Below are positions 1 to 42,780 of a DNA stretch of 42,780 nt, piece by piece. The notes under the pieces were generated by a model. The model searched no databases and was not told where the DNA came from. It worked only from the letters and a program-made list of their open reading frames with translations. Location of the stretch: positions 1-42,780 of the IMG/VR virus record IMGVR_UViG_3300025575_000025, one strand, 5' to 3'. Numbering within the stretch: the stretch's first letter is position 1; every line of letters starts with the position of its first letter. A program made the translations under genes and the position numbers. Source of the stretch: a virus (taxonomy: Duplodnaviria > Caudoviricetes).

Positions 1-937
1 TATCATTGATTGTAATTTGATTAATATGATCAATCTCATTGTCCTCTAATTTAGGTGTATCGAGAGGAGGGGTTGTCATTGACTCTACTTTATTAAGTTT
101 TAATGTAAAATTTAAAATATGCATAATTGTCTTATCAACAATATCTTGAGTGATTCCTCTTATTTTTCGGTAATGTTCCCAAGGAGGAATAAACCCATCT
201 TTTTCAACTTCTGCATAAATAGTAGAGAAGTTACGGATACCACCAGTTTTATCCGCATCTGTTTTATCCATTGCTCTAAATTTAGAATCTGCCATATACT
301 TAGAGAATAGGTTCCCTAATTTTGTTGCCTCATCATAATTTCCTTCTTCAAGTTCTTTATCCATTTTTAAAGAAATTATAGCTAACTTTTTTAGATATAC
401 CCTATCTTGTTCTGTCTCAATATTATTAGAAATCTCCATATCTTTATAGAAACTTTCTAACTTAGCATAGTCTTCTCTTGGATGGTTTCCCCAACGGACT
501 ATAGTTTCTTCTGTAACTTCAAAGTTAGAGGTTGTACTTACATATTGAACCATATTGTTTTTTACTGGGTTAATACTATCTGGCTCAAACTTGCTATCTT
601 TCCAAGTTCCTTTTTTAAATTCATTAATTTTGGAGTTTGCCATTGTGATATATCTACTCCAAGGGTCATCTGGATTATTTTCTTTAGCATTTCTCCAATA
701 TGAATAGATAAAAGGAACATCGAGCAATTGTAGTATTTTATAAACAGTTTCTATTTTACTGTAATCAAGCATTGACTTGACACAAGTTTTACAAATGTTT
801 AATTTCCCATCTACAGAAAGTACAGAGTTGGTATTATAAAACGCTGAAAATACTAACTCTTTATGACAATTATCACATTCCTTTTTTGGTCTTGGTGCTT
901 GTGGGTTAGTGCTTTTATTTTTTCTTTGCACTACCAT
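1..937 (-). CDS. YonG-like phage protein with N-terminal Cys4 zinc finger (partial, runs off window edge)
   Basis: Not in ORF track. RBS AGGAGTG then ATG at 937; MVVQRKNKSTNPQAPRPKKECDNCHKE...KLNICKTCV; same frame reads open at the window edge (...DHINQITIND). Confidence 0.75.
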   Translation of the reverse strand, partial: MVVQRKNKSTNPQAPRPKKECDNCHKELVFSAFYNTNSVLSVDGKLNICKTCVKSMLDYSKIETVYKILQLLDVPFIYSYWRNAKENNPDDPWSRYITMANSKINEFKKGTWKDSKFEPDSINPVKNNMVQYVSTTSNFEVTEETIVRWGNHPREDYAKLESFYKDMEISNNIETEQDRVYLKKLAIISLKMDKELEEGNYDEATKLGNLFSKYMADSKFRAMDKTDADKTGGIRNFSTIYAEVEKDGFIPPWEHYRKIRGITQDIVDKTIMHILNFTLKLNKVESMTTPPLDTPKLEDNEIDHINQITIND

Positions 938-979
938 ATATTTCACTCCTTTAAATTCCTATGTTTATAGACATAATTA

Positions 980-1010
980 AATCCTCTATCTTATTTTGAT
1001 AGAGGATTTT
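980..1010 (-). terminator. hairpin, putative intrinsic terminator or processing site
   Basis: AATCCTCTATC-loop-GATAGAGGATT inverted repeat between genes. Confidence 0.5.
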
Positions 1011-1038
1011 AAACACCTACAAAACTTATATTACATTT

Positions 1039-1281
1039 CTAAATCTTTATTGTATTAATCTTTACAAACCAAGGAATAGTAATAACTTTTGCATCATTAT
1101 CCAAGGCTTTTACAATATGGTCATGGATTTCTGCAATCCTTCGCATATTAACATTGATTTTATGATCATCTCCAACAGAAACAATAACTTTAATCCTATC
1201 AGAATTTTCATCAATCTTAATAATGCTACTTTTTATAATCTCTTTGTCGCTATTTTCTGTTTGAACCTCAATTTCTTTCAT
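1039..1281 (-). CDS. hypothetical phage protein
   Basis: 80 aa ORF, RBS AAGGAGGT upstream, co-oriented with operon. Confidence 0.75.
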   Translation of the reverse strand: MKEIEVQTENSDKEIIKSSIIKIDENSDRIKVIVSVGDDHKINVNMRRIAEIHDHIVKALDNDAKVITIPWFVKINTIKI

Positions 1282-1314
1282 CGGGATTCAACCTCCTTTA
1301 AATTAAAGTTAAAA

Positions 1315-1905
1315 CTAAAATCTACCCATTTGCATCTTGCTATATTTTTCTATCTGGTCAATTAAATCTCTAGCATTAGTTGCATCAGTAATATTAACAG
1401 AATCAATATGAATGTTAGTGACGTTTTCTGACTGTTCTTTATCCATTTCTTCCATACCTAAATCCATCATACTTTCACCAAATTCAAGTAAAGCAGAACT
1501 AATACGACTAGGACAGCCACCACTTTCCATAATAATTTCAAATGCTTCTCCAACTAATTCATTAACTTTATCTTCTAAAGATATTTCTACTTCTTCGGTC
1601 TCATCCATCTCGCCACAACCATGACAACCTTCACGAGTACAGTCATCACATGCGTTATGTTCTTCATCCAATGATTCTTGCATCTCTATTTCACGTTGAC
1701 GAGTACAAACAATACAAGGACAAGGAATATAGTTTTCTTCTTGCTCTTGAATTTCTTCCCCATCATGAACTTCTTTTTCTAACTCAACACAATAAGTTTC
1801 CATAGTTACTGTTACTTCATCAATTGAGCATGTTTGAATCCACTTTTGTTCTGTTTTGTCCCATCCAGATGCTGATTTGAAGATACGCATATTTATATTA
1901 TCCAC
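1315..1905 (-). CDS. acidic Cys-rich hypothetical protein
   Basis: 196 aa, CPCIVC and CDDC..CHGC motifs, co-oriented with operon. Confidence 0.75.
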   Translation of the reverse strand: MDNINMRIFKSASGWDKTEQKWIQTCSIDEVTVTMETYCVELEKEVHDGEEIQEQEENYIPCPCIVCTRQREIEMQESLDEEHNACDDCTREGCHGCGEMDETEEVEISLEDKVNELVGEAFEIIMESGGCPSRISSALLEFGESMMDLGMEEMDKEQSENVTNIHIDSVNITDATNARDLIDQIEKYSKMQMGRF

Positions 1906-1957
1906 CTTTTATTATTTTATTTTAATATAATTATTTACAGTAAACCTAAAGAATCTA

Positions 1958-2542
1958 CTAAATTATTTCATCTATAAAACCGTATAGTTCTAAAGCTACA
2001 GGTGCAAGACAATATGTTTCATTCCTTCTAATCATTTTCAATTCGTCAGGAGTAATTTTAGTTCTCCTTAAAATCAAATCATCAAAAATCTTACCAACAT
2101 CATCTTTATAAAAAGCAATAATATCTTCTGCTTCAGCAACATTTGTATTCCCTAAACTAATAGAACCTTTATGCAGTAATAGAATGGAATTGGTATTTGC
2201 TGTTCTATATTTGCAAGCAAGAAGGAGATATAAACCTGCGCTAGCAGCAACAGACAAAACTCTTCCATGAATAGGAATCCTAGATTTTTCTATCACATCT
2301 ACTAAGTAAGCACATGCATCTGCTGATCCACCGTAAGACGAAATCCAAATGGTAATTGGTTTGAGTTTTTGAACTGGAATATCTTCTTCCAATTCATTCA
2401 TTAGAAGGATAGGCAGGGCAATAAGATCAATTGTAGATTCATCTATCTCTGTGTTTAGGTACAAGATGCGTTTTTCTTCCCAAAGTCTTTTATACATTTC
2501 TTCATATATTGTACTTGCTTTGAAATTGCTTAATAGACTCAT
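1958..2542 (-). CDS. ClpP-family serine protease
   Basis: RILYL..EID, ISSYGGS, AASAG (catalytic Ser), LLLH (catalytic His), GFIDEII C-terminus. Confidence 0.85.
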   Translation of the reverse strand: MSLLSNFKASTIYEEMYKRLWEEKRILYLNTEIDESTIDLIALPILLMNELEEDIPVQKLKPITIWISSYGGSADACAYLVDVIEKSRIPIHGRVLSVAASAGLYLLLACKYRTANTNSILLLHKGSISLGNTNVAEAEDIIAFYKDDVGKIFDDLILRRTKITPDELKMIRRNETYCLAPVALELYGFIDEII

Positions 2543-2570
2543 AAGTTAATCCTCACTCTATATTTAAATT

Positions 2571-3761
2571 TTATTTAAGTTTACAATCATATGCACACAA
2601 GAATCCTGATTCTCCAACAATAGTAACTGTTTGACTAGTTTCTCCTGCATAACGATGATTTGTACAATATTCATCATGTGTTACCCAAACTCCACTAGTA
2701 ATAACCTTACATCTGTCAACAGTTAAGATTTCAAATGTATGCTTATGCCCTAGAAATATTAGTTTTGGCTTTTTATCTAATAATGCTAACATTTGAGAAG
2801 GAGCATTCTTTGCAAGTCCATAATCACCGTGATACAAACAACAATAATTACCTTTAACATAGAATTCAGAAATTGTATTATCCAAAATAGACTTCTCGAA
2901 TACTACATTCTTCAGATTGGCAGTTCTTAATTCCATAAACTCTAAAACAAAGTTCTCGTAACGATCTTTATTCTCTGATTTATCTTTAAGTTCATTATTA
3001 CGACTGTGATTACCCGTGACAAAATGAATAGTAACAAACTCAAAGTGATTGCTTAATTTTTCAATAAATTTAGATGCATATTCAGAGAATTTTTTAGTTT
3101 GCTCAACAACACCATATTGATTATTTCTAACAATAGTTTCATGGATTATTCCACTAATCGCATCGCCTGAAAAGCACAAATGACACTTGTTAATCTTTTC
3201 TTTTTTCTTAATATCTAAGATTTGCAAAGTGTAATCAGCTAATCTACGCAAAAACACATCTTCATTATATGTTTCAAATTCATTGTATACAGTTAGTCCA
3301 AAGTGAGGATCTGAGATTTGAATTACCATTTCATTTTCTTCACTATGTAAATGTTCTGGTTTAGTAAAAGTTAATGGTTTTAAATCCTTAATACTTTCCT
3401 TGATTAAATCATTTAAAGACTCTTTACGTGCAAGTACTCTAATGTCTTTATTCAAAGATGCTCTTAAATCTTGAAGTCTAATGCGTTCTTTTTTAAGATT
3501 CATTTCCTTCAAGTCTAAATCTGAGATTTTTTGATCAATGGCAGAATCTTTAATTATTTCTGGTGAAACTTCAACATTATCTATTACCATAACTACTTTT
3601 TGTTCCGGGGCAACATTTCCATTTAATGCTCTATATTTTTTAAATTTTGATCTAAGTGCTTCAGAGCTTACATATCCGTATTCTTGAGCCAATTCAGACC
3701 AACTATCAGTAATTTCTTTATTAAATTTTTTATAGCAAATATCTATTAGATTACTATTCAT
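2571..3761 (-). CDS. calcineurin-like metallophosphoesterase with N-terminal HTH/coiled coil (YonJ-like)
   Basis: ISDPHFG, SGDAISG, GNHSR, HGD and GHKH metallophosphoesterase motifs. Confidence 0.85.
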   Translation of the reverse strand: MNSNLIDICYKKFNKEITDSWSELAQEYGYVSSEALRSKFKKYRALNGNVAPEQKVVMVIDNVEVSPEIIKDSAIDQKISDLDLKEMNLKKERIRLQDLRASLNKDIRVLARKESLNDLIKESIKDLKPLTFTKPEHLHSEENEMVIQISDPHFGLTVYNEFETYNEDVFLRRLADYTLQILDIKKKEKINKCHLCFSGDAISGIIHETIVRNNQYGVVEQTKKFSEYASKFIEKLSNHFEFVTIHFVTGNHSRNNELKDKSENKDRYENFVLEFMELRTANLKNVVFEKSILDNTISEFYVKGNYCCLYHGDYGLAKNAPSQMLALLDKKPKLIFLGHKHTFEILTVDRCKVITSGVWVTHDEYCTNHRYAGETSQTVTIVGESGFLCAYDCKLK

Positions 3762-3830
3762 TCATAACCTCAATCAATATTTATTTTCGTTTATCAATTC
3801 TCCTAATCGACCAAGATAGGAGAGGGCGTA

Positions 3831-3959
3831 TTAAATTAATTCGTGGTATCCGCAATCTTCACAGCGAAGGAATGTTTTCTCATAATAGAATTTTAGGAAG
3901 TAACGTGGTTTTCCGCAACATGGGCAAGTAGTATCAGAATCAATATTCAATTTTTCCAT
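3831..3959 (-). CDS. 42-aa zinc-ribbon protein
   Basis: Below ORF-track cutoff; RBS AAGGAGG; MEKLNIDSDTTCPCCGKPRYFLKFYYEKTFLRCEDCGYHELI. Confidence 0.7.
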   Translation of the reverse strand: MEKLNIDSDTTCPCCGKPRYFLKFYYEKTFLRCEDCGYHELI

Positions 3960-4424
3960 AATAAAAAATCCTCCTTATTATAAAATAGGAGAGAGTAGGA
4001 ATTTAAAACTAGAACGTCCTCAAAGGATTTTAGTCCTTCGATTTTGTTATATGCAAAACTCATCCTACATAGTTTTTCTAATAATAATTTCTTTTTACTC
4101 ATCTGAGCCAAAAATAACTACCCATATGGGCAAAATTTACTTTAAAATGCAGTTTTTATCTAGGCTATCACTGCAAAACCTATTCAGTATGTTATATCCA
4201 TGAGAAATTATATGATTAACTTTACAGTCTCACACAATTTTTATTCTCATGTCGCAAGAGGATTACCCTCTTTAAGTCAAAAAATTAGTTGGACTTACAC
4301 TTTTTAATAATTAGTGCCACATCGAATATTAAAACTGCCAACTAAAAATAGAGAGGAGGGAGAAAAATATAAGAAAGGAGGGAGAAGAATCAATAATAAT
4401 AAGATTTATCCCTCCATGAAGTGA

Positions 4425-4637
4425 CTAGTCTTGTGTTTCCACGTCTTCAGTATCTTCTTCTGTAATAGTAATTTTTACTGAAGCACCTTCAAAATTCTTT
4501 GATAACTCATGCAAAGTTTTAATTCCTTCGTCACCAGCATCAATAGAAATAGTATTATCTTCATTTACAGTTAGAGTTCCCTCAACTGCAAGTTTATGAG
4601 TGACCTTTTTAGTTTCACTGACTTTAGATTTTGCCAT
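4425..4637 (-). CDS. YonK-like small phage protein
   Basis: 70 aa; pattern EGTL...L.ELSKNFEGASVKITITEE and position next to HU match SPbeta yonK. Confidence 0.65.
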   Translation of the reverse strand: MAKSKVSETKKVTHKLAVEGTLTVNEDNTISIDAGDEGIKTLHELSKNFEGASVKITITEEDTEDVETQD

Positions 4638-4671
4638 TTATAACTATTCCACCTTATTATTTATTTTTAAA

Positions 4672-4956
4672 TTACGCTTTAACCGCATCAGAGAATGTCT
4701 TACCAACTGAGAAAGATACCTTGTGAGAATCTTCTGAAGTCCAAGTTTCTCCTTTACGATCTCCAAATTGTATTGTGCCTGATGTACCTTTGGTTGGTTT
4801 CTTCTCGAAATTGCCAAAACCCACTAAAGAAACTTTTTCATCTGCTACAACTGTTTCTACAATTACTTCTAATGTTGCTTTTAATGAAATTTCTGTATCC
4901 TTTTTTGAGAAACCTGTTTTCTCTGCAATAGCGTTAATTAATTCTTGTCTCGTCAT
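4672..4956 (-). CDS. hup: HU-family DNA-binding protein (phage-encoded, YonN-like)
   Basis: MTRQELINAIAEKTGFSKKD...KVSLVGFGNF...VSFSVGKTFSDAVK. Confidence 0.93.
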   Translation of the reverse strand: MTRQELINAIAEKTGFSKKDTEISLKATLEVIVETVVADEKVSLVGFGNFEKKPTKGTSGTIQFGDRKGETWTSEDSHKVSFSVGKTFSDAVKA

Positions 4957-4995
4957 TATTATTTAAACTCCTTTTATTCCTGTTTATTTTATTTA

Positions 4996-6213
4996 TTACT
5001 TTTCAAACAACTCTGAGAATATACTTGATGCAGTACTACGCACATCTTGCTCTAAATAAATACATCCAAATTCATTAGTCCCTTTTAACTCATTACACAT
5101 TGCTACTAAAGCATTTCTTTCAGAATTATCTACACTAGACTGTTTATAGTCACCTGCAAAATATATTTTAGACTTATCTCCCAATCTTGTCCCAACAAGT
5201 TTTAATTGTTTCTTGGAAAGATCCTCAGATTCATCTACAACGATTACTGTTTCGTCATATGTAGTTCCTTTAAGGTAAAATGGAATATTGGATTCTAATA
5301 TACCACGAGACATAAGGACCTGTAATTCTTGCTCCCCGCCCTCTAATGATTGCACAATTGGTTTAAAGAACATTTCAGTTTTCTCTTCAAAAGTACCTTT
5401 AAGAAAACCTACTTCTTTACCTTCGCCTAATGCTTCTCTAATTGCTAGGAGTTTATTAAAGTCACCTTTATCTACTGTTTGATATAATCCCATTCGTACA
5501 CATAAAAATGTTTTTCCTGACCCAACTTTCCCATTTACACAAGCAATTGGAATATCCTTATTATTAAGAAGGTCAATAGCACATCTCTGAAGACTATTTT
5601 TACCTTTGATAACTTTAGAATCTGGTAATTTTAATCCTACAAATTTATTTCCATTAAATCTATACTCGTTAGTTTTCTTTTCATCTGAATTATACATAAT
5701 AAGATACTCGTTGATTACAAATTTATATTCATTGATTCCATTATCAATATCAGTAAATAGTTTATTTATAAAGGCGGTATCTCCATTCAATTTCTGATAT
5801 CCTTTATAAATAGAATTTGATTTCTCATTTCCATACTTCTGATAAGGAATATTAAGTGATTTGCATTTTTGCCTGAAAAGAATGTCATTACTATAAGCAA
5901 CAAAATCCTTATCATTTTTGCACATTTTATTAAATATGGATATAATTTTATTATCCATATTTTCTTTATCAAAATTAGATGGCAAATCAAAATTAGTTTC
6001 ATCAATTATGTAAGTAATCTTGTCTTCATTATCGTCCAAATATCTAGTTGCTACACGAGCTTCATATTTTACTTCCTCTGTTTTGCCTTCTTTTTTTAAG
6101 TGATCTAATTCTCCAGCAACAAACCCAGAAAGCCAAATATGATCAAATTCTTCAAACAGTTGTTTGGAATAACGCATGAATATATTTGAATCTATATATG
6201 GTTTAATTGACAC
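4996..6213 (-). CDS. phoH: PIN domain-PhoH ATPase fusion (PhoH2/YlaK-like)
   Basis: N-terminal PIN (IDSN, ELDHLK, DNKII, SNDILFR); Walker A GKVGSGKT, GFLKG, LKGTT, VDESED, TRLG, GDYKQ, VRS. Confidence 0.88.
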   Translation of the reverse strand: MSIKPYIDSNIFMRYSKQLFEEFDHIWLSGFVAGELDHLKKEGKTEEVKYEARVATRYLDDNEDKITYIIDETNFDLPSNFDKENMDNKIISIFNKMCKNDKDFVAYSNDILFRQKCKSLNIPYQKYGNEKSNSIYKGYQKLNGDTAFINKLFTDIDNGINEYKFVINEYLIMYNSDEKKTNEYRFNGNKFVGLKLPDSKVIKGKNSLQRCAIDLLNNKDIPIACVNGKVGSGKTFLCVRMGLYQTVDKGDFNKLLAIREALGEGKEVGFLKGTFEEKTEMFFKPIVQSLEGGEQELQVLMSRGILESNIPFYLKGTTYDETVIVVDESEDLSKKQLKLVGTRLGDKSKIYFAGDYKQSSVDNSERNALVAMCNELKGTNEFGCIYLEQDVRSTASSIFSELFEK

Positions 6214-6252
6214 TCATAAACCATTCCTCTACTCTTTATTTTATCTGCCATA

Positions 6253-6486
6253 CTACATGACTAAGTACTGTTGATTATGTTTGACTGTTTCTGGGTTAAC
6301 CTTAGTCTGAGATTCCATCCTTAGTAATTGATTGTAAATATTATCATTAATAAATCTAGTTTTTTCTTTACCTGAACCTTGTTTATTAACTACTACAAGT
6401 TGGTCTCCATAATTTCCCTGTTTTGAAAGTTTGAGAATGCCTTTTGAGATGAGAGTATCCATTTGAATCTTTGTTATCTTTTGCAA
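6253..6486 (-). CDS. hypothetical phage protein
   Basis: 77 aa, TTG start with AAAGGGG RBS; first gene after yonO. Confidence 0.65.
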   Translation of the reverse strand: MQKITKIQMDTLISKGILKLSKQGNYGDQLVVVNKQGSGKEKTRFINDNIYNQLLRMESQTKVNPETVKHNQQYLVM

Positions 6487-6763
6487 TTTTTATGTAATCC
6501 CCTTTGGAGTTTATTATTTATAAGTAATACGAAAAAATATAAATTGTGATCGACCACACAATTTAAAATAAATTTAAGGGCATAATTCTTTTTAATTACA
6601 CCCTTCTTAAAAAGGGTTGCATACCTCTTAAACTTTGTATATTAGACCATGTTCCCCCTTATAGGGTATTTATGGATATAAGCTACAACCTTAGTGTCAC
6701 AATGGTTGTAGCTATATTATTAAATTATTAATAAAAATCGGATACCCATAACCGTTGGTATGA

Positions 6764-9388
6764 CTACGTTGTAGCATTTTTCTGTTTACGAGAATTATTA
6801 TATCTAATCCGTTGAATTTGTCTATCTTTTTCCAATTTAATGGACTTCGCACAAGATAAGCAGTACTTTATATTGTTATTGGTTTGTTCAATTCTAGTTC
6901 CACAACTTTCACAAAGCATATTTCCGTCATTCAAACTCATTTTGATATTGCTCTTCATGTTCTCAACAACTACATCCCCAAAGCACTCCCAAAATGTAGT
7001 TTTAAAGTTAGATTTTTTATGTGCATACAGATATTCAATTAAAATATCCACAACATAATTTACGTCACCATTGATTTCTAGTATCTGACTTCTAATGTCC
7101 TTATACAAGTAAACCCTATTGCCAATCTCATCATCTGATATTTTATTAATCATAAAGTGATTTTTTAAATCTAATTCTGTATACTTTTTTATAATTACAT
7201 CATCTAATTCAGTTTTCTTCTTATTCATAAGCATTTTATAATTGAATTTACCTAGATTCATTGCATTAAAATTAATATTAGGGTTAGGAATCATTTTTTC
7301 AAGTTTATTCACTACACTATTGTTTACTTTTTCACATTTGTCTTTTTCTTTATCCTTGGCATACACAAAGAAGTGAGGAGTCTTTGATTTAGTATAACTA
7401 TTGATCAATGTTTTTTGTGCTTTTGGTCTTTCAGGTTTATATAGAGTTTTGGCAAAATCAATAGTAAAATTATTTTCCATACATAGAAGTTTAACTACAT
7501 CAAGATTAACATTTCCACTGTTCCATATCTTTGTGATGTTATTACTAACTGTTCCAATGTTCCCTCCTGTATATGCCGTTTTTAATCCATTATAGATACT
7601 ATGATTAGTAATCAATTCTGCATCTGCTTTTCTCATATTGTAGTACAAAGGAACAATACCCTCCATGTTACGCTCTGCAACTGAAATTGCTGTGTGGTCT
7701 GCCACTACCAAACTCTTATCGCCATCAACATCATACTGAAGAATCTTTGAGATTAAATCATGACAGGAAGCGTATAACCCCTTAGTAGTAAACCACTTAC
7801 CTTTTTCACTATCAATTACATTATTTCGGACAGCGTGTTCCAAAAAAAGATGAGGTGATCTTAGACAATCTAATTTAGGTTCATTTTTATATAGACTACA
7901 ATATACATCTCCATCTTTAATTAGTCCCTTTGGGTTTAAGTCTCCTAGTATCAAGTACTCACAAAATGCATATAAGTCTGGGATGATAAATGTATATTTC
8001 CCATTGATACCTAGTTTCCCAGCCCTTGCATTTTTAACCATACTCTTTTTAACTTGTTTCAATATTTCTCTACTATATGTATCATTTAATAATTCTGGAT
8101 AAATCTCTAATGCTTGTTGTATGTAATTTTTGTTTATATTTGATTCAGTGACACCTAGAACTTTAAGCATTGTTTTTCTATCTCTACCAATATTAATAAT
8201 ATTACTTTTAGTCTGAGAGCAGATGGTTTCTAATTCTTCATCCTCCATATCTGTCAATGTCTGAAGCATCTGATAGTTTATCTTAGCATTTTTAAATATA
8301 TCTTCTTCTTCATTGCACATTCCAGCATGACAGTTATACTTTATGTAATTACTTATGTATTGCTCCCAATCCTCAAAATACTTATACATCTTGAATTGGC
8401 TTTTAGTAAAAATTATCTCAATTCCTTCTTTTAAAAGATCATGTGGCTTACCGTATATATCATTAACTACACCATATTTATTTCCTTCACTATTCTTATT
8501 TGCTTCTCTGATAAACTTGTCAAAAGCAAATGGTGTCAACAACCCCTTCACCCAAGGTAGTCTAACCATCATACTTTTCTTACTTACTTTTGGTAAGTAA
8601 ATTCCACATCCATCAGTATGACTAATTGGAATATCCATTTCCTTTCTAATAATCTCATATGTTTCATCGTCTATAAAATCAACTGTACCTCTAACCATAG
8701 TTTCAAAATCCTCAACTACAATTGACTTCCTAATATCAAATCCTTCCCATATAGACGTTGCCGAATTACAGAGGGCTAGATAAGCTAGATACTTGTTAAC
8801 GTTGACTCCCCCTAATTTATTAATCTCCTTTATGGTCAGACCGCACATTAATGTATTTTGATATTTCAGTAAAACACTTTCTTTAATGAAGACTGTTTTC
8901 TTTGTTCTGATCTGACCAGCACTAGCAGTTAGACAAACATATTTATCTTCTCCATACATAAATCCATCTATAATAATATCCTCAATTACATCAAAGAAAA
9001 ATGTTTGTACAATTAGAATATCTGTAGTCAATGTATCCTCTGGAATTTGCATTGTACGAGTTAAGACAGAATCAAAGACTGAAATTATGTTGCGTTTATT
9101 TAAGGACTCTGGATGCAAATTCCTTATGTCAGTATTTTTATTAAATTCTATGTATAATTTATCTTTTAATTTTTTAAGCATTTTATTAGCATTACTGATG
9201 TGTTTTGTGTAATATTCACCTAAAATTTCATCTTTTCCCTTTAATTTATCTCTTTTTTTATGTAGGTTTTGCTTGTATCTGTATAGTCTTCCTAAGTATT
9301 TATGTATCCTTGATTCCTCTTTATTATAGAAGGAGGATGTATCTACAGAATAAATATGAATTTGCTTGTTTAAATTTATAGTAATCAA
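6764..9388 (-). CDS. yonO: YonO-like single-subunit DNA-dependent RNA polymerase (RdRP-like double-psi barrel family)
   Basis: 874 aa; IYSVDT N-terminus, TASAGQIRTKK, TDGCG, RLPWVKG, RSPHL, catalytic DVDGD, IDFAKT; C-terminal CESC...CLSC. Confidence 0.92.
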   Translation of the reverse strand: MITINLNKQIHIYSVDTSSFYNKEESRIHKYLGRLYRYKQNLHKKRDKLKGKDEILGEYYTKHISNANKMLKKLKDKLYIEFNKNTDIRNLHPESLNKRNIISVFDSVLTRTMQIPEDTLTTDILIVQTFFFDVIEDIIIDGFMYGEDKYVCLTASAGQIRTKKTVFIKESVLLKYQNTLMCGLTIKEINKLGGVNVNKYLAYLALCNSATSIWEGFDIRKSIVVEDFETMVRGTVDFIDDETYEIIRKEMDIPISHTDGCGIYLPKVSKKSMMVRLPWVKGLLTPFAFDKFIREANKNSEGNKYGVVNDIYGKPHDLLKEGIEIIFTKSQFKMYKYFEDWEQYISNYIKYNCHAGMCNEEEDIFKNAKINYQMLQTLTDMEDEELETICSQTKSNIINIGRDRKTMLKVLGVTESNINKNYIQQALEIYPELLNDTYSREILKQVKKSMVKNARAGKLGINGKYTFIIPDLYAFCEYLILGDLNPKGLIKDGDVYCSLYKNEPKLDCLRSPHLFLEHAVRNNVIDSEKGKWFTTKGLYASCHDLISKILQYDVDGDKSLVVADHTAISVAERNMEGIVPLYYNMRKADAELITNHSIYNGLKTAYTGGNIGTVSNNITKIWNSGNVNLDVVKLLCMENNFTIDFAKTLYKPERPKAQKTLINSYTKSKTPHFFVYAKDKEKDKCEKVNNSVVNKLEKMIPNPNINFNAMNLGKFNYKMLMNKKKTELDDVIIKKYTELDLKNHFMINKISDDEIGNRVYLYKDIRSQILEINGDVNYVVDILIEYLYAHKKSNFKTTFWECFGDVVVENMKSNIKMSLNDGNMLCESCGTRIEQTNNNIKYCLSCAKSIKLEKDRQIQRIRYNNSRKQKNATT

Positions 9389-9443
9389 ACTCCTTTATGT
9401 TATTATTAAATAATAGGGAAGGAGAGAAATACTCTCCGCATCC

Positions 9444-9878
9444 CTAACAATCCATTATTAAATCTTGAATCATATCATATAATTTATCTTTCTTAACTCC
9501 ATAAATTACATCACTTTTTTGACTAACCATTCCTTGAATCCATTCAAATACATTTCTAGAAACAAATTTACCGTCAATATAAAAAGGCTTACTACCTTTG
9601 TATTCAAAAACAGCTCCGATACTTTCTACTTGTTCACCATGTTTGATATTCTCATATTTATATTGATTAAATTTAACATCTACCCACAATTCACTTCTCA
9701 ATTGGTCTTTAAAGCATTTCATACCTTCGTCCATATATTCTTGATATTCAACTGTAACTTCTGTTTGTCTGGAAGCAATCATTCCTAACTTTTCTTCAAT
9801 AAATGCTTCTATTCTTTCAGTCAAATCGACTTCTATTCCGTCTAAATCCAATTCTGTAACAATAAAATTCTTATCCAT
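9444..9878 (-). CDS. hypothetical phage protein
   Basis: 144 aa with AAGGAAAG RBS. Confidence 0.75.
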   Translation of the reverse strand: MDKNFIVTELDLDGIEVDLTERIEAFIEEKLGMIASRQTEVTVEYQEYMDEGMKCFKDQLRSELWVDVKFNQYKYENIKHGEQVESIGAVFEYKGSKPFYIDGKFVSRNVFEWIQGMVSQKSDVIYGVKKDKLYDMIQDLIMDC

Positions 9879-9898
9879 AATTACTTTCCTTCTTTCTT

Positions 9899-10069
9899 CT
9901 AATATTCTTTACATTCAGATGTTTTTATTTTGTGATATTCAGCACATTCACAGCATAAATATTCATCAGTTTCAATATCAACTCTAATATCTTCTGTATT
10001 ATTAAATCCTTCACCACAGTATAAGCATTGTTCATTTATGTAATTTGTTTCGTTATTATTATGAAACAT
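9899..10069 (-). CDS. 56-aa zinc-finger protein
   Basis: Not in track; RBS GGAGGT; MFHNNNETNYINEQCLYCGEG...YLCCECAEYHKIKTSECKEY. Confidence 0.7.
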   Translation of the reverse strand: MFHNNNETNYINEQCLYCGEGFNNTEDIRVDIETDEYLCCECAEYHKIKTSECKEY

Positions 10070-10454
10070 GTACCTGTACCTCCGAATCCGAAGTAGAATC
10101 AGTATAATCTTCTAATACCAATTCACAGCATTGTCCCACAATCTCAAATAACTGATTTTCTAGAGGGAAGTTTCCCACATGGTATGAATATGTATTGTAT
10201 TTATCCTTTGATATATGTAATGATTCAAATCCATTAAAAATGTGATTGCTATTATATATTCTACCCGAAACCCTAATTAATTTTTTTACCGTATCTTTAG
10301 AATTATAAATTGTATCTAAAATGTCAGTTATGCTTTTCTGAGTATGGTCTGTCAAATCCTCCACTAAATAATTCATTCTGGATAAGTCTGATTCATCAAG
10401 GGATATTTTTCCGTTGAAATAAATTGTTTGCATATGTATTAAAACCTCTTTCAT
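10059..10454 (-). CDS. hypothetical phage protein
   Basis: 131 aa ORF in operon upstream of yonO. Confidence 0.75.
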   Translation of the reverse strand: MKEVLIHMQTIYFNGKISLDESDLSRMNYLVEDLTDHTQKSITDILDTIYNSKDTVKKLIRVSGRIYNSNHIFNGFESLHISKDKYNTYSYHVGNFPLENQLFEIVGQCCELVLEDYTDSTSDSEVQVHVS

Positions 10455-10691
10455 ATTATATTATTTATTATTAGTATATATTGAATGAAAACCATGTGTC
10501 TACCTAAAAATTAACTCGAAAACACAACTTTTTACCGAACTCTGAAACCGTTGGTATAAGCGACTTGTAGCAATCGTCTAATTTATGTAATTCACAGAAA
10601 CGATGCAAGGTTGATTCAGAAAGTTCTAATGGTAGAATCTTAGCTTATTGAAATTTGCAACGCTTAGAGAGTCAATATAATGATGATAGTT

Positions 10692-11096
10692 TTATGTATT
10701 TTTATTTAACTTTTTCTGCTCTTTAAGAACTAACTTTTCTTCTGCCTTTTTAATCTTAATTTGCTGATCAATTAATTGTTGATTACTTCCCATAGTAGCA
10801 AACTTTAAAATCTTATGTACTTTATGTATATCTGACTCCGAGAATGTCATTAAGGACTCTTCACAAGTCTCAGCACTGATGATACTATGTATTTTAATAT
10901 CTGATAATTCAAACTTATGTAATAGTGATTTTTCTGATACGCTTGATTCTAGGTGGATTGCTATAGAGTCTGTGCCGTAGCGATAAATTTCTGATTTGTA
11001 TTTACCAGTTAAGAAGTTATCATCTTTGTTTTTACTGATGCTACCATCACTGTTGGTTTGAAAATGTAGCGTGTACTTGCCAATGTAATTAAAAAT
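10692..11096 (-). CDS. hypothetical protein with probable ATT start (134 aa)
   Basis: Not in track; GAGGTG RBS 7 nt before ATT; reads (M)FNYIGKYTLHFQTNSDG...KKLNKNT; in-frame TGA just upstream. Confidence 0.6.
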   Translation of the reverse strand: MFNYIGKYTLHFQTNSDGSISKNKDDNFLTGKYKSEIYRYGTDSIAIHLESSVSEKSLLHKFELSDIKIHSIISAETCEESLMTFSESDIHKVHKILKFATMGSNQQLIDQQIKIKKAEEKLVLKEQKKLNKNT

Positions 11097-11484
11097 ATTC
11101 TTTCACCTCAATTTATTTATTTACTATATGTAAGATTTGATAATATATTATATTTGTATAGTAGATTGTTCCACTATTTATAGTTATATGTAAATTCACA
11201 TACTGTAGTAATGGAATCTGAGCTTAGAGTTGATATTCACAAGTATGTTGCCAATTAATAATCATCACCTTTCTATATGGGTATATGGTAGGAGAGGAGT
11301 TTAGTTTTTTATGTAATATGTACGCCCCCTCTACAACCTTATGTGATAATTATACTACTTTACGGGTATAAAGTCAAATAATATTATATATAATTTGTAT
11401 ATTAGTTTTATATTGTGGTTATACTATGTAATTCATGCCCATTGGTCTTATGCCTAAGCAATAAATATCTCTTAATACTTATAA

Positions 11485-12201
11485 TTATATATTTTTAAAT
11501 GCGTATTCTCCAAAATATTTCTCTTCAGCTTCTTTCCTTGCATGAATAGCATCTTCTTTATTGATAAAATAGCCTAAATGTATATCCTTATTATTTATTC
11601 TAATTCTTGCCCTCCATTTATTATTATTTAGAATTACACCAGCAACACCAGTTGCATTATTAATTCTAATTTTTTGATTCATTTGGTTTTGACTTTCAGT
11701 GACAATTCTTAAAAACTCTTTTCTATTATCGCATGTATTATGAAAAATATGATCCACATCCATATCATCTGGACAATTCATAACTAAACGATGCATTCTC
11801 ACAGTACAATACGTATCGCTATACTTTATATTTGTTGCAATATATCCATCATCATTATTATACCAACAATAATCCTTAATTTTATCATAATCTTCTAAAT
11901 CAAAATAGAATAATTCATTAGTATTTGAAGCATATCCCACACCATATTCTTCTGAAAGAAGATCGTATGTATTATATTTCTTTTTTGATTTCCCTAATTG
12001 AATAGCTTTTTCTTTTTGTAAACAACCACATGATTTAGTGTTACCACTTCTTAAACGACTTCCTACAACAATAACTTCATTTTCTAGTTTACAATCACAC
12101 TTGCATAACCATTGTGATTCTCCTCGTTTGTTATTTTCTACTCTTTTAATCACTGTTAATTTATTAAATTTTATTCCTATTAAATTGCTCGCTTTTGACA
12201 A
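11485..12201 (-). CDS. HNH homing endonuclease with AP2 DNA-binding domain
   Basis: WLCKCDC..GNTKSCGC, MHRLVM, VDHIFHNTCDNRKEFLR..N (HNH), GV..KWRARI..HLGYF..EDA..AR..AE (AP2). Confidence 0.9.
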   Translation of the reverse strand: MSKASNLIGIKFNKLTVIKRVENNKRGESQWLCKCDCKLENEVIVVGSRLRSGNTKSCGCLQKEKAIQLGKSKKKYNTYDLLSEEYGVGYASNTNELFYFDLEDYDKIKDYCWYNNDDGYIATNIKYSDTYCTVRMHRLVMNCPDDMDVDHIFHNTCDNRKEFLRIVTESQNQMNQKIRINNATGVAGVILNNNKWRARIRINNKDIHLGYFINKEDAIHARKEAEEKYFGEYAFKNI

Positions 12202-12221
12202 ATGCCTTCACTCCTTCATTA

Positions 12222-13439
12222 CTATATATTTTCATTATCCAACCACTCAATCAAGATGTTACGCATTCTCTGGGATGGAATATAGATATTGATTTCTTTA
12301 CCTTCTCTAATGGCTGATCTCCACACCCATTGTAGTAATTCACTCAAAGCATATAACTCTTCATCTACAACTACACCATGTTTCTGAAAGTAGTTTATGT
12401 AATCTGGACTCATAAATCTATTGCAACAGTAAGCTAAATTATTACAATCTTTATATTCATTAGTAGCCCTAATATTACATGCAATAAATCTTTTAGAAAA
12501 TCCAGCACCAGATAGAGAATGTTGAGCATTTTTAAATGTAGTCCATATAATTGATTTAGCTTTAGCATTTACTATATTCCTTAGATAATTAGACATGTTG
12601 CTCTTAAGTTTAGTTTTTAAATCAGGATATTTCTTAAACCAATTCAATGATAAAGCATATTCCTTTTCACCTACTAGATTTAAATTTCCATTGTAGATAT
12701 TAACTAATTCTCTGAGTTTACTTTTATCATAAGGTTTTTTAGTTTCAAATGGAATTAGTTTTCTGTCCTCAATAGTATATTTGTCATATTTTACATTGTG
12801 CATGTCAAAATAGCATTTCATTAAAGACCCTTCAAATAAATATGTAAATATGTAAACTTCATTAAAAGCATTAAATGATTCTGTGCTGAAGTTCCATGCA
12901 AGGAATTGTACCTTTGTTGTTTTCTTAACTTGAATTACTGAGCCATTTTTACATAGGTTTCTAAAGTCATTAAATTTACCATTGTATTCTTCATCTGACC
13001 ATAATACGAATCCCCTATCATCAACTTCAATTAGATTGTTATTCAAAAGCATTTCATAATCTTGTATACTAATATCAAACATGTCTACAACATCTAAAGA
13101 TTCATCAAGCATTAATGTATAAGCACCTGAATTAATAAGGTCAATGGTTTCTGTAGTAGAAAGTTTAAAAAGAGAATGAGTAGTTGCTATGTTTGAGTTT
13201 TTAATTAGTAACTCATGAAGTCCTTCTAATTTCCCTTCTCCTAAATGTAATGGTTCTCTGAAGCCATGTTCAGTATAGAAATGAGTTCTATCTTTATTAT
13301 CACCAATGAGTCTTTTAATTTCATCAAGGTATGGAGTTATGTATATATACTTTTGGTCACTGAGTTTATCCATGACATCAAAACAGTAACTTGATTTTCC
13401 TCCACCCATAATTAAATCTACAACATGAATCTGTGTCAA
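12222..13439 (-). CDS. YonV-like P-loop NTPase / SF2 helicase-like protein
   Basis: VDLIMGGGKSS Walker A, YITPYLDEI, LMLDE Walker B, ATNEY, QWVWRSAIR. Confidence 0.8.
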   Translation of the reverse strand: MTQIHVVDLIMGGGKSSYCFDVMDKLSDQKYIYITPYLDEIKRLIGDNKDRTHFYTEHGFREPLHLGEGKLEGLHELLIKNSNIATTHSLFKLSTTETIDLINSGAYTLMLDESLDVVDMFDISIQDYEMLLNNNLIEVDDRGFVLWSDEEYNGKFNDFRNLCKNGSVIQVKKTTKVQFLAWNFSTESFNAFNEVYIFTYLFEGSLMKCYFDMHNVKYDKYTIEDRKLIPFETKKPYDKSKLRELVNIYNGNLNLVGEKEYALSLNWFKKYPDLKTKLKSNMSNYLRNIVNAKAKSIIWTTFKNAQHSLSGAGFSKRFIACNIRATNEYKDCNNLAYCCNRFMSPDYINYFQKHGVVVDEELYALSELLQWVWRSAIREGKEINIYIPSQRMRNILIEWLDNENI

Positions 13440-14859
13440 TTTATTATCTCCTTTTTATTATTATTTATATGATTTAGCATTTTTATATGTTAAATGGAAA
13501 ATGAAACGTGCATGGTTGCTAGGTTTCAGGGGTTTACTCGTAAAGGAAAGACTTACTACCCTATAAGATAATTTTTATATATAATATGTATAAAGAATGA
13601 GGAACGACGAAGCTTTTCTGAAACAAAACATTTCCGCATTCGCGTAAATATTTCTTATTCAGGATTTATATTTTTATTTTTTAATCCATAATTAATTACC
13701 TCCAATCAAATTTATAAAATAGTTTATAAATAATTATACCATATTTTTGTTTTAAATGCAAATATAATTATATTTAATTAGTATAAAATTTATTATAGTT
13801 GGAAATGATAGTTGATCTAAATTAATTTGCTCAAATTTAGAGGTGTCGTAGGGTAGGTATAATTGATTCGATGTTAGTGTAAAATATAGCCCCTTATAAT
13901 AGAAGGAAGATTTAAAAGTGGTTTGATATTGGGATGGAATGTAGGAGTAACAATGGTTTGGAGGATGTTATGATTGTGTTTTATTATTAATCTTAGCTGA
14001 TTTATTATGGATTTATTTGATATTGTTGTTGAGTGTAAAATGTGTTCGGTAGAAGTGTAAATATAGAGATGTTTTTGTTTGTTTTTATTATTGCCAGAGG
14101 GAATTAATTATTATTGTATTGGGCTGAAAGCATTATGGATAGTGAGTTTAGAGGATGTTTTGTTAGGAGAGGATTAGTAGTTAGAATTATATTTGTTATG
14201 TGAGAGAGTATGGATTTTATTTATTTTAGTGATGATTATTGTTTTTATATTTATGTGAAAGTGTTGGTAGTAGTGGGTTTTATCGAAGAGTGAGCGAAGG
14301 GAAAATAGTGTTTATTTAGATTTTGTTTGGAATTTATTTTTATTTTAGTATTGACATTTTTATTTTATTATGTAAAGTGTTTCGATGTTCGATTATAATT
14401 TGAGTGTGTGAGTTGATGTACTGTGGGGATATCCTACGGAATACGAAGGACTTTCAATGTAAACTATGCCCCGGTTATGGATATTAATTATATTATGATC
14501 ATTATATAAATGATATGTATTATCAGTTAGACATAGAATCCCTGCATCATATCAGACTAAAACCCTAGAACCCGCCTATAGATTGATTCCTGATTCTATT
14601 TGAGTGTTACAAAAGATAGTTCTGTTACACTCATCATGTTTAGATGGTTATATTAGTACCTTTTATCAATTCTGAGGGCATACAGAGCATATCAAAGACA
14701 AATTTCATAGGGTCGCTGCTATTGGGTAAACTTTGATAAAATCATGCTATTTTGATTTTAAAATTTTACTATGATCATGATTTGATTTTAAAATTTTGCT
14801 TTTTTGTTTGGGCCTCTAATCGGTCGATTTGTATAACATGAAAAATATATACGAACTAT

Positions 14860-15430
14860 TATACCCAACTAATACAGTATGAATTAAACTATCTTAAACC
14901 ATACTAAACATATATAGTATAAACATATCTATACATAACTAAAATACTATTGATTAAAACAATCTATACTACACTAAAAAATATGTATATAAAACATGTT
15001 ATACTATACTACTTTAATATACATTAATACCAACCATTATACTATACTTTATATCCTACTATTTTACTTATATATAATCCTTACTATATTAGTATACATT
15101 AAACTACACTAACTTACTATGATATATACTATACAACTTTACTTGGTATTAATCTATACCATACTACTATACATTAATACATACTTAATCAGTGTACTAT
15201 AAACATATGTCTTATGTCCTTGATAGTATAGCACAAATACATCCACTATATAGCATACAACTATTAACATGATATTCTAATGATCTATATTAACTCTTTC
15301 AGTCATCCATTAGCATTAACCATATAATCATACTACTATTAACCTTTAACCTCTTACAGAGCGTTCTAGAGCTTCTGACAGCTATCTACAATACTATCAT
15401 TATATCCAGTACTTACTATTGATCTATCAT
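14860..15430 (+). repeat. degenerate TACTAT/ATACTA short-repeat array
   Basis: More than a dozen TACTA(T/C) units, e.g. AATACTAT, TATACTATACT, TTACTAT, CATACTACTAT. Confidence 0.6.
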
Positions 15431-15506
15431 TATCCTTCTATATAATGTATCATATCTATTATGAATTGTGTCTATAAATAGTACAATAAAATAGGACTAT
15501 AAACAC

Positions 15507-15535
15507 TGTACAAATTATATTACATTTGTTATAAT
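15507..15535 (+). promoter_or_regulatory. sigma-A type promoter
   Basis: TGTACA-17-TATAAT with extended TG. Confidence 0.6.
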
Positions 15536-15565
15536 AGAGATAGTTAATAAAGGAGGTTTTCAACT

Positions 15566-15874
15566 ATGAAAGTTTTAGAGATGGTTCAGGAGAAAATCAC
15601 GAAATTTCAAAATGATTCTTTTCACCTAAGATCAGCAAAGGCATTCAGCCAGACCATCCAAAAGGTTATCATAAATAATGAGTGCCAAATCACAAAAGGA
15701 ACTATTAAAAAATTCGACTTAGATATGAATGAAATCAATGAGTTAATAGAGCAAAAATTATTAAAATATACATACAGTTCTACATGGAGAGCTAAACAAC
15801 TAGGACAGGATGATATATGGTCTCCTACAGCAAAATTCATTAAACAAATTGAAAAAATGTATAAAGAGGTGTAA
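15566..15874 (+). CDS. hypothetical early protein
   Basis: AAGGAGGT RBS, 102 aa. Confidence 0.8.
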   Translation: MKVLEMVQEKITKFQNDSFHLRSAKAFSQTIQKVIINNECQITKGTIKKFDLDMNEINELIEQKLLKYTYSSTWRAKQLGQDDIWSPTAKFIKQIEKMYKEV

Positions 15875-15910
15875 AATCCTCTTTTCCATTTTAATTAAGG
15901 AGTATTAGAA

Positions 15911-16096
15911 GTGACTAAAGATATTAAAAATTTAACCCTTGAATTAATATCGCAAATGGCAGTAGGTTATGCTCAGTCTTTTAATATTGATACCGATCAG
16001 GCAACTATAGAAATATTAAAAGCTTTAAATTCCAATATTATTAATGATGAGATATACAAACAAATATCTTATAATTTAGAAGATGAGGAGGTATAA
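15911..16096 (+). CDS. hypothetical protein
   Basis: AAGGAG RBS, GTG start. Confidence 0.7.
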   Translation: MTKDIKNLTLELISQMAVGYAQSFNIDTDQATIEILKALNSNIINDEIYKQISYNLEDEEV

Positions 16097-16098
16097 AA

Positions 16099-16293
16099 TT
16101 GTTAATACTTAAATTCTTAAAAGATTTATTTTCTAAAACCTATAAATGTGATTTCTGTCAATGCCCAGAAGATATAAATGAAACAATAGATTATAATAAT
16201 AAAACTGGTTATATCTGTGCTAGTTGTTTGAGGCATATAAGATTTAGAGAAAGTAACTATTTTAAATCTATCAAAGGAAGAGGAAAATATTAA
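16099..16293 (+). CDS. small zinc-finger protein
   Basis: GAGGAGGT RBS; CDFC...ICASC. Confidence 0.7.
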   Translation: MLILKFLKDLFSKTYKCDFCQCPEDINETIDYNNKTGYICASCLRHIRFRESNYFKSIKGRGKY

Positions 16294-16316
16294 TTTAAGA
16301 AAGAAGGCCAAATAAA

Positions 16317-16580
16317 ATGAAAAAACTAATTACTATCCTAACTCTATCCTTAACTCTTCTTATCTCCAGTTCAGTCCTAACATCTAACAATTACTCTTCT
16401 ATAATCCTTCATGTAAATTCTTCTACCTTTGATACCTCATCTAATCTTTACATATCTCAAGCAATGACAGAAAATGAAGAAATCTATTCAATCCAATCAT
16501 ACGACAATATCTCAAATCAGTGGCTAGATGCTACAATCACAGCAAATGGAAAAATCACAACATATAAAATAATGCCTTAA
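16317..16580 (+). CDS. putative secreted/membrane small protein
   Basis: MKKLITILTLSLTLLISSS signal-peptide-like N-terminus. Confidence 0.7.
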   Translation: MKKLITILTLSLTLLISSSVLTSNNYSSIILHVNSSTFDTSSNLYISQAMTENEEIYSIQSYDNISNQWLDATITANGKITTYKIMP

Positions 16581-16602
16581 ATAAATAATATAATTATAAT
16601 AT

Positions 16603-16630
16603 AGAGCTTAAAACGCTCTATATTTTTTTA
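16603..16630 (+). terminator. intrinsic terminator
   Basis: TAGAGC-TTAAAAC-GCTCTA followed by T-run. Confidence 0.7.
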
Positions 16631-16774
16631 TGCTTACAATTCCATTAATAAGCAATCCAAACGCCTTAGAAGGCTCATTCTGGGCCTCTAACATCATTCT
16701 GCTACACCTTATAATTTTCTATTGGCTTATTCTCCAATCAAATAAACAGTACACTATAAAATATTATTTATTAG

Positions 16775-16803
16775 TTGACATATCCCATAATAAAGAGTAA
16801 TAT
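16775..16803 (+). promoter_or_regulatory. sigma-A type promoter
   Basis: TTGACA-17-TAATAT. Confidence 0.65.
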
Positions 16804-16850
16804 AATAAACAAGAGGTAAACATACCTCAAAAGAAAGAAGGCAACAAAAA

Positions 16851-17228
16851 ATGGCTAGAAATCTTAAACGTGAAAATCTTAAAAAACTCCAAGCAATCAA
16901 AACATCAAACGGATTCAAGATTGACTTAGCAAACTACATGTATAATCCATCATCCAGTCACGAATATCCAAACCTCATAAAAATCACTTCACAAACTGAA
17001 ACTGAGAAATTTATTACATCTGTTCAATATTTCAAACATTACAACGGCACTGGCGAATACATAATGCAAACATACTCACATAAAATTGACCCTAACAATT
17101 CTTGGAGCATAGCAAACAATTCAAAGCAAACTGAACTAGAATCTAGTAACCGTTTTAGCCTAAAACACTTAATCGAACTCACTGAAGCAATTCAAACAGA
17201 AACAACTCAAGCCATTGCAGCAAAGTAA
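16851..17228 (+). CDS. hypothetical early protein
   Basis: 125 aa, own promoter and terminator. Confidence 0.8.
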   Translation: MARNLKRENLKKLQAIKTSNGFKIDLANYMYNPSSSHEYPNLIKITSQTETEKFITSVQYFKHYNGTGEYIMQTYSHKIDPNNSWSIANNSKQTELESSNRFSLKHLIELTEAIQTETTQAIAAK

Positions 17229-17243
17229 ATCATAAATCATCTA

Positions 17244-17270
17244 AGGGACTCGAAAGAGTCTCTTTTTTAT
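17244..17270 (+). terminator. intrinsic terminator
   Basis: GGGACTC-GAAA-GAGTCTC-TTTTTT. Confidence 0.8.
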
Positions 17271-17475
17271 TTGTGTATGATTCCATGCTTTATATGCTTC
17301 AACGCCTTAAATGGGCTATTCTGCGCCTGTGGTTATAGTTTATAAGGGTTTATAGATTGTTGGTGAATTATTGCAAAAGTGTAACATAAAAATAATTTTA
17401 GTTAGGTACTTATATTTTGTGAATGAATAGTATATACTATTATTAGATAAGGAATTGAAAGGCGGTAATTACATA

Positions 17476-17646
17476 ATGACTATTAAAGAGCAGTTAGAAA
17501 TTGGTGAATATTTTGCGGAGTATGATGAGGACTCAGCTTCCTATTGTGTATTCCACACAGACTTTAAATCAGGTTTTGCTTTCTCTTCATTCTCCAGTGA
17601 ACAAGAGGCAGAAAGAAACGCAAAAGAAAGGAATGAGTATAAATAA
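17476..17646 (+). CDS. hypothetical protein
   Basis: Track ORF 17455; RBS AAGGCGGT favours ATG 17476. Confidence 0.7.
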   Translation: MTIKEQLEIGEYFAEYDEDSASYCVFHTDFKSGFAFSSFSSEQEAERNAKERNEYK

Positions 17647-17831
17647 TGAACTTAAACATTAATCTAACAGAGCAACAAGAATCATCTATAAAAAATACTG
17701 TATTTCATAATTCTGCTGCTAAAGAATTAGCTCAAGAATTATATTCTAAAATTTCCTCAGATTACTGCAAAGAGAATAGTAATTTATCAAATGAACTATT
17801 CCAGTATTTAAAAAGGATGAAGGAGGCATAG
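17646..17831 (+). CDS. hypothetical protein
   Basis: TAATG overlap coupling with upstream gene; terminator follows. Confidence 0.65.
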   Translation: MNLNINLTEQQESSIKNTVFHNSAAKELAQELYSKISSDYCKENSNLSNELFQYLKRMKEA

Positions 17832-18170
17832 AGCTTCCTTTTTCTTTATCCCTCCAAACCCTTGTTTTATCGTATTATGTGAATCCTGAAAGCCTGTTAT
17901 ATGGCTATTCTTGAAAAGTGTAAATTAAAAATAATCACCCGGAAAGAATAATTAATTATATGTATTAAATATTCCGGGGCGTAGTAACACATGTAAAATA
18001 ATTATTTTTAAAAACTATTGCATTGCTAAAATTTTTATGATAAAATTAAATGACGACTTATTTGAGTTAATAATTTGTCGTAATTTAGTTACAGTAATAT
18101 AATAAAATACTATTGCAATATGTTTTCAGTGTGCTATAATGATATCAAGAAGTAAAACAAAAGGAAGTGC

Positions 18171-18482
18171 TTGAAGATGAAATTAAACGAATACATAAAA
18201 GCAAATTTTCCAGAGATTGAACTTCACAAAGATATCACAGAATCGGTTTTGAATATGAAAGTTTTATACTTTCAAGACTTTCACAAAAACGGAGCATTTG
18301 AATATTACAGCATAATCTTAGATCAAACTAGTTTTGTCAGAGGAACACAAAGAGATCATCAATGGGAAGTTTCAATTAAGTCTATGAAAAATGGATGTAA
18401 AGCATATCTGAAAACAGGAAAAGTAAGCCCAACAATGGAACAAATAAAAGCATATGTACCATATGAGAAGATAGAAGGTTAA
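18171..18482 (+). CDS. hypothetical early protein
   Basis: TTGCAA-16-TATAAT promoter (18113-18140), RBS, terminator AGAAGG/CCTTCT at end. Confidence 0.75.
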   Translation: MKMKLNEYIKANFPEIELHKDITESVLNMKVLYFQDFHKNGAFEYYSIILDQTSFVRGTQRDHQWEVSIKSMKNGCKAYLKTGKVSPTMEQIKAYVPYEKIEG

Positions 18483-18586
18483 CACCTTCTTTTTCTCTTT
18501 ATAATACATAAAATAAATAATAAATAACTATTGTATTATCTTCAAAATAGTGTATAATTGTAATTAGATAAAGGAGGGATGAAGAG

Positions 18587-18751
18587 GTGAAACTAGTTAA
18601 GAAGCTAAAAGGTTTTAAAGTTATGGAATTAAACCAATTGGAACAGAATGAACAGGGATGCAAATTTATTGTTTGTTCTGGTGAATATGATGATATAGAG
18701 TTTGAATGTGAAACGCTAAAGGAAAGTGTTGAAAATATACAAAGCTATTAG
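18587..18751 (+). CDS. hypothetical protein (54 aa)
   Basis: Not in track; AAGGAGG RBS, GTG start, MKLVKKLKGFKVMEL...VENIQSY. Confidence 0.6.
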   Translation: MKLVKKLKGFKVMELNQLEQNEQGCKFIVCSGEYDDIEFECETLKESVENIQSY

Positions 18752-18770
18752 AAACGAAGGAGTTTTAAAA

Positions 18771-18941
18771 ATGATTGTATTATGTTGTCCTAACTGTGAC
18801 AGTACCCACATCCAAAGAGATGATGAAAAAATGGAAAAAAGAAAAATTTCTAGTGATTGGTTTATTTGTGAGTATTGTAAACATAGTTTTCTTTTAAAAT
18901 ATACTGGTTATAGAACAGAGCGTAATTTTTTTGAAAGTTAA
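18771..18941 (+). CDS. small zinc-ribbon protein
   Basis: RBS AAGGAG before ATG 18771; CPNCDS...CEYC. Confidence 0.65.
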   Translation: MIVLCCPNCDSTHIQRDDEKMEKRKISSDWFICEYCKHSFLLKYTGYRTERNFFES

Positions 18942-19158
18942 CTCCATAAAAGAGATATGGGACGAAAAATTGAGGCAACAATATTCCATAAGTAAAGGGA
19001 TAAAAGGAGTGAAAGAAATAAAAATATATAAAACATCTATGATAAAATGCCAAACCTGTAAAAATTATAATTTAGGAAAGTGTTTAATGGGCATAAAGAA
19101 TATATATTTTGTTGAAGAGGTTGCATGTGCATTACACAAAAGGAAACATAAATTCTAA
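18931..19158 (+). CDS. hypothetical Cys-containing protein
   Basis: CQTCKN..KC motif; start uncertain. Confidence 0.45.
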   Translation: MKVNSIKEIWDEKLRQQYSISKGIKGVKEIKIYKTSMIKCQTCKNYNLGKCLMGIKNIYFVEEVACALHKRKHKF

Positions 19159-19445
19159 TGGGGGAGGAGTATGAATCTTTGAGTTTTTTAAACGCCCATA
19201 CAATAAATTTTCAGGGCTTTAGAAAATATAGACTAGATAAATAATATCTAGTCTTTCTCTATACCCTCTTATAATCCCTTTACACGCTCCAGAACGCCTT
19301 CTAAGCCCTCAGAACTCTAAAAGCATACAATTCTACCCTAAACTATTTCATACAATTCAAATGCCCATTTTAAAGGATTATTGGAGGGTTAGAAGTGGCT
19401 TATAGCTTGATTTTTGAAAAGTCAATTCGTGTAAAATAATAAATG

Positions 19446-19474
19446 TTGACATAATTATTAATGTAGTGTAATAT
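19446..19474 (+). promoter_or_regulatory. sigma-A promoter preceded by TGTAAAATAAT box (19430-19440)
   Basis: TTGACA-17-TAATAT. Confidence 0.65.
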
Positions 19475-19508
19475 ACTATTATCAAGGGAAACGAAAGGAG
19501 TGTTTAAT

Positions 19509-19742
19509 ATGACATATCAAATTCAATTAATCAAGAACTTTTCAGAATCTAATGAGGAGATTATTAAAGAAGATGAAGTAAAAACGGTAGAGGAAATAAG
19601 AGAATTTATAAAAGGTTATGATCCTGAAATTTTTGAATTAATAGTATCCGAAAATGATAAAGAATGCGGAATAATGGAAGTTGACCAAAACTGGTACATA
19701 AAATATGGATTCATGGAAGAGGAAATAGAAGAGGATGATTAA
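19509..19742 (+). CDS. acidic hypothetical protein
   Basis: RBS AAGGAG favours ATG 19509; E/D-rich. Confidence 0.75.
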   Translation: MTYQIQLIKNFSESNEEIIKEDEVKTVEEIREFIKGYDPEIFELIVSENDKECGIMEVDQNWYIKYGFMEEEIEEDD

Positions 19743-19757
19743 GGAGGTGAATAATAA

Positions 19758-19955
19758 ATGTTAAAAATTTTATATAGTTATACAGATGAATTTAATCAAG
19801 AGTCTATACATAGTAAAACATTTACAGAAGATGCTCTAGAAGTCACAAGCTCTATGGAATTACTAGTTGAAGAATTTGAAAGATTTATTATCAGTGCAGG
19901 ATTTAATGAAAATGGGTTTATAAAATTTATGAATGAAAGATATTTAGCTAAATAA
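19758..19955 (+). CDS. hypothetical protein
   Basis: AAGGAGGTG RBS. Confidence 0.75.
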   Translation: MLKILYSYTDEFNQESIHSKTFTEDALEVTSSMELLVEEFERFIISAGFNENGFIKFMNERYLAK

Positions 19956-20128
19956 CCCCATACGTTAAAACCTATATTTGGTGGTATAGGCCGATTAAAT
20001 TTATTAGGGCGCGAATGATAACTTAAGGCCGTAAATACTTTCAATAAATAATATTACAACACTTGACATATAATAAGTAATCGGTTAATATGTATATATC
20101 AGGTAAAACAAAAAAGGAGTGAACGCAA

Positions 20129-20323
20129 ATGGCTACATATCAAAACGTAAAATTTGTTTTTGAATTTATTGATCTTGAGGGAAAACCTAAAAAAGCAAAA
20201 ATTTCTGCAATGAGTATCTACGATGCAAAGAAAAAATTTGCTAATAGATACCCAAGAGACAAAAGAGGCGACTTCATAACATGTTATGAAGCAGAATCAA
20301 TTTATAAGTCGGCCACAAACTAA
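20129..20323 (+). CDS. hypothetical early protein
   Basis: TTGACA(20063)-17-TAATAT promoter, AAGGAG RBS, terminator AAGAACC/GGTTCTTTTT. Confidence 0.75.
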   Translation: MATYQNVKFVFEFIDLEGKPKKAKISAMSIYDAKKKFANRYPRDKRGDFITCYEAESIYKSATN

Positions 20324-20421
20324 GAACCTGTAAAAAGGTTCTTTTTCGGCACTGAAACAGAAAGACTTGAATTTTTAACAGTGCATAGAATGTACAAATT
20401 AAATTAAGGGAGGCAATAAAA

Positions 20422-20691
20422 ATGTTAACAGTTGGAGAAATTAGAAAACTAATAAAAGATATGCCGGATGATGCGTTAGTATTAATAAATGATCCTCATT
20501 CTGAATTTACTTTCGAAATTGCTAGTGGGAATATATTTAATGTAAGATTAGATCACACAACGAAATTTGGAGAGAATTATTACTATGGTATGGATGATGA
20601 AAATTTTAATGATTTTATAAATGATAATATCGAAGTTGCTGAAGAAATAAAAAAAGAATATAAAAAGTCATTAGCCCTTAATCAAATATGA
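20422..20691 (+). CDS. hypothetical protein
   Basis: GGGAGG RBS; MLTVGEIRKLIKDMPDDA.V, a common phage N-terminus. Confidence 0.75.
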   Translation: MLTVGEIRKLIKDMPDDALVLINDPHSEFTFEIASGNIFNVRLDHTTKFGENYYYGMDDENFNDFINDNIEVAEEIKKEYKKSLALNQI

Positions 20692-20705
20692 CAGGAGGCG
20701 AAAAT

Positions 20706-20885
20706 ATGGGATTATGGATTGATGATGGTTTAATTGGATCAGTTTGTAGGAAGTGTAAAAACTGGATATTTAACGATTGGTATTTATGTAATGAGTTTGT
20801 AAATTGTGATGACAATGGATTTATTATACTACCAGTGAAAGAGTGTAAGAATTTTAGGCCGAGTAGGAAAGGAGTAGTTATATAA
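20706..20885 (+). CDS. small Cys-rich protein
   Basis: AGGAGG RBS before ATG 20706; CRKC..C..C..C. Confidence 0.6.
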   Translation: MGLWIDDGLIGSVCRKCKNWIFNDWYLCNEFVNCDDNGFIILPVKECKNFRPSRKGVVI

Positions 20886-20999
20886 ATTTATGAGATTTAA
20901 AGATATAAAGCAGTTATTAAAAGGCGAATGTTTTATGTTTTTGTACTATTTCATTATTTATTACATATACTTTATAAGAAGACAAAAAGGAGTGATAAA

Positions 21000-21206
21000 A
21001 TGTATAAGAAAAATGGAGTAATATTAAAAAATGGTCAAGTGTGGACTGTCGGTAATGCTTCAATCGAAGGAGGCGGGAAAGTTTTAATTACTCAAGTAAT
21101 GGGGGGTCGCGGTTACATAACTTGCAGGGATTTATTAGACGAAAAACAATTACCATTATTCTTAAAAACTCAGAATTTCGGTAAATTGGTTATACCTGAA
21201 GACTAG
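21000..21206 (+). CDS. hypothetical protein
   Basis: AAGGAGTG RBS before ATG 21000; terminator AGACTAG/CTAGTCT. Confidence 0.65.
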   Translation: MYKKNGVILKNGQVWTVGNASIEGGGKVLITQVMGGRGYITCRDLLDEKQLPLFLKTQNFGKLVIPED

Positions 21207-21348
21207 AATTAATCTAGTCTTTTCTCTTATCCCATCAAAAAGACATTTTAAAGTGCGACATACAAGTATTATAATGGTGAATTAGTAGACGCTTTATGGG
21301 TTGTAATAAAAAAATATTATTATAGCAACGGAAAGGAGAAAAATTTAA

Positions 21349-21534
21349 ATGCATAATTATAATTGCAATGTAGAAATAGGAAAGGTTTTTAAACTTAAAG
21401 TTAAAGCAGATAATGTCCAAATGGCTACAGAACTAGCCCAAACTGAAGTGTTGAATATAATTAGAGACTTATTCGAAACACAAAATGAACAGTCTCTAAT
21501 TCTTATTACAGGTGTTAGTGAACAAGAGGAATAA
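21349..21534 (+). CDS. hypothetical protein
   Basis: AAGGAG RBS. Confidence 0.65.
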   Translation: MHNYNCNVEIGKVFKLKVKADNVQMATELAQTEVLNIIRDLFETQNEQSLILITGVSEQEE

Positions 21535-21662
21535 ACTTTTAAAACTCCTGAAAGTATGAAAATATACTCGTGTAAAATAATTTTATGCAAATGGTACTAT
21601 TCCATAAATATTGTGATATACTATCATTAAGGGATTAAGTTAAAGAGAAAGAGGTTTTAAGA

Positions 21663-21860
21663 ATGAAACAACTTGATAAACTTATTAAGTCATTAAATAA
21701 AAAGGCTGAGATGCACAAACACTTGAGCGAGGTTAATAAAAGCGAAGGCATGAATGATACTGCATTTTATAACGAAGGCATTGCAGAGGGTATATGGAAA
21801 GCCATAGAGGAAATTGAGGAGGCAAATACTAGTATCAATATCCAAATTAATAACCTTTAG
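21663..21860 (+). CDS. hypothetical protein
   Basis: GAGGT RBS, upstream TGATATACT extended -10. Confidence 0.7.
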   Translation: MKQLDKLIKSLNKKAEMHKHLSEVNKSEGMNDTAFYNEGIAEGIWKAIEEIEEANTSINIQINNL

Positions 21861-21950
21861 TAATTTTAGTACAGCTTACACGCTACAATAAAAACAAGGT
21901 GTAGCGTGTAGTCGTAAACTAAAATTAAGAAGTGAAAGAGGGTATACATA

Positions 21951-22142
21951 ATGTTTAAATTTTGTGTAAAATTAAATAAAGAAATTCTTGAGGAAGGAAC
22001 TGCCGATCTAAAAACTGCCAAGAAAGCATTTAAACATGGAAGGAATTCATATGGTAGTATTACTGAATTAAATCAAGACGGCACAGCATTTGCAGAAGTA
22101 GGATATAAAAAAATTGGTGGGAAGCTATACTGTTGGTTTTAA
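21951..22142 (+). CDS. hypothetical protein
   Basis: GAGGG RBS after long hairpin. Confidence 0.7.
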   Translation: MFKFCVKLNKEILEEGTADLKTAKKAFKHGRNSYGSITELNQDGTAFAEVGYKKIGGKLYCWF

Positions 22143-22226
22143 ATTATACTATGGAAGATAGGCAAGAATAAAAAAGCTCTTGCCTTGATTCGATACTATA
22201 ATTTAAATTGAAAGGAAGTTTTAAAA

Positions 22227-22493
22227 ATGACTAGACAAATTGAACAAACTAAAAATGATTTCGTGGTATATCGCGCCTTGGGAAATGAAGAGCTACATAA
22301 TGCCATCATGGAAAGAGACATTGAAAAAGTTGAATTGATTGTTATAGAACTCCAAGTGCAGCACGGCAAAAATTATGATTTCCTTTTGTTCGATCAAGAA
22401 ACAGTTTTAGATATTGATTTAGTAAAGGCAGAAATTGAAGAGGGATATAAGGAATATGAATTAGAACTATGCAGAAGAGGAAATATAGACTAG
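22227..22493 (+). CDS. hypothetical protein
   Basis: AAGGAAG RBS after long hairpin. Confidence 0.7.
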   Translation: MTRQIEQTKNDFVVYRALGNEELHNAIMERDIEKVELIVIELQVQHGKNYDFLLFDQETVLDIDLVKAEIEEGYKEYELELCRRGNID

Positions 22494-22883
22494 GAAAATG
22501 AAATAGGGATTTTAAAGACTAGAAATTATAACCTAGTCTTTTTCTTTACCCAATTTTAATAATGATCATGATTTAACCATCATAAAGCAAAACACCTGCC
22601 ACAAAAACAGCCCTCTAAGCTCTTTAAACCCTATAACCTTTATATTCTTACATTGAATACCTTTCTAATGGAGCACAGACAATACTGATATTTATTTATA
22701 CAATTGTAATATAATCTATTTACATTATTAAAATTTTTTGCTATAATGGGGTGATGGCATTTTTGAATTTGTTGTGGTAAAAATAAACAGTAACTATAAT
22801 ATAATAAAGTGTTGACAAACGCTCAGAAATCTATATAATAAGAAGTAGTTAAAGAATACATAAAATGAAAGAAGGAATTTTAA

Positions 22884-24929
22884 ATGACTAAAAATACTAT
22901 CGAAATGAAAACTGGCGACATTGTAAAAATCGAAGGTGGATTTTTTAAAGCTGATAACGGAACTTTTCTAGTAAAACATTCTCCTGGCGATCCTTCATGG
23001 AGTGGTTCAGACTATAGCCTAAGAAAGTGCAACAAAAAAGGCGTAGAAAGCGAATCAAAATATTCAACTTCCTTCTGGCCTTTAATGGTAACAGTTTCAA
23101 GCCGTGACAAACGCATCGAAGCAATGGAACATAACGAAGCAAATGCAACTATTGAAATAATTGGTTCTGTCAAAGTGTATGAATTAAATGTAAAACAAAG
23201 TATCGGTTGGAATGATTACGAAACAAAAGAAATTGCCACCGAAAAAAGATACCAAGAACTTTTAGCTAATAAATACATAAAGTTAGAAACAATATCAGAA
23301 TCAACCAACGAACAAAAAGCAGAACTGTCAGTTCCTGTTTTAGCAGAAGAAGAAGCAACGCCAACAGTCGAAGTATTAGAAATCGAGTATAAATTTAAAA
23401 TTGGCGATAAGGTAAACTGGGAAAACTCAAACGGGGTGAACCTTGGAGTAAGAACAGTAATTCGCCTTGATGAAAGATGCGGTAGACCAACATATTATAT
23501 TGACCCCATTGACACACCATGGTTTTCTATAAGCGAAGAGGAATTGACTATAATCACAGTAAAGGAACCAAAGACATCTATAACACAGCCTATAGAAGAA
23601 ACACCAGCACCAGAAACCACACAAGACACATACAAGCAGGTAGAAATTGAAGAGGGATATATTTATAACATGCACTTCAAAGAGTGGGAGAAGACCATTG
23701 AAGAAATTGAGGAAGAACTAACTAAGAATGGTATTCTCTTTACTAATATGGGTGATAAGGTAGGTTGTTATAGACTGAACTTTGAACAGGCAAATATAGT
23801 TAAAAGGATATCAGATATAAACGGCTCTATATGCTTCATAGATGACAAGACGAATCCAAAGGAGCAGGAACAACCAGAAACACAAGAGGAATTTATTCAA
23901 GCCTCTAAGCGTCAATTATATGCTCTATACCTTGCAACAAAAATTAAGACTACTGACCTAGTAATTAGCAAAAGCGATGCAGGAAAATTAATTTCCAAAA
24001 GCATTAAGGGAGAAAATGTTACTAAGGAACTTGAAAAATTTATAACACCTGAAGAAGTTGAAATGGACATAACAGCAAGCCCTGCACCATTGCCACATAT
24101 TGAAGGAGTACAAGAGGAGGAAGTAATTGAAACAATGGAATTTGATGATATACTGAGCAAATTTGATAACATTGACGTTAAAGAGATTGATAAAATCACA
24201 AAAGAAGATAGAATTTATTGTGAGATACACGAAAAAATATATAAAAAGGCATATCAGGCTTATAGTGAGGTATTGGAAAAATTAAATAATATTCGAGAAA
24301 TGCAAAAAGAAGAAACTAAAAACGCAGTAGAAAAGGGAATAATTAAACAGTATCATTCTACTTATGAATATGTTCCTGAATACTCTAATGGTGGGACTTC
24401 CGATATAAAAAAGGCATTAGAAAAAACAACCCAAAAATTTATCAGCAGCATTGTATATTATTTCAAAACGACATACCAAATAGATATTAAATATTCAGAT
24501 TACGAAGAACAAACCGAATTATTAACTCTTGACCTTGTTTTAGATAAATATATCTTTGCACATCTTGACGGTTTTAATTTCAAAGAAAAAGCCATTGACG
24601 AAATTAAACAAAAGGCACACATGCCACAACAGTATTATGAGTATAGAAAGTACTGGAATTATGAAGTAAAAGGAAAATCAATCAAATTCAGAACTAATAT
24701 AGACGCTATTAAGCCTGCTTTGTATTTTTATGATAGTAATGAAACGGATATAACAGACTGCTATTCATATAACAAAGTTGATGATTATACCAGTTATGAC
24801 AACGGCAATACGAACATAAAATTTTTAAGCTCTACATATGCTCTTGACTTTGCAAAAAGGTATTTAGGATATATCGAAATGACAGAAGAAGCTAGAGAAC
24901 AATATAAGAAAAAAGCAAGTAGCTATTAA
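22884..24929 (+). CDS. multi-domain (polyvalent-like) protein, partner of the MTase-helicase
   Basis: 681 aa; several small domains joined by P/E/T-rich linkers (GDIVKI, FKIGDKV SH3/KOW-like starts; ASKRQLYAL..SKSDAGKLI module); TTGACA promoter at 22812. Confidence 0.8.
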   Translation: MTKNTIEMKTGDIVKIEGGFFKADNGTFLVKHSPGDPSWSGSDYSLRKCNKKGVESESKYSTSFWPLMVTVSSRDKRIEAMEHNEANATIEIIGSVKVYELNVKQSIGWNDYETKEIATEKRYQELLANKYIKLETISESTNEQKAELSVPVLAEEEATPTVEVLEIEYKFKIGDKVNWENSNGVNLGVRTVIRLDERCGRPTYYIDPIDTPWFSISEEELTIITVKEPKTSITQPIEETPAPETTQDTYKQVEIEEGYIYNMHFKEWEKTIEEIEEELTKNGILFTNMGDKVGCYRLNFEQANIVKRISDINGSICFIDDKTNPKEQEQPETQEEFIQASKRQLYALYLATKIKTTDLVISKSDAGKLISKSIKGENVTKELEKFITPEEVEMDITASPAPLPHIEGVQEEEVIETMEFDDILSKFDNIDVKEIDKITKEDRIYCEIHEKIYKKAYQAYSEVLEKLNNIREMQKEETKNAVEKGIIKQYHSTYEYVPEYSNGGTSDIKKALEKTTQKFISSIVYYFKTTYQIDIKYSDYEEQTELLTLDLVLDKYIFAHLDGFNFKEKAIDEIKQKAHMPQQYYEYRKYWNYEVKGKSIKFRTNIDAIKPALYFYDSNETDITDCYSYNKVDDYTSYDNGNTNIKFLSSTYALDFAKRYLGYIEMTEEAREQYKKKASSY

Positions 24930-24942
24930 AGGAGTTAAGAAC

Positions 24943-27900
24943 ATGAAATATCCTATAACAAAAACCATAATACCCCAGAATAGACGCAAGGAGATTAACG
25001 AAAAGTGCCTGTATGTCATTGAAAATAATATAGGCACATTATCCCCTTCAGATATTTTCAAGGCGTACAGTGGTGAAGGTGGCCTTCATGGATTAGATTT
25101 TAAAGCATTTGATAGTTATCATTCATTCTCTGAAGCAAAAAAGGAAATAGAATTAGGAGCTTTTTATACACCTGCAAAGATATGTAAATTTATGGTTGAA
25201 TGTGTGAACCCCGATAACAGCGACATAGTAGGGGATCTGACATGCGGAGCAGGAAGTTTCTTTAACTATCTTCCTAATGAGTATAACATCCACGGCAATG
25301 AGATCAATATTAAATCTTATAAGGTGTCAAAATATCTTTATCCTAACGCTAATATTCAGAATAATGATATTAGAAACTATTCACCAGATACTAGATTTGA
25401 TTTAATTCTTGGAAATCCTCCTTTTAACTTAAAATTAAAGGTAGGAAGAGAAGAATATTTAAGTCAATTGTATTATTGTATTAAGGCTTCAGAATTATTA
25501 AAACCTGCCGGGCTTATGGCATTGATAGTTCCTGATTCATTTTTAGCAGATACCTTTTCAGACTCAGGAATGATCAAAACGATTAACAAAAGTTTCAATT
25601 TTATTTGTCAATTTGAATTACCTTCCAATGCTTTTAAAGATATGGGAGTTGAAAATTTTAAAACAAAAATAATGTTCTTTCAAAAACAAAGCGAATACCT
25701 AGTTTCTAATCCCTATAACACAACTAAGATTCCCAATATTTCTATAACACAAGCCCATTCCACATTTATTTATGGAAACTACATAAAACCTTGTATGGCT
25801 GAAAAGGAATCTATCAAAGGGAAATTATACTTTGAGAATGTACATAACAATGACTCTCAAGAGAATGAAGAATTTGAATATAAGGTTAAGAAAATGCTAT
25901 TTTCTATAAAACAGCATCCTATAACTAATTTATTCTATGGGAAATGCTTATCTTATCTTGATAAATTTAATACTCAGAAAATGCCAGAGGGTATGAAGTA
26001 TGAAGAGTGGCAGAAGGTAAGGATTACTGATAAGAAAGTATTAGCATACTTAAAAAGAACATTAGCAAAACAATCTAAAAATGAGCGTGACGAGATTTGT
26101 TTAGTAAAAACTCAGTATGGATTAAAATTAAAAGGATATTCCCGAAAGAATAAGATATTTTTATCTAAGTCTACAGGAGTCAAAGAAATAAGTATTAATG
26201 ATATGGTTATCAGGGGTGAATATCCATTCGAGGACAAAGCATATTATGATCTATTCGTTCAAAAGTCTAATAACTATAACAAACAAGGCAAATCCTTTAA
26301 GGAAATGACAGAGAATAAATATATTCAAAATTACCTTAACAAAACATTCTTATTTGACTCTGAAAATGATGAGAAAATTTATCTAAATGATAAACAAAAG
26401 ACTGATATTAACTTATCATTACAAAAGAATTCTTCCTATCTTGCGTGGGAAACGGGCTCAGGAAAATCTTTATCCAGTATCATTTATGGATTATATAGAC
26501 TGCAGCACAACCATATTAAAAATGTATTTGTGGTAGCTCCTGCAATTGCTATTAAGAATACATTTGAGCCGATGCTAACCAATTTTAAAATACCATTTAT
26601 AGTAATTCAAAATATTAAAGACATTAGTAAAATACAAGACGGACAATTTATTCTTATGACTTTTAATATCTTAGCTAAGAATTGTGTATCAAACGAAAAA
26701 GGTACTAAGAATAAAATTGAAGTAAGATTCTCAAAATTTATCAAGAAGTTTATAACACAGCATGGCTTCAATAAATTTTGTCTTATCCTTGATGAAGCAG
26801 ATCAAATTTCTAACATCAATTCAATTAGAAGTAAATGCGTTCTTAATACATTTAGAAAACTCAAATACAAACTATTAGCATCAGGCACAAATATTAGAAA
26901 CAATTTAACAGAATTCAAAACATCATTAGACTTAATGTATAATAATTCTATTAATATGTTGAGCACCACTGAATTTATTTACAATACAGATATTAAAACT
27001 GGAGAAATGAAACAAGAACAAAATACATATTATAACAAGCCTATACCTGCATATCATAAAGGTTTTAAGCTCTATACATCTATGTTTAACCCTCACAAAA
27101 CAACAATACTAGGTATAAGTCAATATAATCAAGATATCTATAACAAAGATGATTTGAAAACAATTATTGATAAAACTCTATTAATTAGAACACTTAAAGA
27201 TATAACAGGCAAGCAACTATATAATATTAATCAAATACCTTGCAAATTTAATAACGAAGAAAAAGCTCTATATGATAAGATACTTGAAGAATTCAATACA
27301 ATGATGGAATATCACATAAAAACTGGAAATTCCAGAAAAGATGCGATGTTTCGGATTCTGGCACAGCTCAACACATTATTAAAATGTTGCAGTATTCCTC
27401 AATCATTTAAAGAATACACAGGAGGAACACCTTCTAAGTTTAAATCTACTTTTAGACTCTTAGAGAAGTTTAAAAATGAGAGAGTGGCTATAGGATGCAC
27501 GAGAATTAAAACAGTAAAGTTATATGAACAACAAATTAGAATGAGATATCCAGATAGACCATTGTTTATTGTCACAGGAGCAGAAACAACTTTTAAACAA
27601 AGAAGGAATATTGTAGAACAATTAAAATTACATGATAATGCTATCTTATTATCCACTCAGCAAGCTCTATCATGCTCTGTAAGCATTGGATTTATTGATA
27701 AGGTACTAATTGTTGAAAACCTTTGGAATGACTCATCTTGCCAACAATATAGGGCCAGATTCACACGATATAACAGTGATAATCCAACAGAAATTTATAA
27801 CTTATTCTATGATAAATCAATTGAAGTTAATTTAATGAAATTGATCTTAGCAAAAGAAAAATTATGTCTGATTATGAAAAATGAAGATATGGAGAATGAA

Positions 27901-28014
27901 GAACTATTTGAAAAGTATGGGATTGATAGTTATATCTTTAATTGTCTAATGGAAAAGCAAGTTGATACAGATGGAAGAGTACAAATAGGATGGGGAGAAC
28001 AGAAGATATTATAA
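24943..28014 (+). CDS. N6-adenine DNA methyltransferase fused to SNF2-like SF2 helicase (DarB-like)
   Basis: FYTP, motif I GDLTCGAGSF, motif IV GNPPF; Walker A WETGSGKS, LDEAD, ASGT, degenerate motif VI QQYRARFTR. Confidence 0.88.
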   Translation: MKYPITKTIIPQNRRKEINEKCLYVIENNIGTLSPSDIFKAYSGEGGLHGLDFKAFDSYHSFSEAKKEIELGAFYTPAKICKFMVECVNPDNSDIVGDLTCGAGSFFNYLPNEYNIHGNEINIKSYKVSKYLYPNANIQNNDIRNYSPDTRFDLILGNPPFNLKLKVGREEYLSQLYYCIKASELLKPAGLMALIVPDSFLADTFSDSGMIKTINKSFNFICQFELPSNAFKDMGVENFKTKIMFFQKQSEYLVSNPYNTTKIPNISITQAHSTFIYGNYIKPCMAEKESIKGKLYFENVHNNDSQENEEFEYKVKKMLFSIKQHPITNLFYGKCLSYLDKFNTQKMPEGMKYEEWQKVRITDKKVLAYLKRTLAKQSKNERDEICLVKTQYGLKLKGYSRKNKIFLSKSTGVKEISINDMVIRGEYPFEDKAYYDLFVQKSNNYNKQGKSFKEMTENKYIQNYLNKTFLFDSENDEKIYLNDKQKTDINLSLQKNSSYLAWETGSGKSLSSIIYGLYRLQHNHIKNVFVVAPAIAIKNTFEPMLTNFKIPFIVIQNIKDISKIQDGQFILMTFNILAKNCVSNEKGTKNKIEVRFSKFIKKFITQHGFNKFCLILDEADQISNINSIRSKCVLNTFRKLKYKLLASGTNIRNNLTEFKTSLDLMYNNSINMLSTTEFIYNTDIKTGEMKQEQNTYYNKPIPAYHKGFKLYTSMFNPHKTTILGISQYNQDIYNKDDLKTIIDKTLLIRTLKDITGKQLYNINQIPCKFNNEEKALYDKILEEFNTMMEYHIKTGNSRKDAMFRILAQLNTLLKCCSIPQSFKEYTGGTPSKFKSTFRLLEKFKNERVAIGCTRIKTVKLYEQQIRMRYPDRPLFIVTGAETTFKQRRNIVEQLKLHDNAILLSTQQALSCSVSIGFIDKVLIVENLWNDSSCQQYRARFTRYNSDNPTEIYNLFYDKSIEVNLMKLILAKEKLCLIMKNEDMENEELFEKYGIDSYIFNCLMEKQVDTDGRVQIGWGEQKIL

Positions 28015-28300
28015 GTCACCGAGGAACTAGAAATAGTTCCTTTCTCTATATTTACACCTACACAAACGACTCTTCCTACCATCAAACACTATAAACTAAT
28101 ACTAACTTATACATCAAAACCAAAACCCTCTACAAACGCTCTTTGTGTACCTCTCATTCAAATGAGCATAATTAATATTGAATTGTTTGTGAAAACTATG
28201 CAGAAAGATAGGACTATTTAATTACATATAAATAATAAATTACACTTGACATGTAAAATAATAAAGTATATTATAAGGAGTGTAAAGAGGAATTAAAGGA

Positions 28301-28501
28301 GTGAAAGCAATGACACATCACTGCATTTGTTGCAAACAACCTACAGAGGATCAATTCATATCAAAGTATGAAACTTTAAACCGTCAGGAGTACATAAGAA
28401 TTTGCGAAAGCTGTTTTGATGAGCATTCAGAATTTGACACCGAGCTTAATCTTCCTTTCATCATGTTTGGAAATGACTTTTATCTATCAGAAAGCCTGTA
28501 A
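28301..28501 (+). CDS. small zinc-finger protein
   Basis: CICC...ICESC; promoter TTGACA at 28246. Confidence 0.7.
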   Translation: MKAMTHHCICCKQPTEDQFISKYETLNRQEYIRICESCFDEHSEFDTELNLPFIMFGNDFYLSESL

Positions 28502-28575
28502 AGTCAGCAAATGTATAATTATGCATAATGGTGTTACTCTAAGGAATAATCATATAAATTGAAAGGGGTATTCAG

Positions 28576-28821
28576 ATGGATAAAATTGAAATCATGAAAG
28601 AAGCGTTGGAGAAGATAGCATACGCAGAAGATGTTTTTGATATGAATGGGAAAAATGATTATGATTTATTTGAAAAGTGTATGTTTATTGCGCAAGAGGC
28701 ACTAAGTAAAGTTATAGAAAATTATTGCTTAATGGATGACTGTGAGTATAATTTAAATAATCAATGCTCTATTGGCTTTGACGTTACCAGTATAATAAAT
28801 TGTTCTTTTAAAAGTAAATAA
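28576..28821 (+). CDS. hypothetical protein
   Basis: AAGGGG RBS; C-terminal C..DCEYN....C. Confidence 0.7.
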   Translation: MDKIEIMKEALEKIAYAEDVFDMNGKNDYDLFEKCMFIAQEALSKVIENYCLMDDCEYNLNNQCSIGFDVTSIINCSFKSK

Positions 28822-29030
28822 GTTATCCTTAAATCAATGAAATTTATTAATCCAATAAAAGGGAAATTTCATGCTAGTTTGGTGCTAGGGAATTGGAGTA
28901 AATGGAAGCATGAGTGAGTATGAGAGATGTGCATATTTCTTGTTTTATTAAAATGTAATATAATATATTAATGGTTGACATATTTAACGGATTAGTATAA
29001 TATATTATATAAGAGGTAAAACAAAAGGAG

Positions 29031-29297
29031 ATGAAAACCATGAAAGCATTATTAACTAATTACATAAACTTCTTAAGTGGTAAGTACTCGAAGGACAGTA
29101 TCAAAGTTGAAATACAAGATTTTAAAGCCAATGAAGGAAATCCTGAAGAGTTTGAAAAAATGATCATAACCGCTACCAAAGGTATTTATAAAAAAAGTGT
29201 AGCTATTGAGGATTTCAGAACCTATTACAATGATAACTACTCCAAACCCAAAGCAAAATCAGAAGGACATATGAAAGATTTTAGAAAACATTTTTAA
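29031..29297 (+). CDS. hypothetical early protein
   Basis: TTGACA(28975) promoter, AAGGAG RBS (start may be ATG 29040). Confidence 0.75.
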   Translation: MKTMKALLTNYINFLSGKYSKDSIKVEIQDFKANEGNPEEFEKMIITATKGIYKKSVAIEDFRTYYNDNYSKPKAKSEGHMKDFRKHF

Positions 29298-29329
29298 TAA
29301 ATATCTAAGGAAAGAGGAGGATTTACATA

Positions 29330-29545
29330 ATGGATAACCAAATAATTATTACTATGGATGAGTTTAATAATAATGTAATTAGTTCAACTTTCTCTGTTAG
29401 CCCAACTTTTTCACGCATAAAGAAAATTTACAGGAATAATATATTAATTGGAAAATTCTATTTGCCATATACTGATACCGGGTTAACAAGTGGAGAATCA
29501 TATGATTATCGAGTTGAAAATGCGTATGATTGTAATCAATTCTAA
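29330..29545 (+). CDS. hypothetical protein
   Basis: GAGGAGG RBS. Confidence 0.7.
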   Translation: MDNQIIITMDEFNNNVISSTFSVSPTFSRIKKIYRNNILIGKFYLPYTDTGLTSGESYDYRVENAYDCNQF

Positions 29546-29623
29546 GCCCTTTAAATGGTCATAACAGACTTACATAACACTCACCAATATTGAGGGCTTA
29601 AATAACACTGAGGAGGCCAGATC

Positions 29624-29734
29624 ATGAAGATTAAACAGTCTATACCAAATGAATATAATCTTTGGAGAATTAAATATCTTCCTGAAGCATACAATAACTT
29701 AAAGGAGTTCATGAACTACATCATAACCCACTAA
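29624..29734 (+). CDS. 36-aa hypothetical peptide
   Basis: Not in track; GAGGAGG RBS; MKIKQSIPNEYNLWRIKYLPEAYNNLKEFMNYIITH. Confidence 0.5.
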   Translation: MKIKQSIPNEYNLWRIKYLPEAYNNLKEFMNYIITH

Positions 29735-29847
29735 AGCCAGTGGAGGTGATGCAAAATGAAAAATCTGTATTACTCATTGCTTTTTAAATTCTTATGTGCC
29801 ATTCGTGGTTGTACCTTTAAGATATAATATTAAAGGAGTGAATACAT

Positions 29848-30048
29848 ATGCTATCATACACAATTAACCTATCAGATCAAACTCTAGTAGTCTCTGACAT
29901 GAGTAAAGTAATTTATCAAGAATTAGGATTCAATTCATTTAACGCTGAAATCTTACACGGAATTGTAGGGCAGCAGGAACAAGGATTTATGTTTCAAGAT
30001 CATTTGGAAGTGTATATAATCAAACGTGAGGAATCGTTTGTATCTTAG
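29848..30048 (+). CDS. hypothetical protein
   Basis: AAGGAGTG RBS. Confidence 0.7.
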   Translation: MLSYTINLSDQTLVVSDMSKVIYQELGFNSFNAEILHGIVGQQEQGFMFQDHLEVYIIKREESFVS

Positions 30049-30083
30049 GAATTTTATAACGAGAGGTATAGGAGGATTTTGAA

Positions 30084-30185
30084 GTGAGTCAATATACACG
30101 CAGGAGTATAACATTAAATATTTTTGTTTTAGCCGGGATTGCAGCGTTATTTTTAACTAATATTATTACTATCGTCAATAAATAA
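30084..30185 (+). CDS. 33-aa single-TM peptide
   Basis: Not in track; AGGAGG RBS, GTG; MSQYTRRSITLNIFVLAGIAALFLTNIITIVNK. Confidence 0.5.
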   Translation: MSQYTRRSITLNIFVLAGIAALFLTNIITIVNK

Positions 30186-30199
30186 TTTAATTATGAGGA

Positions 30200-30613
30200 G
30201 TGTTTAAAATGTGTTTAGCTAAAAATTATTCAGAGGATATCCTTACTCTATACCACAATATCAATGCAGACTTCAATAGACTATCACATGAATTATCCCA
30301 AGCAGACCTAATGGAACAGGATATTCTACACCTAATTGAAAAGGGTGGATTCAATGCCTGTGAAGGTTATAACTTATCTAAACAATTATTTGAGAATCGC
30401 AAGCAGCGCAGAAAAGTGAAAAACGAATGGACTCTGCTTAGAAAGCTGAAGCAAAGTTTTATTGACATGAACATGCAGGGATTGAAGGAAACACATGAAA
30501 GTATAGTTAGGAAAGATAAAATCCTAAAGAATCTCACAGAAAACAAAGTCTATAATCCGAGAGTATTACGTCCAAACACTAATGTTAAACCAGTACATAA
30601 AAAAGTTGTATAA
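30200..30613 (+). CDS. coiled-coil phage protein
   Basis: LS..DL.EQDILH.IE...FNA.EGY...K.....R..RR.VKNE pattern typical of Firmicute phages; start possibly ATG 30209. Confidence 0.8.
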   Translation: MFKMCLAKNYSEDILTLYHNINADFNRLSHELSQADLMEQDILHLIEKGGFNACEGYNLSKQLFENRKQRRKVKNEWTLLRKLKQSFIDMNMQGLKETHESIVRKDKILKNLTENKVYNPRVLRPNTNVKPVHKKVV

Positions 30614-30928
30614 CTAGCAATCAAATAGGGCGAGTCTCTTATTTTAGAAATACTACTAATTTGCCCTATTTGAAGTGGTTGGTATGAGCAGGTTGTAGAG
30701 GTTGATAATAGTAGAATTGATTTTATGGCATAGAATGAGGGTTGTAAGACGCTTGAATTGGAAATAGGCAAGATTGTAGGGTTGAGATGATTATAACGGA
30801 TTGTAGGCAAGGATAACGCATTAATCTATTACAGTAAATAATTTTATTTGACTTATTTTAAGTGTACTTGCATTATTCATAAAGTAGGAACATATAATAT
30901 ATAAGAAATGTAAACAGAGGAGGAAATA

Positions 30929-31159
30929 ATGATGAATTTAAAATCATTCGCCACAAATGATGAAACGAGAATGGCACTAGAGAAACTTACAATCAAGGAG
31001 CTACGTGTTATCGCAGATCAAGAAATGTTAGTAGGGAGTAAAGGTTGGAGCAAAGAAAAGTTAATTCATAACATAGTGTGGTTTGGAAGGATTTTACCTA
31101 ATACTTGGGAAAAGATTAGAAACACACCATTCAAATTATATACAGGAGTTACACTATAA
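30929..31159 (+). CDS. small protein with Rho-N/HeH-like motif
   Basis: LEKLTIKELRVIA......GSKGWSKEKLI. Confidence 0.65.
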   Translation: MMNLKSFATNDETRMALEKLTIKELRVIADQEMLVGSKGWSKEKLIHNIVWFGRILPNTWEKIRNTPFKLYTGVTL

Positions 31160-31306
31160 GGGCTTAAAAAGTCCTTTTCCTTTTGTTTGAAATCCACTTA
31201 AAATGTTTGTTTGAATCTATGGAATTAATTTAATAAGTACTTGCATAACCCTCTGATGACTTTAATATAATATAGTATGTATTAAATAAATTGGAGGGTT
31301 TAAAGT

Positions 31307-31510
31307 ATGGCAGAAACAAATGATAAAGGCTTGACTGGATTCTTTGCAAATTGCATCATAACAATTCTAGGGATCAGAAAGAGAGAAATAAATGAAGAAG
31401 AATTAATATCCTTTATCGCAAAGAAAACCAGATTGAGCAGAAAAGATATTGGTGACGTTTTGGACTATGAGCTTGAATTCCTAAAGATAAAAGGGATTGC
31501 AAAGGAGTGA
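31307..31510 (+). CDS. hypothetical protein
   Basis: GGAGG RBS; upstream TTGCAT/TATAAT. Confidence 0.7.
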   Translation: MAETNDKGLTGFFANCIITILGIRKREINEEELISFIAKKTRLSRKDIGDVLDYELEFLKIKGIAKE

Positions 31511-31516
31511 TAAATA

Positions 31517-31636
31517 ATGTATAAGAAACTCATAATTGCCTTTCTAATAGTTTTATCTGTAGTGACATACATTAACTCTCATAACTCTAATTCGCAGTCA
31601 TATAAAGGCACTCAGGGAGTAGTTATTAAGGTATAA
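31517..31636 (+). CDS. 39-aa peptide with signal-like N-terminus
   Basis: Not in track; AAGGAGTG RBS; MYKKLIIAFLIVLSVVTYINSHNSNSQSYKGTQGVVIKV; terminator CCTCAGT/ACTGAGG follows. Confidence 0.6.
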   Translation: MYKKLIIAFLIVLSVVTYINSHNSNSQSYKGTQGVVIKV

Positions 31637-31747
31637 TGGTTTATGGCCTCAGTTTAATAGACTGAGGTTTTTCTAAAATAGTTGTTGTGTTTATATTATT
31701 TATGTGTTATACTAAGGTAACAAAATTAATTAAAGGAGTTGTTATAT

Positions 31748-32425
31748 ATGAAGGAGAAAGCACCAAAAGGCTTCTCAAAGCAATGCAAAGAATGTCAGAC
31801 TTGGAATGTTAAAAATTCTATTGAATGCACTGAATGCGGAGCTGAATTAAAAACTTCAGATGGTATGCAGTTTGTTCAACCAATCAAAAACATGGTTAAA
31901 GTCGAAGAGATGAAAGTATATCTTAAATCTAAAAGTCTTAGGAATTGGGCGTTATTCACTTTAGGGATTAATAGTGCATTGAGAATATCTGATCTATTAG
32001 TACTCAAAGTTAGTGATGTAGTAGATGAAAAGGGTCATATCCGAGATAGAATAAAAGTTAAAGAAATCAAAACTAGTAAGACAAAAACATTCCCATTTTC
32101 AGCAAAGGTAACAGATGCACTTTCAATTTATATTGCTTCAGAGAACCCTACAGATGCATTGTTTCCATCAAGGCAAGGTAGTGAAGCAATAACCCGGATT
32201 CAATGTCACAGGCTCTTAAAGGGTGTAGCATTAGAAGTTGGTATTGAAGATAATATTTCGACCCATTCCATGAGAAAAACGTGGGCATACCAAGCTTACA
32301 TGAAAGGAGTCCCATTAATTCAAATTATGGACGCTCTGAACCATTCAAGTGAAGATATGACAAAAAGATATCTAGGAATCACTCAGGCAGCACTGGATGA
32401 AGTTTATATGTCAATGGATTTGTAA
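31748..32425 (+). CDS. tyrosine recombinase (catalytic-domain type) with N-terminal zinc ribbon
   Basis: Intact R (ALRISD), K (EIKTSK), HxxR (HSMRK), H (LNHSS), Y (TKRYLG); CKEC..CTEC N-terminus; RBS AAGGAG favours ATG 31748 over TTG 31739. Confidence 0.92.
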   Translation: MKEKAPKGFSKQCKECQTWNVKNSIECTECGAELKTSDGMQFVQPIKNMVKVEEMKVYLKSKSLRNWALFTLGINSALRISDLLVLKVSDVVDEKGHIRDRIKVKEIKTSKTKTFPFSAKVTDALSIYIASENPTDALFPSRQGSEAITRIQCHRLLKGVALEVGIEDNISTHSMRKTWAYQAYMKGVPLIQIMDALNHSSEDMTKRYLGITQAALDEVYMSMDL

Positions 32426-32474
32426 TACTTCGAAATAAAAGTTTCATCGTAGTGGGATAAAATGAAAAAGGAGC

Positions 32475-32726
32475 GTGTTAATTATGAAAGAATTTGCTTA
32501 TCGTGTTATTACAGAGGACGAATTATTTGTTGCTGTGGGGTTAGATGAATTACTTTCTAAGTATAAACAAGTGGGAACTGGAATAGTAAAACAACTGAAC
32601 GCTGAATTAATAGGTCAGCCAACATTAGAAGGTTTATTAGGGCCATTCTGCGATGGAATGGTAGGAGATTTACCAGTGATCAGATATGAAAGCCAAAAGG
32701 TTTATGATTACTTTATTTCTCAGTAA
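32475..32726 (+). CDS. hypothetical protein
   Basis: AAGGAG RBS; likely ATG 32484. Confidence 0.75.
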   Translation: MLIMKEFAYRVITEDELFVAVGLDELLSKYKQVGTGIVKQLNAELIGQPTLEGLLGPFCDGMVGDLPVIRYESQKVYDYFISQ

Positions 32727-32749
32727 AATGATGTTGGGGAGAAATAATT

Positions 32750-32965
32750 ATGGCGATTATAAAAATAAGACGTGGTAATGCATTATTAAATAGAGATGTA
32801 TTTATTACTGACAAAGATTCATCTTACTTTAAACAATGGTTAACGATAAAAAGATTTGATGGGGAGTTTTATTTCACGGAAGAATTAGATGACCCTGAAA
32901 TTACGCCGATGTTTGATTTAAGTCAGTTCACATGTCCTAGATATCAATTTAGATGGAGAAAGTAA
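32750..32965 (+). CDS. hypothetical protein
   Basis: GGGGAG RBS. Confidence 0.7.
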   Translation: MAIIKIRRGNALLNRDVFITDKDSSYFKQWLTIKRFDGEFYFTEELDDPEITPMFDLSQFTCPRYQFRWRK

Positions 32966-32986
32966 TTATGAAAAGGAAGGAGTATT

Positions 32987-33193
32987 ATGATGGATAAGAA
33001 ATATATTATAAAAGTTGATGCTATCAATGACGATATGATTCTAATGTTACTTGATTTTGGGACTGTAGACCATGTATCAGAGAACAATAATATTTGTAGA
33101 ATTACTATGGACTCAAGAAATGTTAAGAAACTTAAACAATGTGATGGCGTATTATCTGTGAGAGAAAGTCAATTAGGTAAATGGTTAGGTTGA
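32987..33193 (+). CDS. hypothetical protein
   Basis: AAGGAG RBS. Confidence 0.7.
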   Translation: MMDKKYIIKVDAINDDMILMLLDFGTVDHVSENNNICRITMDSRNVKKLKQCDGVLSVRESQLGKWLG

Positions 33194-33238
33194 TATGACG
33201 TAGATTAAAATGCTGATTTGATGCTATGATTATAGAGT

Positions 33239-33658
33239 ATGAAGGAGGATGAATTAATAATGTTTACAATACCTAAACATGGGTGGACTAACTTGCAAAT
33301 TGGTGATTTTACAGAGAGGGCAAGTTATTTAACAGATATTCCGAATGATTGTTTAGATGCTTTTACATATGCTCTAAAAAATAATAAACCTGTAGTAGTT
33401 TTCTTTGATGCTGAAGGTTGGGATTTTCATTTGATTGCATCATATTATCAAAGTTATATTATTATAGATAAAGATGATACGAAGGTGTATGTAATTGAAA
33501 AGAATATCAAAGAACTTGCTAAAGAACTTTATAATGACATCAATAATAATTTTGATGGTTGGTTAAATTGGGATTTCTATGATACTGTTGAAGAAAGAGA
33601 GGAAAATAAAATAAATATAATGACAAAATTATCTCAATTAAATATGGAATTAATTTAA
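33239..33658 (+). CDS. hypothetical protein
   Basis: RBS AAGGAGG suggests true start ATG 33260; flanked by junction sites 33206 and 33661. Confidence 0.8.
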   Translation: MKEDELIMFTIPKHGWTNLQIGDFTERASYLTDIPNDCLDAFTYALKNNKPVVVFFDAEGWDFHLIASYYQSYIIIDKDDTKVYVIEKNIKELAKELYNDINNNFDGWLNWDFYDTVEEREENKINIMTKLSQLNMELI

Positions 33659-33693
33659 CATAAAAGGATTCTTTCGAAGGGAGAGGTGATAAT

Positions 33694-33858
33694 ATGATAT
33701 TTGTTGATATAGATGAATGTCAAAAAGGGATTTGTGAATGCGGAACTTTTACATATAGAAGAGTTATTGTGGGAGAAAATTCATTTTACTTATGTAACAA
33801 ATGCACAGAAACATTAATAACTACATTGAAATTAGAGGAGCAGATTTTCAACCTATAA
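33694..33858 (+). CDS. 54-aa zinc-finger protein
   Basis: Not in track; GAGGTG RBS; CECG...LCNKC; stop overlaps junction site 33856. Confidence 0.65.
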   Translation: MIFVDIDECQKGICECGTFTYRRVIVGENSFYLCNKCTETLITTLKLEEQIFNL

Positions 33859-33901
33859 ATCAGTTCTTTCGAAGGTATTGAAGTAAAGGGAGGTAAGATA
33901 A

Positions 33902-34063
33902 TTGGCTGTCATGACTAGCCGTGTTAAAGAATACTGGAGATTCTATATTGATTGCGCTTTAGGATTTTATAAAAGAGTTGGGTTTTCTTGTGATGGACAA
34001 AATTTATTCCAATATGCAAACAGTTGTGTTCGAAAAGATATTAGGTACAGAAAAAGAATTTAA
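33902..34063 (+). CDS. 53-aa hypothetical protein
   Basis: Not in track; GGGAGGT RBS, TTG start; stop overlaps degenerate site 34061. Confidence 0.6.
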   Translation: MAVMTSRVKEYWRFYIDCALGFYKRVGFSCDGQNLFQYANSCVRKDIRYRKRI

Positions 34064-34092
34064 AATAACAGATTCTAATTAATATATAATAT

Positions 34093-34899
34093 ATGAAAGG
34101 TAGGATTAAACATTTGATTATATTTGATGCAGATGATAAAATAGTGAAGTCAAAAGAAGGAGCAGTTATGGTAACTAGTATATTAAAACAAGATAAATTC
34201 CATAAAGAAGATTATACTGTCAAAGAATGTACATTAGAAGAAGCAAGAGATGTTTGCAAAAACAAGCATTATTTACATAGAGTGCCTAGTATTGTCGCAC
34301 ATTATGGATTATATAAAGAAGAATTATTGTTAGGAGTAATTACTTTTGGAGTTCCACCAAGTCCTTACTTAATGAAAATCTGTGGAGAAGAATATAAAGG
34401 TGCTGTGCTTGAGTTAAATAGACTATGGTGCTATGATATCTCACCTAGAAATTCAGAGAGCTTCTTGATATCACAAGGGATTAAACTACTTAAAAAAGAT
34501 AAACCACATATTAAGATATTAGTTTCTTTTGCTGATTCAAGAGAAGATCATTTAGGATACATATATCAAGCGTCAAATTGGTTCTTTACTGGATGGTCAA
34601 TACCCGGAGGTGGAAGTATTGTAATCAATGGCAAAGAATTTCATCCTAAGAATTTAAACAACAAATACAATACAAGTGACTTGAATAAGTTAAAAGTTAT
34701 TTTAAAAACAGAAGATATTCATTATAGGCCACGAAGTAAAAAATTAAGGTATGTTTATTTTATAGGAAGTAAGAAAGAGAATAAAGAATTAAAGGTACTT
34801 TGTAAATATCCAATTCAAGATACATATCCAAAGGAATTACCAGCAGAGAAAGAATATAAGACGCAACAGCAAAAACGATTAGACAAAGAGGCTAATTAA
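34093..34899 (+). CDS. Mom-like (GNAT-fold) DNA modification enzyme
   Basis: HYLHR, LGVITFG.P, LELNRLW, NSESFLIS..IKLL, LVSFAD....HLGYIYQASNW.FTG, K.RY.YF motifs of the Mu Mom family. Confidence 0.8.
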   Translation: MKGRIKHLIIFDADDKIVKSKEGAVMVTSILKQDKFHKEDYTVKECTLEEARDVCKNKHYLHRVPSIVAHYGLYKEELLLGVITFGVPPSPYLMKICGEEYKGAVLELNRLWCYDISPRNSESFLISQGIKLLKKDKPHIKILVSFADSREDHLGYIYQASNWFFTGWSIPGGGSIVINGKEFHPKNLNNKYNTSDLNKLKVILKTEDIHYRPRSKKLRYVYFIGSKKENKELKVLCKYPIQDTYPKELPAEKEYKTQQQKRLDKEAN

Positions 34900-34969
34900 T
34901 ATAGGGAGTTTACTCTCCCTTAGTTTGCTAATAAATATACTAATTATAAATAATCTATATTAAATTTAA

Positions 34970-35293
34970 TTGAAGGAGTTAAACAATTTGAACATTAATA
35001 TTAAATCCAAAGAGAGTCAATCAATATTTAGATGCTACAGAAAGATATTAGGTAAGACATATCAATGCAGTTTCTATTTGGATTATACCGAATACATGAT
35101 GAAAATTAGGAGACTTGCGTTAGTAAAATCTGTGTCAGTTAATGTGGGAGATTACTGGTATAAGAATGAAGACAATAAATTTCCTATGGGGATTATAGTT
35201 AAAGGTATTGCTGTAAATAAAGGGGTGGTAAGGATCATTAGAGTATTTTGTTTTAGGTATTCTTTTGATATTGGATGGCTATTTAAGAAGTAG
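34970..35293 (+). CDS. hypothetical protein
   Basis: 107 aa ORF; AAGGAG RBS suggests TTG ~34988. Confidence 0.6.
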   Translation: MKELNNLNINIKSKESQSIFRCYRKILGKTYQCSFYLDYTEYMMKIRRLALVKSVSVNVGDYWYKNEDNKFPMGIIVKGIAVNKGVVRIIRVFCFRYSFDIGWLFKK

Positions 35294-35409
35294 TAGGAAC
35301 GATAAAAATCATATTTTATCCTAATTTGAGGAGGTGATGAAAAACGGTATGACATAAATAATACTACTTTTCAACAATAAGTTAATAATATTTGAGAGGA
35401 ACGTGTTTA

Positions 35410-36294
35410 ATGGAATTATATGAGTTAAGGCAAAAACAATCAATGCCACTAGAACAAAAAATAATTATGACACAACAAAGAATTAAAGAATGGCACGATC
35501 ACTGGGATGGAGAAATATACATAAGCTTTTCTGGAGGAAAGGATAGTACTGTTTTATTACATATAGCAAGATTAATTTTTCCTGAAATTACTGCTGTCTT
35601 TGTAGATACTGGATTAGAGTATCCAGAAATAAGAAGATTTGTAAAAACTATAGAAAATGTGGTATGGATTAAACCAAAGATGAATTTTAAAGAAGTTTTA
35701 GATAAATATGGATATCCTATTATTAGTAAAGAACAATCTGGGTGGATACATGATAGTTGCACTGGGAAAACAGAAAAACAAAAGCTAAGAATATTAAAGG
35801 TTAGTAAGAAATGGCAGTATCTAAAAGACGCACCATTTAAGATTAGTGATAAATGTTGCCAGATCATAAAGAAAGATCCAATGAAAAAATATGAAAAAGA
35901 AACAGGACAAAAAGGAATTTTGGGAAATCTAGCAAGCGAAGGCATGGCAAGAGAAAGAAACTATCTTAAAACTGGTTGTAATGCTTTTGAGAGCAAGAGG
36001 CCATTATCTATGCCATTAGGGTTTTGGACGGATAATGATATTCTAGAATATTTAATTACATATAATATTCCGTATTCAAGTATATACGGAGAAATCGTAG
36101 TTAGTGAGGGACTATATCAAACTACAGGTGAAAAGAGAACTGGTTGCATATTCTGTATGTATGGGGTACATTTGGAGAAGGGAGAAAATAGATTCCAGAG
36201 ATTAAAAAACTCTCATCCCAAATTGTACAACTACTGTATTGAAAACTTGGAATTAGGGAAGGTGCTTGATTATATCCATGTAAAATACGATTAA
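35410..36294 (+). CDS. PAPS-reductase-family (PP-loop) protein
   Basis: ISFSGGKDSTVL PP-loop, VDTGLEYPE, KCC..IKK.P, PLGFWT..D, RTGCIFC; RBS favours ATG 35410. Confidence 0.88.
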   Translation: MELYELRQKQSMPLEQKIIMTQQRIKEWHDHWDGEIYISFSGGKDSTVLLHIARLIFPEITAVFVDTGLEYPEIRRFVKTIENVVWIKPKMNFKEVLDKYGYPIISKEQSGWIHDSCTGKTEKQKLRILKVSKKWQYLKDAPFKISDKCCQIIKKDPMKKYEKETGQKGILGNLASEGMARERNYLKTGCNAFESKRPLSMPLGFWTDNDILEYLITYNIPYSSIYGEIVVSEGLYQTTGEKRTGCIFCMYGVHLEKGENRFQRLKNSHPKLYNYCIENLELGKVLDYIHVKYD

Positions 36295-36303
36295 ATATGT
36301 ATC

Positions 36304-36354
36304 TAATATAACTAAGTTTAGGAAGATTTACGTCTCCTAAACTTAGTTATATTA
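36304..36354. repeat. perfect 20-bp inverted repeat with 11-nt loop
   Basis: TAATATAACTAAGTTTAGGA / TCCTAAACTTAGTTATATTA. Confidence 0.8.
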
Positions 36355-36368
36355 CTGTAAAATAATAT

Positions 36369-36397
36369 TTGACAAATGTAAGTTATGTGGCTATAAT
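36369..36397 (+). promoter_or_regulatory. consensus sigma-A promoter preceded by TGTAAAATAAT (36356-36366)
   Basis: TTGACA-17-TATAAT. Confidence 0.8.
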
Positions 36398-36433
36398 AAT
36401 AAGTAGATAAAACATTTTAAGGAGTGATCTCAG

Positions 36434-36799
36434 ATGCAATCATTTAAAGCCTACTTGACCAAAAGCCTAAAAGAAATGAAAAGTCTTATAATTGATGATG
36501 ACCTTGACTCAGACACATATGCTCACTACCATGTTATCTATAAAGATAAGACTGGAATTATGTTTAGTGACTCAGAAGGAATTGACCCAAAACTTATTAA
36601 ACTTAGAAATATTGCATTTATCGAAATACATACTGGTGATGACTGGTCAGATAATGTAAATGAATATATTGATATTGAATATGCGGATATGACATCAGAA
36701 GAAATACACGAATTCGATAAAAATAGAGAAGCAAAAATTAATGAATATCTTAAAAATGAATATGGCTTCACAATGGAAAGAGTAGATTATTTAAACTAA
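36434..36799 (+). CDS. acidic hypothetical protein
   Basis: AAGGAGTG RBS, 121 aa. Confidence 0.8.
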   Translation: MQSFKAYLTKSLKEMKSLIIDDDLDSDTYAHYHVIYKDKTGIMFSDSEGIDPKLIKLRNIAFIEIHTGDDWSDNVNEYIDIEYADMTSEEIHEFDKNREAKINEYLKNEYGFTMERVDYLN

Positions 36800-36956
36800 G
36801 CAAAGTATATTAAATAAACTACCATGAAATTGCACTTTTATATGCCTCAGCAGATAGGGTAGTAAATGGGAGCAATCAAGAGCATAATGAAGCATTAGGG
36901 ACGTAAAATACGCAAAATAACCCAAAGAGAAAATATCTCCTTGGGTTATAAACATA

Positions 36957-37292
36957 TTAAATAATATTGCGTCCTTTTAGGTTAGTAATATTCTCATACT
37001 GAATGATCATATTTTCACCAACAAAGTTTTTATGATCCTTAATAATTTCCTCTATGCCTAAGTAATGTAAAAGGAAAGTATTATCAAATCCAGCATCATC
37101 ACTTTGGGATCTTAATTTACCTACTATAATCACTGCTCTTTTCAGCGTTAAAAATCCTCTGCACTCAGGCCCAAAGGTATTATAAGAAATATAAGCATTT
37201 AACCCTCTGTCAATTTCCTTGATGCCACTAGCATAATGACCATTACCATCTAAAATAACCCACATGTTTCTTGACTCTTTTTTCTTATACAT
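36957..37292 (-). CDS. hypothetical protein (only well-supported minus-strand gene in right arm)
   Basis: GAGGAG RBS; hairpin TAACCCAA/TTGGGTTA at ~36918-36948 after the stop. Confidence 0.65.
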   Translation of the reverse strand: MYKKKESRNMWVILDGNGHYASGIKEIDRGLNAYISYNTFGPECRGFLTLKRAVIIVGKLRSQSDDAGFDNTFLLHYLGIEEIIKDHKNFVGENMIIQYENITNLKGRNII

Positions 37293-37882
37293 TTCTTTCT
37301 TCTCCTCTTTTACTCCTCAGAGAAGGAATGTTTGGAAGAATATGCATACATTCTCATCTTCTAATTTGAGATGATATAGTGTATACTACTATTGTAAGAT
37401 AGGTTTCCAAACGCTTCCTTTTGAGGGAGCTTTCTTTTTGCCCTTAAATAAATTGTACGCCTCACAATCATGTCACTTAATTTTTTATTTACAAGCACAC
37501 TTTCATTCTTGCTTATAAATTACAATTTTAAACATCTTTATTAAATTATTATTCACCTCCTATATGTAGTACAATACATATTTAACCACACTATATGTTG
37601 GGGGTCAAACCCCTTTGTTGTCTGTATTCTGAATTGTTTACCTCCCTAGTCCTATTCTTGCCAACTATCTCCCTCTTCCTTGTTTATAGAAATTATCTCT
37701 ATTTCAATAGTAGGATGACTTCGTATATTTGTCAAACAAAAGGCATACCTTTACAAATTAATTACACATAAGTCCTAGTACCTTTCAAACAATTGAATAA
37801 TAATAAATAATATTTAATTAACTATTGCATTTGGGATTAGGTTTTGATATAATATATTTAGCAGGAAATTGAAGGAGGAAAG

Positions 37883-38203
37883 ATGAGAAGTATTGAATGG
37901 CAAAACACGAGAAATGCTAACTACATCTACATTCACCAAAGGATATCAAATGTTTCTCCCGGAATCGTAAGTAAATTATCCTACAATGAAAATTCAAGAG
38001 CACTTATAGGATTCTCTGAAGATCGAAGATATCTATACATCAAGAAATCAGATAATGGATTAAAATTGAGTATCGTCAACAAGAGAAGTTATGGTAGAAC
38101 ATTTTGCTCTATAACACTTGTGAAACGATTTGGTGAAGAGATTATGGGTACATATGAATTTGACAGCTTAGACGAGGGAACAGTAGTGTTAAAAAGAGTA
38201 TAG
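37883..38203 (+). CDS. hypothetical protein
   Basis: TTGCAT-17-TATAAT promoter (37825-37853); AAGGAGG RBS. Confidence 0.8.
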   Translation: MRSIEWQNTRNANYIYIHQRISNVSPGIVSKLSYNENSRALIGFSEDRRYLYIKKSDNGLKLSIVNKRSYGRTFCSITLVKRFGEEIMGTYEFDSLDEGTVVLKRV

Positions 38204-38215
38204 GAGAGTGTTTAA

Positions 38216-38347
38216 ATGTCAAAGGAACAACAAACTATTATTAAGGAACTGCTAAAAGTAATCAGTGATTCACAGTCTTGTGAGGGAATGCCATATTCAA
38301 CGAGTAGAGAATTAACATCGCTTGTAAGACAACTAGAGGTGGCTTAG
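38216..38347 (+). CDS. 43-aa hypothetical peptide
   Basis: Not in track; AGGAG RBS; fills gap between neighbours. Confidence 0.55.
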   Translation: MSKEQQTIIKELLKVISDSQSCEGMPYSTSRELTSLVRQLEVA

Positions 38348-38348
38348 A

Positions 38349-38690
38349 ATGAAGAGAATATACAAATATGAATTAACTCCATGTAATGATGGATATGTTG
38401 ATAGCATATCCTTACCAATAAGTACAAAGGTATTATCTGTGATTGGACAAGAAAATTCAATCTACTTATATGCTTTGGTAGATACAGAAGATACTCTTGA
38501 AAAACAAGTTAACTATAAAATATATGCAACAGGGCAAGAAGTTGACGATTATGTGTTGGATGATTTTAATAGTTATGTATTTTTAGGAACTGTAACATTA
38601 TATAATTCTAGGTTAGTATTCCATGTTTACCTTGATAATTATAATACCAAGATAAAAAATGCGATTTATGGGAATAGGTATTTTTATTGA
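38349..38690 (+). CDS. conserved phage hypothetical protein
   Basis: MKRIYKYEL..I.LP...VLSV..Q...LYALVD..ATG..LGTV..LVFHV pattern seen widely in phages. Confidence 0.8.
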   Translation: MKRIYKYELTPCNDGYVDSISLPISTKVLSVIGQENSIYLYALVDTEDTLEKQVNYKIYATGQEVDDYVLDDFNSYVFLGTVTLYNSRLVFHVYLDNYNTKIKNAIYGNRYFY

Positions 38691-38784
38691 CTCTTTTGCA
38701 TAGGATAAAGTATAAATAATATTTATTATGCTATTGCAATTCAATTAGATTAATGGTAAAATAAGTTAAGGAATTGAGGAGGCT

Positions 38785-39015
38785 TTGGATATGAAATTTC
38801 TTGACAGTATTGATATGGAAATAGAATACTCAAATGCAAAACCCTTCAGTGTTGATATGTGGTACAATAGATCAGTTAAATCATGGGTAGTTCAAATAAA
38901 AGACGAAGAGAATTGCCAAATTGGAGATTCAGTTTATGTTTACTCAAAACCAGAAGCGATACATCAGGTTGAATGGTGGACAGAAAAGTATAATATACCA
39001 CTCATAAGGACATGA
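38785..39015 (+). CDS. hypothetical protein
   Basis: TTGCAA-17-TAAAAT promoter; GAGGAGG RBS (likely ATG 38791). Confidence 0.75.
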   Translation: MDMKFLDSIDMEIEYSNAKPFSVDMWYNRSVKSWVVQIKDEENCQIGDSVYVYSKPEAIHQVEWWTEKYNIPLIRT

Positions 39016-39032
39016 AAGAGGAAGGTGAAAAA

Positions 39033-39221
39033 ATGAATTTAATTATTAAAAATGCTGACGATGTAATTATTCAAAAAAGCAATGGTATAAGTATTCCACA
39101 ACAGATAGCATATACAAGTGTAGATGATTTGTTTATAGAGGGAGTGGAATATTGTATTTTTAGAAAAACATTTAATACACAAGATAATGAATTAGAAATT
39201 ATTGTTGATAAAGCAGAATAA
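39033..39221 (+). CDS. hypothetical protein
   Basis: RBS GGAAGGTG before ATG 39033; stop overlaps site 39219. Confidence 0.7.
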   Translation: MNLIIKNADDVIIQKSNGISIPQQIAYTSVDDLFIEGVEYCIFRKTFNTQDNELEIIVDKAE

Positions 39222-39255
39222 AACGTGAATTTGAATGGAGGAGGATGTATTTATA

Positions 39256-39522
39256 ATGGCTAATTATTTTAAAGGTGCGGATAACTTGCTCCTACAAGAG
39301 TATTTTGAATTGAAGGTAAAACTTAGTGAATTGCAAGTAACGAGAGGATATTGTAGTAGGATCTTTCATAATACAGATGGTATAGATAAAGAAATTAGAG
39401 AAACGGAAATAAGTATAGTTGAGACAATAAGTATGTTTGATTTGTTCCAATTGACGCAAATTATCCATATGGGTTTAAATATTGACTATGATGGATTAGT
39501 AGAAGAAGGAGCTATACATTAA
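39256..39522 (+). CDS. hypothetical protein (cassette)
   Basis: GGAGGAGG RBS right after site 39219; stop overlaps site 39520. Confidence 0.75.
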   Translation: MANYFKGADNLLLQEYFELKVKLSELQVTRGYCSRIFHNTDGIDKEIRETEISIVETISMFDLFQLTQIIHMGLNIDYDGLVEEGAIH

Positions 39523-39559
39523 AAATGTGGTTTTAATGTGTAGAAAAGGAGAGATACAT

Positions 39560-39721
39560 ATGAATGTAGAATATGTTTTTAAACATAGAGTAGACAAGGA
39601 TACCCAGTACAAGAGTTTTATAATGCAAGAAGTGGAGGATGGAGATGCTAAAAGTTATATTGCTAGTATGAACTTAGACGGCTATGATTTAATAGAAAGA
39701 AATTACTTTGAGAGGGCTTAA
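39560..39721 (+). CDS. hypothetical protein (cassette)
   Basis: AAGGAG RBS; stop overlaps site 39719. Confidence 0.7.
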   Translation: MNVEYVFKHRVDKDTQYKSFIMQEVEDGDAKSYIASMNLDGYDLIERNYFERA

Positions 39722-39749
39722 AATCAAGATTTGAACGGAGGTTAGAATT

Positions 39750-39929
39750 ATGTTCAATGTAATGGAGAAAAAGAATCCTAGACCCACATTTCGTAGTGAT
39801 ATAGTAGTTAAAACCGTATATGCGGTATTAGAAGATAGTAGTGGGTTCCCAAAGTTTCTATTCTATGAAGACGGACAATGGATTTACCACTCTGCTAAAC
39901 TCTATGAACCATACGGTATTTATGATTAA
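39750..39929 (+). CDS. 59-aa hypothetical protein (cassette)
   Basis: Not in track; GGAGGT RBS right after site 39719; ..TVYAVLEDSSGFPKFLFYEDGQW.. Confidence 0.7.
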   Translation: MFNVMEKKNPRPTFRSDIVVKTVYAVLEDSSGFPKFLFYEDGQWIYHSAKLYEPYGIYD

Positions 39930-40001
39930 CCAATCTTTACATTTAATCGTATTAATGCAATCTAATGTAAACAATAAATAATATAATTGGAGTGATCACA
40001 T

Positions 40002-40193
40002 ATGGCAAAAGCAACTGTTAGTATTGAAATATGTCCAAATTGTGGTAGTAAACATGTTAATAAATTAGACTGGAGTGGCTATTTTTGCATGGACTGTGAT
40101 TGTGAAATAGACAAGAATGGTAAATTATTTAGTATTACATATGCAGGAGAATTGGTAGATTATGAAGTCAATGAATTTGCTAATATTAATTAG
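40002..40193 (+). CDS. zinc-ribbon protein
   Basis: CPNCGS...YFCMDC. Confidence 0.75.
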   Translation: MAKATVSIEICPNCGSKHVNKLDWSGYFCMDCDCEIDKNGKLFSITYAGELVDYEVNEFANIN

Positions 40194-40208
40194 GAAGGAG
40201 GGAATAAT

Positions 40209-40388
40209 ATGAATATTTTATTGATGAATAAGAATGATGATGTTGTTGCAACGTATTTGCCTAATCATAGTGACTTTGAACAGGGTGACGTTGTTAGTAT
40301 TTTTGGCAAGGATAGTGAGGTTTTAGAAATTGAAAAGTATACTAAATTAGGTGCTGGAGAGCATGTTACTTTAGTGTTGGTTAAATAG
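40209..40388 (+). CDS. 59-aa hypothetical protein
   Basis: Not in track; AAGGAGGG RBS. Confidence 0.65.
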   Translation: MNILLMNKNDDVVATYLPNHSDFEQGDVVSIFGKDSEVLEIEKYTKLGAGEHVTLVLVK

Positions 40389-40408
40389 GAAGGAGATATA
40401 AAATACAT

Positions 40409-40702
40409 ATGTTTTTTATTACTGGAATTGAGAAATTAGATAAGGATTTTGGAATAGACGGATCAAGATGTTTTGGTTATAAGGAAACATTTAAGGAAGC
40501 AGATCAATCGGTAAGAGAAAATTGTTGTGATATTAATGAAACAATTTATGATTTTGTTGTGATTGAATTTATTGAATCTGGATTACACCAAACTTGTTTA
40601 GCAAAAAGATGGTTTTATATGTTTAATTATATTTTTGGGATTTATGAGCAGATTGAAGAGCCTGTAGAGGTTAAAGGATTTTGTAATTTCTCTATTGGAT
40701 AA
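40409..40702 (+). CDS. hypothetical protein
   Basis: AAGGAG RBS, 97 aa. Confidence 0.8.
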   Translation: MFFITGIEKLDKDFGIDGSRCFGYKETFKEADQSVRENCCDINETIYDFVVIEFIESGLHQTCLAKRWFYMFNYIFGIYEQIEEPVEVKGFCNFSIG

Positions 40703-40763
40703 GCCCATTCAATCAAGTATTTCGAAGGATTAATTACAAATAAAAATAAAGGAGTTTTAACAA

Positions 40764-41201
40764 GTGAATACTTTAGAAATGGCAATTGAATTAAGGAAGA
40801 ATCCAGAGTTAAAAGCAAACTGTGTTGTTGGCGATAAATTATGGAAAGTAAAATGCGTTAATGGTAGTATAATGTGGGATGATAATAGAGAATCAAAATT
40901 CCTTGATATGAGTGATTGTTTACTAAACCATAATAATTGGAACGTGTATAAAGAAGAAAAGAAAAAAGTAGATGTATTTCATCGGTTGAACATTTCACTT
41001 AAAAATGGTATTGGGGAATTACCTCATGATAAAAATATTATTGGTGATATTCACGTACTAACTTTAGATGGGAAATTACATACAATTAGACCAATTGGGA
41101 AAATATTCGCAGTTCCTACAGATGACGAGGAAGTTAATGTAATGTTTAAATATGAAGTTATGGGCTGTTGTTGTACTTTTTATGCTAATGATTTCTGTTG
41201 A
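40764..41201 (+). CDS. hypothetical protein (cassette)
   Basis: AAGGAG RBS; between sites 40709 and 41199. Confidence 0.75.
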   Translation: MNTLEMAIELRKNPELKANCVVGDKLWKVKCVNGSIMWDDNRESKFLDMSDCLLNHNNWNVYKEEKKKVDVFHRLNISLKNGIGELPHDKNIIGDIHVLTLDGKLHTIRPIGKIFAVPTDDEEVNVMFKYEVMGCCCTFYANDFC

Positions 41202-41237
41202 AATAAATATTTTAACGGGTAGGAAAGGAGTTGTTAC

Positions 41238-41444
41238 ATGGGATCATTTTTCTTAATATTTGTTCTTCCACAACTTATAGCATGGTTATTAGCATGGAAA
41301 CGTATTTTAAAACCAATAGCTATATTGACTTTCATTCTAGGAGTTGCGTTTTATAAATTAACTGGTGGATACATAGATGTATTAATCATAAGTATGGAGT
41401 TGGCATTTGTAGGATTGGGATATGAAATGATTAAATCGGCTTAA
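41238..41444 (+). CDS. small membrane protein (about 3 TM)
   Basis: Highly hydrophobic 68 aa; AAGGAG RBS. Confidence 0.75.
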   Translation: MGSFFLIFVLPQLIAWLLAWKRILKPIAILTFILGVAFYKLTGGYIDVLIISMELAFVGLGYEMIKSA

Positions 41445-41481
41445 ATGGATTATAAATAATCAAACCATATAAACTCCAAAT

Positions 41482-41724
41482 TTGATGGGAATAGAAAAGG
41501 AAGTGAAACTAATGACATTTAATGAGGTATGGACAAAAGGTGAGGGTCTTTTTTCAAGTAAACCTATACTCAAAAGAGTAGCAAGGCAGAAATGGATTGA
41601 TGAATTCAACATTAAATGGGTGCAGTTTAACAAAGGTATTATGGTTTATAAATGGAATGACGATAGCTTTGAAAAATATGACCATAGCGAAGACAAAGAA
41701 GATGATTGGGTAGAACTAACATGA
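41482..41724 (+). CDS. hypothetical protein (cassette)
   Basis: True start likely ATG 41512; stop overlaps site 41722. Confidence 0.7.
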   Translation: MMGIEKEVKLMTFNEVWTKGEGLFSSKPILKRVARQKWIDEFNIKWVQFNKGIMVYKWNDDSFEKYDHSEDKEDDWVELT

Positions 41725-41756
41725 ATGAGCCGTTTTAACGTGAGAGGAGGTAAACC

Positions 41757-41927
41757 ATGTTTGAGATTGAAAATGTCCATGAATGTAATCCTAGGAAAAT
41801 AGGATACAATGATCCTCTAGTTGTTGTACAAAAAATTGATGGAGAATGGCAAATCTTATTGAAAGACGGGATTGGAATCAGTGCGCTAATTAGTTATTGT
41901 CCTTTTTGTGGATGTATCTTAGATTAA
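41757..41927 (+). CDS. 56-aa protein with C-terminal YCPFCG motif (cassette)
   Basis: Not in track; GAGGAGGT RBS right after site 41722; stop overlaps site 41925. Confidence 0.7.
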   Translation: MFEIENVHECNPRKIGYNDPLVVVQKIDGEWQILLKDGIGISALISYCPFCGCILD

Positions 41928-42091
41928 ATGTATGATTTTAATCTAAGATTGTGTAATAAAAGGAGTAAAATAAGGACAAATAGTGCTTGAATTACAAAAT
42001 AAAGTAGGCTATAATAACTAATAGATAATATTTTATGTATAAAGGACAAAATAACTGACATACTATATCACATAAGGAATAAACAGAAGGA

Positions 42092-42478
42092 GTGATAAGT
42101 ATGCATCAGTTGAATCGAGGTGATATATGTTTAGTTAATCTACCTGATAGTGGAGGAACTTCATTGCAAAACGGTTTTCAGCGTCCTATGATAATTGCAT
42201 CGAATAATAAGGCCAATCAATATTCGAGTGTGATCCACGCAATTCCTCTCACAACCAAGGCAAAACGTTGGATGCCAACTCATTGTATTATTCCAACATC
42301 GACAGGGTTAGCAAGGGAATCTACAGCTATGTGTGAGCAAATAATGTTATTACCTAAAAAATCATTTTCTCAAAAGATCGCATTCTGTGATGATTTTATT
42401 ATGTCAAAGGTGGATGCAGGAATCATGGTGCAGTTTGGATTAATGGATAATAAATATAATAGTGCGTTGGCAAATTAA
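42092..42478 (+). CDS. mazF: PemK/MazF-family endoribonuclease (orphan)
   Basis: RGDICLVNL...QNG..RPMIIASNNKAN..S.VI.AIPLTT...GL...STAMCEQI; own promoter TTGAAT-17-TATAAT (41987-42015); start likely ATG 42101. Confidence 0.85.
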   Translation: MISMHQLNRGDICLVNLPDSGGTSLQNGFQRPMIIASNNKANQYSSVIHAIPLTTKAKRWMPTHCIIPTSTGLARESTAMCEQIMLLPKKSFSQKIAFCDDFIMSKVDAGIMVQFGLMDNKYNSALAN

Positions 42479-42501
42479 ATATGAAAGAGAGGAGGTATGA
42501 A

Positions 42502-42780
42502 TTGTTAATTAGTAAAACTTCAACAACAAAATGGAATCAAGCTACAAGAAAGTATTACGAGGGTAAAGGTTATGTATTTACAAAATATTATGAGGAATTT
42601 GAGGTTAAGATAAGTGATTTGTCTGATGGTTCTCAAGTTCCTGTTGAGGTTGAATGTGATAAATGCGATGAAATATATAGTGTAATATGGAAGAACTATA
42701 AATCACATGTTCACGAGGACGATAAATACTATTGTAAAAAATGTGCTACAGGATTGTTTGGTTCAGAAAGAACAAGAAAA
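42502..42780 (+). CDS. probable HNH/zinc-ribbon endonuclease, N-terminal part (partial)
   Basis: Not in track; GGAGGT RBS, TTG; MLISKTSTTKWNQATRKYYEGKGY.FT...F.VKI.DL..GS...VEVECDKC...YYCKKC. Confidence 0.6.
   Translation, partial: MLISKTSTTKWNQATRKYYEGKGYVFTKYYEEFEVKISDLSDGSQVPVEVECDKCDEIYSVIWKNYKSHVHEDDKYYCKKCATGLFGSERTRK

Follow-up and report, generated by a model that had tools for sequence, protein, structure and literature searches.

Sites at which spacer identity governs exchange are known from engineered systems. In heterospecific lox/FRT cassette exchange, spacer identity decides which sites pair, and asymmetric, incompatible spacers avoid deletion and inversion. The sites described here, from a 42,780-nt stretch of virus DNA that was analysed whole (the window), share with lox and FRT the inverted arms, the asymmetric spacer and the spacer identity at junctions. 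However, lox and FRT are engineered pairs, whereas the phage sites are a natural set of dozens with shorter and degenerate arms, and a cognate intact recombinase common to the carriers was not found for them. Integrons and the window both contain small, often promoterless ORFs between repeated sites near a tyrosine recombinase. The attC sites of integrons have RYYYAAC...GTTRRRY cores within a long hairpin. In contrast, the phage sites occur genome-wide, without reordering, independently of the adjacent recombinase and without long hairpins. The 225-aa protein encoded next to them scored 23.1 bits against the IntI-family model TIGR02249 (cut-off 265), and no attC core pair 30-130 nt apart was found on either strand of 32400-42000.

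The pdif/dif modules of XerC/XerD, as described in PMC11705084, resemble the window sites in their 11-6-11 layout, with two arms, a variable 6-bp centre and flanking accessory genes. The account given there for Acinetobacter xrs/pdif is of recombination between plasmids only when the central regions are closely related, and not of excision. Sites on one molecule thus have unlike centres, like centres are needed between molecules, and two steps amount to a gene exchange. In that account, the arms of pdif are distinct, one serving host XerC and the other XerD (core ATAA-N6-TTAT), and the sites are mostly inverted and present in few copies per plasmid, whereas the phage sites are symmetric (AAA-N6-TTT) and number 30-65 per genome in a fixed order. 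Tn916/Tn1549 core sites also have A/T-tract arms around about 6 nt, but the Tn1549 targets reported in PMC5871717 are of opposite polarity (TTTT-n6-AAAA), with crossovers of 5-7 nt and no need for homology, whereas the phage spacer is fixed at 6 nt and retained. The PeSL of T4-type phages are, according to PMC2839356, repeated intergenic elements where relatives gain, lose and replace non-essential genes; they are promoter/terminator cassettes that recombine among themselves and form mini-circles, in contrast to elements of 18-28 bp with unique, ordered centres. Finally, SPBRE/Phi3TRE is a repeated intergenic motif in the same phage family, bound by the recombinase-fold protein MrpR (YopR, SroF). 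It is a different motif from the present sites and is described as monomer-read and phage-specific, with nine ChAP peaks in SPbeta (PMC10516654; 10.1101/2025.11.27.690993). No description of the present sites was found in the literature searched.

The site element in the window

A YonO-type RNA polymerase gene places the window, by sequence, among the SPbeta-like phages. The features are listed below, each site being named by its spacer and given without a strand.

4142..4159: site TGCAGT, further copy, leftward-read region
6764..9388, - strand: YonO-type RNA polymerase, 51% identity to SPbeta YonO
14691..14708: site GACAAA, further copy, long non-coding gap
17853..17870: site CCCTTG, common to G015/G016, flanks unrelated
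19356..19373: site TGCCCA, 7 exact pool matches, flanks unrelated in the 4 shown
19965..19982: site CCTATA, missed by the initial annotation, common to G008 and G011 in the same order
21234..21251: site AAGACA, 8 exact pool matches, flanks unrelated in the 4 shown
22498..22515: site TAGGGA
28855..28872: site GGGAAA; locus L074 keeps the site and right flank without the upstream ORF 28576-28821
31198..31215: site TGTTTG, upstream of the recombinase, common to L074
31748..32425, + strand: short tyrosine recombinase, 225 aa (PF00589, E 3.7e-25)
32430..32447: site TAAAAG, spacer also in locus L066 and there too followed by TGCTGA, flanks unrelated
33205..33222: site TGCTGA, spacer also in L066, flanks unrelated
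33660..33677: site GGATTC
33855..33872: site CAGTTC, stop codon within left arm
34093..34899, + strand: Mom-family DNA-modification gene (PF25680, E 2.5e-43), cargo between the CAGTTC and ATCATA sites
35302..35319: site ATCATA
35392..36294, + strand: PAPS-reductase-domain gene (PF01507, E 1.1e-21), cargo
36824..36841: site TTGCAC
39218..39235: site CGTGAA, stop within left arm
39519..39536: site ATGTGG, stop within left arm, one mismatch to GTGTGG, an address in relatives
39718..39735: site TCAAGA, stop within left arm
40708..40725: site CAAGTA
41198..41215: site TAAATA, stop within left arm
41469..41486: site TCCAAA
41721..41738: site GAGCCG, stop within left arm
41924..41941: site GTATGA, stop within left arm

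A contig found in both source-habitat runs matches the window from 41919, 5 nt 5' of the GTATGA site, and has other DNA upstream.

All 20 copies listed by the initial annotation were recovered with the same positions and letters, the first of them starting 5 nt beyond the stop codon (32425) of the recombinase gene, and a stop codon was present in the left arm (offset -2) of all seven copies said to contain one. A 17-bp palindrome with a 6-nt spacer had been proposed. The spacer stood, but the element proved to be 18 nt long and symmetric (WTNAAW-N6-WTTNAW), and it extends into weaker outer arms to a full layout of 11-6-11. A scan with a matrix whose training sites all came from related phages placed sites at 21 of the 58 plus-strand stop junctions of the whole window and at 15 of 26 within 32400-41940. 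When the DNA downstream of the stop was shuffled 300 times with the stop kept, the means were 0.5 (maximum 3) and 0.25 (maximum 2), respectively, so the suggested enrichment at stop junctions held. The sites are confirmed as real elements of the window. Among the gaps tested only 6 nt was enriched, with 19 matches at 70 window junctions compared to 0-4 at gaps of 2-5 and 7-11, and 171 matches at 1341 junctions of related loci compared to 28-60 at other gaps.

The notion of site-RBS-ORF-site units applied to the 8 of 13 intervals between the 14 sites from 32430 onward that hold a single ORF. It did not apply to the other five, which hold 2-6 ORFs; a sigma-70-type promoter match (12/12, at 36369-36397) lies inside one of these and a reverse-strand ORF in another. 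An RBS-like word was found 0-21 nt 3' of the right arm in 10 of 12 cases checked, as the annotation had noted. The run does not, as had been thought, begin at the recombinase, since further copies occur at 4142, 14691 and 19965. The sites are spread over whole SPbeta-like genomes (33-39 in SPbeta) rather than arrayed behind one integrase, and most come after stop codons inside apparent operons.

Spacers and module replacement among related phages

The clade set consisted of 8 related phage records and the window, with 425 intergenic sites. No genome contained the same spacer twice (4.7 duplicates expected) or a reverse-complement pair (3.5 expected), no spacer was palindromic (7.7 expected), and neither was any of the 320 pooled distinct spacers (5.9 expected). 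Spacer pairs with one mismatch within genomes were scarce (43 vs 74 +/- 10). The no-palindrome argument is weakened by a mild general avoidance of 6-bp palindromes, which genome-wide are at 0.71-0.81 of expectation. Genome pairs had 310 spacers in common, compared to 34 expected; 307 of these were collinear, and in 276 neither 60-nt flank was homologous. All 748 spacers shared among 8 B. subtilis SPbeta-like isolates were collinear, and SPbeta and phi3Ts have sites and spacers in common. For only two of the window's 14 listed sites could the address be matched in a close relative; a third exact match (CGTGAA) was out of order, and the 909 sites collected from 85 records contained no exact partner for the other 11. 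Many of the related loci came from few metagenomes and are not independent.

Slots between the same two addresses held up to 7 unrelated alleles in the B. subtilis isolates, with more than one allele in 21 of 37 slots. One-sided pairs were picked by flank identity alone. The spacer was identical in 46/61 clade pairs and 68/74 Bacillus pairs sharing only the left flank, and in 26/39 and 77/91, respectively, of those sharing only the right flank. In the right-only clade pairs, left-arm positions 1 and 3 agreed at 0.36 and 0.41 (background 0.51 and 0.42) and spacer bases at 0.79-0.95, which suggests that arm degeneracy is tolerated and a change of centre is not. Homology begins or ends at a site with the spacer retained. 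Relatives do break at the sites, as predicted by the initial annotation, and in some cases the gain or loss of a module runs exactly from site to site, but the retained spacers do not support the Tn916-type heterologous coupling that it assumed. Spacers that are unique per genome, collinear and kept across breakpoints likewise speak against integron-like capture and shuffling. Overall, that interpretation was partly supported.

In the Bacillus set, 153 of 645 unique transitions from homology to non-homology fell on a site, compared to 6.4 expected if uniform; the remaining 492 were away from sites. SPbeta had 37 of its 119 non-coding transitions on sites, which make up 3% of its non-coding DNA. 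Site-less junction pairs also break in 1226 of 1254 cases, so breaks at gene ends are a general feature. Cases in which DNA was lost or gained exactly between two neighbouring sites were a minority in these comparisons: TTGAAG-AGACTG (phi3Ts and SPbetaL4), TATCTC-GATCAA (Goe11), ACGATA-GTAATT (SPbetaL1) and CAGAGA-ACGATA.

Crossovers in four phi3T x SPbeta laboratory hybrids were also compared. Some lie in identical stretches of 1.4-18 kb, which usually contain sites or end at them, and others in short site-less stretches, such as one of 39 bp in Hyb3. The module replacement between phi3T and phi3Ts does not end at sites. These hybrids are uninformative on site-specific exchange.

Candidate recombinases

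The protein encoded at 31748-32425 has an N-terminal CxxC..CxxC ribbon and a catalytic domain, and one source names its family YoeC-like (source name of P0044). Its residues R79, K108, H173, R176, H199 and Y208 are invariant in 35 homologues and it looks intact, in agreement with the initial annotation. The window-type recombinase was missing from 11/11 Bacillus records, SPbeta, the complete genome G013, the syntenic stretch of G012 and 18/19 further site-rich records. Of 10 near-complete site-bearing records, 9 lack it. Across 62 clade loci, sites beside the gene showed no enrichment (11 with gap 6 vs 2-9 at other gaps). The proposed link to this gene was thus not upheld, as the sites occur genome-wide, are not concentrated beside it and are present in complete phages that lack it. 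Judged by these comparisons, the recombinase is a candidate only, and the sites do not require it. YomM was not found in complete G003, G007, G025 and G028, is broken in G027 and is present in the site-less G035/G036; in SPbeta YomM and YopP, K replaces the second catalytic R. No intact recombinase family common to all site carriers was found among the records compared.

Possible explanations for the sites

Each spacer is present once per genome, in the same order and with changing genes around it, and the sites are therefore likely to be labelled crossover points. We lean towards reading the palindromes as map-ordered joints, labelled by their own 6-bp centres, at which site-specific crossover most likely occurs. 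The tyrosine-recombinase core geometry first proposed for them was borne out, and the data fit in-register module exchange between like spacers, similar to pdif or lox, accompanied less often by the loss or gain of what lies between two adjacent sites. A putative tyrosine-type recombinase would join two co-resident phage genomes at like centres only, presumably during co-infection or with a resident prophage, and two crossovers would swap all DNA between two addresses for the partner's unrelated module. Because a genome's own centres all differ, are never reverse complements and are never palindromic, it would be safe from self-deletion and inversion. The 31748-32425 recombinase could serve the window's clade; SPbeta and other carriers would need another enzyme, phage-encoded or host. 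More tentatively, SPbeta-like phages may carry a genome-wide address system of dozens of mutually incompatible, ordered sites served by one recombinase activity. If so, two phages could trade accessory modules that are unrelated to each other, one slot at a time, with no need for RecA or DNA homology; this would amount to programmed phage sex, and the spacers would form a natural orthogonal library.

Another possible explanation, which we consider rather unlikely, is that the arms are retained as binding sites for a conserved phage protein (YopQ/SroE of the DndB family, for example), serving as operator, roadblock or organising site, and that crossovers arise only through 16-26 bp of like-spacer microhomology by annealing-type or host recombination. 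The arms hardly vary in Bacillus and like-spacer sites there share 16-18 bp, so plain microhomology could give the same outcome there. In the window's clade, however, spacers match but arms do not, so that only about 10 bp are perfectly identical, and a homologue of the Sak4-like annealing gene of SPbeta was found in just 1 of 8 clade records. Wherever it was tested, YopQ goes with the sites, being present in the carriers (G001, G003-G005, G007-G009, G013, SPbeta, the 8 Bacillus isolates, Perkons, BUCT082 and G043) and missing from site-less G035, G036 and three distant YonO phages, but it may simply mark the lineage. One account presents SroE as a second repressor whose role is unclear (10.1101/2025.11.27.690993). 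The resemblance of the laboratory hybrids, as reported, to homologous recombination (10.1101/2020.05.06.055103) and the want of an active recombinase common to all carriers also favour a binding site. On the other hand, an operator role does not account for how scarce duplicate, reverse-complement and one-mismatch spacers are, the majority of sites follow stop codons within apparent operons, and the known YopR/MrpR/SroF box is another motif, with different forms in phi3T and SPbeta, whereas the sites are common to both phages.

The initial annotation had the adjacent recombinase excising single-gene circles and reinserting them at any site, with unlike spacers tolerated. The intact gene with a site 5 nt downstream, the lack of any other PF00589 match in complete G003 and G007, the exact losses and gains between unlike spacers, and one gene that flanks TAAAAG on opposite sides in the window and in L066 are all in keeping with this. 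Even so, it is improbable. Free reinsertion would destroy the order that the 307/310 and 748/748 collinear spacers preserve, and the unlike-spacer junctions traced in Bacillus link neighbouring addresses only. Most carriers lack the recombinase, no attC core pair was found in 32400-42000, and Tn1549 targets have the opposite polarity and 5-7 nt crossovers in the account cited above (PMC5871717). No site-to-site joint was present among the joints listed from two runs, in which contigs drop rare forms. Least probable by far are RNA hairpins for processing, attenuation or translational coupling. The location between a stop codon and the next RBS and the predicted folding of 3 of the 14 window copies at -7 to -8 kcal/mol would suit such a role, but the other 11 fold at -3.5 kcal/mol or weaker, two conserved copies lie within yopP and yopR, and ordered, unique centres are left unexplained. 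Complementary covariation between the arms was absent at all 11 arm pairs (|z| <= 1.6; 423 and 223 distinct sites); the arms thus vary independently, as for two protein half-sites.

A phi3T-type repressor box was also seen to adjoin some of the sites.

Sites at gene junctions

The window is part of a large AT-rich phage genome with many small ORFs. Its YonO-type RNA polymerase has 51% identity to the B. subtilis SPbeta counterpart, and PhoH, Clp-protease, HU-like and MazF-like proteins are also encoded. The following two features are central to the analysis:

31748..41941: tyrosine recombinase followed by an array of 14 sites, each a two-armed palindrome around a 6-bp spacer
31748..32425 (+): P0001, the adjacent tyrosine recombinase, 225 aa

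All 20 site copies listed in the initial annotation match the window at the letters reported. The element reads WTNAAW-N6-WTTNAW, which is symmetric; counting its weaker outer arms, it is 11-6-11. Using a matrix trained on relatives' sites only, a site was found at 21 of 58 plus-strand stop junctions, as compared to a mean of 0.5 (maximum 3) in 300 shuffles that retained the stop codon, which bears out the proposed enrichment. A 6-nt gap was the only one enriched at the window's junctions (19 matches vs 0-4 at other gaps). The same gap stood out in loci located via the recombinase, which gave 1341 junctions after de-duplication (171 vs 28-60); ORF-based counts in relatives carry the errors of the custom script used to call their ORFs. 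In AT-rich loci with distant recombinase homologues (589 junctions), this gap was not enriched (8 vs 10-19). The suggestion that the array is made of single-gene units held for eight of the 13 intervals between its sites, which contain one ORF, and failed for the other five, which contain two to six. A sigma-70 scan was no higher than shuffles (61 vs 66.9).

SPbeta, chosen as the intended negative control, had 26 intergenic matches at gap 6 vs 2-6 at other gaps. Each of eight B. subtilis isolates contains the strict pattern WTAAAA-N6-TTTTAW 30-40 times, and versions with other gaps 0-3 times. A somewhat looser pattern was found 51 times in Perkons and 37 times in BUCT082; in three distant YonO phages it was not in excess. 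Another 24 records were scanned: 19 had 11-70 sites vs 1-8 at gap 7, and G028 and G029 were weak. A different repeated near-palindrome, TTAAAA-N5-TTTTAA, whose A/T centre hardly varies, is present in the Enterocloster phages PMBT24 (W14) and CB473P3 (W16), with nine and six copies, respectively, among the matches listed; it looks like an operator.

Spacer identity, order and breakpoints

In a site-anchored comparison of 81 non-redundant loci, homology stops or begins at the site and the 6-bp centre is shared. The window's clade was represented by the window and eight phage records between 66 and 227 kb long; together they contain 425 intergenic sites (24-67 per record), distributed through the accessory regions. 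No spacer was repeated within a genome (4.7 expected), no two in a genome were reverse complements (3.5 expected), none of the 425 was palindromic (7.7 expected) and one-mismatch pairs were rare (43 vs 74 +/- 10); these counts are not independent because the genomes have a common spacer vocabulary. Among the 320 distinct spacers, none was palindromic as compared to 5.9 expected, or about 4.4 when corrected for genome-wide palindrome avoidance. Genome pairs had 310 spacers in common vs 34 expected, and 307 of them were collinear. Their flanks were homologous on neither side in 276 cases, on the left only in 24, on the right only in eight and on both sides in two.

Choosing site pairs by flank identity alone removes circularity. 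Of the clade pairs chosen this way, 46 of the 61 with only left-flank homology and 26 of the 39 with only right-flank homology had the same spacer; on the side without homology, the variable bases of the arms drop to or close to background. Bacillus one-sided pairs retained the spacer in 68/74 and 77/91 cases. When pairs were anchored on the stop codon, 26 of 30 with an in-register site lost identity somewhere from the final base of the spacer to the outer end of the right arm. Site-less gene ends, the control, also break (1226/1254). Breakpoints at gene junctions were rejected as evidence in themselves, since gene ends break just as often without a site; the evidence is, therefore, the position of the break and the kept spacer. 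At L119:10535, compared with L112:13418 in another related locus, the spacer CTTCGA has the left flank and first three bases of CTTAGC and the last three of CTGCGA, and, from its sequence, is possibly a chimeric centre.

The eight B. subtilis isolates had one duplicate spacer in 315 sites. All 748 of their common spacers were collinear, with up to seven unrelated alleles per slot, the stretch between two spacers read as addresses. Breakpoints in relatives had been predicted to fall on the sites, and this was true in part: these isolates pass from homology to non-homology at 645 unique points, of which 153 were on a site (6.4 expected) and about three quarters elsewhere. Junctions between clearly unlike spacers were few, and they represent exact loss or gain between adjacent addresses. 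These events agree with the capture and excision part of the integron-like system first proposed, whereas the order kept in both groups speaks against shuffling.

Two conserved sites of SPbeta (L304), at 79649 and 82016, lie within yopP and yopR, so that chimeric proteins of the repressor module would result from a crossover there. In SPbetaL1, a duplication of 121 bp spans the yopP site. An SroF box of the phi3T type, or a close variant, abuts several sites (phi3Ts 107396 and 120529; SPbeta 113663 and 132746) and, thus, repressor boxes may move with modules.

For the window itself, CCCTTG, TGCCCA, CCTATA and AAGACA keep their order in relatives with unrelated flanks. GGGAAA and TGTTTG are common to the window and related locus L074, as are TAAAAG and TGCTGA to the window and L066. 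Eleven of the 14 array sites had no exact partner among 909 sites of 85 records. CGTGAA has a match in relatives, but out of order, and ATGTGG and TAAATA or CAAGTA are one base off addresses in the relatives' corresponding region. Two peat-metagenome runs contain the window and may be its source. No site-to-site deletion was among the joints listed for them, which is no evidence of absence; the search covered Logan contigs, and contigs lose rare forms. One joint (40387-40699) skips one ORF and ends 9 nt short of a site, and at another (28528-28849/28855) just one of the two ends is on a site. In both runs, a contig begins its match to the window at 41919, shortly before the last array site. 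Within 31748..41941, two sites, this contig and analogy suggest that the spacers may be addresses.

Candidate enzymes and explanations

P0001 combines a cysteine ribbon with a catalytic domain, and R79, K108, H173, R176, H199 and Y208 are unchanged across 35 homologues. It scores far under the cut-offs of the IntI, XerC, XerD and XerS models, and its close homologues sit on phage contigs of 120-230 kb. This window-type recombinase is the sole PF00589 match in the complete records G003 and G007, both of which were located via the recombinase, and is missing from 11 Bacillus records, SPbeta, the complete G013 and the syntenic stretch of G012. The expected co-occurrence of the sites with this integrase family was not found, as only one of 19 site-rich records had a strong match and SPbeta lacks the gene. 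Because many site-bearing phages do without it and sites are not enriched next to it, the window-type recombinase was rejected as the necessary enzyme. A de novo scan for 6-gap inverted repeats near distant recombinase homologues gave no excess (8 vs 19-31 at other gaps). A truncated copy of the gene lies elsewhere on the map in a phage fragment rich in sites (L001:1622-1786, record G019). Six Enterococcus loci with a distant homologue (L180-L189) have one conserved matching site, centre AGAGGC, about 262 nt after the recombinase; this could be a lone cognate site or a chance match.

YomM was rejected as a universal enzyme because its distribution does not follow the sites, and YopR homologues because the catalytic set is missing in the alignment. 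The published YopR repressor box is a different motif from the sites. The DndB-family protein YopQ was present in all site-rich complete records tested and in none of five site-less ones, with six site-rich records outside the test; this co-occurrence may be a lineage marker only.

From the observed site geometry, spacer uniqueness, order and breakpoints, we infer an enzyme, cleavage and co-infection, and we lean towards a tyrosine-type recombinase. This putative protein would occupy the two arms of a site, and strand exchange over the 6-bp centre would work only with a like centre of a co-resident genome. Two crossovers would exchange the module lying between two addresses, and unlike neighbouring sites would rarely react, removing or adding a module. 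The spacer vocabulary would be renewed by single-base drift; GGACGG, GGATGG and GGAAGG, for example, all fall in one map region. The arms could instead be protein-binding sites exploited by microhomology recombination. This is a less probable explanation that deserves some weight, as like-spacer Bacillus sites have 16-18 bp in common, possibly usable by microhomology pathways. Integron- or Tn916-like circles made by the adjacent enzyme are improbable given how seldom that enzyme accompanies the sites. An RNA signal is hardly credible, since the arms showed none of the complementary covariation expected of an RNA stem.

Some results stand against the address reading. In four laboratory hybrids, the crossovers lie in long stretches of identity or in short site-less ones; the ends of the phi3T/phi3Ts replacement are not on sites; and about three quarters of the natural transitions lie off them. 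As a test of the sites, the hybrids and the replacement are uninformative or negative. The single 'nonhomologous' junction of 10.1101/2020.05.06.055103, 'following yosA', may coincide with the SPbeta 116414 site. The sites are a genuine and surprising feature, distinct from the proposed integron, and their sequences point to a form of spacer-matched site-specific exchange by a putative recombinase.

Known systems and gene content of the window

Of the systems described in the accessible portions of the sources, the pdif module of Acinetobacter plasmids (PMC11705084) comes closest; the closest one from phages is the PeSLs of the T4 type (PMC2839356). Tn1549 has a polarity and homology requirement unlike those of the sites (PMC5871717). 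The motif is not described in the accessible portions of these three, of PMC10516654, PMC11984713, PMC8138268 and PMC8270828, or of 10.1101/2020.05.06.055103, 10.1101/2021.11.22.469490 and 10.1101/2025.11.27.690993. It was not found in a literature search by title and abstract, whose coverage excluded most subscription papers and preprint supplements, and its absence from print is unproven.

How phages come to swap unrelated genes at one and the same map position has long been asked, and the usual answers are rare illegitimate joins or flanking homology. At roughly one in four of these exchange points, the sites provide joints that can be named and counted. Because they also occur in SPbeta and phi3T, for which crosses, host mutants and marked genomes are standard tools, the question of exchange can be tested directly. 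If an enzyme is found, dozens of naturally orthogonal spacers would be of use in genome engineering. Since slots carry accessory genes, Mom-family and PAPS-reductase-domain genes in the window, the system would influence the spread of such functions.

Four further regions of the window were noted:

34093-36294: Mom-family and PAPS-reductase-domain genes in adjacent slots
22884-28014: 681-aa protein of unknown function (phrog_27491), then a 1023-aa N6-methyltransferase plus SNF2 helicase fusion
13420-15566: stretch of about 2.1 kb lacking any sizeable ORF, where gene direction switches
36957-37292 (-): 111-aa ORF

The Mom and PAPS-reductase-domain families are both connected with DNA modification, and the two slot genes possibly have an anti-restriction role. 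The region at 22884-28014 weakly resembles DarB-type antirestriction and MADS2 models and is missing from the related records compared. At 13420-15566, the strand skew is G-rich and then C-rich, with one site at 14691, and the region may contain an origin or packaging region. Homologues of the 111-aa ORF lie directly upstream of yopQ in the related records G003, G004 and G008.
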